Shown: one piece after another, positions 1 through 64,000 of the stretch
Layout of the letters: each line of letters begins with the position of its first letter
Position numbering within the stretch: position 1 is the first letter of the stretch
From: an uncultured virus (IMG/VR IMGVR_UViG_3300020057_000040)
Taxonomy: Duplodnaviria > Heunggongvirae > Uroviricota > Caudoviricetes
Length of the DNA stretch: 64,000 nucleotides
Reading direction: 5' to 3' (one strand)
IMG/VR virus record: IMGVR_UViG_3300020057_000040
Position numbers and translations under genes: made by a program
Notes under the pieces: generated by a model
Databases searched by the model: none
Seen by the model: only the letters and a program-made list of their open reading frames with translations
Told to the model about the DNA's origin: nothing

Positions 1-84
1 CGCTAACCTTATTTTCTAATTCGGTTAATCTTTTTTTGTTTTCTTCGTTGCTCATTTTTTTATTTTTGAAATTCTTGTTATTTT

Positions 85-507
85 CTAATGTGTTACCACC
101 TTCATATTAAGATGTTCTTCCACCACCGTTGACTGAACTAACAGCATCTGTATTGGTGTTACCCCCTTCATATTAAGATGTTCTTCCACCATTGACTTTA
201 TAAAGTCTTGTATTTGCTCGTAATTCATGCCAAATGATTCATAAACTGACCAAATATTAATATAATCGCACCATAAAGTCGAATTTTCTAATTCTAAAAA
301 ACATTTTTTATCTTTAATAAAAAACTTAGAATCAGGACGTTCTTTTTTAAATGTTTCGGTATCAATTGTAAGCCCGTTAATCATTTCCAAAAAAACTTCT
401 TCTTTTGTTTTTTTAGATATTAGATTTTCAGCTTCAATTAATTTTCTTAATTCGCTAACCTTATTTTCTAAATCGGTTAATCTTTTTTTGTTTTCTTCGT
501 TACTCAT
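85..507 (-). CDS. Hypothetical protein, member of a tandem paralog set; C-terminus carries a duplicated VEEHLNMKxVT motif
   Basis: 140 aa ORF. Its start is repeated at 1-55 (MSNEENKKRLTELENKVS) and its 3' end is repeated at about 538-640. Confidence 0.75.
   Translation of the reverse strand: MSNEENKKRLTDLENKVSELRKLIEAENLISKKTKEEVFLEMINGLTIDTETFKKERPDSKFFIKDKKCFLELENSTLWCDYINIWSVYESFGMNYEQIQDFIKSMVEEHLNMKGVTPIQMLLVQSTVVEEHLNMKVVTH
89..190 (-). CRISPR. CRISPR-like mini-array (36-nt repeat, 30-nt spacer, 36-nt repeat) inside a CDS; third repeat copy at 543-578
   Basis: Minus-strand repeat GGTGGAAGAACATCTTAATATGAAGGGGGTAACACC at 155-190 with GGTG/CACC ends, variant copies at 89-124 and 543-578, spacer 125-154. 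No cas genes in the window. Confidence 0.4.
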
Positions 508-656
508 TTTTTTATGTTTTTAAAATTATTGTTATTTTCTAATGTGTTACCCCCTTCATATTAAGATGTTCTTCCACCATATCCTTTATAAAGCCTTGTA
601 TTTGCTCGTAGTTCATGTCAAATTGCAATTTAAAAACTGACTAAAGTTTATTCAAG

Positions 657-1214
657 TTAATGATTAATTAAATTATTTTTTTTAACATCGTAGTCTTTGT
701 ACTCCCAAACTTTAACGGGTGCTTTAAAATATAAAGCAGCATCACCTTTTTGTCCTTCAAATCCCCAAGTCCAAAACTGTTTTGAATCGTAACCGACAAA
801 TGATAATTTATCATGCTCAATATTAACCCAATAACCTCCACTTGTTGAAGTTTTACCGCCCTCTCTTATATGAGGTGTATCAGGAGAAGTACATACGTTT
901 AATTTACCTGTATCACCATAGCTTAATGATTCGATATGACCATTTCTGTAAACAATACCATCTTTACCCGATTTACTGTAACCTTCTAAAATTACCTTGT
1001 CGCCAATTTCAGGTTTTTCGGATGATAGTTTATTTATCAATAAAACAATTACCTTGTTTACTTTATCCGTATCAAAATGACGAACAGTAAATAACCTGTT
1101 ATACTTTTCGTTTGCTAACGAAAGTTTTTTTATGTCGTAAAACATTTCAGGCTTCGGTTTAATGCTTTTTAATTTAAGATTACTCATTTTTTTTAGTTTA
1201 AAATTATTGACCAA
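657..1214 (-). CDS. Hypothetical protein, DUF4121-like
   Basis: Motifs STSGGYW and FWTWG..G..G..ALYFKAPVKVWEY resemble the Bacteroidota DUF4121 family (recall only). Confidence 0.45.
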   Translation of the reverse strand: MVNNFKLKKMSNLKLKSIKPKPEMFYDIKKLSLANEKYNRLFTVRHFDTDKVNKVIVLLINKLSSEKPEIGDKVILEGYSKSGKDGIVYRNGHIESLSYGDTGKLNVCTSPDTPHIREGGKTSTSGGYWVNIEHDKLSFVGYDSKQFWTWGFEGQKGDAALYFKAPVKVWEYKDYDVKKNNLINH

Positions 1215-3106
1215 TTTTTTTTATGTTTTAAAAAACCGCTTTCATTTATAACCCTACGGTTTGTATGCTTCATTCTACCGTACTGCGAAGTAATTATCGC
1301 CTACTAATATGGTAGATGCCTTTAGGCTCGGAGTAGTTCACTTAGTATATCAGCTAATTAGGAAGTTAGCGGTAAGTTTAAAGACTACCCAAAACTTCAT
1401 CAATAAATTTAGACGACATTTCATCTTGTTCTTTTGATACTCTATGAATAATCTCGAATGACACCACCTTTTCAGATTTTTTTTCATTGATAAAATCATC
1501 TAACTTTTGATAGCTATCTGAATTTGAATAAATAGTAACATTTGTGTCATTTCGCCAATCATCATCAATTTTCATTTTGACAATAAATCTATGAGTGAAC
1601 TCTTTAAATTGTTTTTTAGAATACTTTTCCATTTTTATATTTGTTTAATAATTAATAATTCGTGAATGGTAACAGAGCGTATTTTGTTTTGCTGTGTTCA
1701 TTTTTTTAGTTTTTGTTTATTTTTCCCGTGTGATTCTTTTTTCATCAATCTCATGTACATCACTTGGTTGCATCCATGAACCGTTAGTGGTTTTGAACCT
1801 GTCAGTATTATGGTCGTATATTACTATTTCCCATTCGCTGCTATTATTCCACTTTATCCAATAATATCCTTGTTCTCTCATGTATTAATGTTTAATATAT
1901 AACCTATTTGTATTAACCAAAAAAACAACCCGCATAAACCAAGAAGGAAAAGGAACACTTTAATTAACCAATTCAAAATTTTTTCTTTGCTCCAAATTAA
2001 TGAAAGCATAATGAGTACTATTGCTGAAACTATTAAGTATGTGTTCATATTATTATATTGGTTAATAAATTTTGTTGTGTTTTATTAAATAAACTATCTT
2101 AGATTTGTAACCCGATTTGATTAATTTTTTTAGTTAGTTCCTAACCCTTGAAATATTTACATACCTCAAAGCACCAACCATTCCGTTAGGTGTACTTAGA
2201 TTGAAACCGAAGTGATGTTTCGCTGCTTTTAAAGCGGACATCATATCTTTCATTTTTACTTTACCAAAAGGAGTTTCTTTAACAGCCTGTTTTACTGAGT
2301 TGTGTTTGTTTAATTTTGCCATGATTTTTTTTTTTGAGATTTATTTTTGTTTGTAAGATGTGATGTTATAAATCAATTATTGGCGTACTTGTATTTCTAC
2401 GTGGGGATTGTCCTTATTCCACAACCGCTAATATTATAATTAAAACCTTCTGTTTTCTTTGTTGGGTATTTTAAACTGCTCCATTTCATTAAGAGTAACA
2501 AAAGTTTGAAGTTCAAACCCTTGTTGTTTAAAAAAAAGTATTTTTCCGTTTTCTAAAATGTAAGTTCTCGGTATGTTATAATCAGAAAATTCATCTGAAA
2601 GGCTCACCAAATCAAACTGTTTGGCTTCTTTAATTAAATGATAGTTGAATCCGTAGCTATTTGACATCCAATGCAAGTGTTTTGACCTTTCTCTTTTTAC
2701 AAATAATGTTCGGGTGCTTTTTGTAATGTAACCAATATTTCTACGTTTTTTTTCTGATATTAGTTTTATAGAAATACCAATTCTTTTATCTGTGCTTTCT
2801 ATTATAATTCTATTTTCATCTTTATCAAAAAATTGACGAATTGTTTTTTTTAGTTTTTTTATTTTTTTTATTTTTGCCATGATTATTTATTTTATTTGTT
2901 GACTAACTGATTTGTTTAATAAAAATTGATTTTGTTCGGGAAACTCAATGTTAAGAGTACTTCCTTCGTAGAACCGAAGGGAAGTGATTTTGCTGTTTTC
3001 GTTAATAACGATAAACAAGATGCTTCGCTTTTAGAAAACGAATTTTTCATATCATCAATTGCACATTGCATTGCTGATTTAGTTGAAATTTTTTGTCCCA
3101 TTTGAA

Positions 3107-3700
3107 TTACCCTTTCGGGATTTGATTTTAATTATTGACTAACTATTATTTTTTTATAAGATGTTATCCTATAACACCTATTCTTATTACAATCTCGTTA
3201 GAATCGAGGTTAACACATTCTTTTGAGAATGGCATTGTTGAGTAAATAGGTGTTGTAGTTTCAATTTCTTTTATGATAAATGTGTCATTTACTTCATCCC
3301 ATTCGTCTGACAAAAAAGTAAATTTATTTTTAATTATTTCGGAATAGTCGAAAATAGCTTTAGAAAATAATTCCTTTTGTTCTTCTTCGGTTTCAGCGTT
3401 AATAATTTCGTTTAAATCATTTTTGGGTAATGAATTTAATTTTTTTAAAACAACAGATAAACCTTCTGTATTATTCCTCCAATGACTATCTTCGAGTGCG
3501 TTAGTTTCTGAAATAATATTTTCTGAAATACTTTTATAAGAAACCTCAGCTTCTTCTAATGTTGAAAATGTTTTTGTTTCAGAATCATTTTTTGAATAAT
3601 TATTCTCTACTGAGAATCTGTTTAATTGACTAATTGTTTTCATTACCATTTTTTTTACCCTTTCGGGATTTGATTTTAATTGTTGACTAACTATTATTTT
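3107..3700 (-). repeat. Two near-identical about 46-bp intergenic leaders (3107-3152 and 3655-3700) directly upstream of consecutive genes
   Basis: TTACCCTTTCGGGATTTGATTTTAATT(A/G)TTGACTAACTATTATTTT occurs twice; partial copy near 2896-2910. Confidence 0.8.
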
Positions 3701-4500
3701 ACCTCTATGGTTTTTAAGTTGGTAGATTTAACTACCAACCCCATCAAAATTGTTTTTTCGCCTTTGGACGAAATAGAGATTTTAATATGTGTTTAAATCT
3801 TCCTCTTAACAGTAAACACTAACTTGTAAGTCATTTTGTAATTTGTTATCTGCATGACCGAAGTATTTTATCGGTACATACGGACGGCAATTTTTTTAAG
3901 AGGTGCATTGCGCCACCTATATTTTTTTTGATTTGCTTTTTGGATTAATAACTCAAACTTTCGTTTGAATTACGCAAGGTTATTATCACTATTAAATCTC
4001 ACCCACCCACGAGTTATTGATTAAATTTGATTCACTCACTTTGCAGTTGCGTTCTGCACTTCCAAACTAATGTTTGGTTACAAAGTATTTTTATTGTCTG
4101 CTCCCCGATGCTATTTACGTTTTTGTATTTCGACTAATCATTTCAGGTAGTCAACTTTTGCTGTTGACCTGTTAATTAGTAGTTCTTTTCGCATCTCGGT
4201 TAAATTTTTCTCGAAACTTAACTTTACTTGTTACTCAGACCGTAAACTCGGATTCTCGCAGTATTATTTAATACTTTGTAATTCGCTTTTTTCAGTCATA
4301 TTAAGAAATCCCTCTCTTAATATCGCTTTTTCAATGAAACCAATCTTTGTGTACACTTAAATTGGTAGGTGATTTGAAACCTAATTGCTCTGCTTCCGCT
4401 TTACAATTAAGTGGGTTATTTACCACCTCATTTTTTCCCTCTCTTTGGGAGAAACCCTAACTACAAATATACTCAGTTGTCATATCGTTTGGTCAGGCTA

Positions 4501-4533
4501 TTCAAAGAACTTCGTTTTACTGATACAAATATA
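4501..4533 (-). promoter_or_regulatory. Bacteroidota-type -7 promoter element followed by a boxA-like site
   Basis: Minus-strand TATATTTG at 4526-4533 (second copy at 4464-4471) and GTTCTTTGAA at 4501-4510. Confidence 0.55.
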
Positions 4534-4723
4534 AGGACAGTTCGTGTATGATTACATTTTTGTAAGTTGTAGTTTTGAACAATTATGTTGTTAATAGCTA
4601 AAATACTATAAATCAGTATATTAAAATTGTTAAATTAAATGTTAAAAATTTGGATTTGTCATATTTTTAACACTATTTTAATCAAAACGTATCAAAAAAT
4701 AGCCGTTTTAGGGTGTTTTAGTC

Positions 4724-5497
4724 CTACATACGTTTTTTCTTGTCCCCGTCCCCGTATTGGTAAAATAACTCGTCTATCTTATAGCACTCTGTTAGTTTAT
4801 GTGAAAACCCTTTTTTTGTAATAAATTCCTGCACCCGTTTAAGGACTTTAGGGTTATCGGTTATCATTATACCATCTGTACGGTATGCGATGCAGTATCG
4901 GTTAATTTCAGCCATAATATCCCCCATTAGATTATAGGCTGTTAATCTGATATTATCGTAAATCCTTTGATGAAACTCTTTCCATTCGGTTATTTTGCCC
5001 ATGTATTCACCCAATACATAATATTCACGCCACTTTGGAGCAATAATCATAGATAAAGCCATGTTACGATATAGTTTAAATTCTTCTTTATTTAAAACGT
5101 CTTCATATAATTTTGAAGTGATATATTTTTTAAGGAAAGCGATTCGCCAAAAGCAATGTGAAATATCTACATAGTAAAATCTCTCACCGTCTGCCATATC
5201 TTTATAAAGTTTTCTATTGGTGTAAGTAGAGTTATGTTTACTACGAACTTTTGGAACTACTAATCCATTATTAATAATATATTGATTAACGCTTTTAGCG
5301 ACCTGTGCATATAAATTAAGTACCTCTCTATGGTTTTTATTACTCTTTACCTTCTTTTTTTCTTTATTAAGAATGGTGGTTTTACCATTTATGACTATAC
5401 CGCTTACTTTTCTTTTACCTTCAACGAAAAATGTTCGCCTTTGTCTTTGTAATGATTCAACGTACTTATTTAATTTTTTTTTATCAATCTTACGCAT
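4724..5497 (-). CDS. Small protein with family-B polymerase-like palm motifs
   Basis: YYVDISHCFW and AYRTDGIMI resemble polB motifs A and C; only 257 aa. Confidence 0.35.
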   Translation of the reverse strand: MRKIDKKKLNKYVESLQRQRRTFFVEGKRKVSGIVINGKTTILNKEKKKVKSNKNHREVLNLYAQVAKSVNQYIINNGLVVPKVRSKHNSTYTNRKLYKDMADGERFYYVDISHCFWRIAFLKKYITSKLYEDVLNKEEFKLYRNMALSMIIAPKWREYYVLGEYMGKITEWKEFHQRIYDNIRLTAYNLMGDIMAEINRYCIAYRTDGIMITDNPKVLKRVQEFITKKGFSHKLTECYKIDELFYQYGDGDKKKRM

Positions 5498-5761
5498 AAA
5501 ACTATATCAATTTCAAATTTAAACCAATGCGTTTCATGTCCTGAATAAATTGTTCGGTTGAATCAATTGGAAAATTGTAAGTGTAAAATTTCTTTTGATT
5601 AGGAAAGTTATCAATGAATATTCTCCATTCACCGTTACCTAAATAATTAATTTCGGCAACATCACCTCTTGCTTCCGAAACAATATATTTAGTTCCCATT
5701 AATGAAGTACTTTTTCGTATTCCTTCAAATATTTCAGGTAATTTTTCGTATTTAAATTCCA

Positions 5762-6985
5762 TTATGATAATTTTTTAATTTTCAACATTAATTTATCTAA
5801 TTCAATTAAAGTCTTATTCAAACGTTTTTTGTCTTTAAGTTTCATGTACAGTCTAATATTCTTTTCAATTTCTTTTTTAATTTCAATAAGTCTTTTTAAT
5901 TCACCCTGTTTTTGTTTTTGAATATCAACTTTACTACGCTGAACTTTTATTTTTCTTTTAGATTTAGTTTTTAAATTCCTTTCAAGTTCTTCTTTTTTCT
6001 TTTTCATTTTTATTAATGCGTTAAATAAATTTTCGTTTTTTCGTTTTTCAACTTTAAGTTCTTCTACTGATTTTTGTTTTTCTTCCAAAGGTGGTGGTAT
6101 TTTTTCAGTTTCAATAGGCGTTTCCTTTTCTGTTGGTATTTCAAACTCTACATCTACATCATGTCCTTCCATTCTACCTTTAGGTGTAAATCCAAATGAT
6201 TCACGTTCACCGTCAGCATTACAAATAAATATTTCAGTTTCCCATCTTTGTTTACTTTCAATATATTCAGGCATTGTGAATTTGATAAAAATATCAATAT
6301 CATCCGAATTAATTTCGCTACCATATTGGTTACGCATAGCTTCATTTGCCCAATCTACAAACTCTTTGAAATATTTTCTATATCCTTTGTCACCGCTACC
6401 GTCTTTATTGTTTACGTAACTCGTAATTATAAATTCAGATGGTGGTGGCATAATCATTGGACTAAAAATCCATAAGTAAGCAGGGAACTGAGCAAACTCA
6501 ACATCTAATAATTGATAGTAAGGAATTGCGTTTGTGTAAAGGTCATCATCAATGTAAGGAAAATCACGTTTTGGATTTTCTAAAATATCATCATAGAATA
6601 ATAATATTTGTTTGTCTGTACATTCCTGACCTGCTGATTTACATTCATTGTAAACAGCCTTTACGATATTAATAAACTTCGGGTCAAAATAACTTACATA
6701 ATCTAAGCCATATTCACGCCAAACTAAAGAACGTATGTAGTTGAAATTGTTTGAAGAAAAACCTGCACCTTTTTTTACCTTACTTCTTTCGTCTTTCTTT
6801 TTGGTTGAAGGTGTTTTTTTTTTAGTTACCTTATTAGGTTTTTTACTATTAATTTTTTTTGAAGGAGTTTTTTTTTGAACCGATTTATTGGATTTTGAAG
6901 ATTTATTAACCTGCTTTTTAACTGATTTTTTATCAGCCACAATTTTTTTATTGGTAGGTTTTATATTTTTATTCTTCTTTGCCAT
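5762..6985 (-). CDS. Hypothetical protein with Lys-rich N- and C-termini
   Basis: 407 aa ORF in operon context. Confidence 0.7.
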   Translation of the reverse strand: MAKKNKNIKPTNKKIVADKKSVKKQVNKSSKSNKSVQKKTPSKKINSKKPNKVTKKKTPSTKKKDERSKVKKGAGFSSNNFNYIRSLVWREYGLDYVSYFDPKFINIVKAVYNECKSAGQECTDKQILLFYDDILENPKRDFPYIDDDLYTNAIPYYQLLDVEFAQFPAYLWIFSPMIMPPPSEFIITSYVNNKDGSGDKGYRKYFKEFVDWANEAMRNQYGSEINSDDIDIFIKFTMPEYIESKQRWETEIFICNADGERESFGFTPKGRMEGHDVDVEFEIPTEKETPIETEKIPPPLEEKQKSVEELKVEKRKNENLFNALIKMKKKKEELERNLKTKSKRKIKVQRSKVDIQKQKQGELKRLIEIKKEIEKNIRLYMKLKDKKRLNKTLIELDKLMLKIKKLS

Positions 6986-7822
6986 TTAATATTAATATGA
7001 ATCGGCATTTTTTTATTATACATTTTTTTTACTTCTGCTAACAAAAGTATTAATCATCCTTTTCAATTTAGTTTCGTCCATCTTATAAACCAACGATAAT
7101 AATTTGATTGTACTTGGACTTGCCTTTCCTAAATTCCAAGTGGAATGTATGCAGCCAATTGATAATTTAGTATCTCGTCTTATATCTTTTTGTTCGATAC
7201 CAATTGTAATACACCAAACTTTAAATTGAGTTGCGTTTTCGTTCTTCTTTGGTTTTGATTTCTTTTTAATATCCGACATATATTTTGTTTTACTTTAATT
7301 ATTGTGGGATAACAAATATAATATATTTGAACCCAATTTAATAAACATTTAAGGTTGTTTATTCTGACCTGTTTTTATGTTAAGTTAAATTACGTTTTTG
7401 TTAATAACTTAATTAAGGTAATTGTTGTTCTATAAGTTCAAACCCGTATTCAATACTTTTTTCGTATGCCTCCTGACCACTATTCAAGTCATTACAGATA
7501 ATTACATTTGTATCACTAACACCGATGGCTCTCCAATCCCCTTTAAGATTAACTGGGCAAAAACCAATTGACACACCTCTGTTAGAGAAATAGGTCATTA
7601 ATTCTTTCAATCCCAACCCGTAAGGGTAATGTTTATTAATTATATCATTAAAGTGGGAATATTCAATTGACTGATTTTCATTATTATAGTCGTTTAAAAT
7701 CCAATTAAGTAGTTTAATACAAGCTGTATTATTATTTAAAAATATTTTGTATGTTACCAACATAATTAATCGTTTAAAAAAAACTAAAAAAATAAAAATC
7801 AAAAAAACCTAAACTTTTCAGT

Positions 7823-8755
7823 TTAGACTTGTTCGTGTTCGTGCTTTTCATCCTCAACAGGAATTATCATTTGATTTGGATTTGTTTGTGGTAATTTATC
7901 ATCAATGACAGGTTCAAATAACTCTGCCTGTAATGTTTCCAAACTTAATTCACCATCATTAACTTGTTTCATAAAATTAAATAAATCAATTTTATCCTGA
8001 CGTGGAGTTAATTGGTTTTTACCGAATTTCTTAAACACTTTTTTCAATGCAGAATAACTGTTTGTTTTTCCTTTGTGTTTATTCAAATCCTTTTGAGTAA
8101 TTTTTTTCTTGTTACCTTCTTCATCATATCCTTTGCTGATGATTGTGTTCTCAATTAATTCCTGAGCTTTTGTGTAATCTTTTTCTTCACGAAATATTTG
8201 CATAGCAAGAGTAGCGGAAACAATATTTTTTAATATCAAATCCTTTACTTTTTTAGGAGAAGCATTTAATAATTTTAGATTGCAGATGTAAACTTTTGTA
8301 AATCCTGTTTTATCACGGATTTCATCTTCGGGATAACCGTAATTAGATAAACGGTTAATTACTTCCGATTCCTCAACAGGGTTTAATTTTTTACCCTCAT
8401 TAAGTATTAGCATATTAAGTACACGTTGTTCTTCACTCTCACGGGCATCAGATATAATAGGTACACGGATTTTAACTCCTTTTTTAGCCAATAATTGAAT
8501 TGCCTTCAATCTACGGTGTCCATCAGTAACCATAATCTTACCTTCTATTTTATCAAGATGTCCACGTAACGGTTGTTTAATACCATTAGCTTCTATACTA
8601 CGTGCAAGTTCGTTGATGTCGCCATAATCAATACGCACGTTGAAATTTGGAATCACACCTATTTGGTCTAATTCGTACAATAAAATTTCCGCTCCACGAG
8701 GGGTTCTATCTTTTTTTTCTGCTGCTGCTTTTTTTGCTGTTGTTGTTTTAGACAT
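7823..8755 (-). CDS. ParB/Srx-domain protein
   Basis: FNVR, LARSIEANGIKQPL, DGHRRLKA and LNPVEE motifs. Confidence 0.85.
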   Translation of the reverse strand: MSKTTTAKKAAAEKKDRTPRGAEILLYELDQIGVIPNFNVRIDYGDINELARSIEANGIKQPLRGHLDKIEGKIMVTDGHRRLKAIQLLAKKGVKIRVPIISDARESEEQRVLNMLILNEGKKLNPVEESEVINRLSNYGYPEDEIRDKTGFTKVYICNLKLLNASPKKVKDLILKNIVSATLAMQIFREEKDYTKAQELIENTIISKGYDEEGNKKKITQKDLNKHKGKTNSYSALKKVFKKFGKNQLTPRQDKIDLFNFMKQVNDGELSLETLQAELFEPVIDDKLPQTNPNQMIIPVEDEKHEHEQV

Positions 8756-11117
8756 TTTTTTATTTTTTTTTAGATTATTAAAATATTAATGATTTTGATG
8801 CTACACCATATTCAAGTAAATTATCGCTTCCTGTATTTATTTTCCCATCATCACCTTTTCTTGAAACCTTTTGACCTTCCCAAGCCTTATTCAAATCTTC
8901 ATCCGTAAAAAATCCATCGGGAAATAAATTACCGAATTTTTCCCAATTGATATGCTTCACATTATTTTTTTTGCATAGGTATTGCATATAGTAAGCGTAC
9001 ATTAAAACCTTACCAATCGAACTATCACACAACATGACAATAAATAATTTCACTCTGTTGTCTGCTGTGTAAGTCATTGTCAAATCAATTCTCTTTTCGA
9101 GTGCTGCGTAATGCCAAACCATTTTTCTTGCTTTATCAACATCAATATTACTTTCATCAGATGTACTGAATGATATGAAAAAATCCGAGATTTCATCATT
9201 CATCTTTTTAGTTTTTTTTTGAGATAGAGGTTCGCAAAAATATATCTCCACCGCATTTTCTTCTTTGGTTGTTTCGTAAGCTAACATAATAATAATTTTT
9301 TTTGACCGTATTTAATTTACTAATTCAAAAGTACTAATAAATTTTGACTTGTAAAAATGTAATTTAATCTATTTAAGATATTTTGAACCCATAAGACACG
9401 CATCCGAATTTAACAATTGGATTTTCGTTTACATCAATATCCCTTATCAAAATTTCTTCTCTTGTGGGAGTAAACACTATTTTATCCTTAGAGTTTTTTA
9501 ATATTACAGGGAACGCCCATATAGGAATTAAAAGTATTTCATCAGACCAATTGATAAATCCGAGTTGACCTAGTTCATATCTACTGAACTTCCAAAAATC
9601 ACAGTTACTAAAGTTATTTTGTAAATTTTTTAGAGCGTGAATTAATTTCATAACATGATTATCTCCCATCTCACTATCATCCTTATGATTGTAATATATT
9701 AGCATTGTAAAATTAACAATATTACGTGAATACGTTCTGAAAATAGATAAATATTCAGCATTACTTTTATCAGGCTCACTCTTTGAATAGAAATCAAATA
9801 ATTCTTTCTTTGGTATTAAGTGAGGTGGTTCACCAAAATCAATATTATTATTGAATGTGGTTGCGCTTCCCATATTTGTATTTATTAAATCAGAAAAATT
9901 ATGATAACCGAATATTTTATCTTCTATTCCTTCTTTATTTTCAATCGGTTTATTAATGTTCGTTTGTTTTGGATTTATACTTTCCTTACTAAATAAATTT
10001 TTAATAATAGGTTTATGTTCATTATCATATTTATTGTCTTTTTCATCAGGTTTTATATCTTCTTCTTTTGTGAAAATATTATCCTCGTAAAATAATTGAT
10101 TTTCTTTATTTTCGTTTTTTTCTTTTTCAATTCGGTTAACGTGGTCGAGCCAATCAAAAATTTCATCTTCCTTGAATACTTCTATATCTAATACCCTAAC
10201 ATCAACTATGTTTTTGGGAATGGGCATACCATTAATAGGCATAAATATATTTGGAGGTATTTCATTAAACCTAAAAGCGCATCTAAGATAAATATACTGA
10301 ACATCATTTTTATCTTGGTCAAATCCCTGAGTTATTTCAAAAGGATATATTTTATTTATTTCAACTTTACCACTTTGTTCAAATTTTGATATGGTATCTG
10401 TAATAATTTTATTTACTTCTGACTTTCTTTGGTCAGATAGTAAATCCCACATGATGTTTGACTTATCACTATTCAATTCATTATAATTTTCTTTCTGCAT
10501 ATAATTTATTTAATGGTTAAATACCGTCTAATGAAAGACTGCTTATAATAGTATCAAATAAATTTGAAAACTTAAATTTATTTTTAACTTTTTTATTTGT
10601 TTTTATATTATTAATATTTGCTTTATTGCCATAATCTATTTCTGATTTTGCTTCCAATACTTTTGCTAAGTGGTCATAATCAATTCTCAAAGGAATATAA
10701 TTATCATCAATGTATTGAGTAGTTTCATTAAGTTTACTTTCGTGAATGAGATTAGTTGATAATTTTGTAAACTCAAATTTATCAGCAATAATTAAAAATT
10801 CATTTTTAACTACGTCGGTAACATATCTGCATTTTTTATAACCTTTAAGTTTTAATGATTCCATTTCTAGTTCTACTTTATTAATTCTAAATTCATTGAA
10901 AGTAATTATATTTTCTGATGATTCTATTTCGTCATATTCTTTACGCCACGTTTCTTCATTTAAAACCTGTATAACAACTTCCGAATAGTCATTAGATAGA
11001 AGTCCTATTTTTCTTGCGTACATGGTCTTATCTGTAATACCATTGTATTTGTATGCTCTAATTTTAGAGTACAAATAATGATTAATTCTAAATTGATTTT
11101 TTGTTTCCATGATTTTT

Positions 11118-11900
11118 TTATATTTTAAATCCATTACCGTTACTTTCTATTATTCTCTTTAGTTCATGCCTAATAATATTTTTTGTATTGTTAGTGATAA
11201 AATCCTGATTCAACATCCATCCACCAAAACCTGTATCATCACTTATTTTCTTACCATTAGCCTTACCAAAACCGTACCGTAATTCACCGTTTTCATCTTT
11301 CAAAATTTTTCCTGCGAAATCAACACGGTTATCAGCTTTACTAAACTGCTCATAAAATTCAACTTCCTTGTCAATAAGTTCGGGATATTTTTCTATTTGT
11401 GCAAGGAATATTTCTTTACAGGCAAGAGTATCCGCTTCCGATGAGTGAGCATCTTCTAAAGTTTTTCCACAATAAAAATTGTAAGCGTATGATAATGTAC
11501 GAGATTCCATCTTCTTGAAAATATTAAGAACGTCAACCGACTTAACATCAGGTGTTGGAAATATTATTTCACATCTTAAAAATTCTTCATAAAGTAATGG
11601 ATTATCAAACGAATTGCTATTATACCCTGCAATATCACAACCATCAAAAAACCCAAGTAACGATTTACTGATTTGTTTAAATGTAGGTTTATCAGCTACC
11701 ATTTCATCTGTAATACCATGAACATCAGAAGCCTCTTTTGGAATAGGTATAGTAGGGTTTACTAAAGTTGACTTTCCTATTGTAGTTCCATCAGACATCA
11801 ATTTTAAAATAGATATTGAAACTATTTTTGAACTCGAAACGGATACACCAGTAGTTTCCAAATCAAAAAATGCTAAAGGTTTTTTTAAATTCAATCCCAT
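11118..11900 (-). CDS. DnaQ-like (DEDDh) 3'-5' exonuclease
   Basis: FFDLETTG, GYNSNSFD and AHSSEADT motifs. Confidence 0.9.
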   Translation of the reverse strand: MGLNLKKPLAFFDLETTGVSVSSSKIVSISILKLMSDGTTIGKSTLVNPTIPIPKEASDVHGITDEMVADKPTFKQISKSLLGFFDGCDIAGYNSNSFDNPLLYEEFLRCEIIFPTPDVKSVDVLNIFKKMESRTLSYAYNFYCGKTLEDAHSSEADTLACKEIFLAQIEKYPELIDKEVEFYEQFSKADNRVDFAGKILKDENGELRYGFGKANGKKISDDTGFGGWMLNQDFITNNTKNIIRHELKRIIESNGNGFKI

Positions 11901-14900
11901 AAAATTATTTTTTAGTTTTTTTGTTTAATTACTTTTATAATTACATCATCCTTTTTTTGTTTTGATACTTTCCAAGCTGACATCTTTCCATGAACAACAT
12001 TTACGTGAGCCGATTTAATTTCTTTAAAATAAAATTTAATATCATCAATCAATTCATTGTACGATTCATCATCTTCACACTCTATATCAATTAAAAATGA
12101 TACACGGGCTTTAATATAAATAGCAGGATTATTATTATCTTTTTTTTCAGGCATAAACAATTAACTTAGTTTGAAAATTAAATCACAGTTAATTGAAAAA
12201 TCCCTGTATGCTTCATCAGAATCTCCATTAGCATTAGATGGAAATACGTGTACCAAATATACCCTTTTTGCTTTGTTTGTTACGCTAATGCCCCTCAATA
12301 GAAACTGTACTTCACTCAATTCTTCCTCATTGTGTGTTGTATCAACTAATTTTTTGTGGTCAATGATAAGAAACGAATCGCTTTTGAATGGATAATTACA
12401 TTTAAGGTATTCAGAACTATTAATAATTATTTTTTTAACTATTTTTTCATTATTTAAAAAAAATCTTGTGCGTTCAACAACCTCTTGTCTTAAAGATATA
12501 ATAAATTTATCTTTCAATCTATAATCTTCTTTTTGGTAAACTAAACCGAATTGAATTGGAGTTGCACCTTTGTTTACTGAATTAAAATTTTCAGGAGATG
12601 GTACAAATTGTTTACACGCATTGTGCATCTCTTTCAAAATGTTTTTAATTCGTAAATCTTTATCCTGTTTTTTTTCTGTATAAATAATATTTATGCTCAT
12701 AAACTTTAATTTAATTATCTACAATTATTGAAAAATTTTTGTGTAGTTATGTAATTGTTTTCAATTCTTTTTTTCAAATCATTCAAATCGTCTGAATAAA
12801 CAATTATCTCTACTAATCCGTCTAAATAATTATCAACTGAGATTATCTTTGAATAAAATTTATAGTTTTTATTTTTACCTAATCTTATCACAGCTATCTT
12901 AATAGGAATATATTTTCCATACAACCCATTCAGTGTTTTATAATTGGACATTTTTTTATATATTCTTAAAAAAACAAATAAGTCTAAAGCCCATTTTTTA
13001 TTTTTATCAGGTTTAGTTCCTCCTGTTACGTACCTGTATTTCCAATCAAATTTCATTTATTTTTTTAATTATATAAATTTTTCAAAGCACAAACATTTTA
13101 TACTTTCTCTACATATACAACAATTAGGCATATTTGAATTATTACCGTCATTTTGTTTTTCTTCTTCTGTTTCGTGTCCGTATTTATCGTAGAACTTAGC
13201 AAAGTCAACCAACGCTCTTAATGCAGTATCATACGAATTAAACTTAACGCTATTAAATATAGTTATTCTACCGTGCTTTTCGATAATCTCATTCGCTTTT
13301 TTTAATAAAGGCTCATTCATAATTTATTTTCTATTCGTAATTTTTTAATAAATCTTGGTAATTAAATTTTGTTGATAATGTATTGGAGATACTAACATCC
13401 TTATCCTTGTCGTTTACTACGTCGGCAAAACCATAAAACTTTTGATTGTATGTTTTAATAAATTTTGGAATTGTAATTCTCATAAGTACAAAGTCAATTC
13501 CTTTATCTGTAATACGCCACATACCACTTGTTTTTTTATGAGTTATGCTACTTGATTTTTGTTGTTGCTCAATTAATCCCCAATGGCGCATCTTTGCAAA
13601 CGCTCCACTTACAGTGATACTTATCTTAATATCTCTCGCAACGTGAAACCAAACTTTCTCAGGATGTTTTTTGTTTAGTTTATAAAGTGTGATTAAGCAT
13701 TTAGTTGTTTCGGCACTAATTGGGTATTTTTGAAGTTTTACATTTTGATTACATACAGGGCATTTGCAACCTTTGTGCATTACCTCAGTAGTAAACATAT
13801 TGCCCTTCATAATCTTTGTAGCTTCTTCAACAGAACCATATTTTTCAATAAGATTTTTTATTGATTTACAAAAATCAACATTCTTCTGCCAATCCATGCC
13901 ATTATCTTTCAATAGCTGCTTAATATCTTCGTGAATTTGTCCCATATTTTTTGACCGTATATGAGTTACGAAGTTACTTATAAAAATGTAATAAGTTACA
14001 AAAAAATAAGCGAGTTATTAACAACCCGCTCCTTTTTGTAAATGAAAAAAATAGTTACTTTAATAGCACGTCAGCTCTACTGCGGTGGTAGTTCACTATT
14101 GACCCTGTTCTGTTTCAACATAAATATTTGGAAAATTATCTAAGTCAATAATTGGTTTATCAAACGCATGGCTAATGAACTCGTTAGTACTCTTTAGGTC
14201 ATCTAATGCTTCAAAAGCACTCATCTTAACTTCTATATCACCATAGCTACCCAATATGCCGTTAGTGTAGTAGCAATTCAGAATTAAATATTCTCGCCAC
14301 TTCTCATCACGTAATGGATGTTTACTCAGTCGGGTAGCAACACGATAATTCCAATGAGATTTTGGAGTAGGTTCACTATCGTATTTATTTTTTTGTTTAT
14401 AATATTTTCCTGATGCGAAACCGAAAAAATATGTCCCTATAACTATTATAACTACTAATAATATTTGTCCTAATTCGTATAAATCCTGTTCTATCATAAT
14501 TTTTACTTTTTTGTTTGGCGATAAATAAAATATATACCTTGATGTTTTAATATTTTAAATTTTAATGCGAATATACAATATTCGTCATTACCTTTTAATT
14601 CTTTTACTTTATATTTTGCTTCATCTTTAGAATAAAATGGTTTTAAATCTTCTTCTATAAAATATTTATTTTTACCGTCTGATGATAAAATGTAATAAGG
14701 CGGGATAGCTAAATTACGTTTTTGTTTTTTTACTGCCGTTGTTTCCATCTTTATATTTTGTTTAATAAATTTCTAACTCTAATTCTAACTCTTTTTCAGA
14801 AACAGATTCTAACTCTAAATATTCCCATATTACGAATCGAGTTGCTAACCTCCATCCATAAAAGCCATCAAACAAATAAACTAAATCTCCAAAACAATTT

Positions 14901-14994
14901 ATTTTACTTTTTTCAAATATATAAATATCTCCTTCTTTCATGTCAGGAGAAGATATATATGGCGGTATTGCCTTGTTATTAATAAGCAAAACTC

Positions 14995-16534
14995 TCATTC
15001 GTAAATAGCTAAACCACATTCCTGTAATGTTTTATTATCTAATAAAGAGGTAAACACATCATATCCTAAGTCAATTAATTTTTGTTTAACTGCAAACCAA
15101 TCCGCTTCTTTGTAAAAAAAACTCCAACACTTTTTATTTTCAATTATACTTACTAAATATTTTCCTGATGTTGAACACCAAATATAATTTTGTCTTGGCA
15201 AACCTACTATTGAAACTTCTTTAGCATCTTCATCTGTTATATTTTTAAGTGATTTTAAAACCAAATAAGCATTATCAAATTTAAACCAATCAATAACTTT
15301 TAATTTATCGTCATTATCAGGTAATATCAATACATATTGTCCCCAATACTGAGCGAAAACTTTTGATTTTATCTCTTTTGTTAATTCCATATTTAAAAAT
15401 TAATTACAGGTTGTATTTTAATATTACAGTCTGTGCAGGTATAATCAGGCATATCAAGTTTTTTACTGCAATTAGGGCAAGGGTATTTATCTGTGTTTTT
15501 CCAACGTTTTACCGTTAACTTAACCACTTTTAATAAACAGCCAAACCACATTCTTGTAAGGTTTTTCCGCCAAGTAAATATTGCGGTAAGTCGTACCCCT
15601 TGCTTTGTAAATATTGAAAGGATGGTGAGTAAACTGGTTGCCAATAGTCGTGAGAGTACCCATCCCATTCAATTATACAATCAAGACACCCATTGTTTTT
15701 TTCGTCTATGTGAAATCCAATCTTAATGTTTTCAATGTTTTTTCCTATACCTTCTTGCTGTAATTTAGTAAATTCAATAGCATATTCATTGGTAATATCG
15801 GAAATGTTTTTTAATATTAATTTACACTCATTGCTTTTTACAAAACAAACGTGAGTGAATCCGTCTTTAGCTTCACCCATCCTGAGTTTTAAATATTCTT
15901 CATCATCAATACCACCAACAGAAATTAGTTTTCTGTTTCTTACTTTTGAACCACTATTATCTAATTCAATCATTTGCCCCAAATACTGAGCGAAAACTTT
16001 TGCTTTAATTTCGTTTGTAATTTCCATCGTTATATTAAATTAATCTTGTTCGTAAATTGCTAAACCACATTCCTGTAATGTTTTACTTTTAAGTAAAAGA
16101 TGTGGTAAATCATAACCTTTTGATTGCAGGTATTGGTAAATTTTAATCCAATCCCAACCTGATAAATTTGTTTGACCGTTCCAAAATCTACCTAACAGTT
16201 CTTTTGCTTGAACTATTCTGCTACTTTCCATAAGATGATTCCAACGGCATATATTAGCTACTTCTAAAGCATCTTCATCCGTAATATCTGATAGAGGTTT
16301 TAGAATTAACTTACATTGGTCTGTGTTGTAATTTGTGTGATTACTAACATCTGTTTCGTTTTCGAGCAGGACACCTATAAAACTATCTACCATTCCAATG
16401 TCAATCTCTTTAAGTTGTCCTTTAAGTTTTTTTGATGGTAATCCTTCACCCTGCGATTGCCTTGTCGTTGTTTGCATTTGTTGACCTAAATACTGACCAA
16501 GAACCGTTGCTTTAATTTCGTTTGTTAATTCCAT
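14995..16534 (-). CDS. Three tandem paralogous genes (14995-15390, 15530-16027, 16040-16534)
   Basis: Shared MELT.EIK..V..QY.GQ start, LK....IT.E.A core and KTLQECGLA.Y end. Confidence 0.8.
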
Positions 16535-16803
16535 ATTATTTTTGTTTGTTTTATTATTTTTTTTGAGATAAACAGTATTTCTCTTTTCCTAACCACTTTA
16601 GCTCCGTACTCAATTACTTTGTCTGACATTTTTTTTCCATGTTCGTCGTACACAGGATTTCCGCTATTATAAATTAAATCATAATGCGGATGATTCTTTT
16701 TTACTCCTTCAAACATATTCCTGCTTAGACCAATTGATTTAGCGAACTCATGTAGTTCTTCAAGTGAATCTGCAACGAGATGTACTTCGTCCGTATAAAT
16801 CAT
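16525..16803 (-). CDS. DUF4031-like protein
   Basis: HLVADSLEELHEFAKSIGL...HPHYDL signature. Confidence 0.7.
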   Translation of the reverse strand: MIYTDEVHLVADSLEELHEFAKSIGLSRNMFEGVKKNHPHYDLIYNSGNPVYDEHGKKMSDKVIEYGAKVVRKREILFISKKIIKQTKIIWN

Positions 16804-17092
16804 TATAGAGTATTCATAACTTGTTTAAAAAATTCTAGTAGTATAGGATTGTTTTTTAATGTGTCTAAAATCTGAGCTTTTAAAAGAGTATCTCCACGCT
16901 CATCGTTAACTCTAACAGAAGCAAAGCCACCTTGCTTATTATCTCCTACACAAAATAATATGTAGTTTGAGAACTCTGCATTTCTCATTAAGTTATCCAC
17001 ATCCAACATTAAGTCGTTTATCTATTTGAGCGTAAAACCCACACGCCTTTAGGCTGTGGGATGTAAGCGAACTCAACGCTTTCATTTTGTTT

Positions 17093-18445
17093 TTAATTGT
17101 ATGCAAAACTTCCAAAGTTAAATATTTTTTCTATGTTTTTTGTTGCGAAAACCTTTTTGCTATTTTCAACTTTTACATAAGCACCTTTGTTTTGTATTCC
17201 AACTGCCTTATGTTTTTCCCCGTCAATCCAAACTAAATCTTTTGGTTGAATACCATATCTCTGTTTTCTAATTGAAGGATAAAAACCATTTCTGTTTAAT
17301 TGAATTGCTCTATTGTTTCTATGTTTCTGAATAATTGTAGTTTGTTTACAACGTTCCTGTGTTGTTCCACCTGCAATTACAAACGCATCGTTGGCGTGAG
17401 TTTTTTCAATGTTATTTTCAATTCGTTTTACCTTTGTAATGTAGCCATAAGTTAAATTAACCTCTCCGAACTGTTCTTGCAATCCATTAATAATGAAATT
17501 TTTTGAGATGTTCATAAATGTTGAACCCTTGTACTCTCTGTTCTTTTTTAGTTTCAGTCCTTTTTTGTGTAGTTTCTTGTGGCAATCTTTGTGTAGTAAT
17601 GCTAAATTAGTTGGATTATTACTTCCTGAGTTACTTCTTTCAATTATATGATGTAAGTGCCAACCGTTTTTGTCAAATCCTTTTTCGCATAATTGACATT
17701 TACCATTTTCTCTTTCAAGAATATACGCTTTCGTGTTTTCATAACCATATAAACTTCCTTGTTGGTAATCCGTTCCACTAATCTCTGAGTTATTCATTTT
17801 CTGAATATCAAAATTTGCAATTTCAAGATTAACTTTACTTACAGGAAGATATTTGCAATAAATTTCAAACAGCCTGACGTGAGCATCAATTCTTCTTTGT
17901 GTTGAAGGTGGCAACCAATTTTCTTTTTTCTTACGATTTAAAAATCTTGGCTTCCTGTACCACAGTTTGTTTCTTCTACCTCTACGGTACATTCTTTTTT
18001 CTGTTAGTCTGTCTTTTGTTTTTGAATCAAGAGTTACTTCTCCTGAAACTAATTCTTTTTTTTCTGTTACAAATGAAAACCCAATGTGCTTGTAACCTTT
18101 GTCCATCCCGCCTGTAATTTCTTGTACTTGATTTTCACATTCAAAATTTAATTGAATTACAAACGGAAATTGTCTTACTACTTTTGCTTTACCTGCTGCT
18201 AATAATTTTCGTGCCTTTGCAGGTTTACAAGGCATTAATTTTTTACCTTCAATTGAAAGTACGAGAACGTTGACGTTAAGTCCGCCTCCTCGTTGGCGTT
18301 GATTCACTTCGGGATTGTTAGAACAGGTTTTTAAACTTGCAACACTAAGACTTTGGTCTTTGTTTAATTGCAAATCACAGTTGCTACGAGCTTGTGAAGC
18401 ACTCGTAGGTGTGTTGGTTTTCCTTCTCTGTTTTAACTTCTGCAT
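17093..18445 (-). CDS. iscB: IscB RNA-guided endonuclease (RuvC + HNH); the true start may be near 18280 because the called N-terminus overlaps the omegaRNA
   Basis: KLMP(PLMP)-KARKLL, RuvC-I GMDKG, bridge helix RMYRRGRR, RuvC-II LEIANFD, HNH CQLC..HHII..HKDCH, RuvC-III HANDA. Confidence 0.93.
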   Translation of the reverse strand: MQKLKQRRKTNTPTSASQARSNCDLQLNKDQSLSVASLKTCSNNPEVNQRQRGGGLNVNVLVLSIEGKKLMPCKPAKARKLLAAGKAKVVRQFPFVIQLNFECENQVQEITGGMDKGYKHIGFSFVTEKKELVSGEVTLDSKTKDRLTEKRMYRRGRRNKLWYRKPRFLNRKKKENWLPPSTQRRIDAHVRLFEIYCKYLPVSKVNLEIANFDIQKMNNSEISGTDYQQGSLYGYENTKAYILERENGKCQLCEKGFDKNGWHLHHIIERSNSGSNNPTNLALLHKDCHKKLHKKGLKLKKNREYKGSTFMNISKNFIINGLQEQFGEVNLTYGYITKVKRIENNIEKTHANDAFVIAGGTTQERCKQTTIIQKHRNNRAIQLNRNGFYPSIRKQRYGIQPKDLVWIDGEKHKAVGIQNKGAYVKVENSKKVFATKNIEKIFNFGSFAYN

Positions 18446-18538
18446 AATTAATTATTACTAATTTTTAAGCTCCCTAATCAACAATTTAACCCGTCCTCAC
18501 GGACAAGCCCCTATCCCTTTAGGGTAGGGGTGATTGAC
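18275..18538 (-). ncRNA. omegaRNA scaffold; guide predicted to be the flank just beyond 18538
   Basis: GTCAATCACCCC start and CACCTACGAGTGCTTCACAAGCTCGTAGCAACTGTG hairpin immediately upstream of iscB. Confidence 0.75.
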
Positions 18539-18560
18539 TATTTCTTTGTCGGTTGCCATA

Positions 18561-19355
18561 CTAATACTCGTTAAATTCTCTAATCAATAAATCTTTTGGA
18601 ATAGGTATTACTTTATCAATTTGCTTCATAAAGAACGGTGTACCTGATGCCTTGCATTGTTCACGTATATTCCTTGCCCAATCGGGATTAAATGGTCTTC
18701 TACTATTACCGCTTTCTCCACCGACAATAATCCAATCAATAGTACCGTTAACCAAGTCGAAATATCTTGAATTATCAATCCAAGAAGCATCAAATGTTAT
18801 CCCACCTAACATTGGCTCTACGCTTAAAAACTTTTTTCCTTTGACCTGCAATAATTGTGGTATTAATTTATTGGCTGTTTCTTGATTCACAGGACTTGTT
18901 CCGAACATCACGTTTATTGGCGGACTTTTTTTCCATGATACAGGAATATACTTGTTAATGTTTGACGGACGTTTGGTTAAAAACAAATACATCAAGTTTG
19001 GAGTAATAGGCACTATTTCCTCAAACAATTTTTTCCTAATATCATTTGTGTTATATGGTAAATTTTCTCCATTGTGATTAATTAAAGGCATTGTCTTTTC
19101 AAAAATATCCATCATCGAACCAACGAATACACGGTGTATCTCACCTGCTTCTTTTGCTTTTTTATTATACTTGATTAAATCCTTTGCCCAAGTTTTAGTT
19201 TCTTTTCTGTTACTACCTTTACCCCAAAGATTATCATTGAATCGGTTTGACCATATCCTTGCGTAACAATTATCACAGCCATCGTGAACCTCAATACAAC
19301 CCCACCACAAATTTTTTGTGTGCATCGTCCATTCTATCTTACTATTTTCTCCCAT
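18561..19355 (-). CDS. DUF5131 / phage Gp37-Gp68 family radical-SAM-like protein
   Basis: SKIEWT, GC..VHDGCDNCYA, LTKRP, SVEPML, WIIVGGESG and PFFMKQ motifs. Confidence 0.9.
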   Translation of the reverse strand: MGENSKIEWTMHTKNLWWGCIEVHDGCDNCYARIWSNRFNDNLWGKGSNRKETKTWAKDLIKYNKKAKEAGEIHRVFVGSMMDIFEKTMPLINHNGENLPYNTNDIRKKLFEEIVPITPNLMYLFLTKRPSNINKYIPVSWKKSPPINVMFGTSPVNQETANKLIPQLLQVKGKKFLSVEPMLGGITFDASWIDNSRYFDLVNGTIDWIIVGGESGNSRRPFNPDWARNIREQCKASGTPFFMKQIDKVIPIPKDLLIREFNEY

Positions 19356-19646
19356 TATTATATTTACAATTTCTTATGTTGTTTAGCGTACACAATTATT
19401 TTCTCAGGTTCTACTTCAATAAATTGTACTTGAAATTGAGTTATTTTTTCGTATTCTTCCTCAGTTGGTTTCCTTGTTATAGCTGCCGTATGTTTAATAT
19501 TCATTACTTCATAAAAATCTTCACCATTTTCGATAAAGTTACCTATTGCGGGTGGTTGCAGAAAAGTGAACATAAAATCTTTATTACCTGCTACAACTTT
19601 TAGAGTTTGTTTCATTTTTTTAGTTTTTTTAGTTCACCAAATTTAC

Positions 19647-20030
19647 TCAATTTTTAGATATTAAGTTCTTATGGTCAATAACATTACCTATTATTAAAGG
19701 CTGTGATGCTTCTATAAGAAACTCATTTAAAGCAATATAGCCTATACTACCTGTTGTGATTATATAAAAGCCATTTCTGTTACGTTCACGGCAATATTCG
19801 ATATGACCGACAACATCCATACCGTTGTTTTTAAACTTTAATATATCACCCTCATACATTTCTTTATTGGTTACGTCCCTGTATCCTGTAAACCAATAGT
19901 AATGTAGTTTACTTATATCATATTCGTTAGGAATAAAACTAAGGTCATCGGTTATACTTATAGTTTTCCATTTACTATTTCCTTTAAATTTATTATTATG
20001 TATTTTAAATTTTATTAGTTCCGCTTTCAT
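19647..20030 (-). CDS. YopX-family protein
   Basis: FTGYRDVTNKEMYEGDIL ... IIGNVID signature. Confidence 0.8.
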   Translation of the reverse strand: MKAELIKFKIHNNKFKGNSKWKTISITDDLSFIPNEYDISKLHYYWFTGYRDVTNKEMYEGDILKFKNNGMDVVGHIEYCRERNRNGFYIITTGSIGYIALNEFLIEASQPLIIGNVIDHKNLISKN

Positions 20031-21126
20031 TATTATGTTTTTGTGATTGTTTGATTAAATAAAAATTCAAGTATTGTTCTAATTGGTTATCTATTCCTGA
20101 TAAAATTTTTGTTGTCAATTCTTTCCAATCACGAATATTAAATCCCGCATTACTCCATTTACCATTCTCGAACATCATGTACCAAAGTTTAATTAAGTTT
20201 TCGTTAGTATCTAATTTGGGTTTAATGGATAACACAAATTCTTTATATTCGTCGTATGATGGTCTTGGATATAATTCCTGATTCGGTTCTACTTTTATTT
20301 CGTAATCATTAAATTGAGCAAGAGAGTTCAGTGTAGTTTTTAATTCATCTCTTGACATAAAATATTTATTATGTTCTTTAATATTAATTTCCTTGTTTTT
20401 TCTTAGTGCTTCTAATCCTGTAATTACAGAGGCGATTACGGCTGCGAAAGCAATAGGTGTAGCCCAAATCTTTAAAAGTAATAAGTTACCCGTCCAAATA
20501 AATATAAGCAATAAACTCATCCATAAACTACCTACGACACCAATTGAAATAAATTCCATTGTGTTTTTTGCTTTTAAAAACCAAAAGGTTAAGTTGGTTA
20601 AACGCATAACCCGTGAAATATCATTATCCATTTTTTTGAAGTAAATACTATTGTCGTTTTTTTTAATATACCTGTTATTTTTTTTGGTGTCGCTCATAAC
20701 TTTATTTTCCAGTTACTTTATAATTTTTAATAACCCATGTAGCTCCACGAATCAAACTCTCTATTTCATCAGAACCACAACCTTTAAAATCACGGGTAAC
20801 ATCCCTTATAATTTCCTCATCATTAACTTGTATTGCTTCATTATCAACTGCGTTTGGTTTTTCACGTTTATCGTGGCGTTTAATCCAAATGATAATCATT
20901 TCCTTATTGAATGATAAATCAACTGTTGATGTAAAAGAACCGAGATAGTATTCATTACCATTTACATAAAAATCGTGTAAAGATTTAACGGTGTTACATA
21001 TACTCTCCCTGAAAGCGGGTGCTTTTACTTTAAACTTATTGCAGCATTTTTCAATATCATTGTTGCTTAGAAAAGTTTTTAATCTTTCAATTTTATCTTT
21101 TGTTAAATGTAGTGCTTGGCTCATAA

Positions 21127-21519
21127 TTAAATTAGTGTTTTTATTATTCTATTCAATACATCAGTAGAAGTATGACCGTCAAAAGGAAATTTAGCTTTTT
21201 CAAAAGTATAAACTTTAAATAAATCCCAATCTTTGTCTTCATAATGATTTGATATTTGACCATCAGGCAAAATAGCTACAACTATAAACCAACCTCCACC
21301 AAAACACAAATCTCCTTCATAATGTCTTCTACTTTTATGAACATCATACTTGTTATTTTTTGACCATTCATTAAATAAAGCAGCGTTATAAACTTTTCTA
21401 AATTCATACAGTTCGTTGAATGTGTGGTAGCCGTCGGATATTTCACCTTTATTAAAATTATTATTTTTAATTTGCTCATTGATTAATTCCAATGATACGT
21501 TTTTGTTGTGGTTTTTCAT
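21127..21519 (-). CDS. Conserved phage protein (WDGH-like domain)
   Basis: SDGYHTFNELY, GWFIV, GQISNHY..WDLF and FDGHT motifs. Confidence 0.7.
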   Translation of the reverse strand: MKNHNKNVSLELINEQIKNNNFNKGEISDGYHTFNELYEFRKVYNAALFNEWSKNNKYDVHKSRRHYEGDLCFGGGWFIVVAILPDGQISNHYEDKDWDLFKVYTFEKAKFPFDGHTSTDVLNRIIKTLI

Positions 21520-22176
21520 TTAGCTTTTTTTTACTTTTTTGTTTGCTACCGAAGTAGTATCGTTTTTTTGATTGTACGTTATTACAGTTTCGTTTATTTC
21601 AATCATTATGATATTATCTTTATAAGATATTTTCAGTTTACCTTTATCCGACTTTATATTTTCACGGAACGAATTATGGTATGCTGCCCTGCAAATATCA
21701 TCACAAAACTTTCTACCTTTAGTTCCTTCTGTTTTCTCACCGCATTTTAGGCAGGTGCATATATTTTTAGTGCTTGGCATTATTTAATATCTTCTAAAAA
21801 TTTAATTACATTTTTTTCACCGCAAGGAATAAATCCTCTTTTTTCGAGTAAATGTTTTTTGAACCTATCGTTCATAATTTCAAGAACCATTAAATTTTTT
21901 TTATCAAGCTTACAACTATTCTCAAACCAATCGAAAACATCTTGAAGGTGTCCGTTACCTTCCTTATCATTACCAATAGCTAATATCATGTAGCACTTTT
22001 CATTCCAACAATAAACACCCGTGCAAGTTCCTACACGGTAGTTTAAAAATCCTTCCTCAAAGTGAGGTGCAATCTCAAACGGTAAATCGTGAGTGCTTTT
22101 AAATTCAATATCAGGATTATTTTTAATCTTATTAGTTTTTTCTAAACTGCGTTTTATTTGTTTCTTTACTGACATT

Positions 22177-22695
22177 TTATTTTTTATTTTTTTTACTTAA
22201 TTTAGCATATCTCAATTTTGTAAAGTGAACAATGATTCCATCAAGTACACCGTGTTTAAAAAACTTTCTAAACAAATCAATAGGTACACCATCATTCTTT
22301 GCTAACGTTCTAATCCTTTTATCACTAATAAACACATAACCTTTTCCTGTATTGATAGAAATATCAGCAGCTTCTTTAGTAACAACTACACGCTCGTAAC
22401 CAACTTCACCCTGTCCAAACTGTTTAATTTCTTTTTGTTCACTACGGTAAGGAAGACCTGACCATTGCCTTACTGACAATATAGCTCTACCTGCGTTAAT
22501 TTCATCAATTCGTTTTTTCCAAAACGCATAATTTTGGCGAAGCGTATGTTTTTTATCTCCCGACAAAATCTTTTTCTTAAATCCTGTTGTTTTCGCAATT
22601 TGTGGTACTTGTGTAGGGAACTTAACCATCATTGTTATGATATAAGTTTTTAAAGTATTTTCCTTTTTAACACGTTTGGTCTTTTTATTTATCAT
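22177..22695 (-). CDS. ASCH/PUA-like hypothetical protein
   Basis: F..KILSGDKKHTLR, VRQWSGLPYRS.Q and LAKNDG motifs. Confidence 0.5.
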   Translation of the reverse strand: MINKKTKRVKKENTLKTYIITMMVKFPTQVPQIAKTTGFKKKILSGDKKHTLRQNYAFWKKRIDEINAGRAILSVRQWSGLPYRSEQKEIKQFGQGEVGYERVVVTKEAADISINTGKGYVFISDKRIRTLAKNDGVPIDLFRKFFKHGVLDGIIVHFTKLRYAKLSKKNKK

Positions 22696-24999
22696 ATTTA
22701 TTTTCCTCTAAAATTGTTTGCATAAAACCGTACATCCCCGTATCTTTATTTTCGTACATCTCGGTCATCTTATCCCAATTATCAACGTAATCAGACCACA
22801 CACCACCTTCTTCTTTCATCTTATGTAGTTCGGCTCTGAACTCAGGAACTATTTTAAGCAAGGCATAGCATCTACTGAAATCATCAGGGTCATACGGATA
22901 GTTACAAGTCGCTTCTTTCAATCCTGTTACAGATAGCTTGGCAAAAATTGATTTTGAGCTTTGACCACGTTCACCGTGTTCTAGCCACCAATGTTCTCTT
23001 TCCTCTCTTGTTAATTCCATATTCACTATTGGAGGTGTGTAAGTTTGTTTACAATCCTTATGTGATTTTTGAAACTGTGTATTCATAGCCGAAAACATAT
23101 CCATATCAATAGGAAATGGAACTACTTGTTCACGTCCACATTTAGTGCATAATAATTTTTCATTTCTGATAACGCAATAAGCCGTTTTATTTTTTTTTGA
23201 CATGATTATATTTGTACTAATTTATATTTTATTTTTTCAGTCAGAATACCCCGTCAACTCTGCTACGGTGGTAGTTCACTTGCTCAACGATTAATTTTTT
23301 AACCATTTCTCTTTTTGTTTTCTCTAACTTTTCAAGAGCATTGCCTAATTGCATAATATAATCCTGACTTGAAATTACTTTTTCAGATATTTCCAATAGC
23401 TTTGACAAATCTTGAATATCTAATTTTTGTATATCAAATAATTCTTTATACGAAGTAATTTTTTCTTCTAACAATTTAATTTTCTGTATGTAATATGCTT
23501 CCTTTTCTTCGGTCATGTTAATCCATTTTAGTTAATAGTTCAATTAAATCTGATAAAACTATGTATTGTATTTTATAATCCGTGCTATTGCCATAATATT
23601 CACGGTATTCGTCTTCGTTAGTTTGTATCAAATCTTCAATTTCACGGTACTGTAAATAACTGATATTTGATTTTAATTTACTTAGAGTTATATCCAAAAC
23701 TTTAAATTTACTATCAGGTTCTTCAACCTTGTATGGCTTTGCGCTATAACCACCGTAACCACCACCACCCATACCACCTATTTCATACCTGTGATAAATA
23801 ACAAGTCCCTTCACATCCACAGGAATACCATTAGGCTGCGTGTAAATACCTTGTTCTCTATTAGGACAAGCATAGTTTATGTCTTCAATATCAGTTGTAG
23901 TTAATTCCATTATTTATTTTCAATTTCTTGTTCTTCTACAATTTCTTGTTCTCCTAAATACCATTCAGCAAACATTTTAAATCGCTGCATTGGTATCCGT
24001 ACTTGCGTGTGTCCCATCTTTAATACAACCACATTCGGTTGAACTGAAATAGAATCTTCGTTATGTCCTATGCCTTGCTCGTTCAATTTATTTGCCGTGT
24101 ATTGGTCTTTACAATCACACGGTCTTAATTTTTTTGCCATAATTATATAATTTCATTTACAAATGGTAATCCATCGTGTTCATTGCCTTGATTAATATTA
24201 CCTAATACTTCTTTGTAATAAGTATCTATACTATCTTCTATTGCTTTACAAACAGAAACATTCAAGTTATTCATGTTTAATAAATCATCATTAGGATTAA
24301 AAGTTTTTATAATAAAATTCAATCTTGCAATCTGTTTTTCATCAATATCTATTGTTAAAATCATTTTTTTATTTTTTTTTAGTTATGCTATACTTTGATT
24401 GTAAACTTCTAATTTATTTTGAAGACCTTGTTTAAAACGAATTATAATCACTTGTTCCTTTCCACAATAATTTGATATTTGTTCTCTTTTTGCCTCATCT
24501 TCGGGATACATAGCTAAAAGTTCTTTTTCAATTTCTTTTTCGTGTCGCTTTATTATTAATTTCAACCTCTCTGAAAAAATTAATGTTTCAAGAAATTCCT
24601 CATCAAATTCTTCATAGGCTTTTTCCTCAGTCATTCGGTACATGATTTGACTTTTATTTTCTTTCACAAGAATAAGATATTCCCTGAACATCCTTTTCTT
24701 ACGTTTAAATAATTTATCGTATAAACTCATATTCTTGATTTTTTTGCAGTATTAGTATTCGTTGTCGTATTAGTTTTTTAGTTTTTTTTAGTCAATAACA
24801 TCTTCGTTTTTATCCTTAGATAGAGAATAAATTATTATTACTATTCCAATTACAGGATGGTTATAATGTATAAGAACACATCCAAGTGTAAATATCGGAT
24901 AAGTAAATACTCCGATTAATGTTAGTAGTATTAGTGTTAATGTTTTTATCATTTATGTTTACTTTTTTTTGTTTTATTTTTCTTCCTTCTGTGCTATTT

Positions 25000-25740
25000 T
25001 TAATAATTATATTTTTTAATCGGAACTAATAACGGGTCTGCTGATTTTGCTTTATATCTTACTTTAGGCGCAATATATTTGAATTTTAAAACCTTATTTT
25101 CATTATTTTCATTTTCTTTTTTATTTAACCTTTTTTTTAATCGGTTTATTTTAAAGTTATAATGTTTAGTAAATTGTTTTTTATCAACCGATTTCTTTAA
25201 TTGAATAAGTATTATTTCAATATTAACTAAACATTGAAAATATGTTTCAATTATTTTTTTAGTTTCTTTGTCTTTGTTGTATAAAAAATAATTCGGGTCT
25301 TTACCTAAATTAACACTTGGTGAATTATAATTTTTTTCTTCACGTTTAACCTTTTGAATTGCTTGTATTAATTTAACACATTCGCAAATCATTTCTTCAC
25401 GCTTACCTTTTTCAAAATATGACCAAACTAATTTTATATTATAAGGAATTTTATAAAAAAGATTATTATATATTTTCTCATCAATAGTACATTTCAATTG
25501 AGATAAAACTATCTCAACATCAACTAACTCCTCAACGTAGTTATCAATTGATTTTCTTTGTTGTAAATTAGGTTTAATAACACGTAATTCACCTAAATCT
25601 TGTTTGTAGTTCTGTATAGCCTGTATAAGTTCGCTACATTCCTCAATCATCATTTCACGTTGATTACTGAAACCGAATAATGAAACTACTTTTTTGTATA
25701 ATACGATATTTTTCATTTTATTAATTTTTATTTTTGTCAA
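25000..25740 (-). CDS. MazG-like NTP pyrophosphohydrolase fold protein (duplicated module)
   Basis: IEECSELIQAI ... VEELVDVEI, followed by a degenerate second copy. Confidence 0.6.
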   Translation of the reverse strand: MTKIKINKMKNIVLYKKVVSLFGFSNQREMMIEECSELIQAIQNYKQDLGELRVIKPNLQQRKSIDNYVEELVDVEIVLSQLKCTIDEKIYNNLFYKIPYNIKLVWSYFEKGKREEMICECVKLIQAIQKVKREEKNYNSPSVNLGKDPNYFLYNKDKETKKIIETYFQCLVNIEIILIQLKKSVDKKQFTKHYNFKINRLKKRLNKKENENNENKVLKFKYIAPKVRYKAKSADPLLVPIKKYNY

Positions 25741-26486
25741 ACCATCCTGTAATTAAATGAACAGACGGACAATGTTTAGAACACTTAAATATTTCAGTCA
25801 AAGGGAATTTATCATCATCATCAGAAGTGGTAATATCAACTTTTATGTTTTTGTCTTTAATTTTTTCAAGAATTTCAATTAATTCTTTTCTGCTTACATA
25901 TCCAATAGGTGAATGACTGTAATCAGCATATACAACGCTATGTTCATTCCAATTAATATCTTCTATATCTATATTTCCGCCTTCAAGGTGAAGCGTTTGA
26001 CAGTTCCCGCATTTATAAATTAGTTTCAATAAATGAATATCACAGTCTTCATCAATAGGATGCAAAACAACGGGTGCTTGTTCAGGTGATTTATTAAACA
26101 CATCACCTTTCAATGTTTCTAAAAGTTCACCTGCATTAATAAAATCCGTTTCTGATTTATTTTTAGAAAATGCTATAATCGGTTGTTCATCTTTATTCAT
26201 TTTCATTTTTTTAATGTTATGTATATTTTGTATAATTGTTTTATTTTTAATCCTGAATTATTATCCTTATCACCATTAATAACATATCCATTATTTCCTT
26301 CATAAAAATTTAACTTTACAAAGTTAAAGAAGTTTACCGATTGTTGTTCGCTAAAAACATCCATAGCATCCAAAGCAGTTTCAGTATAAACCGAAGGAAA
26401 ATGTTTGGTATGTATTGATTCCATTCCTTTGATGTGCTTTGTATGGCACTCATTCAGTATGTCAATGTTTTTTTTAATCATTTTAT

Positions 26487-26534
26487 CCGTCCTCACGAAC
26501 AAGCCCCTATCCCTTTAGGGTAGGGGTGATTGAC
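26487..26534 (-). mobile_element. Solo copy of the IscB-element left end / omegaRNA 5' hairpin
   Basis: Near-identical to 18491-18538, with no nuclease gene attached. Confidence 0.8.
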
Positions 26535-27144
26535 CAACTTTAATAGTTCGGCTCTTTTTGTGTCGTTACTCATATCCACTTAATCTATTTCTTTCAACAA
26601 TATATTTTTTAAAAGCGTTCATAAAAGCAGTTACATCTTCCTCGTAAGATGTGTCAGGGTCGTAGTATTCAAAATAAACCTTTTTTGATATTTTATCTGA
26701 GAAAATTAAATCGTATTTTTCACTCCAATCTAATTCTTTAGATTCAAAAATGTGATATGCCTTTCTATAAAGTTGATGTAAAAAGTCAATGCTGTTTTCA
26801 TCAATAGTATCATTTTCTTTAGCGAAATTGTAACTTGCTACCATAGCATCACGCATATCACCATAGGAAATATGTGAACTATCAGATAACTCAGGATTAT
26901 TTTTATTAATGTAATCTTCTATAAAATCGTTAATTGACATAAAATACCGTATTTGACCACCACGAATGTATTTAAACCATTTAACTTATCAAATAGTAAG
27001 TGATTTAAACTTATTAACAATGGTAATTAACAAATCAAGGCGTTTTACTTTGATAAAAAGTTCAAATAAAGCTGTTTATGTGGTTATTAACCATTATATT
27101 TGTATTTCCTACCTAAACCGTATTGACCGTATGATTTGGTAAGT

Positions 27145-27189
27145 AGCCCCGAATATTATCAACTTAATATTTCGGGGCTTTTCTTTTTT
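27145..27189 (+). terminator. Intrinsic terminator
   Basis: AGCCCCGAATATT...AATATTTCGGGGCT followed by a T-rich tract. Confidence 0.7.
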
Positions 27190-27214
27190 ATTAAAAAATA
27201 ATTATATTTGTATT

Positions 27215-27460
27215 ATGTTTACGTTTCGCATCGTGGTAACACGATAAGTTTTTGAGGACGTTCATTTTGGACGAGGGTTCGATTCCCTCCGATTCCACTC
27301 AGGTAGTACAAAATATTTGGGTTCGATGGGTTTTGACAGATGAAGTAAGTTATGAGAATTAGAGGCGTAAAATAGTCATAACAGGCGAAGATTTAAAGAT
27401 GGCAGCATAATCTTCCCGATAGGGAACATTTATTGCCTCCTACTTCGGTAGGTCGATAAA
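27215..27460 (+). ncRNA. ssrA: Circularly permuted (two-piece) tmRNA; outer boundaries approximate
   Basis: T-arm and 3' acceptor (GACGAGGGTTCGATTCCCTCCGATTCCA, ending 27297) precede the 5' piece GGGTTCGATGGGTTTTGAC (27319). G3:U70 pair present. Tag reading frame GEDLKMAA* at 27384-27410. TATATTTG promoter at about 27203 and terminator at about 27462-27492. Confidence 0.85.
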
Positions 27461-27932
27461 GAACCTCCTTGTGAAAACTTGGAGGTTTTTTATTTTATTT
27501 TTATTATTATATTTGTTCCATATCAAAAAAACTAAAAAATGGATTTAAAAGAATTAAAAGAACAGTTAATATTACAAGCGGATGTAATTAATGATGAGGA
27601 AACAATAAGGATTATATCTAAGGAAGAAAATACTGATGATAACGAAGAATGTATTTGGGTGTCTGATGTATTAGTTTTTTCACGTCCAAATGATAAGTTT
27701 TTAATTCGTAATTTACATAAGGATAACAAGAAGGAACATATCATCACAGATTCAGAAGGTGTAGTATTTTACTTTAAAGGTTGGAATGATGCTTGTGATA
27801 ATTTCCTTTCATCAGTAAATAATGAAGAAGAAAAAAGCGAAATATACATTAAATCATATCTTGAAACAATGGAAAGTTTCTGTAAGAGTGAAAGACAGAA
27901 ATTAGAAAAATTGAATAAGTAAAAATTTAAAC

Positions 27933-29033
27933 ATGAAAACTTTTTTCATTAAATTTGGACTGTTCGTTGTTTTTTGCTTTGCTGTTGCAAAGTGTGCAGA
28001 AACAGACAATCAGGCATTAGAAGAAGAAGCTAAAGCACTTCCGATATTTTTTGCACCAAAACAATCTCCATTCGCTCATAACGTCGGCATCGGCTTTAGT
28101 GTTGAAGAAGCTAAATGGTTTACTGACCCTTCAATTAAATATAACCAAGCGTTACAACGTCAATACACCTACGGACGTTTATTAAATATTTCAAAGAGTT
28201 TTAAATTAATCCGTATTTATTCTTATTTTATTTCAGGTTGGGAACAAACAGGAACATTAAGTCCCGAAGGATATGCACTAACACAGGTAGCGTTAAAAGA
28301 TAAATCAGTCGAAGCATTAATAGGAACATCAAATAATATTTTATGGTATTCAGATAGTAATAATGTTCAAACTTATATTGATTCAATACAAAGTAAATTC
28401 GGAACTTCAATATCACAAGTAAAAGGACTTTTAATTGGTAACGAGATTAACGCAAATAGTTACACTCAAATCAATATAACAACAATCATGTCAAATTTCA
28501 GTAAAGCACTCACGAAAAATAAACTCAATATTCCTGTTTCAATTACATTTAATAATTTACCAATTCAATCAGGTGATTCTTATTCTGATTCTCTTATCGC
28601 TTCATTTATTCGTGGTTGGAATCCAATATGGAATGGTAATAATCCATTTGTATTTATTGACCCGTATCCCGATGCACAAGGTATTGGTAATGCAGTAGGT
28701 GTTTACAAATGGCAATACAACGTAACAAAATATTATCAAGCTAAATATCCTTCATTACAAATTTTTATTGGTGAAACAGGTGCGGAAGGAAGTTCATCTG
28801 ATTACAGAACAACGGTTGTAGTAAATTCTATATTTACTCAATTAAATAAACAGTACGATAGTATTCAGAAAACAGTTCCATCATTTATTTTTGAAGCCAT
28901 AAATGAATCCTTAAAACCAAATAGTCCTAATCAACAATGGATGGGAGTTTACCTTGATAGTTCTAAGCCAAGTAAAACAGATATTATTTTAAAATCAGGA
29001 ATTAAATTACCCACTTGGATTAATAAACAATAA
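27933..29033 (+). CDS. Secreted glycoside hydrolase, GH17-like (clan A TIM barrel)
   Basis: N-terminal signal peptide, IRIY, IGNE (acid/base), IGETG (nucleophile) and FIFEA motifs. Confidence 0.7.
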   Translation: MKTFFIKFGLFVVFCFAVAKCAETDNQALEEEAKALPIFFAPKQSPFAHNVGIGFSVEEAKWFTDPSIKYNQALQRQYTYGRLLNISKSFKLIRIYSYFISGWEQTGTLSPEGYALTQVALKDKSVEALIGTSNNILWYSDSNNVQTYIDSIQSKFGTSISQVKGLLIGNEINANSYTQINITTIMSNFSKALTKNKLNIPVSITFNNLPIQSGDSYSDSLIASFIRGWNPIWNGNNPFVFIDPYPDAQGIGNAVGVYKWQYNVTKYYQAKYPSLQIFIGETGAEGSSSDYRTTVVVNSIFTQLNKQYDSIQKTVPSFIFEAINESLKPNSPNQQWMGVYLDSSKPSKTDIILKSGIKLPTWINKQ

Positions 29034-29043
29034 AATAAACCAA

Positions 29044-29458
29044 GTGAACTACCCCTACCTTAAAAGGTAGTGGCTTCGGAAACGAAGCCCAAGTTCACAA
29101 GACTAAGTTCTCAGAAACGGGAGCTACGATTGAAAACTCATAACACCAACGGTTAACGCAATAGACCGTTGCTCTGTTGATTACATTTAAGAAGGGTCAA
29201 GGGATAGGCTTGGTGATGTAGTCGAAAAAAGGTTTTTAATCATTGTCGAATTGAAGTCGGATTTTTGAAATGGTTACAGTTTCAAAATACGCATTACCAA
29301 CCGAAAGGTTGTGTTTGGTCAGAAATGACCGATTTTATTCAAATGGAACTGCAAGGATTAATTTCTTTGCAGTTTCAAATGGATTTTTTAAAAACAAAAT
29401 GAAAGCGTTGAGTTCGCTTACATCCCATAGCCTAAAGGCATAGGGGTTTTACGCTCAA
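29044..29458 (+). mobile_element. ORF-less IS200/605 element consisting of an omegaRNA (HEARO-like) plus right end
   Basis: GTGAACTACCCCTACCTTAAAAGGTAGTGGC start, CACCAACGGTTAACGCAATAGACCGTTGCTCTGTTG hairpin and CATTGTCGAA motif; right end near-identical to those at about 17030-17090 and 62711-62772. Confidence 0.8.
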
Positions 29459-30296
29459 AAAGATAAATAAATAAATAAATAAAATAAAAAAAACAACAGC
29501 TATGAGCAATTTAAAAACACTTTACGAGAAAATTAAAGCGATTCCTTCTTTACCTAAAGACATCGAAACAGAGTTAAATCCACGTAACGGAGATGACGTA
29601 CCTTACATTTATGTTGATGGTTTTTCTGTTGATATTGATGGAGAAGATTTTTATGCTGTATCGGATGAAACTGATGCAGTTGAAGATTTCGCAGGAACAG
29701 AAGACCAAATTGTAGAATTTTTCAAAGGACTTTACGATGCCTACATTCAAGAAGAAATGGATGAATCAAAATCAAACGAATATTATAACAAGGGTTTCAA
29801 TTTAACTCTTGCTACATCAGAAGGTGATGATGATGATAGTGAAGAAGAAGAAGCGTAAATGATTACCGAAATACAAAAAAGATTATTTGACTTCATGGCT
29901 CTGTACTATGGACGTACTAAGTTAGAGAACGAAAATGATTATCAGGTAATGTTAGCGATATACAAGGAGATTTATCCTTATGAGCAAATACCTGAAAATT
30001 GTATCGGTTGTCGTGGCGAACTTCTGAAAAAATTACAATTTCATTACGAAACTTTAGCAGGAAACGGAACGTTCAATTAAAATTAATCGTTCTGATTTTC
30101 AGATACTTATTAAATATTTGTAAAATATATTTGCATATATTAAATTTGTTTGTCTAAATTTGTATCCTATTGAAGTGGGTAAAATTGCTTTTTCGGGTAG
30201 GAAAATCCTGTGAAAGAGAACAAGTCAAAAGAGATAACGAATACAATAGCTTTTTTGAATCCCTGAAATAGAAAACTTAAAAATTAGAAACCGCAA

Positions 30297-30431
30297 ATGT
30301 TACAAGTAAAAAATATTCAAACATCAATTTGGCACACGGCAGCGATAAAAGGCTGTGCAGTCATTTCTACTACCTTTATGAATACGGAGAAGGGGAATGA
30401 TTATGCCGATGTCGGGGTAACTTGTGATTAA
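30297..30431 (+). CDS. Leader peptide of tRNA operon 1 (44 aa)
   Basis: MLQVKNIQTSIWHTAAIKGCAVISTTFMNTEKGNDYADVGVTCD; contains TGTCGGGGT, complementary to the terminator 5' arm. Confidence 0.7.
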   Translation: MLQVKNIQTSIWHTAAIKGCAVISTTFMNTEKGNDYADVGVTCD

Positions 30432-30454
30432 ATACTTGAAAAAATATTAAATCC

Positions 30455-30485
30455 AAACCCCGACAGAAATGTTGGGGTTTTTTGT
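30455..30485 (+). terminator. Attenuator terminator ahead of tRNA operon 1
   Basis: AAACCCCGACA-GAAA-TGTTGGGGTTT followed by TTTG. Confidence 0.85.
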
Positions 30486-30651
30486 TTTACAAAAGTTTTA
30501 AAATAGTTCTTTGAAAAAGTATTGAAAAAAAATTGGCTACGGCTTTTAACCAACAAACTTGCGGACGATGGTTACGGAAGCGAGAGTGTGGCAGTAGCCG
30601 ATGAAATTAATTAACGAGTGATGATATAACGGGGAGAAAGTACGACTGTAA

Positions 30652-30756
30652 ATGCAATTTCTTGTCCACTTTGCAACTTCTCAATCATCCCAATAGAGAA
30701 AATATGACACAAAAAAATGCAACTTCTTGTCCACTTTGCAATTTTCTCAAATCACC
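30652..30756 (+). repeat. Two-copy direct repeat of about 38 bp
   Basis: AATGCAA(T/C)TTCTTGTCCACTTTGCAA.TTCTCAA at about 30651 and about 30716. Confidence 0.75.
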
Positions 30757-30773
30757 GTTGATTAAAATATTAT

Positions 30774-30856
30774 GCCTATTTCGCATAGTGGTCGATTGCA
30801 CCTGATTTGTAATCAGGATACGAAAGTACACGGGAGTTCAAATCTCTCAATAGGCT
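30774..30856 (+). tRNA. tRNA-Thr(TGT)
   Basis: Cloverleaf; anticodon arm CCTGA-TTTGTAA-TCAGG. Confidence 0.85.
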
Positions 30857-30870
30857 CAGTAAAATAAAAT

Positions 30871-30943
30871 ATCGTTATAGCTCAGTTGGCAGAGCATCGG
30901 GTTCATATCCCGAATGTCGGAAGTTCGATTCTTTCTAACGATA
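30871..30943 (+). tRNA. tRNA-Met/Ile2(CAT)
   Basis: Anticodon arm TCGGG-TTCATAT-CCCGA. Confidence 0.85.
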
Positions 30944-31401
30944 CAGTAAAAAAATGTTCTTTGAAATATTAAAATATTCGATAGGTGTAAGCGGAACGCA
31001 GAAACCGAATTGAATAGAGCGAGTTACCATGTAAGATTTTAAACAGTTAGCTGTTTATTATTTGTGTCGGTGAGAAAAAGACGGCTGTTAGCCCCACTAA
31101 GGCAATCGCATACAAACGTTGACCCGATGAAAAATAACTTCAATGAAGTTTGGAAGTGTAGAGATTTTGTTATTGGTATTGTTTTGCTTTGGAATAAAAA
31201 TATTTTTGGTTGGAGGTTCGCCTCTCTTTTTGGATGTACAATTCAGGAATTACAAAATCGGAAATAAAGCAAAGTAATACTAATGATTAATGATTGAAAC
31301 GCAAACTGATTTGATGAAACACACTTGGAAATCCTTTCTGTGCTGAAAGGAGAAAACACAAAAGCACACAGATGTTCTCGCTCTTAAAATATTTTTTAAA
31401 T

Positions 31402-31475
31402 ACGCAATTAGCTCAGTTGGTCAGAGTACGATACTGATAATATCGAGGTCGGGTGTTCAAATCACTCATTGCGTA
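31402..31475 (+). tRNA. tRNA-Ile(GAT)
   Basis: Anticodon arm CGATA-CTGATAA-TATCG. Confidence 0.9.
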
Positions 31476-31478
31476 CTT

Positions 31479-31554
31479 TGCGGGGTAGAAAAGTGGAAAT
31501 TCATGGGGTTCATATCCCCACCATGCGAGGGTTCGATTCCCTCTCCCGCTTCCA
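31479..31554 (+). tRNA. tRNA-Met(CAT), initiator-like
   Basis: Anticodon arm TGGGG-TTCATAT-CCCCA, unpaired 1:72 position, encoded CCA. Confidence 0.85.
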
Positions 31555-31557
31555 TTT

Positions 31558-31632
31558 GGACGAGTAGCTCATGGTAGGCAGAGCAGTTGATTGTTAATCA
31601 AAAGGTAGGAGTTTCGACCACTCCCTTGTCCG
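31558..31632 (+). tRNA. tRNA-Asn(GTT)
   Basis: Anticodon arm TTGA-TTGTTAA-TCAA. Confidence 0.8.
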
Positions 31633-31663
31633 CAACAAAAATGTTCTTTGATAAAATAAAAAT

Positions 31664-31737
31664 GGGATATAGGTGTACTTGGGTTGCATACCATACTGTC
31701 TATATGGTGGTGTCGGGTTCAAATCCCGAATATCCCG
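31664..31737 (+). tRNA. tRNA-Asp(GTC)
   Basis: Anticodon arm CCATA-CTGTCTA-TATGG. Confidence 0.85.
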
Positions 31738-31749
31738 CAACAAAAAAAT

Positions 31750-31819
31750 GCACGTCAGGCTATTGGCAGCCAAGCGGATTCCAACCCCGCAGGACAGAGT
31801 TCGATTCTTTGGATGTGTG
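31750..31819 (+). tRNA. tRNA-Trp(CCA)
   Basis: Anticodon arm GCGGA-TTCCAAC-CCCGC; T-arm GTTCGATTC. Confidence 0.75.
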
Positions 31820-32786
31820 CGTAGTAGAGTAGAGGCATTATGGGGCAAAGTCTTATTGTATGTAAATACGATGTAGAAAAATCCCCGCCTTGCTCGGAAA
31901 TTGAATATTAATAAATTAAAAAAAATGTTTTTAACTTGGGAATGAAAATAAAATATGCAGAGTAGGTTTACAAGACCGATGTGATTCGACGGGATGCGAA
32001 TGGAAAAAAGTATTTGGATACTGTTGTTCAAATACCGTGAGGGTAGATAACGAAGTTGCAAAAGCAAAAAATGTTGAAGTAAAAAAAATATCAACTTTAA
32101 AAAGTATAAATAAAAAAACGCTTAAAAAAGATATTCAGGAAAAAGAACACTTCCTGAAAAAAATAACAGAACCATCGAAAGATGATTTTACAAAAAAAAT
32201 AAACATTCCAATTCAAGATGATTGGATTAAAAAAATAAAAACAAATGAAAACGGACTTAAATTTTTTCGTGAATAAAGATGCAGGGCGATTTATCGTTCA
32301 CAGTTATCGTACAGGTCGCAAATATTTTGTCGAGCCTATCGAGAACGAGCATACTCCAATATGGGGTGATGTGAACCCCGCCACAGGAAAAATTGAAGGT
32401 GCGTATGGCATGAAGCATCGTGGTGGTATCAAAGAAAAAGAATCTTTGATTACAAAAGAAAATGGATTTAGTAAAATTCATTATACAGGTGTTGGTAGCT
32501 CACCATTAAGTTACATAACTGATTTGGATGAAAAATATCCATCTCTAAAAAATTAGAAATAATGAAAACGTATAAGGTAAATTTAAAAAATAAAGAAAAT
32601 GAAGTTGTTTTAACACATAATTTGTTTGCATGGAATGATGAAGATGCAAAAGAAAAGTGTGATGTTTTAGTAAATAGTGCAAGAAATAAAAATGTAGTTT
32701 CGGCTACGTTAGCTTAAAAAAAAATAAATAATGAAAACAAAATCAATTAAAATGGAAACAGACGAACCCTTTGAGCGTAGATATAT

Positions 32787-32859
32787 GTTCGGGTCGTCTA
32801 AAGGTTAGGACGTTTGGTTTTCAACCAAAAAATAAGGGTTCGATGTCCCTTTCCGAATA
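32787..32859 (+). tRNA. tRNA-Glu(TTC)
   Basis: Anticodon arm TTTGG-TTTTCAA-CCAAA. Confidence 0.8.
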
Positions 32860-33030
32860 CAGAGTAAAAAATTGTTCTTTGAAAATATTGGTTATTAGTA
32901 AATCAGCTTCCGTGAGTGCTAAGTTTTCGGTAGCAGTAAGAACCGACGAAAGTATTGAAAGATACCTGACGGAATAATTAAGGTAACGGTGGCATATACG
33001 TTAATCTAACTGAAACTAATAACCTTTAAT

Positions 33031-33106
33031 GCGGGAATAGCTCAATTGGTAGAGTATTAGCCTTCCAAGCTAAATGTTGCGAGTTCGAGCCTCGCTTCCC
33101 GCTCCA
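33031..33106 (+). tRNA. tRNA-Gly(TCC)
   Basis: Anticodon arm TTAGC-CTTCCAA-GCTAA; CCA end. Confidence 0.92.
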
Positions 33107-33115
33107 ATAAAATAA

Positions 33116-33186
33116 GTTCCTATGACCGAAGGAATAGGTGCATCTCTGCAAAAGATGATATAGTGGTTTGAATCCACTTAGGAACT
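33116..33186 (+). tRNA. tRNA-Cys(GCA)
   Basis: Anticodon arm CATCT-CTGCAAA-AGATG. Confidence 0.85.
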
Positions 33187-33545
33187 CTGAAATAAAAAAA
33201 GTAAAAATGAAAAATATAAAATCACATAGATTGAAACTTTAAGTCATTGGTGAGCAAAACCAATGGCGATAACTTTCAACGCTATGAAAAACATGAAACG
33301 TGCCGAAAGAAGGTACAAAAAACAAACTAAGTTTTTAAAAAGAATAAAAGTTTGGACTACGGGTATGTATCAATTCAACCCGATAACATTAAATGAATTG
33401 AAAAAAAATATTTTAGAAGGTAAATCACACACCTTCTTAAAAACAACAAGCCGTCCTTGTAATTGTTATTGTTGTACGTATTTAAAATATAATCGTACAC
33501 CGAAACATAAAGTGATGAAGGAGGCATTTAAAGAATAATAAATTC

Positions 33546-33617
33546 GGACGTATAACTCAGGGGTAGAGTAACGCCCTCATAAGGCGGAGGTCGGTGGTTC
33601 AAATCCATCTGTGTCCA
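33546..33617 (+). tRNA. tRNA-Met/Ile2(CAT)
   Basis: Anticodon arm CGCC-CTCATAA-GGCG. Confidence 0.85.
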
Positions 33618-33659
33618 CAGTAAGAAGTAAAATGATAGAAGTATTTTGAATTAAAATTT

Positions 33660-33733
33660 GGGGATGAAGCACAATTTGGCTGTGCAAAGGCTTTGCAAGT
33701 CTGAGGTTGTGAGTTCGAGGCTCATCATCTCCA
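33660..33733 (+). tRNA. tRNA-Ala(TGC)
   Basis: Anticodon arm AGGC-TTTGCAA-GTCT; G3:U70. Confidence 0.85.
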
Positions 33734-33747
33734 CATAAAAAATAAAC

Positions 33748-33820
33748 ATGGGGTTAGCTCAGTTGGTAGAGCGTTTGCATTACAAGCAAAATGTCATTGG
33801 TTCGATTCCGATACTCCATA
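33748..33820 (+). tRNA. tRNA-Val(TAC)
   Basis: Anticodon arm TTTGC-ATTACAA-GCAAA. Confidence 0.88.
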
Positions 33821-33915
33821 CAAAAACTAAAAATTAAAAAAATGATTGCTACAAGATATAAATTTTTAACTGTTACTTTTTCGTCAAAGCGAAAGAGTAA
33901 ACGTTATTAATTATA

Positions 33916-33988
33916 TCCCCTTGTAGCTCATTGGTAGAGCTTCCGACTTTTAATCGGAAGAAAAAAGTTCGATTCTTTTCAGGGGGAC
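33916..33988 (+). tRNA. tRNA-Lys(TTT)
   Basis: Anticodon arm TCCGA-CTTTTAA-TCGGA. Confidence 0.8.
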
Positions 33989-33996
33989 AAAATAAT

Positions 33997-34063
33997 GTCC
34001 CTTTAGCTGTTAGGTTTATTTTTAATGAGAGGGTCATGGGTTCAAATCCCATAAGGGACACCA
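33997..34063 (+). pseudogene. Degenerate, D-arm-less tRNA-like gene (TTT-like loop)
   Basis: Intact acceptor stem GTCCCTT/AAGGGAC plus ACCA and T-arm ATGGG-TTCAAAT-CCCAT; D-arm missing. Confidence 0.65.
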
Positions 34064-34120
34064 AGAATTTTTTAAAATAAATTTTTTACTTCAAATAAAA
34101 TAAATTACATTTGCATCTCA

Positions 34121-34186
34121 ATGTACAGCACACGGGAAATAAACAATACTACATCACTTCGCCTCCGAAGACGAAGGATTATATAA
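34121..34186 (+). CDS. Arg-rich leader peptide of the tRNA-Arg operon (21 aa)
   Basis: MYSTREINNTTSLRLRRRRII; Arg codons CGG, CGC, CGA, AGA, CGA, AGG; promoter TACATTTG at 34106-34113. Confidence 0.75.
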   Translation: MYSTREINNTTSLRLRRRRII

Positions 34187-34253
34187 TTATTGTTCCCAAT
34201 CTTCATTTTTTTCAAGAAATTTTATAGGTTAATATCGGGAACGTAAATACTAC

Positions 34254-34326
34254 TTTCCCGTAGTTCAATTGGAAGAACAAAAATTTTCTAAATTTTAGGT
34301 TGTGGGTTCGACCCCCATCGGGAAAT
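34254..34326 (+). tRNA. tRNA-Arg(TCT)
   Basis: Anticodon arm AAAAT-TTTCTAA-ATTTT. Confidence 0.85.
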
Positions 34327-34339
34327 CAAAAAAAAATAT

Positions 34340-34413
34340 GGTTTCGTAGCTCAATTGGATAGAGCATCGCACTACGGATGCGAAGGTTGGGAGTTCGAGC
34401 CTCTCCGAAATCA
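34340..34413 (+). tRNA. tRNA-Arg(ACG)
   Basis: Anticodon arm TCGCA-CTACGGA-TGCGA. Confidence 0.9.
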
Positions 34414-34462
34414 CAAAAAGTTATTAACGGATAGAATTTAATCAAACTAAATTAATATATTT

Positions 34463-34534
34463 GTGGTTATAGTTTAATTGGAAAAACATCAGTTTCCTAA
34501 ATTGAAAATAAGAGTTCAAGCCTCTTTAACCATT
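34463..34534 (+). tRNA. tRNA-Arg(CCT)
   Basis: Anticodon arm TCAGT-TTCCTAA-ATTGA. Confidence 0.75.
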
Positions 34535-34541
34535 CTAAAAT

Positions 34542-35013
34542 ATGTGGACAATAAAAAAAACAGTTAAGTGCGGTAAGTATATTTATGCGGTTGTTCCTGA
34601 ACATCCAAGAGCAATTAAATTTGGATATATCTATTTACATAGAATTGTAGTTGAAAATCACTTAGGAAGAATACTTGAATTAGATGAAATCGTACATCAT
34701 AAAGACGGAAACACAAAAAATAATTCAATAGATAATTTGGAAGTTATGAAACAATCAGAACACGCCAAAAAACACAGATTAGAAGTTGGTAGTTTGTTGT
34801 TTACTTAAATGCCCTCAATGTGAAAATAATTTTGAGAGAGAAAAAAACAAAACACATTTAATTAAACCATCAAAATTAGGAGCAACTTTTTGTTCACCAA
34901 GATGCAGGGGTTTATTTTCACAACGAATACAGGCAAATGTAAAACTTACAAAGGACATGATTAAATCAATAAAAAATAATGTGATAAAAGAATATAAAAA
35001 ATATACTGAATAA
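34542..35013 (+). CDS. HNH endonuclease split over two overlapping frames (34542-34808 and 34786-35013)
   Basis: HR.VVE.HLGR...VHHKDGN..NN.IDNL in the first frame; CPQC...FCSPRC zinc finger in the second. Confidence 0.75.
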
Positions 35014-35924
35014 TTTTTTATTATATTTGTATCTGCTAATGTAAAGCCGTCGCTATGGGTGCTGATACCGTTCTACAACGGAGAATAGTCTGTTCGCTGA
35101 TGGTCTTCGATTGACAATAGATATGAGGTGTGTATCAAAAAGTATGTTCGGGCAACACCTTTCGGTGAGCATACATTGTAAGAGAAGATAAGTTAGCAAC
35201 TTTAATTTGCCGTAAATTCGGTTGACCATTTAGGTCGAGAACCCACCAATATAGAGGTGGGTTTTTTTATTTATGTATGATTATTTTTTTACCGATTAAA
35301 TCTTTGTGATTATAAACGGATGTTTTATCAAAATCCTTTATTTCACCTTTTGAATTACACCTTGCGTAAACAGGCATTAATAAATCATTCATTGTAACTC
35401 CGCAGGTTAAAGATATAGGGTAAAATCCCCACTTCTCTTTTATCTCAATAGCGGAAGTTAATTTCACGTTTAATGTTCTTTTGTTGATTTTTTTAGTTTT
35501 CATAATATATGGTTTTTTAATATGGTATAAAGGTAAGTACCATGTGTGCAGCCAATCTGCATAGGTCTGAAACACTCGTAAATAGTGGGTTAAGGGTGGT
35601 GTTGATAACTTAATTACATAAATGTAAGTGGTATCACATATTATGATTACATTTGATTCACTTTTTAAGCCAAAAAAATGATAAAACACAGTCATTAACT
35701 AAAACCCATTTATTATGAAAAAATAAGTAAAAAAACCCCGTTATACTTCGAGAAAAAAGTAAGCCATATTAAGTTAAGATATATTAAGGTGAAATCCTTC
35801 CATTATTGGGGGGATTTTTTTTATGCCTTGATGGTAATATTTTATCAATATGAAAACCATTAAGTTACGATATGTTAATATATTTATTTGAATATGTTAT
35901 ACATTTGTTATACATTTGCTATAC

Positions 35925-36068
35925 ATGAAAAAACTATTCGCATTTAGATTTGATGAGAAAAAAGTAAAAAATTGGAAAGTGAAAGCTAAAAAAGAAAATC
36001 GCTCTCTAACTAATTTTATTGAAATAGTTATGGATAGTTTTTATTCTAAAAAGAATTTTAAAAAATAA
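35925..36068 (+). CDS. Small Arc/RHH-like DNA-binding protein, not in the ORF track
   Basis: MKKLFAFRFDEKKVKNWKVKAKKENRSLTNFIE...; preceded by three TG(T/C)TATACAT direct repeats (35894-35926) overlapping TACATTTG promoter motifs. Confidence 0.6.
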   Translation: MKKLFAFRFDEKKVKNWKVKAKKENRSLTNFIEIVMDSFYSKKNFKK

Positions 36069-36070
36069 AA

Positions 36071-36589
36071 ATGAATATTGTATATGCTTTATATTGCCCT
36101 GAAAGAAAGATACCGAAGTATGTTGGTAAATCAACGGTTGGGTTAGATAGACCAATATCGCATATAAAAAATGCTTCTCATAACATGGCGATTAATAATT
36201 GGATTAGAGAACTTGGGTTAAAGGGTCTAACGCCTATGATTATTGTATTAGAGAACGATATTAAAAAAGAATTACTTAATGATAGGGAAAAGTTTTGGAT
36301 AAAAGATTTTATTGAAAAAAAATTCAATCTATTGAATGGAAATAACAGAAACAAAGCCATTAATTATAAAAAATCTGTATCTATAAAAAAAATTAACATT
36401 AAAATAAATATAGGTTTAAAACTTGAAGAAACAACAATTACTGTTGTTAAGGCTTTATTACATAAACCCGAAAATCTAAAATTGAAAGATAAGTTTAATG
36501 CTATGATTGATTATCTTATCGAAACACATCCCGAATATATTGAGATGAAAAAAGAACTTGAAAAAAAGAAACCGAAATTAAAAAAATAA
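36071..36589 (+). CDS. GIY-YIG nuclease-domain protein
   Basis: IVYAL...KYVGKS...R...H...REKFWI...LLN pattern. Confidence 0.75.
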   Translation: MNIVYALYCPERKIPKYVGKSTVGLDRPISHIKNASHNMAINNWIRELGLKGLTPMIIVLENDIKKELLNDREKFWIKDFIEKKFNLLNGNNRNKAINYKKSVSIKKINIKINIGLKLEETTITVVKALLHKPENLKLKDKFNAMIDYLIETHPEYIEMKKELEKKKPKLKK

Positions 36590-36838
36590 TATTTTGAGAG
36601 AAAGAATATTAAAATGTTTTGAGCCAATAATCGGATATATTCCAACAGAAGATGATGAATTTCATTTGTTATGTGATAGATTAGATTTGTTAAGTGTTGT
36701 AATGAATTGCGAAAAAGAATTTAATTTGGAACAAATTGATTGCGACACAAAAGACGAATTTGATTTTAATGAAGTTAAGGACTTTGTTGATTGGATTATT
36801 GAATTTGTAGATAAACAAAACAAAAATTAAATATTAGC

Positions 36839-37723
36839 ATGACAGCCGAAGAAGTAATACCAAAAGTTTTAAACTCTAAGTCAGTTATTGATGTTTTCTA
36901 TGATGTGAATGATTGGAAAACTAATTACAAAAATTACATTCGTTTAATTCATCCTGACGTATGTAATTTACCGAAAGCATCGGAAGCAACCGAGAAGTTA
37001 AATAAGTTTAAGGAAGAACTCGAAAACGGTAAAAAACATAATGACGATGCAGGGGTTGTTAATTACCGTTTAAAAACTGTTGAAATAATTGGTGATGCTG
37101 CTTTGATAAAAAAATCACTTGCGAATTATAATTATTTGATGTCGCTAAATGATGATGCAGCAAAGAACTTTAAAAAATATTTACCTGCATCCGCAAAATT
37201 AATTTCTGAAAATGAATTAGAGTTTACTTTGCATTTCAGAGCCGTTCCATTATCGTCGCTTGGTATAGTTGAACAGAAACACGCCAATTGGATGTTAAGT
37301 AGAATGTTTGAGTTTTCTTCATGGATTAACCAAATCGGTTACTCTCATGCAGGTATTAGTCCTGAATCAATTTACATCATGCCTGAAAATCATGGTATGT
37401 GTTGTATTTCGTTTTATCACATGGGTAAAATTGATAGTGAATTAAAAACGATTTCAGCCAAGTACAAGAATTTTTATCCGCCACAAGTATTCTCTAACAA
37501 ACGTTACGAATCAAACATTGATATTGAATTATCAAAGCGTACAGGAATTTATTTATTGGGTGATAAATCAGGAAGCGGAGTTATTTTAAGAAAGACACAT
37601 GAGAATGAAATAATTGATTTTTTACAAAAACAATGTGATAATCCTGCACTTAATTATTCGGATTATCGTGATTTGCTAAAAAAATATTTTGATATGAAAC
37701 AGTTTCATAAACTTAGTGTATAA
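36839..37723 (+). CDS. J-domain plus kinase-like protein
   Basis: LIHPD J-domain motif; WMLSRM..GYSHAGISPESI kinase-like catalytic loop. Confidence 0.65.
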   Translation: MTAEEVIPKVLNSKSVIDVFYDVNDWKTNYKNYIRLIHPDVCNLPKASEATEKLNKFKEELENGKKHNDDAGVVNYRLKTVEIIGDAALIKKSLANYNYLMSLNDDAAKNFKKYLPASAKLISENELEFTLHFRAVPLSSLGIVEQKHANWMLSRMFEFSSWINQIGYSHAGISPESIYIMPENHGMCCISFYHMGKIDSELKTISAKYKNFYPPQVFSNKRYESNIDIELSKRTGIYLLGDKSGSGVILRKTHENEIIDFLQKQCDNPALNYSDYRDLLKKYFDMKQFHKLSV

Positions 37724-38229
37724 ATGTTATTTTTCAATACTAAAACATAGAATATGATATTAAGAATGTATCACATAAGTCCACGTAATTACGGTCAGGG
37801 ATATTTCGTACTCGCTGCATCAAAGGAAAGTGCTTTAAAGTATATTCAGGAATCAAAGGAATATAATAGTGAACAATTTAAAGGTTATACGGTAGATAAC
37901 TTACCTAACAACTACACTATTAAAGAATATAATGTTGGTGAAGTTGTAAGACACGAAAACGCTTAATATGGAAAAAGTTTTTGATAATGAACATCGTGAC
38001 AGATATTACGGATTACGTAAAGGAGATATTGTTGAATATGGTTATTCCATTGATAAGCCACCAATATTAAAAGGTGAAGTTGTTGAATACGGTGTTTTAG
38101 ATAACAACTCTGTGTACATTGATACAGGTGATGGTAAGAAACCAAAACGAGTTGTTGCCGAATGGTGTAAAATAATTACTCACGTTGAAGACAAAATAAA
38201 TAAAAATAGTAACAATTAAAAAAACATAT

Positions 38230-40353
38230 ATGAAAAATTTTAACATGAAAATTCAAAAGCATTTCAAAGAAATGTGTAACAAAGGTAAATTATTCAGAGT
38301 TGAATTAAGTGGACAACAAATTTGGGATTTGTATTTAAAGTCATTCGATAACGACCCTATATTCAGAAGCCCTGAAAGCACAGAGCATAATTGTAACCAT
38401 TGTAAAAATTTCATCAGGAGATACGGAAACATTGTTGCTGTTACCGATGATTATAAAATAATTACATTGTTTGATGTTGAATCGGATGAAGAATTTGATT
38501 CGGTTGTTAAAGCATTATCTAAAGCAATTCAAAATTCAAAAATAACGGAAGTGTTTTTTGAAACATTTGAAGAATTAAATGGTTTGCCTTACGAGAAATG
38601 TTCTAAAAGCAATTTAGTGTTTCAGTTAGGTATTGATAAAAATGTTAAACAATACACTAAAGAAGAAGCTGAAAAATACGGAGTTGTTAAGTCCGATGAT
38701 ATTATAACATTTAATCACTTACATTTATTTGTTGATAAAATATTTGTTGATGCAAGTGGTAAATCGGTTGAGGCAATAATGGGTGAATACAGAGATGCAA
38801 AAAATGTATTTCAAAGAGCTATGGAAACTATTTCCTTAGATACTTTTGAATTGGTAAAAGATTTAATCAATCAGGGTTCTTTATTGGATGGTGCTACGCA
38901 TCTTTTTAAAATTGAACAAATTGTTCCGTTGAAAAAAGAATACGATACTTTATCCGCTAAACAAAAAGATAATTGGTGTTGGGTTAAATCAAATAAACTT
39001 CCATTTGCTAAATTTAAAAATGAATTAATTGGTGTGTTGTGTACTGAATTATCAGAAGGCGAAGAATTAAATAAAGCCTGTCAATCTTGGAACAAAAGAG
39101 TTGACCCTGTGAACTACATGAAAACCACAGCACCGATAACTAAAAAACAAATTGAAGAAGCGAAGAGTTTTGTTGAAGAAAACGGTTACGTAGAATCTTT
39201 TGATAGAAGGTTTGCAAGTATTGATGATATTAAGGTGTCTGAGATATTACATAGCAACGTTGGAAAAGGTGAAATTAAATCAGTTTCAATATTCGACGGT
39301 GTAAAATCTACATCAACTCGCCACAAGAGAAATGAATTTGACGGTGTTGAAGAAGTTTCTATTGATAAATTTATGAAAGATATTTTACCGACCTGCACAA
39401 ACATTGAATTGTTTTTGAAAAACATTCACGATTCAAATATGGTATCTTTGACCACAGCAAACGTGGCTGAGAGTAAACCTATCTTTAAATGGGATAACAA
39501 TTACTCATGGACGTTCAATGGCAACTTGGCGGGTAAATCTCAAATCAAAGAAGCTGTTAAGTCAGAGGGTGGAAAGATTGATGGTGTATTAAGGTTCTCT
39601 ATCGTTTGGAATGAAGATGGAAAAGATATTTTAGATTTTGATGCTCATGCCATAGAACCTAATAGAACTCAAATTAATTACAGTTCGGATTACAGAAAAG
39701 ACAGGGGAAACCGTAGAACTTCTATGTCAGGTCAATTAGATGTGGACATGATTAATCCTTCAAAATTAGGTGTTGAAAATATCGTGTGGGATAATTTATC
39801 TAAGATGAAAGAAGGTGCTTATGGTTTTTTTATTAGGAACTTCAATGGAGGAAGTAATAAAGGATTTAAAGCTGAAATTGAATTTAACGGAGAAACATAT
39901 TATTATGAATATAACAAGCCTGTAATTGGCAGAACAGATGTTCGTGTTGCAGAAGTAACCTTGAAAGATGGTGAGTTTAGTATAAAGCATTTAATACCCG
40001 AATCGGCAGTTTCTTCTAAAGAAATTTACGGGCTTGAAACAAATACATTCCATAAAGTAAAATTACTTTGTTTATCTCCTAATCATTGGGGAAATAATAA
40101 TACAGGAAACAAACACTATTTATTTATGTTAGATGGTTGTAAATCTCCTGCGAGTATTAGAAGTTTCCATAACGAAAACTTAATACCTGAATTAGCAGCA
40201 CACAGAAAAGTAATAGAAGTGTTAGGAGCTACCAATACAATTGAATCTACCGATAAACAATTATCGGGATTAGGTTTCAACGCAACGGTAAAAGATGAAG
40301 TAATAGTCAAATTATCAGGAACTCACAAAAGAACTTTAAAAATAAAGTTCTAA
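38230..40353 (+). CDS. Large conserved phage hypothetical protein (707 aa)
   Basis: HNCNHCKNFI motif; LRFSIVWN..D.DAH..EP, GQLDVD and VENIVW segment. Confidence 0.7.
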   Translation: MKNFNMKIQKHFKEMCNKGKLFRVELSGQQIWDLYLKSFDNDPIFRSPESTEHNCNHCKNFIRRYGNIVAVTDDYKIITLFDVESDEEFDSVVKALSKAIQNSKITEVFFETFEELNGLPYEKCSKSNLVFQLGIDKNVKQYTKEEAEKYGVVKSDDIITFNHLHLFVDKIFVDASGKSVEAIMGEYRDAKNVFQRAMETISLDTFELVKDLINQGSLLDGATHLFKIEQIVPLKKEYDTLSAKQKDNWCWVKSNKLPFAKFKNELIGVLCTELSEGEELNKACQSWNKRVDPVNYMKTTAPITKKQIEEAKSFVEENGYVESFDRRFASIDDIKVSEILHSNVGKGEIKSVSIFDGVKSTSTRHKRNEFDGVEEVSIDKFMKDILPTCTNIELFLKNIHDSNMVSLTTANVAESKPIFKWDNNYSWTFNGNLAGKSQIKEAVKSEGGKIDGVLRFSIVWNEDGKDILDFDAHAIEPNRTQINYSSDYRKDRGNRRTSMSGQLDVDMINPSKLGVENIVWDNLSKMKEGAYGFFIRNFNGGSNKGFKAEIEFNGETYYYEYNKPVIGRTDVRVAEVTLKDGEFSIKHLIPESAVSSKEIYGLETNTFHKVKLLCLSPNHWGNNNTGNKHYLFMLDGCKSPASIRSFHNENLIPELAAHRKVIEVLGATNTIESTDKQLSGLGFNATVKDEVIVKLSGTHKRTLKIKF

Positions 40354-41225
40354 ATGATGTTTCATAATCCATTATAAAATAAAATAAATTAATAACTAAA
40401 AAAAACAAAATCATGTACAAACAATTAATTAAAGACGGAGCAAGATTCTCAACTCCAAAAGGAATGTTGTCATTAGAACAATTATTTACTTTATCAATTG
40501 AGGAATTAAATTCTTTAGCGGTGTCATTGGATGATGCTTATGAAAAATCTAAAGGTAAATCTTTTATCGAAAAAAGAACAACTAAGGATAAAGGAATAAA
40601 ATTACAATTAGACGTTGTTTTGGATATTCTTCAAGATAAGCAAGAAGAAGTTGAACAGGCAAAAGAAAAAGCAGCAAACAAGGCGAGAAATAATAAAATT
40701 CGTGAAATTATTGCTGAGAAGCAAGATACAGATTTGGCAAGTAAATCAATCAAGGAATTAACATCATTGTTAACAGAAGATTAAAAAAATTAAAGCCTTT
40801 ATCGACAGTATAAATATGAAGGGTAACTTTTTTTAAAACTGTGGATAAGCGGATAGCCTTATGTATTTTTCATCCTTTCATATATAAGTTCCTATGGGCT
40901 TTAATACATTAATTAAATAAAATAAATAACTAAAACCTTTCGTGTGTATAGGCAACCGAGTAAATAAAATGGGTGGACAACAACATCAAGCTGAAATCGA
41001 AAAGAACGATGCAGTATCAGAAAACAAAGTAGCAGATGTAACAACAACTGAAAATGCTACAACAGAAACAGAAGCTACAATTGAAAATGTAGAAACTGAA
41101 ACAAAAACAGAAGAAACAACTGAGGAAACTCAGGGGTAAAAATTAAATCCTTCACTAAATAAATTAGTGAGGGATTTTTTTAAAAAATAATTTAATAAAA
41201 TACAAACAATTTAAAAATAAAAAAA

Positions 41226-42146
41226 ATGGGTGGTGGTAATTGGTCAGATGATGCTTATAAGCACATCGCTTCGTCATACAAGAGTAAATCTATTGATGAT
41301 ATTTTCGTAAACAATAAAAAAGGAATAGTTGGAAAAGATATGTCCCCAAAGGATATTAAATTCCGTGAGTGCCGTGATAGCGTAGACCATCCTAACGCAT
41401 TTGGTGTGATGGTTATGTTGGATGAAACAGGAAGTATGGGTGCAATCCCTGAAATATTGGTACGTGATAAATTAGGTACATTAATGGAATCTTTAATTAA
41501 ACACGGCATAAATGATGCACAAATTTTATTCGGTGCAATTGGCGACCATTACTCTGACAATTCACCTTTACAGGTAGGTCAGTTTGAATCGGGAACTGAT
41601 GAATTAAACAAATGGTTGAGTTCTATCTACCTTGAAGGTAATGGTGGTGGTCAAAACAGAGAAAGTTATTCACTCGCTTGGTTATTTGCTGCAAGGCATA
41701 CATCAATGGATTGCTTCGAGCGCAGAGGGACTAAGGGGTTACTTTTTAGTATTGGTGATGAATCCAATCATCCTGTACTTGAAGCAGACCGTTTGAAAGA
41801 TTTAATGGGGTACGCACAGGCAGAAGATATTACCGATTCTGCTATCTTATTAGAGGCTCAACGTATGTTCCATGTATTCCATATTCACGTAACGCACGGT
41901 TATCGTGGAAAGGATAATTCTGTTACGGACTATTGGAAAAAAGCGTTAGGTGAGCGTTTAATCATGTGTGATGACCATAACCAAATTGCTGAATTAATCG
42001 CTTCAACTGTTGCAGTTATTCACGGAATTGATTTGGATACTTTCACAAAAACATTCGACCCTAAAACAGCTATTGATGTGAAGAACGCTTTAGCTAAAGT
42101 AACAAAAGATATTACTACAAAAGATAGTGGTGTAATTAATTTATAA
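41226..42146 (+). CDS. vWA-domain protein
   Basis: MIDAS-like DETGSMG, AIGD, LQVGQFES, GNGGG..ESY and IGDE motifs. Confidence 0.85.
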   Translation: MGGGNWSDDAYKHIASSYKSKSIDDIFVNNKKGIVGKDMSPKDIKFRECRDSVDHPNAFGVMVMLDETGSMGAIPEILVRDKLGTLMESLIKHGINDAQILFGAIGDHYSDNSPLQVGQFESGTDELNKWLSSIYLEGNGGGQNRESYSLAWLFAARHTSMDCFERRGTKGLLFSIGDESNHPVLEADRLKDLMGYAQAEDITDSAILLEAQRMFHVFHIHVTHGYRGKDNSVTDYWKKALGERLIMCDDHNQIAELIASTVAVIHGIDLDTFTKTFDPKTAIDVKNALAKVTKDITTKDSGVINL

Positions 42147-43710
42147 AGGTTTGCAGCTTGGCGTTTGGTTTTTTTCTTCAAAAAACTGACGCTAAGTTGC
42201 TGTTACTAAAAGTTAAAATTGGCATAACAAAAAAGAAAAAAATGGAATTTAACGAAGAATTAATATTGACATTTGCCTTATTTCACACAAAATGAAAAAC
42301 GAAGAACAGAACTCAAATAAACCACAGAACTCGGCATTTAATATAGCCGATGTTAGCGTTAGTGCTTCTCGTAAGCCGAACCCTTATCAATTGGTATGGT
42401 ACAACGCTAAGTGGTCAAAAACAAGAACTGAAAAGAATAATGATAAATATTGGCAATTTGAAATTGAACACAATAGTATGCGGTTACTATAGCATTACCG
42501 CTAACGCCCATTGCTTTATGTCAGGTGGGGAATTTGAAATACAAAAGTTTAATTAAAGCACAAAAGATGATAGAAGTACAAATGTTCAATTTAGCAGTTC
42601 AGCCCCACTTGCATAAAGCAGATGTTGGCAGTAGTGCTTTGCAGTTATCCCCAATTCAAGTTAATCAAGACTATTTGAATGAGTGGAATAACAATAGTAA
42701 TGATTTTGTTTGCCTTACCAAAAATGGCGAACTGATAAGCAAATCTCTTTACAGAGTTGGTGGTTTTGGTTGTGATATAAAGCAAGATTATTTTATGCTA
42801 CTTAAATATGTAGAAGCTATTTATGAATTTGATTTTATACAAAAATGCTATCCAAAGAAAAGCAGAAAAGAACTTGAATTACAAAGGAAGCATTTAGAAG
42901 GTCGCTGGTGTATCATTGATAAAAACGGGGTTGAGAAAAAAGAATTTGACAAATTTAAAAACCCTTATATAAAAAAAGGTAGTTGCTTTTATTCAATTGA
43001 TAGCAATTACTACAATATTGAAACAGGGGAATTTTACTGCAATTCTTCTAAAAGTATGGAAAGTTCAGAGTTTATTTTTCTTGAAAATTCCTATGATAAA
43101 GATTTGTCAAAAAGAGGTGTAATGAAAATAAATAAGAAAGATGGTAGTTGGTCGCTGTTTTCGTAGCATTACTGCCAACGGTTTGTAGGTTTATTTAGTT
43201 CGGGATTTAACAGATGAATTAACTTAAAAGCATAAAATATGAAATTACTAAAATGGTTATTTGGGAGCAGGAAACCCGCATTGAATAAACCTGCTGTTAG
43301 CAGATGTGAAATTATCCCTTTCGAGCGTGGGATGCTCATAAAAATTAAAACAAAAAAAACAAATGGAAAAGACACTTTATTGGCGTGTAGAAAGTACTGG
43401 AGATTTATCAGTTACTGTTAATGATATTACACAGTTAAAAGAAATTATTGAATGTGACTTTGCCTATGAAAGCGAAGATGGTGCATTTGATATTGAAGCC
43501 TTGCAATATATAATTACGCCACAAATGCTTACGAAAGAAGATTACGAGGCTTTGGGAGAGCAGGAACGGTAATTTTATTTCTGCTAACGTTTTGCAGCTA
43601 ACCGATAGTTTTTGCCATTGCAAAAATTTTGGTTAGGTGCTGTTATAAGAAGTGCCGACTTTTCAGAACTAAAGCCAATTTGAAATACTAAACAGAAAAA
43701 TAAAAGAGAG

Positions 43711-44184
43711 ATGGTAATTTTAAAAGAAAACGATAATCTAAAATTTGTAACAGCTCATTTGGTTGAGATTGCAAAAATGGCAACTTGTAAACGTTCAAAA
43801 TGTGGAAGCATTATAGTTGCTGATGAATGTGTAATAATTGGCGAAGGTTATAATAGTATGCCCTGTAATGAAAATGGAGAGTGTTTTAAAGACAAACTTG
43901 CACCCACATTCAAAAGTGACAAAACTTGTTGCATACACGCAGAACAAAGAGCGATAATGGATGCTTTAAAAAACAGGTGGCGTGACCAAATTAAAGGAAG
44001 CACTTTGTTTTTTATACGACTTGATGGAAATGATAATCCAAAACATAGTGGCGAGCCGTATTGCTCTATTTGCAGTAAAATGGCACTTGATGTAGGAATT
44101 GAAAGTTTTGTTTTATTGCACAAAGAAGGTTGGACTTCTTATAATACAAAAGAATATAATGAACGAACATTTGAATACAAGTAG
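43711..44184 (+). CDS. dCMP/cytidine deaminase-family protein (cassette gene)
   Basis: C..SKCGSII..GYN, HAEQ.A and PYCSIC motifs. Confidence 0.85.
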   Translation: MVILKENDNLKFVTAHLVEIAKMATCKRSKCGSIIVADECVIIGEGYNSMPCNENGECFKDKLAPTFKSDKTCCIHAEQRAIMDALKNRWRDQIKGSTLFFIRLDGNDNPKHSGEPYCSICSKMALDVGIESFVLLHKEGWTSYNTKEYNERTFEYK

Positions 44185-47100
44185 TGCGTCAGCTAGGCAT
44201 TTCTTATAACGGTTCTCGGCTTGGCGAAGGGCGATTATTAACCGAAAATGCTAATATGAAGAACTAAACAAAAATTTTAATATATGGAATTAGGCAGAGA
44301 ATATTTAATAAAAGAAGGGTTCGTTTTTATGCATGGAGATTGTTACCAACATGACTATTGCCCAGAATTTGGAAGGGATGACCCTTATAGATGGATGTTA
44401 TCGGTATCACCGCATAACAGAGTAAGGCTAAAAGAAAGCTGTATTGAGATTGATACTGTTGAAAAACTTTTAGCTGTTTACGAATTTATAAAAAACGAAC
44501 CCATTATGGATAATGATGAGAACGGGAGGGATAAAATATTAAATTTTTTGAAACGAAATTCTTACTAATTAAAAAAATAAAACATGGAAAAATATGTAAT
44601 AAAAAATAGATTTGGACAATACGTTAATACAAATGAACATGATGGTAAAAAATTAGATTATTTTTTAGACGACGACCAAATAGATGTCGCTAAACAATAT
44701 GCAGATTATGACATAAAAATGATACAAGAAAGATTTATAGACACTTGGCGTGACGATGGATTTAAAGTTTTTAAAATAATTATAACTTTAGAGGCGGTTG
44801 AGTCACATATATTTAATAATATAAAACTTTATTTATCAGGACAAGATGATATAATTGGCGGAGTATAGTAGTTTTCTAAATATTACCACTAACGGACAGG
44901 GCTTGGCGAAGGTGGGGAATTAGAAGCACTACCGTTAGTTTTAGCACAGAAGATTGATAGAAGCACAAAGGTTCAATTTACTACCGAACCCCCACTTTTG
45001 CCAAACGTGTGTTATAACTAGTAGGGATTTCTACCGAAAATGCTCATTTGGAACACAAAAAGCAGTTTTATTATTTTTTAGGGAGGGTTTTTAACCTTAA
45101 TTATCAATTAGTTACAAACTACTTTAAAGAAAGTGAAAATAAATTAGGTAGATTTGAAACTAAGGTATTACCTTTGACGTATAAATTAATAACAATCACT
45201 TAAAAATTAATAACAATCACTTAAAAACTTATCAAAATGAAAAAAGAAAAAACAATCAAACTTTACTCGGTATCGAGTGGACTTTATGCGGATGATAGTC
45301 TGTTTCCTCCTTTTGCAAACGTATCTGGAGATTATGTTACAGACTTAAATATTGCAATGGAAACATACAATTCAATTACAGCACAATCTTTCGATAAAAA
45401 AGAAGTGCTAATTGCAAGGATGCAAGGCTATAAAACCTACAACAAAACTATTCTTTGTGCTGAAATGCCAATTTCTATTTACGAAGATTTGTGTTTATTA
45501 GGAGATGAACACGAGCCAATATCAAAAGAAGAAGCACAAGAGAGAACTAATGAATATGTTTGGCATCAGTCTGTTAGGTTTTTAGATAACATTAAAGATG
45601 AAGTATTTGAAATTGAAGGTGGAATATCATCGCTTAGTATAACAAACGTCCGTAAATGGACAGAGGAAGAAATTGCGGTTTCCTGATAAGTTCCGTGATA
45701 TTGGTAATTGCTCATAATGCGTAAAAAACAATCCGCTTACATTGGAAGATGTGTAGCAACAAATTTGAAACATGAATTTGGGTTGGTTATGAGCAGTTGC
45801 CTTTTATTTAAAAATTAAATTATGGCAGAACGAATATCCCTTAAATTAAGCAACGAAAATGACTGGTTGATAGAATCTATTGAACAGGAACGAAAGAAGC
45901 AGAATAGACCATCTCAAAACAATATGATTGAAACTATACTTGTTTCCTTTTTTGAAGAGCGTGGGAAAAAAAATAATAAAACTGCTAAACGAAATGTTAA
46001 ATCGAAGGACTGAACCCCTATTGGTTATAACGGCTGACGCTATACGAAGGTGGGGATAAAGATGCACAACCCTTGCTTACCTCATAAAATCAAATTAGAT
46101 GCACAACTGTACAAATTTGGCACATCCCCACTTTTGTATAGCTTATGTTATAGGCTTATAAAACTTACAAGTGATGTTTACAGAAGAAAATTTAAAAAAT
46201 AGCACAGAATTTAAGGAGTGGATTACAGGTAGAATTGCTTTGATACACAACACTTATTTTGATGGCAAAGAACCGTATCAAGCATATATCGTTCTCCACT
46301 CCGATATGGGTAAATGGACGATAACAAGATTTTGGAAAAGCCCAAAAAGGAAAGACCAATTAGATAAAATACACGTTAGTAACGACCACGTTGAAATTTC
46401 AACAGAAGAAACTTTCAAAATATTGTTATCGGATTATAGTCGTGGGTTGGCGTAATTTTCATTTGCCTATAACGGTTTGCAGATTTGCGATGGGCGGGAC
46501 TTATGAAAAAGAATTTATAAATTAACAACAAAATTTTATATGAAAACAGAAACATCATTAAACCACGAAACCCCGCCTATTGAAAATGTGCTGTTAGTGG
46601 CTAGGCTTGTTACGGTTCTAAAAACACCGATAACAGAAAGATATTGCAAGGTAGGTGATACAGCTACCTTAGATTTAAAAAATAAACAAATTAGATGTAG
46701 TGGGGCTTGGTTCAAATTTGATGACCGTTGGGTTGTTCAGCCTTGACACTAACGTTTTTCAGCTATGAGCAGTACAGCCTTGTACATAGTTTCAATTTAG
46801 CACAAAGGTTTATTGGCTGTATTGATTATAGGTGCTGTTAGCAGTAGGTTTTCTTAAACAAAAGTAAAATGAAACAAGAAATAACATTAGAACAATACCT
46901 AAGATTAGGAGGTAAATTGGAAAGAGTAAATTGGCGTGATGCCTTTTGTGATTATGGCGACCACAATAGAGGTGCGAAAGTAGTATCTTATGAAGATAAA
47001 GGTGAAAAGGGTGGGCGCGATACACCGCTATTTCATTTTACTTTTGACAATGGTAGAACTCATAGATACGCTATCGGTTGGATAAAAATAAAGGTTGATT

Positions 47101-47456
47101 TTGTGTTGGCTGAAACTTACCGCTAACGATTGAGTATTGGCGTTGTTGCCATCACAAAATTAAATTAATATCACAAAAACTTTAAAATTATGAAAGATTT
47201 ATTAGAAAGCACAAAAGGCAATAACGCTAATACTTTGTTAGGCACAGGTTTTTGGTGGATAGAATACGATATTGATTGTGAGTTGTGGGATAACAAAAAG
47301 AGAAACCAATGCGTATCAGACCAGCATCCGTTTGAGTGGTTAAAATTTATTTCTAAAATATCATCATTCACAAGAACATTGATAAATTGGAAAGAAATAA
47401 CTGAAAAAGAATATAAGTCAGGAAAAGAAATTTTAGGTATTGGGTAAACTTGTACC

Positions 47457-47767
47457 TAACGGAATGAGTATTGGAGAAGTTTTTAATGCGATTTTGAAAC
47501 ACTAAATAAAAATATATATGACAACAGAAGAACAAATAGTAAAATGGTTTGCAGACTTTAGAAAAGAGAACCCAAAGTTTGAAAACGAATATGTTGATAA
47601 CGGACAACTAATTTATTGGTTAGCACAAAAGGAAGCATTAAAAATTTCTTCCAATACTGTGTTAGCGGATAGTTGCCGTTTTTATGAACAGGATAATACT
47701 ACAGCGATGAACTGCAAACATTGTGGTAAGGGTAAATATATGCACGGAAACAGCAATTTACGCTAAC
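47457..47767 (+). repeat. Cassette (site plus ORF 47518-47766), duplicated at 50711-51021
   Basis: About 311 bp near-identical; both copies run from TAAC to TAAC and encode identical 82-aa proteins. Confidence 0.95.
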
Positions 47768-50710
47768 GGTTTTCGGCTTTGCGATGGTGGGGAAATCTAA
47801 GCACCAAAGTTGGATTTATTACTAATGTTTAATCAAGGCACTAATGTTTAATTTTGCACGTCAGCCCCACTATTGCAAAACCGATGTTATGTGCCGTTAA
47901 TTTTCAAAATACAATGGTAGAAGAAATGTTTTATGTAAAAAATGACGAAAGAATGAGTAAAGTAAAATCGTTTATTCGTGAAAATATGCCAACAGCAAGA
48001 TTTAAGAGTAACCCATACAAATACTCAAACGGGAAATGGGAATTTAATATTAGTTATGAAATTGGCGATATGAATAAATTGTCAATTTTACTAAACGACT
48101 TTTATAATGAAGATAATCATAAACTTATTAAAAAAGAAAGTTTGTGGGAACGGTTTTTAGCGTGGGCGTTTTAATGGCACATAACGTATCTGGGCTTGTA
48201 GCAGTAGGGGATTAAAAGCACTAATGTTTATCGAACCACTAAAACTGATTAGAAGTACACAGCTCAATTAAAGCACTTCTACCCCTATTGCTACAAACCC
48301 TTGTTAGCGGTAGTACGGTTTAATTTACGAGGGATTATCAATTTAAAACGAAACAAAATGGAAGGTTATTTAGGTGAAACAATTTTAGATATTCATAAAA
48401 CAAAATACGCAATGTATGCGCCACAGGATTGGGTAATTATGTGGATTGAAATGTATGGTGGTTTTGATGGTGAACATCACAAGGCTTGGCTAATTGACCA
48501 AATTGCAAGAATATTAAAAGGAACAAAAGTAATTGTCAAACTTGCAAAATGGGATTCTGGTAACGAAGAAGAAAGATTTACTTTGGCAGATGCACCGCCT
48601 GAATATCATAAATGGGTGCAGGAAATGTGCGATGGTGAAGATGGTGCTGATACATACACTTACGATGTTGGTTTCGCTCCGTAGTATTACCGCTAACGAA
48701 CAAGTATTTGCGAAGGTTTTGTTCTTCACAAAACTTTACGCAAATACATTGTTAGCTTTAGTATTTTAAACTTTTTGAGCGTGGATTATTAACAATTAAA
48801 TAAATATAAAATGAAAAAATCAGCAGAAGAATTTATCAGAGAAAAATCATTTCCAAATGGAATATCAGAAGACAAATGGGAAGAACATAAAAACACTCAT
48901 TCGGGAACAAATTGGGTCGGGTTTGCAATAAAAGCAATGGAAGAACATACCAAACAAGAACTGATTGCCTTTAAAAAGTGGTATGATAAACTAAGCCCAA
49001 CCGAGAAGATTTCCGTTTGGAGCGAAGATGGAAGCCAACAGGGTTTATTCAATTTATCGGACGAACAAATAATTGATAAATGGAATAGATACCAAGAGCC
49101 GAAGAATACAAAATTTGCAAACCCTGATGCTGTGATTGATGTTATTACTAATTAGTGCGGTGGCAGAAAAAGTTTAAAATATTGAAGCTAACGGCATCAA
49201 GCTAAAAGCTGACCGCCTTTATAAGCGGTTAGTAGGTGGCGGTTTGATTTTAGGTTGTGTTATATTTAGTATTTTAAAATTTAATTGAAAAGACATGAAA
49301 CTGAAAAACTTAAAAAAAGAACAATTAATAAAACTGTGTGAATTTAGACTGAAACACGAAAATAAATATTTTACTGAAATATCAATAGAGGATAAGAGTT
49401 TTAAATATCTAAATGGTGTATCGTATATTGTAAAATCTGATAAGTGGAGTGATTATCGTTTTTCAGTTTCTTTTGATATGTTTTATCCTGATGAATTTAT
49501 GTATCTTTTAGAGTTGGGTGTGGAATTTTAAAATATTGAATATAACGGGTTCGGGCTAAACGCAGTTGGCTTTTCGCCAATTGTCGTTTTAGCCCATGTT
49601 ATATTCTCGTTCTTTTTCTTCTTTTTTTTGTGCGAGGGCTGTATTTCTACCATGTTCACTAAAAACAATCTCTTTGTATATCAAGTAGTTATGAAGTATT
49701 TTGAAAATAGTTGTAAAGGTATAGTAGGTATATGAAATACATAGTGTATATTTGCTGTATAATTAAAAACAAACAAAATGGAAAATGCAACAATCACAAC
49801 CACAGATGCCCACCTTACTTCGGTTTACATCCTACAAGACGAGAAAGGAAAGCTGCATCACAGCAGTTACCGCCCAACTGAACACTTTAAACACCACAAA
49901 ACAAGCGGTGCTGATGTTTGGTCTTTACAATGCGGATGCTTTATGGACAAGCCAACTCACGATTTTTGGATTGGGGACACTATTGATTGTCATATTGGAT
50001 TTATGGCAGCGTGGGGTATTTCTAACTTCAATGCAAAACTAAAAATTGTTGCAAAAAGTAAATACATTTGGGATTACTCTTTACCCGTTGGCGAAAGAAT
50101 GTTGGACACCAAATCAACAAAGAACTATATTGAAATGCTAACTAAATATCGCAACCAAGCAAAATGAAAAAACCAAAGAATATTCATCTAACGGAAGGTG
50201 CAATCAAAGCCCTTTCCATTCAGGCGATAGAAAACGGCACGAACTTCAAAAATTATGTAGAAGCAAAATTGGAAGCACTTGCCCAAACCTCTAACAGTTT
50301 TGAAAAAACTGAAAAGGGGGAGAAAAAAAAGAAGAAAAAGAATGGAATATAACGTTTTGGAGCTAATAAATCGGGCGGTTAGCGGTTATGTAATGTCCGC
50401 CTGTTTATTAGGTGCTGTTATGTTTTCGGTTTGCTACAAAGAATATTAATCAATTAAAATAAATAAAAAATGCAAGTAGAGGAAAAAAGGCTTATAACAA
50501 CTGTAAATGTTTATCACTTTAAAATAAGTATAAATAAAGACGATTATTTTTTTATAGCTGAAACTCTAAATATTGGAGGAGGCGAAGAAGTAATAGAGAT
50601 AAGGCGTGGAAAAGCTGTTTTTGATTGTGCTAAAAGATTAAAAACAAGCGAAAAAAAACAAGTTAAAAGAATGATTGAATTGATGTTTAACGTCTAGGCA
50701 AACTGGAACA

Positions 50711-51021
50711 TAACGGAATGAGTATTGGAGAAGTTTTTAATGCGATTTTTAAACACTAAATAAAAATATATATGACAACAGAAGAACAAATAGTAAAATG
50801 GTTTGCAGACTTTAGAAAAGAGAACCCAAAGTTTGAAAACGAATATGTTGATAACGGACAACTAATTTATTGGTTAGCACAAAAGGAAGCATTAAAAATT
50901 TCTTCCAATACTGTGTTAGCGGATAGTTGCCGTTTTTATGAACAGGATAATACTACAGCGATGAACTGCAAACATTGTGGTAAGGGTAAATATATGCACG
51001 GAAACAGCAATTTACGCTAAC
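50711..51021 (+). repeat. Second copy of the duplicated cassette, adjacent to the integrase
   Basis: Matches 47457-47767. Confidence 0.95.
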
Positions 51022-51071
51022 TACTATATGTACGTTTTGCTTATAAATGATTAATACTTAATAAAATACAA

Positions 51072-51911
51072 ATGGATATTACACGGTGGTATAACAGATA
51101 TTGTACTGATTCTAAACTTAAATATCCAAGTTTTAGAACTCAGAAGAATTATCAATGTACTGTTTCGTTATTTCTTCAATACTTTATAAATGAGATTGAC
51201 CCTCAACATATACAAACGCAAAAAATAAAAGAATGGTTAGTTAAATTTGAAACTATTAATACTCGAAACCACAAACTTTGTGCAATAAAATCTTTCTATA
51301 AAATTACAGTTTGTAAACCATTAAAATTAGATAAAATACAATTTTCTAAAAAAGATAAAAAATTACCAATAGTTTTATCTGTTGATGAAATACAAAAAAT
51401 GTTTAATGTTTGTGAAAACAAAAAACACAAAGTTATTTTAGCTTTACTTTATTCGTGTAGTCTTAGGGTTTCAGAATTAATAAATTTAAAATGGCAACAC
51501 ATTGATAGAAGCCGAATGATAATTAATATAATTCAAGCTAAAGGAAACAAAGATAGGCAAGTCGGATTAAATGATAAATTGATTAAGTTGTTAGAGGATT
51601 ATTATAAAGAATATAAACCAAAAGAATATATTTTGAACGGACAGTTTCCTGATAAGCAACTTAAATATTCTGATAGAAGTGTTGGAGAAGTTATCAAACA
51701 ATTAGCTAAAAAATCAGGGATAACTAAAGGTGTTCACACACATTTAATTAGACATTGTTCTGCAACACACATGGTAGAATCGGGTGTTGATATTAATTTA
51801 ATTCAAAAACTTTTAGGTCATGGGTCTGTTAAGACTACTAATATTTATTTACATATTTCGCATAATCACATCTCTAAAATACAATCTCTATTACAAAAAA
51901 TTAGTTTATAG
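51072..51911 (+). CDS. Tyrosine recombinase (IntI/XerD-like) with no obvious IntI-specific insertion
   Basis: KKLPIVLS..EI, LRVSE (R), AKGNKDR (K), HLIRH, LLGH and TNIY catalytic residues; 279 aa. Confidence 0.95.
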   Translation: MDITRWYNRYCTDSKLKYPSFRTQKNYQCTVSLFLQYFINEIDPQHIQTQKIKEWLVKFETINTRNHKLCAIKSFYKITVCKPLKLDKIQFSKKDKKLPIVLSVDEIQKMFNVCENKKHKVILALLYSCSLRVSELINLKWQHIDRSRMIINIIQAKGNKDRQVGLNDKLIKLLEDYYKEYKPKEYILNGQFPDKQLKYSDRSVGEVIKQLAKKSGITKGVHTHLIRHCSATHMVESGVDINLIQKLLGHGSVKTTNIYLHISHNHISKIQSLLQKISL

Positions 51912-51915
51912 AAAT

Positions 51916-53118
51916 ATGAAAAAAATAAAAATAATTGTTGGCTTAAATTTTGGTGATGAAGGAAAAGGATTAACAGTATCGTATCTTTGTAACCAATCTA
52001 AAAACCCTTTAGTAATTCGTTTCTCAGGTGGACAACAAGCAGGTCATACAGTTGTTCACGAAGGAAATCGTCATGTGTTCTCAAATTTCGGTAGCGGTAC
52101 AATGCAAGGTCATCCGACTTATTGGAGTGAGTATTGCACTTTCAGTCCGCTCGGTGTTTTGAATGAACACAACGCCTTGAAAAAAATAAAAGGTTTAGAA
52201 CCTAAATTATTTGTTCATCCTTTATGTCCCGTTACTACACCTTATGACCGTGTGTTTAATTGTCAGTTGGAAAAATCAAATCAACACGGCTCTTGCGGTG
52301 TCGGTGTAGGTTCAACAATCCAAAGGCAAGAAGATTATTATAAACTTTTTGTTCAGGATTTATTTCACGAAAACGTATTAATTCAAAAATTGCAAAATAT
52401 AAAAAATTATTATGCAAAGAAACTTGCTATTTCAAACCCATACATTGATGAAAAAATGGGTGTGAATATGGATGATTTTATTCACATAGTTAATGAAGTG
52501 AAAAAAATTATTACTGTTGATAATGGTAGTGAACTTTTATCACAGAATGGTTACGATTTAATTTTTGAAGGTTCACAAGGAATTTTGCTTGACCAAGATT
52601 TCGGTTTCTTTCCTAATGTAACACGTAGTAATACCACTTCAAAAAATGCTCTTTCGATTATCAATAACGATAAATATTTAAGCATGATAAATAAAAGTGA
52701 TATTGAAATTTATTATATCACTCGTTCTTATCAAACCCGTCACGGTAACGGTTATATGAGTAACGAAAATTTATTCGGTGAATTGAATTTAAAAAATAAC
52801 GAACTCGAAACAAACGTAACAAACGAATGGCAGGGTAATTTCAGAAAATCTGTTTTGGATATAGATTTATTGAAGTACGCTTTTCAATGCGATTCAAATT
52901 TCTCTCATGGTATAACAAAACATTTAGTTGTAACTTGTGTTGACCAAACGGGAGATATTATTCCTGTAACTATTAATAACGGTGATAATAATATTTTATA
53001 TAATATTCATATCGAAGAATTACCAACCCGTTTACCTGTAAATTTTAAAAATGTTTATATCAGTCGTGGAGATACAACCGATAAGATGTCAGTTATTTAT
53101 TTAAATAATCATATATGA
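51916..53118 (+). CDS. Adenylosuccinate synthetase-like protein (start reassigned to ATG 51916)
   Basis: GLNFGDEGKG, RFSGGQQAGHT, FEGSQGILLD and TRHGNG motifs. Confidence 0.88.
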   Translation: MKKIKIIVGLNFGDEGKGLTVSYLCNQSKNPLVIRFSGGQQAGHTVVHEGNRHVFSNFGSGTMQGHPTYWSEYCTFSPLGVLNEHNALKKIKGLEPKLFVHPLCPVTTPYDRVFNCQLEKSNQHGSCGVGVGSTIQRQEDYYKLFVQDLFHENVLIQKLQNIKNYYAKKLAISNPYIDEKMGVNMDDFIHIVNEVKKIITVDNGSELLSQNGYDLIFEGSQGILLDQDFGFFPNVTRSNTTSKNALSIINNDKYLSMINKSDIEIYYITRSYQTRHGNGYMSNENLFGELNLKNNELETNVTNEWQGNFRKSVLDIDLLKYAFQCDSNFSHGITKHLVVTCVDQTGDIIPVTINNGDNNILYNIHIEELPTRLPVNFKNVYISRGDTTDKMSVIYLNNHI

Positions 53119-54263
53119 AAAAAAGGTACGCAATATATTTTGAAGGTGTTTTTGAAATCGGTTATGTTAAAGCATCATTATTAAAAAAATCAAAAAGTAT
53201 AAAAATTAATACTATTGATGAATCAAAAAAAATTGCAACAAAATTTAATTCAAAATTTATAGCAAATTTATTTTGTAAAATGTGTAATTGGATTAGCGAA
53301 ACTAATTGTGATTTAAGAACTTATAAGGTGGTTGAATTGTGAATATTACTACCTACCTACCGTAAACCACAGTCATATTAACTACCGTGTTAGGGTTAAT
53401 GCTGTATTTTAAAAAGCACTCACCGTTTATTATCATGTTATCAGGATTAACGGTTGTGATTCCACTTTGAAATTGCATTGTACTTACTCTTGGATACCAA
53501 AATTCTTCCTGTAATTGTCCCGTAGCATCTTTGCAGATTTTAGTGATTACATTTTGTGATTGACCCGCATTAGTATTAAATGAGATACTGATAATCTTTT
53601 TAGGCTCTGTGGCGAGAGTTCTATTGAAAAATGGCATAGATACAGGGGATGATACTCCAACATTAGGATTGCCTATACCTGCACCTAAAGTCCATGCTTT
53701 AAATAAATTTATAATTTGGTTTTGTGATGTATTGTTTGTGAATGTGAATTGAATTGTGTTAAGTTCAAGATTACCGTTACCATCAACTCCTGTTTTATTT
53801 TCTTTATCCTTTTCTTTTTCAGTTATTTGCTTCTTTTGAAAATCACTAAGTTTTTTTAATCCATAAATTAACCCAATAGTTATTCCTATTGCTGTAATTG
53901 GTTTCCAATGTTTTTTTAAAAAATTCATTTTTGTTTGTATTCAAGTTTTAGACTTAATTCATTTATATCTAAAATATTATCTCTCAATTTTAATATCAAT
54001 TTAAGTTGATTTAATTTTGCTTCGTTTAATTTCTGAATTTGATTGTGATTATTTGGATTTAGTACGGCAGTAATTTCACATAACTGATATTGTTCACTAA
54101 TTTCTTTTAATTTATCTAATAAATATTTATCATTTAATGAAATAGCTATTATTTGAATTTGTAATAGTTTTTGTTCGTTGTTTGACATTTTTTTATTTTA
54201 AGTGATTTAAAAAAAAGCAGAATAAATTTCTCTAATCTGCCTTTTTTTATTTTTAGTTAGTTA

Positions 54264-55238
54264 TTAAGATATTTTTTCAATTGTCATGTGTGATGATATT
54301 GCGTGAGTACCTGAACCACCTGCTGCTATTGTTAATGCCGTTGGGTTTCCAATAGCATTTGCAATCCTTACTAATTGATTCGGTATAGTTGTAGTTACAT
54401 AAGCTGAACCAATTATTTGACTTGCTCCAACAGCACGACCAAATAATGTTGAATCAGATGTAGGAACAAAAGATGCCCAAGTTATTCCATTATCAACTGA
54501 TGTTTCAATGTTTAATTGTCCCGCTTCTGCAATATTACTAATATTGAATCCAATTTTGTATGTGCCTACTGTTGTAATTTGAACACTATCTTTTCTAACT
54601 GTCGGTTGAGTGAAAACACCACCTGAATTAATTGTAAATCTTGGGAAAGGAATACCTTGATTGATAATACCTGTTGATACAGGAATTGTAGCAGCGTAAT
54701 CATCAGCCCCACCATTCCCTGTTCCTGCCGTCAATCCAAAGAAATCAGCAATAGCACTTGAACCACCACCGAAAGTAATATTAGTTCTTTTGTTTTCGGG
54801 GTCATTTGTAACCGTAGCACCAATGAAATTTAAATTTGGTTGTTGAGGTAAGGCAGTACCACCACTCTGAACACCAACACCACCACCACCACTACCTGCG
54901 ATATTTGTTACTAATTCCCAATCGTTATCTCCAACAGGAACGATAGTTCCAATAATTCCGTTTGAAGATAATACTACTGTTGCGCTTCCACTAATTTTAT
55001 CACCATCTTGTGCGATAATAGTAATGTTGTTTGTACCTGACATACTGTAAACGTCAACGAATCTTATCCCGCTATAAGCAGAAAAAGAACCGTATTGTCC
55101 TGCAATATATTTGTAAAGAGTTTCAAGTTTTGGTAATTGCAGACTAACTGCTCCTGTTCTCGTATCAATGTTTAGCTTGAACTCAGATAATGACATCTCG
55201 TTAAAACCCGCTCCAATTGTTCTTGTTATATTGTCCAT
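54264..55238 (-). CDS. Gly/Thr-rich beta-strand protein, probably virion structural or fibre-like
   Basis: Composition, LNFIGATVT motif and BclA-like C-terminus. Confidence 0.45.
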   Translation of the reverse strand: MDNITRTIGAGFNEMSLSEFKLNIDTRTGAVSLQLPKLETLYKYIAGQYGSFSAYSGIRFVDVYSMSGTNNITIIAQDGDKISGSATVVLSSNGIIGTIVPVGDNDWELVTNIAGSGGGGVGVQSGGTALPQQPNLNFIGATVTNDPENKRTNITFGGGSSAIADFFGLTAGTGNGGADDYAATIPVSTGIINQGIPFPRFTINSGGVFTQPTVRKDSVQITTVGTYKIGFNISNIAEAGQLNIETSVDNGITWASFVPTSDSTLFGRAVGASQIIGSAYVTTTIPNQLVRIANAIGNPTALTIAAGGSGTHAISSHMTIEKIS

Positions 55239-55460
55239 GTTTTATATATTTTTTAAATTATAATTATTTAATTTTAAGTATAATAAAGGTATCTTTTAAA
55301 TCAATGTACACTAAAAGTTTATGTTTGAGTAAACTGACGTGTAATAACAGCAGATTAAACAATGTTAATGATAATTAATTAGACTGATTTTCAATTACTT
55401 AAATATTATTTTTAAAATAAATTTTTTTGTTAGGAATTAATAATTTAGTTTTGTGTCATT

Positions 55461-55532
55461 ATGAAGAATTTGAGTTTACATAGTTTATCGTATCTGTACC
55501 TGTTAAAAGGTTCGGGTGATTCTCTATTGTAA
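55461..55532 (+). CDS. Leu/Ser/Tyr/His-rich leader peptide of tRNA operon 3 (23 aa)
   Basis: MKNLSLHSLSYLYLLKGSGDSLL; promoter TAGTTTTG at 55446-55453. Confidence 0.8.
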   Translation: MKNLSLHSLSYLYLLKGSGDSLL

Positions 55533-55565
55533 ACATTATGATATAAAAATAATTAACTTACACGG

Positions 55566-55600
55566 AAAACCCTGAACCTAAAAAGTTCGGGGTTTTTTGT
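55566..55600 (+). terminator. Attenuator terminator ahead of tRNA operon 3
   Basis: AAAACCCTGAAC-CTAAAAA-GTTCGGGGTTTT followed by TTGTTTT. Confidence 0.85.
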
Positions 55601-55633
55601 TTTGTACTAATTCGTTCTTTAAAAAAAATATAT

Positions 55634-55710
55634 GGTGTTATTAGCTCAGTTGGTTAGAGTGCCTGATTGTGGTTCAGGAGGTCGTGGGGTCGTAGCCCAC
55701 ATAATACCCA
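55634..55710 (+). tRNA. tRNA-His(GTG)
   Basis: Anticodon arm CCTGA-TTGTGGT-TCAGG; G-1 present. Confidence 0.88.
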
Positions 55711-55713
55711 AAA

Positions 55714-55806
55714 GGAGAAGTACCCAAGTTGGTTAAGGGGGCAGTTTGCTAAACTGTTAGGTCGTGTAAAAACGATGCGTGAGTTCGAGCCTCACTTTCT
55801 CCGCCA
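55714..55806 (+). tRNA. tRNA-Ser(GCT)
   Basis: Anticodon arm GCAGT-TTGCTAA-ACTGT; long variable arm; CCA end. Confidence 0.92.
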
Positions 55807-55839
55807 AGAGTAAAAATGTTCTTTGAAAATGAATTTATT

Positions 55840-55922
55840 GGAGGGATGCGACCAACGGTGGTCAACTGCGTTTGAAGCGCAGGGCGGTCTTTACGGACAG
55901 GGTTCGATTCCTAATCTCTCCG
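55840..55922 (+). tRNA. tRNA-Ser(TGA)
   Basis: Anticodon arm CTGCG-TTTGAAG-CGCAG; long variable arm. Confidence 0.85.
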
Positions 55923-55936
55923 CAAAAATTAAATAA

Positions 55937-56020
55937 GGGAGTTTATCCAAGTGGTCAACGGGGACAGACTGTAAATCTGTTGGCTTTATGCCTTCGTAGG
56001 TTCAAATCCTACAACTCCCA
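55937..56020 (+). tRNA. tRNA-Tyr(GTA)
   Basis: Anticodon arm ACAGA-CTGTAAA-TCTGT. Confidence 0.92.
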
Positions 56021-56033
56021 CAAAAATAAATAT

Positions 56034-56120
56034 GCCGATATGGTGAAATTGGACAAAGACACAACAGACTTAAAATCTGTCGCCTTCAATGGCATCCCGA
56101 TTCGAGTTCGGGTATCGGTA
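56034..56120 (+). tRNA. tRNA-Leu(TAA)
   Basis: Anticodon arm ACAGA-CTTAAAA-TCTGT. Confidence 0.88.
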
Positions 56121-56134
56121 CAAAAAATAAATAT

Positions 56135-56220
56135 GCGGGTATGGCGAAACTGGCTGATACGCACCTGTTTTAGAAACAGACGCTTTAAATGGCATAAGGG
56201 TTCGACTCCCTTTACCCGCA
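56135..56220 (+). tRNA. tRNA-Leu(TAG)
   Basis: Anticodon arm CTGT-TTTAGAA-ACAG. Confidence 0.88.
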
Positions 56221-58817
56221 CAAAATAAAAATAGGTAACTATATATCTATTGGGACAAGGTTTAAAATTTTTAAGCCGTTTTTGTAGGAAATAACAAACA
56301 TTTTATTTTTTCACATACTTTTCTTTGTATTCTTGTTTAAGTTCTTCTTCGAGTTCAAACATCTTATCCCACTCAGGTAATTTTCTTAAATCATCACGGC
56401 TTCCATTATCCCATAAAAAATGTTGGTTATACGTAATTAATTTTATATTTGGTTCATATAACTTGAATAATGGGTATCTGTTTTCTGCCTTTGGTAATAC
56501 GTGTGAAAAATTACTAACACTAAATTTATAAATTGGTTCACCGTTAATAAATGATATGTGTTCCTTCATACTCTCCCACATGGATTGCATGAGTTGTAAT
56601 TCTCCTGTCGGTACTCTTTTATAAGTTATAGGACTTTTCTTTAACTGTTTATAAACTTTCTTTGGCTTATCCTTATTTTTTTCTATTAATTTCTTTCTTT
56701 TTTCACCTGCATAATGATAACCGCATAACGGTGGATTTCGTTTTGATAATCGTTTTACTTTATCGTCTGTACACATACTGCATACACCTTCCATTATTAT
56801 CATAACGATAATGTTATTTTAAATTTTACAGTAAATATTTTCTTTAATATCAGTAATTTTTAATTTTTCAATTATTTTCTCCATACTTTCAATACCCGTA
56901 GGTGCAAGTGTGAACCTTTCAACCTCAATTCCTTTATCGTTACAACAAAGTAAAGTCCAAACCATATTATTACCTAATGCAATTAATTTATAACTACTGT
57001 ATCGTTCCGTTTTTAATTCGTGTACCCTATCTTCAAACCAATCGGATACATCTACGGTTATTCTTATTTTCATAAAATATTTTATAATTTTTAATTACTC
57101 CAATTGAATGTAAATGAATCTACTGTATTTAATTTTTTGAATTTATCACCGAATGTTTCTTTAGCATAATTTTCTAACTTATCATATAGTTCATCATATT
57201 TTATTAATGTATCACTAACTGTTTTTACTGATTGCTTAGTATTCCTGTATGATAAACTTGATTGTACCCAACCTTTAAAGTAAGTATCTATGTAATCAAA
57301 GCAGCTATTCCTATTTAAAAAAACACCATGCCAAATAGAAACAACAATATCATCATCCAATATGTAAGCGACAGTATTCCATTCTTTAATGAAAACAATT
57401 TCTAATATTTTTTTTATATCCATTATGATTAAATTTCAGTTTAAGCCTTTTTACCGAATATGACATTACTCTCAAATATATCTTTTTTTAAATGATAACA
57501 CTCATTTTTTATTACCCGAATAATAACATCTGCTAATAAATCGTTTTAGTTTTTAATTAACTTCTTGTTGCAAATGGTGATTCGTTTTTTACCATTCCGA
57601 AATTATAAATCTTATGTTTCTCAGCAATATCTGAAATTTCATCACGGGTCATTGTTTCTAATAATTGATTACGTGCGACACAAACAGTATCAAACAAAAT
57701 TAAGTTCGCCTGACCTTCCGTTAAGTTGTCTATGGTGTATTTCAAATAACGTTCAGGAGTAAATTCTTCATAGTAAATACCTGTAATTATAATTTTTACT
57801 TTCCTTAGTTTATCCTTATCGGTTACTTTACCGAAAAAGTATTTATCAAATTTTTTACCTTGTTCTTTTTGTTCGGATTTTGGCATAATCTTTTGCAATC
57901 TGTTTCGGATGTTAATACATATCTCGTGGCATATAACCAATACATCAATGGTAGTTAATTCATTTCCTTTTTCTTCACCGTCAACAAATAGTAACATCTT
58001 ACGGTCAGGGTGTGGTACATCACAGAAGTCACCTGATATTTCTAATTTAAACGGCTTTAGTGTTTTCATATTTTGACATTAAATCATAAATTCTTTTGCT
58101 AATTTACTACATAATGAAGTGAGTTCTTTTTCGCCTGAAATATTTTCAGTTGTTTTGTCATCAACTCTGCGGTATAATGCGTTTATTATAGCCGTTTTTT
58201 CTTTTTCATTAAAAATAAAATTGAATATAAATTTTCTCATGTTAATTTTTTTTTTAAAACGTTAAACCAATCAGTAAATTTTTTATTTTGTATTTTTTTT
58301 ATGTTTGCAATTAAAATGTTTTGGTCTTACAGATTCCATTATTTTTTTAGTTTATTATTAATAAAAACATATTCAGCGTGTGAAAGTGCTTGATGGTATT
58401 TTTTAACCGACTTAATGAAACCAAAGAAAGCCATTTTGCTAACACCAACATATTCGTTACCATAATCCAAAGGTTCTCTTTCTGTTTTAGGAAATATTTT
58501 TTCCGTGTTAGAATCCATAGAGTTTTTAAGCAACTCGTATTCGGCTGCATTTAAAGCAAAGTGATATTTATTCATAACAGATAATAAGTGTTTAAAACTA
58601 TTACCTGAATCAAACTTCTTTTTGTAAATACCATCTTTAACTCTATTCCTAACAGGAAATATTTTTATTGATTCCATTGCTTCTGTAATTTTATCAACTT
58701 TTTTTTCTACTGCTTCTGCCATCTTACGAAGCAACTCCAAAGTTTCAGGTGAACAATTGGGACTGACTGTTGCAACTGACTTTGAAGTTACCCGTATATG
58801 GCGGTGGTCATCAAACA

Positions 58818-60335
58818 TTAATCTAATTTTTTTATTCGTTCACGTATTTGCTCTAAAGTAGTTTCATTAAAAAATTTACCATCTTCATAAATTACTTTAA
58901 GCATACCTTTAGATTCTTCTTCGTGAGTACATTGAGTTTTTACCTCATAGTTTTCTGTAACCTGAATCAATCCTTTTAAAGATTTTTTAGTTCCGTCATC
59001 AGTTATAGGGTCTTTATAAATATCGTACTCTTTACCATCGGCTTCAAACCACGCTCCTTTAGCAGCGAAACCTAGTGAATCCCTTGTAACATATCTGTAT
59101 GTATAAGAACCAACACCTAAAACAATATTTGTTGAAGCAAATCCTTTAGCAGCTAACCTTTCATAAATTTTAATCTGTCTGTCTAAGGTTATAGAATCAC
59201 CATACAGTACGCCAATGTGAGGGTCAAGAACTTTGTAACCTTGATTATTTATAGTACCACCGAATATATCCCAAAGTAATTCTATAACGCCTTTACAGGC
59301 AGGAATATCCTTATCAGCTATTGGACTGTCTTTCATAAATCTATTATCTAAAGTAAAATACTTTCCATCTTCTACAATAAATTCTTCATGTCCACAAATA
59401 ATATCAATAGGATTACCACTATCAGGACGGATAACTAATTTACCATCACGACCCATAATTTCAGATTTCAAGGCAATCAAATAAACGGTAATTAATTTCC
59501 ACAAATCGAATGTGTCTGCTACGATAGATAAAATACCTTTATCAAATTCTTTTAACCAATCTGCTATCATTTGTTGTTCTCCTACTGTAAATATCTTTGT
59601 GGTAGATACAGAGTGTTCAGAAGCGTTAACTGAATTAATACAAACTTTATCTTCGGGTTCACCGTAGAAATATCTTGCTGCAAGAATTACAATTAATGTA
59701 TCAGAACCCCTGTGGCTTGTTGCATGACCCATGCCACTTGAAATCATATCAAATGGCGACATACCCCTTGCGCTAAAATCATGGCACATATAATCAATGA
59801 GCCAAGCATTTGTAGGGTCTGTTTTCATAACCCAATGTTTCGCATTTCTTCTGTATTGTAAAGCCGTTGTTGCTGATGTAGATGAAACCCAAGCTAAACT
59901 TGAAACAATTGTTTCCAAGTATAATGTTAACCACGCAAAACCACTTTTTGTATTTATAAAAGTCATGTGTGGTACGTTAGGGTTTGTTTCTATTCCTTCG
60001 GGTAAACTTTTTGCTTTAATAGGCAAATAACCGACTTTATGTAATTCTTCAAAATGTGAAGCATTAAAATCCTGCATGAGATATAAACTCATGTCTTTAC
60101 CGAATTTCATTGCTTGTTCTAATGGTAGTTTAAAGAAATTTTCCGTAAACTCATCATGTAGCCATCTCCAAGTCAATTGTTGACCGAATGATAAAATTTT
60201 AGTTATGCCTTTGTTAGCGTGTTTGATGCTTCTTGGTATCCAAGTACCGTATAGAAAATTAGTGTTTGGTGCTAACATTCTTTTGTGTCCTACTTTATAT
60301 CCATCGGAATAGTAGAGTGAGTTTGGTCTAAACAT
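58818..60335 (-). CDS. nadV: Nicotinamide phosphoribosyltransferase
   Basis: SDGYKVGH, HDFSARG, ASEHSV, SIVADTFD, VIRPDSG, LYGDSIT and KDPITDDGTKKSLKG motifs. Confidence 0.92.
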   Translation of the reverse strand: MFRPNSLYYSDGYKVGHKRMLAPNTNFLYGTWIPRSIKHANKGITKILSFGQQLTWRWLHDEFTENFFKLPLEQAMKFGKDMSLYLMQDFNASHFEELHKVGYLPIKAKSLPEGIETNPNVPHMTFINTKSGFAWLTLYLETIVSSLAWVSSTSATTALQYRRNAKHWVMKTDPTNAWLIDYMCHDFSARGMSPFDMISSGMGHATSHRGSDTLIVILAARYFYGEPEDKVCINSVNASEHSVSTTKIFTVGEQQMIADWLKEFDKGILSIVADTFDLWKLITVYLIALKSEIMGRDGKLVIRPDSGNPIDIICGHEEFIVEDGKYFTLDNRFMKDSPIADKDIPACKGVIELLWDIFGGTINNQGYKVLDPHIGVLYGDSITLDRQIKIYERLAAKGFASTNIVLGVGSYTYRYVTRDSLGFAAKGAWFEADGKEYDIYKDPITDDGTKKSLKGLIQVTENYEVKTQCTHEEESKGMLKVIYEDGKFFNETTLEQIRERIKKLD

Positions 60336-60411
60336 ATTATTTATTTTTATTGGTTTTTAATTTTGTTAATTGTTTTATTGATTCATTAATTTATAGCGAA
60401 TTTTACCTCCA

Positions 60412-60861
60412 TTAGTCTTGTTCTTTGTGTAATTTTTTTTGTGTGTATTCAATTGCTTTATCGAAATCAATGAAAAGAGGAATACTAAATCTTTCACACA
60501 TGATGTGTATGTTCTCAGACCTGTAAAATTGTTTAGGACAACAAACTATCAACTTACCTGACTTGTAGTGCATACCAAATTCCAATAACGTAATTGGTGA
60601 TTTACTATCGGGTAATATGTTCATAAAAATATATTTTGATTTTTCCATTGCATCTATTTCCCAATTAACTTGTTCATCAGAATTAACGTTATCAAAATTT
60701 GTACGACGTGGATTGTAAATATCATAATCTAATCCGCTTAATTTGTAAATGGCTATTTGCTGCCAATCAACACTTTTTCCCATTTCAATTGTACCTGCTA
60801 AGAAGATACCTTTTCTTTCTGTATTCAGAATGTAGTCGGGGGCTGTAAATACTTTTCTCAT
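60412..60861 (-). CDS. Nucleoside 2-deoxyribosyltransferase-like domain protein
   Basis: IFLAGTI...WQ, YNPRR, QVNWE and SPITLLEFG motifs. Confidence 0.85.
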   Translation of the reverse strand: MRKVFTAPDYILNTERKGIFLAGTIEMGKSVDWQQIAIYKLSGLDYDIYNPRRTNFDNVNSDEQVNWEIDAMEKSKYIFMNILPDSKSPITLLEFGMHYKSGKLIVCCPKQFYRSENIHIMCERFSIPLFIDFDKAIEYTQKKLHKEQD

Positions 60862-60993
60862 TTTTATTTATTTAGTTATATGTTGGTTACAAGGCTTTAA
60901 ATTTCTCATTTAGTTGGCTTTTTAAAACCATTTTACCCTACTTTTTGGGATTTTCGTGGACAAGAGAAATTCAAATAATTTGTTATTGCTTTA

Positions 60994-62313
60994 TTAATCA
61001 AATAAACCTCCTTGATTTGTTTTTTGTATTTTTGCTTCTTTAAAATTTAAATTATCAAATTCAACGCTCGGCTTCCCTTTGGCATTGAGTTCTTTTACAA
61101 TTATTGTTCTCTTAAATTTATATTTGTTACTCACGACAGGGCGATAACTACATTGTAATAATTTATAGCCACTGTTTAATATGCCGTTTTTTATAGGACT
61201 AACCGAAATTGCAAATGGTTTGTAATAATCACTTGGAACAAAATTGTCCACTACAAGCATACCTTTCTCATCATAATATTGTTTGGGTATTTCTTTCAAA
61301 GGTTTTATTTTGTCTGTTTTGTGTTTTTGATGTTTATTTGTATAAACGTAAGTTTTAGCCCTTTTTTTCTTGTATGTTGGTGTTAAAAACCAATTAAATT
61401 CAAACGGAATAACTGATATTTTTTTGTTTTGCCAAAGTTCTTTTGTCCATTTATATTGAACTGCTGCCCCATTTCCAAAGCAAATAACATCTTTTCCTGT
61501 TGATTGCATACATTTAAAAAAATGTTCAAATTTTGAAAACGGTGGGTTTGTAATGATAATATCAGCTTCATTATTTGCAATATTCATACATTCTTTGTCA
61601 GAATATGAGCCGTGAAAATTTGACTTAGTTCCAACAGGCGGGATTCTTAATATCTTTTTGCCATCATATTTCACAATAAATCCATCGTATTCATTCCATT
61701 GATTACTGAAAAGAGAACCCGAAAAGTCCAATTTAGAGCCGTCAAAACGTGTTGAAATAATTTGTTTTAATTTTAATTTTTTAAAATTATTGTAAAAGTA
61801 AATCCAAAATGCCGATTGCCCTGCATCATCACAGTTCATATAAATTACTTTATTTTTCCAATAATCTGTTCCAAAATGCTCTACAATTGTTTCTACATCT
61901 TGATAGAAAGTATAACATTCATCGCTTTCAATAGAAACCATATCATCATCATCATTGTATCTTCCTTTGGTTCTTGTTTTGTTAAGTCGCTCTAAATCTG
62001 TTAAACTACCACTTTCATTAACTTGTGGCAAATCGTTTATCGAAATCAAAGGAAATATTTTTTGCCAAATTGCAGAACGTAATTCTTTACTGTCATAACT
62101 ACATTCTTTGCCTTTGCCTACACTATTCCATTCGGGCAGGTTGTAAATAATTTTTAAAACTTCGTCTGCGTTGTCTTTAACTATTATTGGCAAAATCCAT
62201 TCAACTTTTTTACCTTTTTGTCCTTTCCAAGCATAACCACCACGACCTCTGTGTAATTCAAGTTGTCCATCACAACTTTCTAAAATAACATAGTCAATTT
62301 TACTCTTTGCCAT
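60994..62313 (-). CDS. Adenine-specific DNA methyltransferase, EcoRI-like family
   Basis: DECYT, KVIYMNCDD..SAFW.YF and ADIIITNPPFS motifs. Confidence 0.8.
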   Translation of the reverse strand: MAKSKIDYVILESCDGQLELHRGRGGYAWKGQKGKKVEWILPIIVKDNADEVLKIIYNLPEWNSVGKGKECSYDSKELRSAIWQKIFPLISINDLPQVNESGSLTDLERLNKTRTKGRYNDDDDMVSIESDECYTFYQDVETIVEHFGTDYWKNKVIYMNCDDAGQSAFWIYFYNNFKKLKLKQIISTRFDGSKLDFSGSLFSNQWNEYDGFIVKYDGKKILRIPPVGTKSNFHGSYSDKECMNIANNEADIIITNPPFSKFEHFFKCMQSTGKDVICFGNGAAVQYKWTKELWQNKKISVIPFEFNWFLTPTYKKKRAKTYVYTNKHQKHKTDKIKPLKEIPKQYYDEKGMLVVDNFVPSDYYKPFAISVSPIKNGILNSGYKLLQCSYRPVVSNKYKFKRTIIVKELNAKGKPSVEFDNLNFKEAKIQKTNQGGLFD

Positions 62314-62771
62314 AAATATTTATTTTTTAATTATTTATTTAGTTTATTATCATTAATATATTTAAATACTCTTTTTATTCCGATTTGATTAGCCTTATAA
62401 TTGTTTTTATTTTTTAATTCGTGATAAGCCAATCTGTTTATTATAGGGTAATAACACGTTACCTTTCGGTAAGCAATCCATAAATTAACTTCGTATTTTT
62501 TTTTCAGCCAATTAATTAATTGTTCATTTGTTGGTGCTGCTGTTGCCCATTGAGGTAATGTATTATTGGTAAAACTTAAAATAAGTTTTTTATCTTGATT
62601 TTCGTAATAACCAAGACACTCACCGTCAAATCCATGCTTCTTAGCTAAAACAGCATTTTTATAACTCACAAATAATTCTTGTAATTCTTTTTCCATTTTA
62701 TTTTATCTTTTTGAGCGTAAAACCCCTACGCCTTTAGGCTAGGGGATGTAAGCGAACCCAACGCTTTCATT

Positions 62772-64000
62772 TTAGTTTAAATTTAATTTTTGTGTATCAA
62801 TAATCCAACTTTTTCTTGCACTAACTCGTTTCATTTTTTCAAACTTAGGAATTGGTTTTAGTTCAACTTTTTTGTTATCAATGTTCATTAGTATGGCGTA
62901 TCCTGTTGCCATTCTACCTTTGATAAAATATATTTTTCCTTCGTATTCAACCTTGTCAAATTTTCTGAATCCTTTGATTTTTCCAACAGGAATAATTTGT
63001 TCAGAGCGCACTCCTTTTCTTAATTGAAAATCTCCATCTGAAATACACCTCTTTAAAATAATTTCATTTGTTTTAAAAGTAACAGGATTTCCATTGCTAC
63101 CAATTGCAACAGCATCAAAATAATGTTCTTTTGGCAAACCAATTAATTGTCGGTGTTCTTTTGTAATGTATCCAAAAGTTTCTTCTGCATTTGAAAGTCG
63201 TTTTAATAATTGAACACGAATTGAGTTCATTTGTGTAGCATGATTTAATTGACCTTTCTTTTTACCTTTTAATTTAAGAATAATTTTTCCTGAGTGTAAA
63301 TCTTCATGGCAAGTATCGTGCAAGGTTATTAGATTTTTTTCATCATCAGAACCACCTTCACTTTTAAAAATAATATGATGAACTTCTAATTTTTTGTTTT
63401 CTGTTTTCTTTTTACAATGTTGACAAATATAATTATCACGGTGCAAAACATAGGATTTTGTATTTGCGAAACCATAGTTAATTCCTTTTTGATATAACGA
63501 ATTATTTTTTAAAACATCAGGGTTTTTTAGTGCGTGTGTGTCAAAAGTTGCTGTTTCAATTTTTAATTTTGTAATAGGTAAAATTGATTTTACAAATTTA
63601 ATTTCCTTTAAATGAGAATTAATTTTACTTGTCATTGTTGGTGAAAATCTGTCAGTTCTGATACTGTTTTTTCTATTGTCGAATCTTGGTTTTCTGTATC
63701 TTGTATTTTTGTTTCTGCGAAACCTTCGATACTTTGAACGCTGTGTCATTTTTTCTGAAACATCATTTCTGATTGTAATTTCAGAAACATAAACAACTTC
63801 ATTTTTTTCATTCAAAACTGCACTTCCAACAACCGAACTTCCTGAATCAATATCATGTTCTAAATCTTGTTTGTAGTCGGTTGTTTCATAATTTAATTGA
63901 ATTGTAAAAGGCGTAGTCATTACTACTTTCGCCTTGTTTTGTTTAAGCAAAATTCTTCCAATTGCCGAACAGCATGGCATCAGAGGATTTTTTTCTTTGC
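62772..64000 (-). CDS. iscB: Second IscB nuclease; 5' end runs off the window; element right end at about 62711-62772
   Basis: NPLMPC at the window edge, IDSGS, RSKYRRFRR, IETATFD, HNH CQHC..VHHII..HDTCH and HYFDA motifs. Confidence 0.92.
   Translation of the reverse strand, partial: KEKNPLMPCCSAIGRILLKQNKAKVVMTTPFTIQLNYETTDYKQDLEHDIDSGSSVVGSAVLNEKNEVVYVSEITIRNDVSEKMTQRSKYRRFRRNKNTRYRKPRFDNRKNSIRTDRFSPTMTSKINSHLKEIKFVKSILPITKLKIETATFDTHALKNPDVLKNNSLYQKGINYGFANTKSYVLHRDNYICQHCKKKTENKKLEVHHIIFKSEGGSDDEKNLITLHDTCHEDLHSGKIILKLKGKKKGQLNHATQMNSIRVQLLKRLSNAEETFGYITKEHRQLIGLPKEHYFDAVAIGSNGNPVTFKTNEIILKRCISDGDFQLRKGVRSEQIIPVGKIKGFRKFDKVEYEGKIYFIKGRMATGYAILMNIDNKKVELKPIPKFEKMKRVSARKSWIIDTQKLNLN

Follow-up and report, generated by a model that had tools for sequence, protein, structure and literature searches.

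Ribosome-mediated attenuators of the trpL, hisL and pheL type combine a short leader ORF carrying regulatory codons with one RNA arm common to an antiterminator and a terminator, and a race between ribosome and polymerase decides the outcome, as set out in the available text of PMC1183508. The phage switch proposed here resembles them in its leader ORF with regulatory codons, its common arm and its predicted race outcome. Multivalent leaders are known among amino acid operons (thrL and ilvL). However, amino acid operon attenuators control biosynthetic enzymes or a synthetase, whereas the phage switch would control tRNA genes; their leaders take one to three inputs, while the phage leader would take twelve amino acids (and one related leader holds all 20); they use runs of codons, whereas the phage codons are dispersed, with the antiterminator arm placed right at the ORF's end; and without translation they super-attenuate, whereas the phage switch is predicted to read through.

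T-box riboswitches bind uncharged tRNA directly, read one codon and need no translation, and they are reportedly found ahead of tRNA genes in Clostridia. In both T-boxes and the proposed phage switch the state of tRNA sets the choice between terminator and antiterminator, but the latter would depend on translation, and a T-box could not sense the loss of a tRNA. Rfam searches of the locus (gathering thresholds and E ≤ 1) found no leader (trp, his, leu, phe, thr or others), T-box or riboswitch family. Nus/boxA antitermination acts on rRNA and tRNA operons, which resemble the phage block in having a long untranslated transcript with several copies of a boxA-like element. In the phage, the element sits downstream of a gated terminator, whereas a Flavobacteriales host tRNA operon that is also preceded by a boxA-like element (L211) had no leader ORF in a script-based scan.

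Phage tRNAs can counter tRNA-cutting defenses: according to the available part of PMC11555353, the tRNA-Tyr of T5 and SP15 acts against retron-Eco7, PrrC being another such defense, and the level of expression matters. Arrays able to replace host tRNAs are common to that supplementation and to this phage, but T5/SP15 expression is driven by a strong promoter (available part of PMC11555353), while here it looks conditional. Neither “attenuation” nor “leader” is used in the main text of that paper. In the literature searched, leader-peptide attenuation is known for amino acid operons and no account was found for tRNA genes.

Anatomy of the locus

The window, a 64,000-nucleotide stretch from an uncultured virus of the Caudoviricetes (IMG/VR IMGVR_UViG_3300020057_000040), contains the following features.

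30126..30162, + strand: candidate promoter, three adjacent Bacteroidota-type −7 elements (motif scan, sites 30126, 30141 and 30155)
30297..30431, + strand: leader (sensor) ORF of 44 aa; sensing predicted over codons 2-35, where, counting Met1, all 12 amino acids occur
30401..30420, + strand: predicted weak hairpin (−6.7 kcal/mol), able to mask the antiterminator arm; may act as a pause site or protector
30410..30418, + strand: antiterminator arm, leader codons 38-41; pairing reaches about 30429
30455..30488, + strand: intrinsic terminator, 11-pair hairpin 30455-30480 (−16 kcal/mol) plus U tract; 5′ arm 30457-30465 common to the antiterminator
30506..30514, + strand: boxA-like element just 3′ of the terminator; more copies at 30956, 31643 and 32874
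30774..30944, + strand: tRNA-Thr(UGU), tRNA-Met(CAU) (ARAGORN, Rfam)
31402..31820, + strand: tRNA-Ile(GAU), Met(CAU), Asn(GUU), Asp(GUC), Trp(CCA) (ARAGORN)
32037..32717, + strand: three small ORFs within the block (79, 103 and 51 aa), without family
32787..33187, + strand: tRNA-Glu(UUC), Gly(UCC), Cys(GCA) (ARAGORN, Rfam)
33263..33538, + strand: 91-aa ORF within the block; DNA 70% match to the equivalent place in the relative G001
33546..33988, + strand: tRNA-Met(CAU), Ala(UGC), Val(UAC), Lys(UUU) (ARAGORN, Rfam; relaxed ARAGORN for Ala)
33997..34063, + strand: degenerate tRNA with reduced D arm (Rfam 36.5 bits for 33997-34060; fold)
34106..34535, + strand: Arg unit with promoter element, Arg-rich leader 34121-34186 and three tRNA-Arg
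55446..56221, + strand: His/Ser/Tyr/Leu unit with promoter element, leader 55461-55532, terminator 55562-55600, boxA-like element and tRNA His, Ser, Ser, Tyr, Leu, Leu

As in an attenuator, the leader ORF lies between the candidate promoter and the tRNA genes, and an intrinsic terminator follows shortly 3′ of its stop codon. The scan of 30126..30162 used what we take to be the Bacteroidota −7 consensus, and the 5′ untranslated part of the leader transcript is ∼130 to 140 nt. The element at 30506..30514 is presumably boxA-like, judged by its resemblance to the motif of rRNA operons; six of the seven plus-strand copies in the window lie inside the two terminator-gated tRNA blocks. Block 30774-33988 holds 14 tRNAs, which serve exactly the leader's 12 amino acids (13 from default ARAGORN, and tRNA-Ala at 33660-33734 from Rfam and relaxed ARAGORN). 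One −7 element occurs inside the block, at 31201, and predicted candidate pause hairpins lie at 30401-30420 and after the leader stop codon. No function emerged for the block's ORFs from Pfam, PHROGs or the protein atlas. The 103-aa ORF has a relative that likewise sits in a tRNA array, at the single locus returned by a protein search for relatives (L049), and a script-based scan found no leader unit in that array.

The earlier note held that the architecture matches that of two other operons in the window. The match is complete for the His/Ser/Tyr/Leu unit, in whose leader 16 of 22 residues are His, Ser, Tyr or Leu. In the Arg unit it extends to the promoter and the Arg-rich leader (Arg at 6 of 20 residues, in five different codons) but not to a terminator, as none was found ahead of its tRNAs.

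Composition of the leader

Thirty-six of the 44 leader residues belong to the 12-amino-acid set (35 of 43 without Met1), all 12 are represented, and there is no Arg or Pro and one Leu, exactly as had been counted. The accompanying caution that composition by itself is weak evidence was sound: against the window proteome, 64.4% of which is in-set, the enrichment has a P of 0.012 and the presence of all twelve a P of 0.09, although jointly they have a P of 0.001 to 0.002. All four Thr codons are indeed used, but this was dropped as evidence because six draws would give it by chance with a P of 0.13. The 12-amino-acid set scores a z of 3.0 on this leader, compared to ≤2.1 for 55 other blocks. Asp makes its debut at codon 35, the footprint edge. 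Codon choice is without clear tuning, with 17 distinct in-set core codons versus 15.2 (P = 0.16, not significant) and GC3 raised alike in in-set and out-of-set codons.

The leader ORF has no Pfam or PHROG family, and the conserved peptide that would mark an arrest peptide of the ermC or tnaC type was not found, since the leader at the equivalent position in G001 gave no BLASTP alignment at E ≤ 100. G001 has an identical tRNA order, and its unalignable leader includes 12 of 12 amino acids (28 of 35 residues in-set). The twelve occur there in a different order. Neither default nor relaxed ARAGORN called a Gln, Phe or Pro tRNA in the window, in agreement with the earlier reading, and the prediction that these tRNAs lie elsewhere behind their own leader is borne out in this syntenic relative (G001/L034, a Pro/Phe/Gln block), to which that outcome is limited.

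Covariation of leaders and tRNA blocks

Viral contigs supplied the 56 leader families compared. The composition of a leader follows that of its own tRNA block, with a summed z of 111 compared to 0.5 ± 9.8 when permuted (0 of 100,000 permutations); in this test the window's block was entered with Arg, and its z of 3.0 is a separate 12-amino-acid value. A stricter cut to 39 families again left 0 of 100,000 permutations reaching the leader-block match. For 29 of the 56 leaders the own block is the top-ranked one, matched pairs beat swapped pairs in 37 of 41 same-locus comparisons, and eight of the 56 families lack enrichment. The enrichment is located in the leader core (z, 16.9) rather than in codons 2 to 5 (1.7) or the last eight (1.9), and 328 of 368 block amino acids are found ahead of the last eight leader codons (221 ± 10 when permuted). 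Distinct in-set core codons number 417, compared to 399 ± 6 expected (54 of 56 families).

Leader ends also pair better with their own terminator arm than with others (−11.2 versus −8.6 ± 0.3 kcal/mol; 0 of 20,000); taken singly, 23 of the 56 leaders outperform codon shuffles and 16 outperform synonymous recoding. The gap from leader stop to hairpin is 22 to 39 nt in 50 of 56. Among the matches listed, the terminator-plus-boxA pattern is followed by a tRNA within 1.2 kb at 59 of 75 viral but 2 of 75 cellular loci. Cultured phages retrieved by tRNA similarity alone, namely, Calle_1 (three of three blocks), phi38:1, phi4:1 and Panino, have matched units. Searching a phage collection with the block's second half gave isolated tRNA matches and nothing more.

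Pairing and folding

The leader segment 30410-30418 and the terminator 5′ arm 30457-30465 are exact reverse complements (9 bp), as the earlier note had pointed out. The leader:terminator-arm duplex has an energy of −19.8 kcal/mol, a value attained by none of 200 codon shuffles and by two of 200 synonymous recodings, and the own terminator arm ranks first of 56 arms for a duplex with this leader. In the folding model, antiterminator and terminator appear to exclude each other, and a ribosome finishing the leader would cover the arm, as attenuation demands.

Snapshot folds in which the 3′ arm is not yet free give an antiterminator probability of at least 0.9 for every ribosome position as far as codons 35-37 (with three footprint sizes) and below 0.1 beyond those codons. 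In full-length equilibrium folds, the terminator has a probability of 0.84 without a ribosome, of 0.10 to 0.95 for stalls at codons 1-18 and of at least 0.95 at codons 19-32, where the small hairpin 30401-30420 accounts for its stability; it then weakens sharply at codons 33-35 (0.70, 0.44 and 0.16). Forced folds differ by under 2 kcal/mol, in either direction. Because equilibrium favors the terminator at codons 19-32, broad sensing requires cotranscriptional kinetics.

Proposed switch and alternative explanations

The anatomy, the pairing and the covariation of leader with block are evident in the sequence. Transcription of this phage tRNA operon is probably gated by a multivalent ribosome-mediated attenuator that works through a race between ribosome and polymerase and most likely serves to replace host tRNAs in short supply during infection. 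The codon-matched leader-peptide attenuator put forward in the earlier note thus appears to be the best reading, supported by the comparative tests of leader-block covariation and leader-terminator pairing.

From this we infer leader translation, switching, race kinetics, a role for boxA and a purpose, as follows. Host RNA polymerase would start at the Bacteroidota-type promoter, followed by a ribosome translating the leader. With the twelve cognate aminoacyl-tRNAs plentiful, the ribosome would pass about codon 36 in time and cover the antiterminator arm, so that the terminator would form and keep the 14 tRNA genes silent. Delay at any earlier codon, or failure to start translation, would let the arm pair with the terminator 5′ arm while the 3′ arm is still to be transcribed, and transcription would then read through into the tRNA block, with boxA-like sites perhaps helping polymerase to cross this untranslated region. 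The tRNAs produced would relieve the delay, giving negative feedback on phage tRNA supply, and the host tRNAs replaced may include those cut by anticodon nucleases.

The same switch might instead sense amino acid starvation or generally slow translation through uncharged tRNA, or tune supply to the host tRNA pool, with no relation to anti-phage tRNA destruction. A stalled ribosome cannot distinguish uncharged from missing tRNA, charging is what all classical leader attenuators read (available text of PMC1183508), and the arrays are not confined to a few nuclease targets but span almost all of the 20 amino acids. Nevertheless, we regard such a purpose as unlikely: extra tRNA would presumably be no cure for a lack of amino acid, separate sensing of the blocks into which the set is split agrees with loss of specific tRNAs, and overexpressed phage tRNA rescues from tRNA-cutting defenses (PMC11555353, available part). 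Quite improbable, in our judgment, is a narrow trp-like switch in which only stalls near codons 33-35 (Gly, Asn and Asp) free the antiterminator and the remaining leader is not sensed. The equilibrium folds, with a terminator stable at codons 19-32 and sharply weakened over these three, agree with it, but across families the enrichment covers the whole leader core, 328 of 368 block amino acids are represented, and G001 retains all twelve in another order.

The terminator could also be constitutive or be bypassed through a phage or host antitermination factor or internal promoters, the leader being incidental or just timing expression. The strength of the terminator, the space for a loading site in the 5′ untranslated part, the boxA-like sites and the −7 element within the block speak for this. 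Yet it leaves unexplained the covariation of leader composition with block content and of leader end with terminator arm, and the first boxA-like site could not act on the terminator because it lies downstream of it; we give this explanation very little credence. That a short ORF in AT-rich DNA fits a large amino acid set by chance might be argued from this leader alone, given the in-set share of the proteome and the modest enrichment, but the family permutation tests and the independent cultured phages contradict it, and its probability is negligible.

Implications

What purpose tRNAs serve in phages has long been debated, with codon bias, host tRNA decay and defense evasion as proposed answers. 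If the attenuator reads decoding speed on exactly the codons of its block, tRNAs would be made on demand; replacement of lost host tRNA is therefore favored, and silence in ordinary infections is predicted. Attenuation would reach beyond amino acid enzymes to the tRNA pool, and its inputs would rise from at most three to at least twelve. We see about even chances that, more broadly, the 20 amino acids are divided among a few tRNA blocks, each with its own codon test, so that Bacteroidota phages detect cut or exhausted host tRNAs and make the matching block only, an inducible counterdefense against anticodon nucleases without a protein sensor. This locus would be the 12-input case, and at the neighboring Arg unit the output may be of a second kind, with leader translation governing the folding of the first tRNA rather than a transcription stop. 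These predictions are testable now because cultured phage-host pairs have the leader-terminator-tRNA layout, namely, those of the Cellulophaga phages Calle_1, phi38:1 and phi4:1, and infection RNA-seq in two hosts has been published for phi38:1 (PMC5335546). Each leader could act as a reporter for tRNA-cutting defenses.

Genomic context of the tRNA units

The window (30.7% G+C) looks like a portion of a large phage genome. Alongside numerous short ORFs, it encodes HNH nucleases, an integrase, a ParB-like protein, and a nicotinamide phosphoribosyltransferase, and it has three tRNA units. A motif scan of the window found candidate promoter elements of the Bacteroidota consensus type upstream of each unit. 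The main features are as follows.

17093-18538, HEARO RNA (Rfam)
27206-27501, permuted tmRNA (ARAGORN, Rfam)
29044-29261, HEARO RNA (Rfam)
30297-30431, plus strand, 44-aa leader ORF
30410-30418, antiterminator arm
30455-30488, terminator
30774-33988, tRNA block
34121-34186, leader of the Arg unit
55461-55532, leader of the His/Ser/Tyr/Leu unit

The block comprises 14 tRNAs for 12 amino acids (Thr, Met [three], Ile, Asn, Asp, Trp, Glu, Gly, Cys, Ala, Val, and Lys); tRNA-Ala was called only by Rfam or relaxed ARAGORN. tRNA-Thr(UGU) (30774-30857) is 84 nt long with a long variable arm, and its counterpart in the syntenic relative G001 has 73 nt. Two imperfect copies of ∼35 to 40 nt, seen by eye at 30650-30755, directly precede this first tRNA. 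A strain represented by two DNA runs (X10 and X11) lacks ∼500 nt at 31860-32482, including part of the block's small ORFs, and these ORFs therefore vary among strains.

One HEARO RNA adjoins a 450-aa HNH ORF, to which a 402-aa HNH ORF at 62772-63980 is related; the other has no neighboring HNH ORF. A further HNH ORF (34542-34808) lies 3' of the Arg tRNAs, and an 82-aa ORF is duplicated (47518-47766 and 50772-51020), with the first 70 residues identical.

Leader composition and antiterminator pairing

The earlier note had proposed that the leader samples all 12 amino acids encoded downstream, and a recount confirmed all of its leader counts, as well as its view that composition alone is weak evidence. 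In-set residues, i.e., those of the block's amino acids, make up 35 of 43, against a background of 64.4% (P = 0.012); the presence of all twelve has a chance probability of 0.09, and the two jointly 0.001 to 0.002. The use of four Thr codons has a P of 0.13. The composition of this leader on its own is thus modest evidence, and that of both sister leaders is clearer: 16 of 22 residues belong to the leader's own set in the His/Ser/Tyr/Leu unit (P = 3e-7), and 6 of 20 are Arg in the Arg unit (P = 4e-5).

Evidence for an RNA switch is stronger than that from composition. The segment 30410-30418 is exactly complementary to the 5' arm of the terminator, and the stability of the leader-terminator arm duplex (−19.8 kcal/mol) was attained by 2 of 200 synonymous recodings but not once when codons were shuffled 200 times. 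A boxA-like element lies 3' of the terminator, with three further copies within the block.

Leader families in viral contigs

Viral contigs were scanned for a terminator tail followed by a boxA-like element, a pattern that ignores ORFs and yields a lower bound of loci; among the matches listed, it led to tRNAs at 59 of 75 viral versus 2 of 75 cellular loci. For at least 168 loci and the window, a script picked as leader, regardless of composition, the longest ATG ORF of 15 to 62 codons ending within a fixed range before a terminator near a tRNA cluster, giving at least 187 leader units across at least 122 loci. Removal of loci of <4 kb and of identical peptides left, among the matches listed, at least 88 units in 56 families at 60% identity.

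Among these matches, summed enrichment for the leader's own block was 111, versus 0.5 ± 9.8 after permutation (0 of 100,000), and 77 versus 0.6 ± 7.8 (0 of 100,000) in 39 families at a 45% cut. Enrichment was positive in 48 of 56 families, and the own block ranked first for 29; the eight nonenriched families, retained in the count, include incomplete blocks and ORFs resembling ordinary genes. Enrichment is confined to the leader core (559 of 972 residues in the own set versus 345 expected; z = 16.9) and is absent from codons 2 to 5 (85 of 224; z = 1.7) and the last eight codons (166 of 448; z = 1.9). Upstream of the last eight codons, 328 of 368 block amino acids were found, versus 221 ± 10 under permutation (maximum of 254 in 5,000). 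Leader pairing with its own terminator arm exceeded that with the arms of others (0 of 20,000 for the 56 families listed); taken individually, however, only 23 and 16 of the 56 leaders passed the two per-leader antiterminator controls. The families are related phages and incompletely independent, and kinship was controlled for by same-locus swaps, in which the matched leader and block scored higher in 37 of 41 pairs listed, and by cultured phages.

Relatives and cultured phages

In G001 (170 kb; record of locus L034), the closest relative, the tRNA order of the block is kept and is followed by Arg, His/Ser/Tyr/Leu, and Pro/Phe/Gln, so that all 20 amino acids are served in total. Its leader for the window-type block has 36 aa, with all twelve amino acids present and 28 of 35 residues in-set, and gave no BLASTP alignment with the window leader; between the two, composition is conserved and peptide sequence is not. 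A Gln/Phe/Pro cluster behind its own leader, such as the earlier note predicted, is found in G001, where it has a terminator and a leader in which all 3 of 3 amino acids occur and for which the own block ranks first (z = 4.9). At L180 of G001, an ORF with an HNH-like motif, seen by eye, separates the boxA-like site from tRNA-Thr, the first tRNA.

In a strain variant represented in two DNA runs, two of eight differences over 1.9 kb fall inside the leader, each in an out-of-set codon (24 and 27), and the pairing arms are unchanged; the support from this pattern is weak.

Cultured phages were retrieved through tRNA similarity alone. All three tRNA blocks of Cellulophaga phage Calle_1 (MT732432) come with a leader and a terminator; the leaders contain every amino acid of their block, with 18/24, 19/28, and 18/28 own-block residues and ≤7 in either other block. 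Phage phi38:1 (KC821614) carries the same three units. Leaders also match their blocks, as judged by eye, in the three units of phi4:1 (KC821632) and in two of Maribacter phage Panino (PP540027), which additionally has a weak terminator with an unrelated ORF. Within the stretch examined, an uncultured phage of 636 kb carries two units.

At L029 and L043, one 39-aa leader contains all 20 amino acids (P = 0.004 against the window's proteome) before a 27-tRNA array; 40% G+C and a sigma-70-like promoter, seen by eye, suggest another host group. The array at L024 and L116 includes a tRNA called selenocysteine by ARAGORN.

Proposed switching mechanism

In modeled snapshots taken before the terminator 3' arm is free, the antiterminator is predicted to form (P ≥ 0.9) with the ribosome up to codon 35 to 37, depending on footprint size, but not with the ribosome beyond; in ribosome-free snapshots, its probability is 1.00 in two and 0.34 in the third. 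All twelve amino acids are reached by codon 35, and a delay at any cognate codon would let the antiterminator win the race. Counting against so broad a race, equilibrium folding of the full leader gives a terminator probability of ≥0.95 for codons 19 to 32, clearly weakened only at codons 33 to 35 and some early codons, and forced folds of the alternatives lie <2 kcal/mol apart. Broad sensing would therefore need kinetic trapping, on which attenuators usually rely (race model, PMC1183508). The boxA-like sites lie downstream of the terminator and therefore cannot bypass it; they would instead protect the untranslated block.

The Arg unit and other putative RNAs

No terminator was found in the Arg unit by a terminator search of the window or by the unit-finding script. 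Folding of 34121-34330 predicts a hairpin (34192-34243) between the Arg leader and the first tRNA-Arg, whose 3' arm could alternatively pair with the 5' acceptor strand of that tRNA (P = 1.0 with a ribosome at the stop codon covering the 5' arm; otherwise 0.1 to 0.95). In G001, the Arg-rich leader stops ∼10 nt upstream of the tRNA. Control in this unit is possibly exerted on tRNA folding or processing.

Structured spacers at 30970-31395 (3' part 76.5% identical to G001 over 81 nt) and 32885-33028 (with a long closing stem, also present in G001) each lie directly 3' of a boxA-like site; neither had an Rfam match, and both are candidate unknown RNAs cotranscribed with the tRNAs. At 35022-35270, a promoter element, ∼230 nt of structured noncoding sequence without an Rfam match, and a strong terminator form a candidate small RNA, whose terminator would end the Arg unit as well.

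Relation to known attenuators and probable biological role

The leader has the structural features of an attenuator and would work in the same way as trpL, hisL, and the multivalent leaders thrL and ilvL; it is set apart from all four by its target, its host, and the number of its inputs. Rfam searches matched neither a leader model nor a T-box model. A literature search, in which subscription papers were thinly covered, turned up no account of phage tRNA genes controlled by attenuation. The accessible parts of the phi38:1 transcriptome paper (PMC5335546), which discuss only host tRNA genes, and of a report of large Bacteroidetes phages with 5 to 25 tRNAs (PMC9723584) do not contain the word "terminator."

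The reading as a codon-matched leader attenuator is supported by family-wide covariation, the positional test, G001, and cultured phages. The feature is real, and the evidence supports a mechanism of known type with new traits; new here are the covariation and positional test, the Pro/Phe/Gln prediction borne out in the relative G001, and model phages available in culture.

On this reading, the ribosome is delayed for want of a tRNA that the block itself supplies, which would make the circuit a negative feedback loop. The input signal could, less probably, be amino acid starvation. The likeliest purpose is the replacement of tRNAs lost during infection: tRNA depletion is described as a recurring antiviral strategy (PMC13462974), and overexpressed phage tRNA counters it (PMC11555353).

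Follow-up and report, generated by a model that had tools for sequence, protein, structure and literature searches.

An Arg-codon leader ORF ahead of tRNA-Arg genes in a phage-like element, with predicted pairing to a tRNA acceptor strand

Three tRNA-Arg genes in a 64,000-nucleotide stretch of DNA from an uncultured virus (hereafter the window) are preceded by a leader ORF that ends in a run of Arg codons, and the RNA that follows this ORF is predicted to fold in two competing ways, one of which captures the 5′ acceptor strand of the first tRNA. This Arg unit is real and conserved and is very likely regulatory, and there is a high probability that it senses Arg in some form. Our model, which we favor while leaving ample room for error, is that the unit would be a ribosome-mediated attenuator sensing charged tRNA-Arg, with the first tRNA replacing the terminator as the expression platform. 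More tentatively, we propose a natural ribosome-operated tRNA folding switch, in which the position of the ribosome on the Arg ORF would set acceptor closure and maturation of tRNA-Arg(UCU), such that a tRNA would feed back on its own biogenesis with neither a terminator nor a protein regulator. The unit would then represent a terminator-less branch of phage-wide leaders that sample nearly the whole code.

An Arg-rich leader ORF and its conservation

The −7 box, the Arg leader ORF and the three tRNA-Arg genes were all found where an earlier note on this DNA, made from the sequence alone, had placed them (Table 1). A gap of 7 nt separates the box from the ATG at 34121. If this box occupies positions −12 to −5 (PMC9723704, excerpt), transcription would start near 34118 and yield a near-leaderless mRNA with a 5′ leader of ~1–3 nt. 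In Bacteroidota, leaders shorter than 10 nt are rare (3.7%; PMC7366714, excerpt) and leaderless transcripts amount to 5.5% (PMC9723704, excerpt). By itself the −7 motif occurs at chance level in the window (119 matches versus 119.4 expected), so that it is conservation that supports the promoter call: 12 of 15 promoter positions are invariant in three genomes, versus 21 of 45 in the upstream spacer. TTTG is present 18–19 nt upstream of the box in both relatives described below, and TTTT in the window.

Table 1. Coordinates of the Arg unit and of two sister units in the window
Feature	Position	Strand	Remarks
Sister unit A	30297..30490	+	Leader of 44 codons, none of them for Arg, followed by an intrinsic terminator; conserved in L205 and L387
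Bacteroidota sigma-A −7 box (TAnnTTTG), TACATTTG	34106..34113	+	Motif, and conservation in L205 and L383
Leader ORF, 21 codons, MYSTREINNTTSLRLRRRRII then stop	34121..34186	+	Six Arg codons; 61/66 nt invariant in three genomes
Segment 1 (codons 5–10)	34133..34148	+	Could pair with segment 2 or the tRNA 5′ strand if no ribosome covers segment 1
Hairpin over Arg run	34153..34179	+	Predicted in all three homologs
Segment 2, TATTGTTCCC	34188..34197	+	Directly after stop codon; conservation and footprint folding
Pyrimidine-rich loop, T7 run at 34206–34212	34198..34235	+	No terminator stem before T7; 20/36 positions invariant; might serve in Rho loading
Segment 3, CGGGA(A/G)C	34236..34245	+	Complementary to segment 2 (ON) and to the tRNA 5′ acceptor strand (OFF)
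tRNA-Arg(UCU)	34254..34327	+	ARAGORN; Rfam 62.4 bits; segment 4 (5′ acceptor strand), 34254–34260; segment 5 (3′ acceptor strand), 34319–34325
tRNA-Arg(ACG)	34340..34414	+	ARAGORN; Rfam 62.7 bits
tRNA-Arg(CCU)	34463..34535	+	ARAGORN; Rfam 62.2 bits
Sister unit C	55446..55604	+	−7 box 7 nt before a 23-codon Leu/Ser/Tyr/His leader, then an intrinsic terminator; homolog in L388

The five different Arg codons that had been reported for the leader are indeed present: CGG at codon 5, CGC at 14, CGA at 16 and 18, AGA at 17 and AGG at 19. Those in the run spanning codons 14–19 are the codons read by the ACG (read as ICG), UCU and CCU anticodons of the unit, whereas none of its tRNAs matches the CGG at codon 5. 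RRRR or at least six Arg residues occur in only one of the 387 ATG-started window ORFs of 15–30 codons, and that one is the leader; the binomial probability of at least six Arg in 20 codons is 4.5e-5 given window codon use and 3.8e-4 given base composition. The leader uses codons that are rare in window genes (CGG 5, CGC 12, CGA 25 and AGG 47 per 9,987 codons); the counts for CGT and AGA are 94 and 164. The leader is short and conserved, with an excess of codons that match the function encoded downstream. No Rfam leader, T-box or riboswitch family matched positions 34106–34253, either at the gathering score or at E values up to 5. Just upstream, at 33997–34060, the window carries a degenerate second tRNA-Lys (36.5 bits) with a D arm shortened by ~12 nt; this gene is intact in both relatives.

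The unit is known from three independent but related genomes, namely those of the window, a metagenome contig (L205) and L383, and from one 172-nt contig piece besides; L203 does not differ from the window and was not counted as independent. Both relatives keep the promoter, the 7-nt gap, the ORF and its placement ahead of tRNA-Arg genes, the sets of which are UCU/ACG/ACG in L205 and UCU/ACG/ACG/CCU in L383. Conservation of the Arg run in relatives had been suggested as a check, and all six Arg codons, as well as the start and stop codons, are identical in the three genomes. Invariant positions number 12 of 13 in segment 2, 7 of 11 in segment 3 and 41 of 73 in tRNA-Arg(UCU), or 30 of 59 for this tRNA without its acceptor. 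Four of the five changes in the ORF alter the amino acid and one is synonymous, which provides no coding signature. A freshwater contig of depth 2.9 spans 34020–34191 with three differences, one of which, Arg5 to Leu, may be an error.

We also considered the possibility that there is no regulator here, and that a structured untranslated leader or a duplicated tRNA-Arg relic acquired its Arg codons from a GC-rich hairpin. Segments 2 and 3 do copy tRNA acceptor strands, the Arg run sits in a hairpin, the substitutions are not of the coding type, the promoter motif is at chance level and the start is near-leaderless. However, a functional tRNA would be expected to outlast a relic, and here it is segment 2 that is far better conserved than the tRNA body. 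Moreover, start, stop and frame are retained, the leader is unique among the short ORFs and the leader/tRNA match is family-wide (see below), which makes this explanation improbable.

A DNA search of the phage collection returned tRNA matches only, with 0 of 245 records covering 80% of the query, and at least half of the query words were found in 10 of 24 sequencing runs, all 10 being DNA microbial-mat sets and five of them flagged as a possible source; the leader was covered by X12 only among four small-share runs examined, and an RNA-labelled run did not cover it. A generic pattern for tRNA-Arg(UCU) picked out 120 viral loci (judged by eye, duplicates counted in), none of which had a −7 box at most 12 nt from an ORF carrying a three-Arg run. 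The nearest cases were L118 (RRR, no box) and L079, in which a −7-like box accompanies an ORF of 13 codons, four of them scattered Arg codons, 133 nt before a viral tRNA-Arg(UCU); the latter ORF is possibly an unrelated Arg leader or a chance occurrence. Leader-pattern searches of viral contigs gave two and one chance matches, without tRNAs, and one of 38 matches from a scan of genomes was true. The promoter–ATG–Arg pattern matched no more than control level in 16 virus records, and no Arg-only leader was seen at tRNA-Arg loci from 21 records or at 27 loci of a 707-aa protein.

Predicted competing pairings of the leader RNA and tRNA-Arg(UCU)

In agreement with the earlier note, which saw no strong intrinsic terminator, the stretch from the leader ORF to the tRNA-Arg genes yielded no call of a terminator-like site. 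One alternative pairing put forward in that note, GAAGGATT/AATCTTC, did not hold up, as it is window-specific and weak, the best fold of the stretch (−2.0 kcal/mol) using another pairing. We rejected it as a terminator since it is neither conserved nor the preferred fold, and a ribosome at the stop codon would cover its 5′ arm. The other, GTTCCC/GGGAAC, proved to be real and conserved, and is half of a putative switch in which segment 3 pairs with segment 2 (2:3, ON). The second half, which had been missed, is the capture of the 5′ acceptor strand of tRNA-Arg(UCU) by segment 3 (3:4, OFF). What follows the 3:4 hairpin is the start of the tRNA D arm rather than a U run.

The 3:4 hairpin has predicted energies of −10.1, −13.0 and −14.3 kcal/mol in the three homologs. 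Its eighth pair is G-C, A-U and G-C, a two-sided change, and its sixth is A-U or G-U; the seventh position is a C-U mismatch in the window. The inner stems differ in sequence among the homologs with pairing retained, and the differing spacers outdid shuffled versions in all but 96, 75 and 23 of 2,000. When capture was ranked over 1,220 distinct tRNA starts, with the window copy entered as L203, the homologs took ranks 1, 3 and 10, and 19 starts passed the threshold. An extended inner stem of 2:3 was rejected as evidence, being no better than shuffles (1663, 1020 and 1504 of 2,000). Segment 1 is invariant and hence provides no covariation evidence. The single change within codons 13–20 lies in the loop of the Arg-run hairpin, which is a candidate polymerase pause hairpin. 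Elsewhere in the window, the tRNA-Glu at 32787 (seen as L203:2361) has an upstream flank that likewise folds into a hairpin with the 5′ strand of the tRNA (−10.6 kcal/mol), and from 32730 a short ORF runs toward this gene.

Ribosome-footprint folding, carried out with three footprint sizes and three homologs, indicated that segment 2 is covered by a ribosome at the stop codon and free when the ribosome is on Arg14–Arg18. In the modelled nascent RNA the probability of 2:3 was 0.99–1.00 with the A site on Arg14–Arg19 and 0.00–0.20 at the stop, where that of 3:4 was 1.00. The ON and OFF end states are 1.1–2.3 kcal/mol apart without a ribosome, so close that kinetics and tertiary structure would decide between them, and a ribosome at the stop favors OFF by 4.0–4.6 kcal/mol. 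At equilibrium with the ribosome on Arg17–19, the probability of 3:4 was 0.26–1.00 in the window, 0.36–1.00 in L205 and 0.69–1.00 in L383. Because 3:4 thus competes in the stalled state, more so in the two relatives, ON would need kinetic trapping or tertiary stabilization beyond the model. The cloverleaf was not recovered in full-length equilibrium folds (acceptor stem at most 0.24). In the models, then, ribosome position chooses between mutually exclusive hairpins, although at equilibrium the two are incompletely separated for late Arg codons.

These folds suggest the following mechanism. Host RNA polymerase would start the near-leaderless transcript and a ribosome would load on the leader ORF. 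With rapid reading of Arg codons 14–19, the ribosome would arrive at the stop codon and cover segment 2, which after release could be taken by segment 1. Segment 3 would then pair with the emerging 5′ acceptor strand of tRNA-Arg(UCU) and block the acceptor stem, and the misfolded precursor would be no substrate for RNase P. The exposed C/U-rich tract and the unfolded tRNA may let Rho or nucleases end the transcript, thereby silencing the later tRNAs and, where present, the ArgRS-like gene described below. Conversely, a ribosome stalled in the Arg run would leave segment 2 free, 2:3 would form first and the cloverleaf could close. What the leader senses would be a drop in usable tRNA-Arg, through host nuclease attack, undercharging or rare-codon demand, more than a lack of arginine in itself; tRNA loss or undercharging appears the likelier signal since extra tRNA does not cure an arginine shortage.

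Capturing the first tRNA would not alone account for control of the remaining ones. As the leader has codons for each of the three anticodons, and one genome has a synthetase gene next in the unit, control of the whole unit by Rho or decay, acting downstream of the misfold, seems needed. Involvement of Rho is possible. An alternative is that output is set by Rho alone, with the stalled ribosome or 2:3 masking a rut site beyond the stop codon, in which case 3:4 would be a by-product. This would fit the missing intrinsic terminator, the codons for all three anticodons, the U-rich tract with C>G after the stop in all three homologs, the Rho gene found in the metagenome-assembled genome (MAG) holding L383 and in a Bacteroides control, and the precedent of speF orf34 (PMC6386406, excerpt). 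However, the tract is short (48–49 nt between stop and segment 3) and mildly C-rich, with raw C/G counts of 6/4, 9/3 and 8/3, and Rho alone leaves unexplained the strongest capture among the 1,220 tRNA starts, the two-sided change and the differing paired spacers. We regard control by Rho alone as unlikely, and retain acceptor capture as the probable output. Transcription reading through from tRNA array A, which lies behind sister unit A, could bypass the Arg promoter, since no terminator was called in between.

Sister leaders, ArgRS-like genes and the element

Each of the two sister leaders in the window matches its own tRNA set, and both lack Arg. Behind unit A lie genes for Thr, Met, Ile, Asn, Asp, Trp, Glu, Gly, Cys, Ala, Val and Lys tRNAs, and behind unit C those for His, Ser, Ser, Tyr, Leu and Leu. 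Unlike the Arg unit, both units contain the GC stem and U tract of an intrinsic terminator. In unit A a modelled anti-terminator inside the ORF end holds the 5′ arm of the terminator until a ribosome covers it, its probability falling from 0.99 to 0.00 at codon 36–37; unit C switches less cleanly in the same kind of model (0.87 to 0.3–0.4). The layout predicted for the Arg switch is similar to that of unit A. Upstream of Pro/Pro/Phe genes of a relative, where Pro and Phe had been expected beforehand, we found a Phe/Pro/Gln leader with a terminator. A tRNA-Gln to match this leader was not found, so that the partition of amino acids among the leaders of this relative is incomplete. Between terminator A and tRNA-Thr, at 30641–30750, the window has two or three imperfect repeats with the core CTTGTCCACTTTGCAA, which are also present in L387.

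To collect the wider family, we picked ATG ORFs of 14–65 codons ending 40–65 nt before a hairpin and T run ahead of a tRNA set; 76 automated picks became 37 units once look-alikes were removed, and some picks (L124) are probably wrong. In these 37 units, which are related to each other, have tRNA sets cut by locus ends and were picked by a rule fixed after the sister leaders were known (with array A of this clade manually stripped of its Arg genes), the fraction of leader residues that belong to the downstream tRNA set is 0.52 versus 0.31 ± 0.016 when permuted, and 0.97 of tRNA types are found in the leader versus 0.70 ± 0.04 (0 of 20,000 for each). Leader Arg content is 9.2% in the 16 units with tRNA-Arg versus 3.9% in the 21 without (p=1.5e-4). 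The Arg unit is outside this set because it has no terminator. Leader-plus-terminator units that match tRNA arrays also occur in phages of 42–51% G+C (L122, L167, L193 and L283); L283 is the cultured Ralstonia phage RsoM2USA and is practical for bench tests.

The sister leaders also bear on a further explanation, a general sensor of translation stress or drugs in which ribosomes would stall on the basic RLRRRR peptide, making the match to Arg secondary. Macrolide-responsive leaders are known to contain an Arg-x-Arg arrest motif. The near invariance of the leader peptide and the response of known tRNA arrays to translational stress (PMC8421152, excerpt) are in keeping with such a sensor, but codon identity is invariant too, and the sister leaders of this element fit their respective tRNA sets without Arg; we consider such a sensor very improbable.

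A 391-aa ORF begins 16 nt downstream of the final tRNA-Arg gene of L383 (L387:9086-10261) and has arginine-tRNA ligase as its best match. Its scores are below the cut-offs of TIGR00456 (E=1.7e-10; 39.9 bits versus 261.65) and PF00750 (18.3 versus 23.3), and we call it ArgRS-like from the order of its motifs and its best matches. This short family (~392 aa) has 609 relatives, several of them called ArgRS by their sources. The protein is found in 43 viral loci, 12 of which have tRNA-Arg, and in three (L428, L442 and L455) an Arg-rich leader and an ordinary terminator precede tRNA-Arg and the short ArgRS. Among 401 Bacteroidota genomes it was found in G026, the MAG that contains L383, with no match in the other 400. 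An HNH-type ORF replaces the ArgRS-like gene after the tRNA-Arg genes in the window and in L205. In the same contig as L383, a 431-aa class I synthetase-like ORF (L484:4322-5614; PF00133, PF09334) sits between the His/Ser/Ser/Tyr/Leu unit and tRNA-Leu(CAA); it is probably LeuRS-like, parallel to the ArgRS after the Arg unit. Conservation, the ArgRS-like gene of the relative and the 37-unit match together give good support to the leader/tRNA match and the ribosome-sensing role that the earlier note had put forward.

The element is phage-like, probably a jumbo phage. The window has a G+C content of 31%, 22 tRNA/tmRNA genes by ARAGORN and phage-family matches for many of its genes. The closest long relative, L383, is a 375,071-bp contig (G026:C16) within a Bacteroidota MAG and has the tRNA order of the window. 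Of its ORFs, 77 of at least 280 aa were compared with PHROGs and 50 of these with Pfam; the contig encodes weak tail-fibre matches, polyvalent proteins, homing endonucleases, RtcB, two RNA ligases, a tRNA nucleotidyltransferase (CCA-adding enzyme) and synthetase-like proteins. No terminase, capsid, sheath or portal was recognized among the 77 ORFs, and PF03237 and PF04984 were not found in G026. Other features of the window include a permuted (two-piece) tmRNA with the tag GEDLKMAA at 27206–27501, a similar one being present in L001, and HEARO RNAs at 29044–29261 and 18298–18538, the latter adjoining an HNH-type ORF (17093–18445) and the former followed by none. At 35022–35266 a −7 box, a ~175-nt non-coding stretch, a closing stem GCTAA/TTAGC and a terminator mark a candidate small RNA, with ends conserved in L001:1792-1985, a divergent middle and no Rfam match.

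Relation to known systems

Codon-matched leaders bear on the question of why phages carry tRNAs, as they imply on-demand tRNAs when a given pool fails; they also make the idea that phages replace what the host destroys directly testable. The Arg unit, at 140 nt, is testable in Flavobacterium or Bacteroides reporters. In full-text searches, which covered few subscription papers, we found no title or abstract start on leader-peptide control of tRNA genes or on natural ribosome-controlled tRNA maturation, nor did we find acceptor-strand capture described as an attenuator output.

The Arg unit would act like a leader-peptide attenuator without an intrinsic terminator, and differs in its target, tRNA genes, and in its probable output, acceptor capture. 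Like the attenuators of amino acid and aminoacyl-tRNA synthetase operons (trpL, hisL, pheL and thrL), it has a short ORF in which the cognate codons come late and, as in trpL-type attenuators, predicted exclusive 1:2, 2:3 and 3:4 pairings set by ribosome position. In contrast to these, it would control tRNA genes of a phage-like element, would be near-leaderless, and has a 3:4 pairing without a U tract, whose 3′ arm is the acceptor strand of the tRNA itself. Leader-peptide attenuators also include pheM-pheST, and tnaC and mgtL represent the Rho-dependent type. The theory of leader-peptide transcription attenuation has been treated (PMC1183508, excerpt), and clues for attenuator leaders exist in Flavobacterium (PMC9723704, excerpt).

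In Salmonella speF orf34, compared here by description rather than by sequence, Arg codons in a leader ORF and ribosome pausing likewise select an RNA fold, and output is via Rho and RNase rather than an intrinsic terminator, as in our proposal; it differs in controlling an mRNA and in having a long leader, two Arg codons and no tRNA in the switch (PMC6386406, excerpt). Mycobacterial polycysteine sORF attenuators share with the Arg unit a leaderless ORF, a C-terminal run of a single amino acid, a stalled ribosome that blocks an inhibitory duplex and several independent units forming a regulon, but their duplex hides a ribosome-binding site, whereas that of the Arg unit would hide a tRNA acceptor strand (10.1101/834739, excerpt). 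The mobile L-arrays of the Anabaena trn operon type also contain homing endonucleases and are turned on under translational stress; PMC8421152 has no occurrence of 'attenuat' or 'leader', and control is reportedly by a repressor, TrcR (PMC10272220, excerpt), unlike in the Arg unit. Finally, in a synthetic RNase P riboswitch a switchable leader structure likewise governs tRNA 5′ maturation (PMC7897497, excerpt). That riboswitch is engineered, ligand-driven and hides the 5′ leader, whereas the Arg unit is natural and would be driven by the ribosome and invade the acceptor stem.

Follow-up and report, generated by a model that had tools for sequence, protein, structure and literature searches.

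Integron attC sites are single-stranded DNA hairpins in which crossover falls between G and TT (between AA and C of the bottom strand), and classical cassettes carry their genes on the top strand, directed away from intI and read from Pc. The insertion that distinguishes IntI is described as essential for integron function in passages of PMC8138268, and integron surveys, according to parts of PMC9024848, have found almost none in Bacteroidetes, with one complete integron. Passages of Ross et al. (bioRxiv 10.1101/471110) portray rAID-1 as an XerD-family recombinase with intergenic repeats "reminiscent of integrons", which 226 of 423 Bacteroidales genomes contain. The system is recognised there by a 5' XerD-like recombinase sharing more than 44% identity with that of B. 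fragilis and at least two co-directional low-GC genes downstream of it, and those passages contain no site structure, crossover point, shuffling evidence or phage examples.

Here we analyse a cassette array in the window, by which we mean the whole stretch of 64,000 nucleotides. It is identified as phage DNA by its PHROG matches, 21 tRNAs plus a tmRNA, and relatives in IMG/VR; no virion genes were found among the 23 larger ORFs tested. We consider it likely that the array is a phage-borne, integron-like system of cassette shuffling, run by its own insertion-less tyrosine recombinase.

Array layout and hairpin sites

Between two fixed flanks, the window carries the following features.

41226..42146, +: 306-aa gene of the left fixed flank, PHROG 2971 (unknown function)
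42144..42205, +: degenerate distal site, core TAAAG instead of TAACG, missed by the detector since the core has changed
42243..42362, +: remnant site, left arm lost and right arm retained (model match)
42502..42627, +: attC-like site opening a 674-bp cassette, ORF start within the loop (detector and covariance model)
43176..43299, +: attC-like site (detector and covariance model)
43585..43645, +: short attC-like site of 61 nt (z -4.8 on + and -3.4 on -)
43711..44184, +: cassette gene, dCMP-deaminase family (PF00383, 1e-12; PHROG 174)
44207..44352, +: half site, left arm alone
44890..45014, +: attC-like site opening a 1138-bp two-gene cassette (detector)
46028..46150, +: attC-like site, 91% like one site of phage locus L016
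46470..46596, +: attC-like site (detector)
46750..46840, +: attC-like site (detector)
47124..47240, +: attC-like site (detector)
47457..47767, +: 307-bp cassette, first copy, TAAC at both ends; its 208-nt site contains most of the ORF
47764..47889, +: attC-like site (detector)
48182..48306, +: attC-like site (detector)
48694..48754, +: short attC-like site (z -7.4)
49189..49262, +: attC-like site (detector)
49543..49601, +: short attC-like site opening a two-gene cassette of 807 bp (TAnnTTTG motif, 49747)
50350..50420, +: attC-like site (detector)
50711..51021, +: 307-bp cassette, second copy (98%), in first position adjoining attI
51018..51032, +: attI-like site, TAAC-TAYTA-TATGTA, no hairpin
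51072..51911, +: intact tyrosine recombinase, 279 aa
51820..53118, +: adenylosuccinate-synthetase family gene of the right fixed flank, start probably near 51917

Sixteen complete sites of the form YAACG-spacer-stem-loop-stem-TGTTR, with scores of 13.5–21, were recovered by a hairpin detector from the + strand in the interval 42502–50918, against a background of 1–5 sites in 12 Markov controls of the array region at the looser threshold of 11. With the degenerate site at 42144–42205, the remnant around 42243–42362 and the half site at 44207 (the last two scoring 22.8 and 20 bits with the covariance model), this bears out the count of about 18 sites given in an earlier note on this DNA. An Rfam search returned nothing relevant, with one chance snoRNA match. 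At the left end, the TAA stop of the 306-aa flank gene doubles as the TAA of the first, degenerate core. This gene is presumably vWA-like, and in another phage (L171) it directly precedes the purA-like gene at a locus empty of cassettes. A deletion appears to have fused two cassettes at the half site. The 674-bp cassette recurs at 100% in run X11 (piece 42502–43181). TAnnTTTG, which we take to be a Bacteroidota promoter motif, also occurs at 45149 and 45169 within the 1138-bp cassette.

The two ends of each cassette match one another, and not the ends of other cassettes. Across 113 phage cassettes, own-end pairing was 0.89 at positions +1–3 beyond the core, 0.57 at +4–7 and 0.62 at +8–12, and reached background past +12; mismatched cassette ends, taken as a control, paired at 0.30–0.32. 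Both pairs of outer repeats quoted in the earlier note lie at the positions given there, but the length of 15–30 bp that it assigned to such repeats does not hold, as they are usually of about 15 bp with a mismatch, and in the window extend to at least 24 in 5 of 16 cassettes and to just 7 in 2 of 16.

The + strand folds into a core stem of 5 bp whose last pair is G:T, a 4–5-nt unpaired spacer on the 5' side and a covarying inner stem. Inner stems contain 307 compensatory cells compared with 115 in shuffles, and pairing is 87% in aligned stems versus 35–46% once these are slid. The predominance of G:T among + strand mismatches was confirmed by a detector giving no credit to G:T (123 G:T versus 62 A:C), a recount made because the simple detector does credit such pairs. 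In folding, where strand bias was a check named beforehand, the + strand is the stabler in 136 of 166 phage sites. In chromosomal sites the corresponding strand, which is mostly non-coding, is the stabler in 72 of 97 (G:T 90, A:C 32). Like attC, the sites are structure-conserved hairpins bounded by YAAC and GTTR with one strand favoured. The ORF start lies inside the hairpin in 39 of 113 cassettes, and the sites therefore carry translation signals.

These folds bear on an explanation that we think improbable, namely that the enzyme recombines, Xer-like, on double-stranded sites (11-bp arms, 6-bp spacer), with the hairpins serving in RNA processing or termination. It would fit an enzyme that lacks the IntI insertion and whose closest matches in fold and in sequence include archaeal XerA, as well as cassette ends that are complementary over about 12 bp and a phage folding strand that is also the mRNA strand. 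However, the inner stems covary across loops of 5–170 nt despite little sequence conservation (52% column identity), the strand bias persists in chromosomes, where the folding strand is mostly not mRNA, and only one of the two strands allows the G:T pair beside the core, which is nearly invariant (57 of 58).

The recombinase, its attI-like site and their relatives

The catalytic residues of the recombinase are intact, with R132, K157, H224, R227, H250 and Y259 invariant in 32 homologues. The absence of the IntI insertion, suspected previously, is seen in the match to IntI4 (PDB 2a3v), which falls into two pieces with 28 query residues between them versus 68. Two anchor motifs are spaced by 66–70 residues, as opposed to 108–109 in the IntI rows shown, leaving about 40 residues missing, and the IntI profile TIGR02249 scored 157 bits in a split match, below its cut-off of 265. 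An AlphaFold model (pLDDT 84, pTM 0.60) matched XerA and IntI4 about equally, which is uninformative on substrate. A quick tree with five Bacteroidota Xer rows as outgroup is compatible both with a sister relationship between IntI and the insertion-less group and with IntI lying inside that group. No close integrase was found in GenBank phages at E 1e-30, and a plasmid search with IntI1 returned IntI1 only. The best weak GenBank match (L244) is a recombinase followed by a transposase-like gene, without sites. As a point against our reading, close relatives of the enzyme also occur without cassettes, beside IS91-type transposase genes, in L169 and by likeness in L244.

The hairpin-less TAAC reported earlier is present at 51018–51021, 50 nt before the ATG at 51072. 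Of the 79 viral loci whose upstream DNA is long enough, 48 have the attI motif, mostly 54–78 nt before the start codon, and cassettes vary right up to its TAAC. The expected association of hairpins with integrase homologues is strong: across 84 loci, 208 sites lie upstream of the integrase and on its strand, with 6, 5 and 2 in the three remaining quadrants. From these sequence patterns we infer that the recombinase acts on the sites.

Beyond phages, a model built on the phage sites gives matches in 66 of 121 genomes of Bacteroidota and in 2 of 121 controls. It also matches veb1 attC and attC1 of phage P12002L, whose sites were missed at default model filters and found with filters off. Less favourably for our reading, at chromosomal loci a site lies within 1.5 kb in only 18 of 64, many contigs ending there. 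The truncated site after tet(X3) scores 12.1 bits only; the probable link of tet(X3) to this family comes from the part of the site that can be seen, its right arm, and from the recombinase next to it. Reversal of cassette genes, put forward for the array, is a trait of the phage integrase clade (bottom strand in 111 of 113 cassettes, in place of top-strand genes read from Pc) and not of the whole system, as chromosomal relatives are classical in 44 of 49.

We likewise give little credence to the possibility that cassettes are moved in trans by a canonical host IntI, the phage recombinase having another role such as genome dimer resolution. Hosts could supply such an enzyme, since canonical IntI exceeds the TIGR02249 cut-off in 37 of the same 121 Bacteroidota genomes, and hairpins beside canonical IntI genes have similar ends: YAACG..TGTTR hairpins accompany 12 of 46 canonical loci (8 of them Bacteroidota, most of these 8 with a similar 4–5/1-nt spacer), as found by a loose detector that has no family specificity and yields sites at canonical IntI loci too. 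P12002L carries about 11 such sites with no annotated integrase, and IntI1 acts weakly on veb1 attC. Nevertheless, the family model gave one weak match in those 46 loci versus 84 matches in 65 insertion-less loci (with longer flanks), and attI and the array stay tied to the phage enzyme gene across 54–100% identity. P12002L attC1 was published as a failed IntI1 substrate, and veb1 attC is recombined 50-fold more weakly than aadB attC, in line with its poor use by IntI1 in passages of Aubert et al. 2012 (PMC3518468).

Cassette exchange and proposed mechanism

Two assemblies (L297 and L303) share the attI-integrase DNA with the window, at 99.7% over 303 bp and 100% over 120 bp, both from 51018, and carry different cassettes; identity breaks exactly at TAAC. 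In L303, the DNA before the TAAC of site 49189 is also identical and then gives way to a different cassette. Gene order, which would have been fixed in the absence of shuffling according to the earlier note, is not fixed: between L010 and L008/L011, four cassettes that are 98–100% identical are permuted with borders at TAAC, and L007 and L008 agree at 99.99% over the 6856 bp that start at attI and have zero cassettes in common. Junctions are confined to TAAC, in the same register as in veb1 attC, with the exact base hidden in the shared core. In run X3, which may be the source of the window, one contig skips exactly the second 307-bp copy with a 4-base overlap, this joint being a single contig whose short side covers 26 bases. 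No circle junctions were seen among the 15 of 25 joints listed. A candidate empty site in runs X6 and X8 was rejected: contigs end at 42146 and none bridges, and X8 has little cover over the integrase. Contig depths do not stand for copy numbers.

These alignments show units changing places at borders that fall exactly inside TAAC, and a single phage population with arrays that differ in both content and order. Shuffling of the modules through regulatory elements that recur, by homologous or microhomology recombination, as has reportedly been proposed for promoter-stem-loop cassettes of T4-type phages, is very improbable: the sites do have some sequence in common and many cassette ORFs begin within the hairpin, but junctions fall on TAAC with 4–5 shared bases in most listed pairs, cassette ends match their own partner rather than other cassettes, and arrays are confined to one side of the recombinase.

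A cassette consists of AAC, the hairpin site, one or two genes and a closing T. In our preferred scheme, the recombinase would cleave the folded + strand in the AAC triplet and excise single-stranded circles, with the complementary ends of the cassette itself (about 12 bp past the core) completing the outer stem, and these circles would be inserted at the double-stranded attI next to the integrase gene. Insertion at attI would place the newest cassette nearest the integrase and leave the far end to decay. Since the genes are on the folding strand and point to the integrase, they would be read from an upstream phage operon or from promoters within cassettes, and not from Pc. The system probably serves to vary accessory genes quickly; DNA methyltransferases are carried by the other arrays of the phage.

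There is about an even chance that these elements make up a second integron superfamily of insertion-less recombinases and hairpins, which occurs in roughly half the species of Bacteroidota, is either ancestral to IntI or its sister, is home to certain clinical cassettes (veb1 and probably tet(X3)) and which a phage lineage turned into a virus-specific shuffler with reversed cassettes and its own pool apart from that of the hosts. Integron surveys take the IntI insertion as defining, and if an insertion-less enzyme recombines folded single-stranded sites, both definition and counts change. The origin of IntI would become directly testable by comparing the two enzymes, the poor performance of veb1 attC and P12002L attC1 with IntI1 would be explained, and Bacteroidota arrays would be pointed to as a source of resistance cassettes. 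Phages would have programmed variation of anti-restriction and other accessory genes, and a 279-aa recombinase with structure-defined sites may be a useful tool.

Comparison with known systems

The integron geometry proposed for this locus is upheld throughout, with crossover in the left-arm AAC, the + strand as the folding ("bottom") strand, reversed genes and an insertion-less integrase. Integrons, among them the phage-borne ones and CALINs (Qi et al. 2023, PMC9892861), share with it sites of the YAAC/GTTR type on a folded strand and crossover at AAC, as well as cassette-specific complementary ends, a hairpin-less attI beside the recombinase, the newest cassette at attI and an integrase on the bottom strand. 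They differ in that the phage recombinase lacks the insertion of about 40 residues and the genes are on the bottom strand facing the integrase. Moreover, end complementarity reaches about +12 here, and the bulge is often on the 5' arm, in contrast to the 3' arm in IntI-linked sites.

In Treponema, as described in parts of Cury et al. 2016 (PMC4889954), integrase and cassette genes likewise share a strand. However, there a true IntI is inverted and upstream of classical cassettes, whereas here the integrase keeps its classical strand, is downstream, and the genes are inverted.

The veb1 attC (133 bp) is matched by the phage-site-only model at 40.2 bits (E 5e-6) in the same register, and other attC sites in the same stretch of the veb1 integron gave no match; veb1 differs in its classical gene orientation and its capture in a class 1 integron.

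The repeated integron-like intergenic sequences of rAID-1, as far as its published passages go, are paralleled here through L282, a locus that is rAID-1-like by other criteria and has a Tdi1 immunity gene; its insertion-less enzyme is 36% identical and its short hairpins have the same architecture. In rAID-1 the recombinase is 5' of co-directional genes in the classical orientation, while the phage array lies upstream of its recombinase. Further differences are an N-terminal extension of about 90 residues, the L282 sites of about 50 nt with a TAAT core, and the immunity cargo, of which none was found among 20 phage cassette ORFs (Pfam, PHROGs). The reading given in the earlier note is supported, with the qualifications that gene reversal is limited to the phage clade and that rAID-1 makes the bacterial branch less than wholly new. 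The system works like an integron, falls outside IntI, and is a phage variant of a family partly described as rAID-1.

The cassette array and its sites

The hairpin detector finds 16 complete sites in the window, all on the + strand between 42502 and 50918, each an attC-like hairpin of the form YAACG-spacer-stem-loop-stem-TGTTR; in 12 Markov sequences, at a threshold looser than that for real sites, it gave 1-5. The array also holds three incomplete sites.

42144, + strand: degenerate site, read from the sequence
about 42243-42362, + strand: remnant site, found with the family model (a covariance model from phage sites only)
44207, + strand: half site, read from the sequence and found with the family model

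Between sites the + strand carries all ORFs, without exception, and a hairpin-less TAAC at 51018, the attI-like site, closes the array 50 nt before the 279-aa tyrosine recombinase. The cassette array of the earlier note is therefore present as claimed. The inverted repeats it quoted were also found, but the 15-30 bp given as their length is too long: complementarity between cassette ends typically runs about 12 bases past the core, with a median extent of 15 among 113 phage cassettes, and reaches 15 or more in 75 of the 113 versus 26% of mismatched end pairs. As the genes flanking the array are contiguous in another locus (L171), the whole 9.8-kb element is an insertion.

Two cassettes (45014-46028 and 49601-50350) are alike in plan, with a promoter-like region, a gene of 130-150 aa and a small basic gene of 62-63 aa, whose product may be a DNA-binding regulator. 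Elsewhere, a solitary weak site-like hairpin (56726-56816, +, detector score 13) lies among minus-strand genes about 5 kb beyond the recombinase and has no family-model match, and 21 tRNA genes form two clusters (27206-34535 and 55635-56221), with a permuted-type tmRNA call.

Of 166 distinct sites we aligned 58 of the 120-131-nt class, 7 of them from the window and 51 selected from phage loci. Column identity is 52%, yet there is one common fold: YAACG pairs with TGTTR, 4-5 nt on the 5' side stay unpaired as a spacer, and a stem with a 5' bulge follows. A G:T pair next to the core and a T-A pair in the bulged stem each occur in 57 of the 58. Compensatory change is seen in 307 cells, against 115 in shuffles, and pairing drops from 87% in register to 35-46% when the register is slid, although these pairing figures are partly a product of selection, the sites having been picked for folding. 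Sites thus keep structure over sequence, as had been proposed. When both strands are folded, that with YAACG is the more stable in 136/166 phage and 72/97 chromosomal sites. The dominance of G:T noted earlier among + strand mismatches also holds (123 G:T versus 62 A:C in phages, 90 versus 32 in chromosomes, with a detector blind to G:T). Since the YAACG strand is mostly non-coding in chromosomes, this bias points to single-stranded DNA instead of RNA. Cassettes probably move as single-stranded circles.

Crossover and rearrangement

The 307-bp cassette at 47457 has a second copy at 50711, and the identity begins and stops at TAAC. Two other assemblies match the window's attI-integrase DNA from 51018 on (99.7% over 303 bp and 100% over 120 bp) and hold cassettes other than the window's. 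One of the two, L303, is identical to the window before 49193 and has a new methyltransferase cassette between that point and attI. Among nine IMG/VR loci having one integrase, L010 has four cassettes in common with L008/L011, 98-100% identical and in a different order, in arrays that begin at one common fixed flank with TAAC at its end. From attI onward, L007 and L008 agree at 99.99% over 6856 bp, and comparison of their arrays finds no cassette in common. The earlier note had suggested shuffling, and gene order in relatives is indeed not fixed. In sequencing run X3 one contig omits exactly 50711-51017, the second copy of the 307-bp cassette; this joint, with 26 bases on its short side in a run that is possibly the window's own source, is supporting evidence only. 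Other contigs join DNA different from the window's to 51018. The array is a real integron-like shuffler, and apparently an active one; the sequence comparisons establish the structure of the sites, the strand, the zone of crossover, the rearrangement and the tie to the enzyme gene.

The recombinase and cassette orientation

In 83 viral loci plus the window, with near-identical loci all counted, the integrase strand carries 208 sites upstream of the gene (454 kb examined), as against 6 upstream on the opposite strand and 7 downstream (651 kb), which bears out the suspected association of hairpins with integrase homologues. In 48 of 79 loci a motif, TAAC-TAYTA-TATGTA, precedes the start codon of the integrase. 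One viral locus departs from the usual phage layout, with four + strand sites downstream of an integrase fragment (L017:3012-5590).

The window recombinase has a complete set of catalytic residues, and is presumably the catalyst, but is about 40 residues short relative to IntI and misses the IntI profile; it is intact and without the IntI insertion, as noted earlier. Its homologues number at least 3438 database proteins at E 1e-30. A quick tree unites the phage enzymes with their prophage-like relatives in one clade (31 rows, support 99) and the IntI sequences in a second (17 rows, support 100). Both clades fall into one unresolved group, which also takes in chromosomal enzymes lacking the insertion. 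At L016:10001-11097 the integrase match is stretched by about 270 extra bases, which suggests that this gene carries an insertion. In genome G428 (L275 and L276), copies of a 437-aa ORF, a putative group II intron reverse transcriptase, repeatedly break up the arrays behind this recombinase type.

The longest ORF lies on the folding strand in 111 of 113 distinct phage cassettes; it starts within the hairpin in 39, and in 25 the stop codon is the TAA of the closing TAAC. The genes are presumably expressed from the phage operon upstream or from promoters within the cassettes; during transcription the folding strand, being non-template, would be exposed. Gene orientation is classical in chromosomal arrays whose enzymes have <50% identity, both upstream (16/17, for example in Flagellimonas ochracea and Pedobacter agri, with the ordinary divergent integron layout) and downstream on the other strand (28/32). 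The reversal described earlier therefore marks the phage lineage within a larger system, and does not extend to the whole. Host cassettes inserted in a phage array would read antisense, so that phage and host pools are probably largely separate.

Relation to integrons and rAID-1

The family model, whose E-values are rough, matches 66 of 121 genomes in the phylum of F. ochracea, centre genome counted, and 2 of 121 in a control phylum, one being the control centre genome itself. Beside many of the former arrays the IntI profile has a match that is split and lacks the insertion. Canonical IntI occurs in 37 of the same 121 Bacteroidota genomes (L214-L243), which counts against our reading. This frequency is far above what published complete-genome surveys suggest; a 2022 survey reports one complete integron in Bacteroidetes (PMC9024848). 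At 46 canonical IntI loci the family model gives one weak match and the looser detector finds hairpins with similar ends in 12, making the two site types close kin that differ in bulge position. Cassette-less close relatives of the enzyme adjoin IS91-type transposase genes (L169:7971-10008; L244:326-2319), and from this pairing an origin in rolling-circle elements is possible.

Members of the site family have already appeared in published work. IntI1 was tested on six phage attC sites, with P12002L attC1 the sole failure (Qi et al. 2023, PMC9892861); by the family model that site belongs to the window's family, and P12002L, a cultured Polaribacter phage, has about 11 family sites, on the coding strand. 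The family also includes the attC that veb1 carries in class 1 integrons (L170:4910-5050, NZ_CP031802.1; 40.2 bits), while the model does not match the other attC sites from that part of the integron. The veb1 site is 50 times less efficient than the aadB attC (Aubert et al. 2012, PMC3518468). On plasmids, homologues 39-41% identical to the window recombinase, apparently 5'-truncated, stand directly ahead of blaVEB-3 (41% in L167), tet(X3) and tet(X5); the 'tnpF/xerD' gene ahead of the latter two (L168:8067-10222; L166:4516-7415) is such a homologue, and tet(X3) is followed by the visible arm of a family site, with a weak family-model score. In the downstream-array layout the attI region itself folds into a short hairpin (L167:8770-8825; L168:8865-8915), unlike the hairpin-less phage attI.

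The system works like an integron but, for want of the defining insertion, falls outside the IntI integrons; within an integron-like subgroup that insertion is not fully conserved (Smyshlyaev et al. 2021). In the literature searched, thin on subscription journals, we did not find the phage variant, site structure or shuffling described. A precedent is rAID-1, in which a recombinase of the XerD family is accompanied by integron-like repeats between genes; Ross et al. (bioRxiv 10.1101/471110) report it from 226 of 423 Bacteroidales genomes. At a locus with rAID-1 characteristics (L282) the enzyme is 36% identical to the window recombinase and the hairpins are built like family sites, but with a TAAT core. 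Within the Bacteroidota family of which rAID-1 gave a glimpse, the window array is best classed as a new, phage-borne variant.

Follow-up and report, generated by a model that had tools for sequence, protein, structure and literature searches.

Phage tRNA operons follow leader peptides that match their tRNAs and probably open only when these tRNAs are scarce

We found that the tRNA operons of an uncultured phage follow short leader open reading frames (ORFs) rich in the amino acids that the operon's own tRNAs carry, and that this layout recurs across viral contigs. Because the leader is built from codons that those tRNAs read, the tRNA genes are probably switched on only when the same tRNAs run short. 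We are confident that each module is an attenuator of the trp/his type that senses the charged tRNAs encoded by the module itself, closing a negative-feedback loop. What we computed directly comprises the parts, their alternative folds, the match in composition, the covariation, and how widely the design occurs. This is apparently an undescribed, widespread use of a classic attenuation mechanism. The first-pass annotation of this DNA knew of no such description for phage tRNA arrays, and we likewise found none of leader-peptide attenuation of tRNA genes in the literature searched, which covered few subscription journals.

The window (the whole stretch of 64,000 nucleotides that was analyzed; G+C content, 30.7%) appears to come from a large phage that infects Bacteroidota, the host group being suggested by the promoter box. 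Its PHROG matches are to ParB, a DNA polymerase exonuclease, an integrase, NAMPT, and phage-only families. The nearest relative, found by way of a neighboring gene, is an IMG/VR record (L143; 66% identity). NAMPT- and nucleoside deoxyribosyltransferase-like genes at 58818-60861, near the operon described next, may form an NAD salvage module. An adenylosuccinate synthetase-like gene at 51820-53118 (PurA or PurZ) matches phrog_1211, whose label is 2-aminooxy adenylosuccinate synthetase. The window also holds two HEARO RNAs (18298-18538, - strand; 29044-29261, + strand) and two RRXRR-HNH ORFs (17093-18445 and 62772-63980); no RRXRR-HNH ORF of at least 100 aa lies behind the HEARO at 29044.

The operon at 55409-56221 is made up of the following parts.

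55409-55427, + strand: AT-rich upstream promoter element of 19 nt, with an identical copy before the Arg leader at 34069-34087
55446-55453, + strand: Bacteroidota sigma-A -7 box TAnnTTTG (motif match), 7 nt before the L1 ORF
55461-55532, + strand: leader ORF L1, 23 aa, with codons 4-15 as the putative sensing zone
55487-55501, + strand: segment 1 core (anti-antiterminator), under codons 9-14, from the MFE fold
55508-55520, + strand: segment 2 (antiterminator strand), codons 16-20
55562-55600, + strand: intrinsic terminator, segments 3:4, with its core stem at 55570-55592 and the T tract next to it
55614-55622, second copy 55818-55826, + strand: boxA-like motif GYTCTTTRA
55635-55709, + strand: tRNA-His(GTG), ARAGORN default; encoded G at 55634
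55714-55806, + strand: tRNA-Ser(GCT), ARAGORN default
55840-55923, + strand: tRNA-Ser(TGA), divergent, with a weak T-stem; ARAGORN at relaxed threshold only
55937-56021, + strand: tRNA-Tyr(GTA), ARAGORN default
56034-56121, + strand: tRNA-Leu(TAA), ARAGORN default
56135-56221, + strand: tRNA-Leu(TAG), ARAGORN default

The first-pass annotation had named a promoter, a boxA, and six tRNAs, and its observation was confirmed. A TAnnTTTG box does precede the leader, and the promoter is plausible rather than proven because the octamer occurs 119 times across the AT-rich window. This box spans -12 to -5 in Bacteroidota (PMC9723704). We place the transcription start at ~55458, ~3 nt before the leader ATG, and L1 would therefore be nearly leaderless. 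The 19-nt element has two exact matches in the window; since 8 of 100 shuffles gave at least two matches at no more than two mismatches, its support is modest. Six of the nine window matches to GYTCTTTRA fall within tRNA clusters, and we take the motif to be boxA. Five of the six tRNAs were called at the default setting; the sixth, tRNA-Ser(TGA), scores below the Rfam gathering score. The L1 segment had 0 exact matches in viral contigs, and blastn of the L1 operon against cultured phages gave matches confined to the tRNAs.

L1 has the skewed composition first noticed by eye: 16 of its 23 residues are Leu, Ser, Tyr, or His (16 of 22 without Met), and codons 4-15 are an uninterrupted run of 12 cognate codons. 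These four amino acids account for 20.8% of the 8951 codons in 31 window ORFs, which gives P = 2.5e-7 for 16 or more in 22. Among the 410 short ATG ORFs of the window, L1 alone reaches 70% or more. The weight of the L1 evidence sits in this amino-acid-level match. The finer claim, that the leader codons are the ones these tRNAs should read, is weak by itself, since the operon's tRNAs serve both codon boxes of Leu and both of Ser. The lack of CTT and CTC among the 8 Leu codons of L1 is unremarkable, as they make up 19% of this phage's Leu codons.

We found by folding that the L1 unit contains the mutually exclusive 1:2, 2:3, and 3:4 pairings of an attenuator; the comparison of own with swapped terminator arms across the surveyed clusters, given below, bears on the same pairings. 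An intrinsic terminator behind the leader had been proposed, as had pairing of AGGTTCGGG (55508-55516) with its 5' arm, and both were confirmed; the stretch pairs with 55571-55579 through 8 Watson-Crick pairs and one G-U pair. The complete leader RNA folded into 1:2 plus the 3:4 terminator (-40.4 kcal/mol; z, -4.5). Taken separately, the 1:2 hairpin had an energy of -19.4 kcal/mol in an RNA ending at the stop codon, the 2:3 pairing -17.8 kcal/mol (z, -3.3) in an RNA cut before segment 4 (55500-55585), and the 3:4 terminator -21 kcal/mol (z, -4.7). In a related unit (L156), the terminator arm and segment 2 are altered jointly relative to L1.

We then modeled a ribosome by keeping all bases between -15 and +12 nt of the A site unpaired. 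With the A site anywhere on codons 2-13, the probability of 2:3 was 0.98 to 1.00; it was 0.00 for codons 14-23 and 0.29 for the stop codon, so that the modeled switch point is the end of the L1 cognate run. In this model, the regulatory codons are positioned such that a stalled ribosome leaves segment 2 free. At the ribosome-free equilibrium the model favors 2:3 (probability, 0.73), and default termination therefore rests on 1:2, which would form ahead of segment 3 synthesis.

Two further tRNA modules in the window also follow leaders.

30297-30431, + strand: leader L2, 44 aa, with the antiterminator strand at ~30410-30417
30455-30480, + strand: terminator of the L2 unit, with a 2:3 alternative of -21.5 kcal/mol
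30774-33988, + strand: second tRNA operon, 14 tRNAs (ARAGORN, Rfam)
34106-34186, + strand: -7 box and Arg-rich leader L3 (L3 ORF, 34121-34186)
34254-34535, + strand: three tRNA-Arg genes (TCT, ACG, and CCT), ARAGORN default

The second operon encodes, in order, Thr, Met, Ile, Met, Asn, Asp, Trp, Glu, Gly, Cys, Met, Ala, Val, and Lys tRNAs. We found that 35 of 43 L2 residues belong to this set (T, M, I, N, D, W, E, G, C, A, V, and K; P = 0.011 against a 64% phage background), compared with 5 of 43 for the L/S/Y/H set and 0 of 43 for Arg. Likewise, L1 has 16 of 22 residues in its own set and 6 of 22 and 0 of 22 in the other two. L3 has 6 Arg among 20 residues and ends in LRLRRRRII (P = 5e-5), and all 6 Arg codons of the three window leaders sit in it. 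The intrinsic terminator caller found none behind L3, and our guess is that it is a Rho-dependent variant. In another phage (L188 of G001), an Arg-rich ORF ends 7 nt before tRNA-Arg(TCT), again with no terminator. The Arg leader of G001 fails to align with L3 and is therefore an analogue by position, its orthology unproven. Together, the two suggest a variant without a terminator for Arg tRNAs. The window has no Pro, Phe, or Gln tRNAs; the nearest relative carries them in a separate unit with a P/F/Q-rich leader. Its His/Ser/Tyr/Leu unit has a leader counterpart of L1, with the start and the sensing zone common to both.

Several other elements lie around these modules. By eye, a TTG-started ORF of ~33 codons (30168-30269), possibly a second upstream ORF, sits between a -7 box at 30155 and L2. 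The second operon contains long, G+C-richer noncoding spacers (30520-30770, 30980-31400, and 32880-33030) with no Rfam match; one carries a direct repeat near 30650-30750, and G001 has related spacers. A degenerate tRNA-like element lies between tRNA-Lys and the Arg leader promoter (33997-34060; Rfam, 36.5 bits; no ARAGORN call). After the Arg tRNAs comes a noncoding promoter-to-terminator stretch of ~230 nt (35034-35265; -64 kcal/mol; z, -1.95; no Rfam match). A permuted two-piece tmRNA lies at 27206-27501 (Rfam RF04321, 48.8 bits; tag, GEDLKMAA), and G001 has a counterpart in the equivalent position. Just before the window tmRNA, at 27103-27180, a promoter box is followed by a noncoding RNA of ~75 nt and a terminator, and a similar unit lies upstream of the L188 tmRNA.

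The first-pass annotation had proposed a survey of leader composition against tRNA sets, which we ran on viral contigs with search patterns that leave the leader out: a tRNA-His 5' end, or a terminator tail plus boxA. One pattern gave at least 120 matches, 80 of them with full flanks. The leader was defined as the longest ATG ORF of 18 to 50 aa whose stop lies 12 to 60 nt before the terminator. In the first set, among the matches listed, we found a leader in 60 of 73 units (25 clusters), with a match of 0.481 versus 0.310 permuted (z, 7.9). After this set and before the pooled test, the terminator caller was made stricter, the earlier version having miscalled some tRNA acceptor stems. Pooling gave 118 units from 188 sequences, with 81 distinct leaders in 40 clusters (35% single linkage), again among the matches listed. 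Among these listed matches, 111 of the 118 terminator-plus-tRNA units had a leader; the rule fires by chance on 15.5% of 11,400 shuffled upstream regions.

We found that leader composition follows the downstream tRNA set. Across the 40 clusters the match was 0.520 versus 0.346 permuted (z, 11.3), and 0 of 20,000 permutations were as high. The 17 clusters outside the first set gave 0.592 versus 0.420 (z, 7.3). The signal was confined to the coding frame: over the same 40 clusters, the values were 0.315 (frame +1), 0.319 (frame +2), and 0.325 (reverse) against ~0.34. All 20 amino acids were commoner when their own tRNA is in the operon. Among the clear cases, Gln-only operons follow Gln runs, a Lys-only operon follows a Lys run, and ten Tyr and Leu tRNAs follow a Tyr/Leu leader. 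At the level of codon boxes, matching gave P values of 0.01 for Arg, 0.13 for Leu, and 0.64 for Ser.

Over the 40 clusters, leaders paired with their own terminator arm at -11.1 kcal/mol, versus -7.8 kcal/mol for swapped arms, and segment 2 starts 6 to 45 nt before the ORF end in 37. Cognate codons made up 415 of 620 before segment 2 versus 105 of 283 after it. In 31 disjoint pairs of related leaders, 70 of 173 single-change codons differ synonymously, versus 24% expected. This synonymous excess and the frame-specific signal bear indirectly on whether the leaders are translated. Only 6 of 14 indels between related leaders were multiples of 3 in a frame-blind alignment, which is not a clear preservation of frame. 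Taken together, composition, cognate codons upstream of segment 2, and arm covariation give the attenuation reading good comparative support.

Some units fit poorly. In the first set, low matches came from the first unit of L019 (0.08), L046 (0.26), L041 (0.22), L112 (0.10), and L118 (0.10); most of the poorly matching units of that set are incomplete or miscalled. The leader rule also missed some tRNA clusters of G001, G003, and G004. In G001, genes lie between the terminator and the first tRNA, and the leader was identified by eye. Two surveyed loci (L047 and L036) carry tRNAs with stop-reading anticodons (TTA and CTA) inside leader-controlled operons. In another (L193 of G004), a terminator-gated tRNA operon holds a gene between the terminator at ~2510 and tRNA-Ile at 3173; we take its product to resemble ribosomal protein L7/L12. 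Of 44 representatives, 14 have a TAnnTTTG box within 90 nt and 9 a sigma-70-like pair; for this reason, the hosts may extend beyond Bacteroidota.

A metagenome scan added 110 loci with 95 units and 67 leaders. The six clusters found only there, several of them incomplete, gave 0.283 versus 0.216 (P = 0.10), and all 44 clusters with the metagenome included gave 0.475 versus 0.312. Of the 28 leaderless metagenome units, 24 start with Thr and the remaining 4 lie within 112 nt of the locus end. The 24 are mostly near-copies with a Thr-Tyr-Gly-Thr cluster wherever the sequence is long enough. This cluster carries an EF-Tu-like gene in 3 of 3 checked, a label that we presume from the GHVDHGKT motif. 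It is thus a host operon, Thr-Tyr-Gly-Thr-tuf, and serves as a specificity control without a leader.

Cultured phages have the design as well. We found three units with matching leaders in each of the Cellulophaga phages phi38:1 and Calle_1 and two in Maribacter phage Panino. Cellulophaga phage phi4:1 has one unit by the leader rule and two by eye, one of them GTG started. The phi38:1 transcriptome paper, in its available text, discusses only host tRNA genes (PMC5335546). The tRNA regions examined in Lak-B5 (22 tRNA calls), Paride (12), and Thrax1 (21) contained no unit, and leader-terminator units are therefore not universal in phage tRNA arrays.

In bacteria, a GTDB scan with a narrow pattern gave 9 matches in 185,579 genomes, and in 4 of these matches the terminator is followed by a run of tRNAs; given so narrow a pattern, the scan does not establish absence from bacteria. 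Three of the four are small metagenome-assembled genome (MAG) contigs of 0.6 to 3.3 kb, which may be misbinned phage. The fourth is a 93-kb contig of a Lindowbacteria MAG with a 20-tRNA array (L137:1461-4027) whose leader-terminator layout is like that of the phage units, so some bacterial arrays may use the same design. Among 401 genomes of one phylum, mostly 0.6 to 3 Mb and possibly unrepresentative of the host group, 38 had matches, about as many as in the reversed control, and 0 of 30 loci examined from this search held a unit.

We propose that the L1 switch would work as follows. Host RNA polymerase would start ~3 nt before the L1 ATG. With an ample supply of charged Leu, Ser, Tyr, and His tRNAs, the ribosome would pass codons 4-15 and cover segment 2, the 3:4 terminator would form, and the operon would be off. 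When any cognate tRNA is scarce, the ribosome would stall in codons 4-13 and cover segment 1, leaving segment 2 free to form the 2:3 antiterminator, and the six tRNAs would be transcribed. New tRNA would relieve the stall and close the negative-feedback loop. Phages would split their tRNA genes among several modules, each with a leader made from its own codons. Leader translation, regulation in vivo, and feedback are here inferred from the arrangement of the parts.

The trp, his, thr, pheA, and pheST leaders are ribosome-mediated transcription attenuators. The phage units resemble the trp/his attenuators in every structural feature examined: a short ORF with regulatory codons, 1:2/2:3/3:4 pairing, and an intrinsic terminator; the predicted signal, charged tRNA, is also shared. 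They differ in lying in phage genomes and in that they would control genes for tRNAs, not for synthetases or enzymes of biosynthesis; in addition, one leader covers as many as 17 amino acids and is rewritten to match its operon, and the product would be the sensed molecule. Rfam leader families stayed below gathering in the window (Thr_leader, 33.1 bits versus 55, on the terminator only; trpB motif, 20.3 versus 59), and the Rfam T-box had no match in the window at the gathering score or in 55300-56300 at E up to 5. T-box riboswitches, which may control a few tRNA genes in Firmicutes, also couple the charging state of tRNA to antitermination; unlike the phage units, they bind the tRNA directly and involve no translation.

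Leader-peptide attenuation has been noted in Flavobacterium (PMC9723704), and leaderless poly-Cys short ORFs of mycobacteria govern translation of cysteine-metabolism genes (bioRxiv 10.1101/834739). The latter share with the phage units, as proposed here, a leaderless short ORF, codons that sense supply, and module-by-module downstream expression, whereas the phage units would act on transcription termination of tRNA genes. Among the nearest known systems is the Anabaena trn operon, which is controlled by promoter direct repeats and a putative repressor and belongs to a general stress response (PMC8421152). Like it and the bacterial L-arrays, the phage operon would keep a reserve of tRNA genes off as long as translation is unimpaired; in contrast, its control would be in cis and codon specific, and its promoter is of the TAnnTTTG type. 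Evasion of anticodon nucleases has been hypothesized for phage tRNAs (PMC10264068), and the tRNA-Tyr of T5 and SP15, overexpressed from a strong promoter, counters retron-Eco7 (PMC11555353); in both that case and ours, phage tRNAs would substitute for lost host tRNAs. The terms "attenuat-" and "leader" are absent from the available text of PMC8421152, PMC10264068, PMC11555353, PMC13191261, and PMC7824862. As far as their available parts go, PMC4833913 treats leaders of protein genes only, and PMC13462974 treats tRNA-cleaving defenses and has no bearing on regulation.

We weighed other explanations of the layout. That L1 is a chance ORF before an ordinary constitutive terminator, the tRNAs coming from leak-through or another promoter, seems to us very improbable. 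The DNA is AT rich, as are Leu, Ser, and Tyr codons, and the window holds 119 -7 boxes. Against this stand the local P value of 2.5e-7, the excess of leaders among the matches listed (111 of 118 versus a base rate of 15.5%), the frame-specific composition signal, the arm covariation, and the fact that no same-strand gene ends at the terminator (55562-55600). It is unlikely, though less so, that the units are general translation-stress attenuators that any stall (antibiotic, ribosome damage, or collisions) would open, with codon identity minor. In our model any stall on codons 2-13 leads to antitermination, leaders of large operons cover 13 to 17 amino acids, and upstream ORFs that sense ribosome-targeting antibiotics are known (PMC12121999, PMC9226507). 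Such a switch leaves unexplained the module-specific leaders (Gln runs before Gln-only, Lys before Lys-only, and Tyr/Leu) and the enrichment of 20 of 20 amino acids. General stress may be a genuine second input.

A further alternative competes with the trigger and not with the attenuation mechanism: the switch would be the same, its natural signal would be amino acid starvation or bulk decay of host tRNA, and the modules would be a timer or a starvation response. By the logic of trp/his control, uncharged and missing tRNAs look alike to an attenuator, and no window feature ties the modules to a defense system. We regard this trigger as a real possibility, at somewhat under an even chance. Extra tRNA would help little if the amino acid itself is absent, whereas it directly repairs tRNA loss; moreover, phage tRNA-Tyr rescues from retron-Eco7 cleavage in a manner dependent on promoter strength (PMC11555353). 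The trigger suggested in the first-pass annotation, host anticodon-nuclease defense, is one to which we give about an even chance in a broader form. In that form, codon-specific feedback modules would serve many phages, chiefly of Bacteroidota, as an on-demand counterdefense against tRNA-cleaving immunity, each leader reporting the lost host tRNAs, so that its own module alone is transcribed, and being rewritten when tRNA genes change module. If this is true, the leaders would be a readable record of the tRNA sets attacked together in these hosts.

Attenuation by leader peptides would thus extend from protein operons to tRNA genes, with the sensed molecule as the product. The presence of tRNA genes in phages has long called for an explanation, with codon compensation set against replacement of host tRNA that has been destroyed. 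If an operon opens only on a shortage of the tRNAs that it encodes, this favors replacement on demand. The design is testable now because cultured phage-host pairs have it (phi38:1 and phi4:1 on Cellulophaga baltica). The leaders themselves would report tRNA loss during infection, and they would supply natural tRNA sensors that are programmable by codon.
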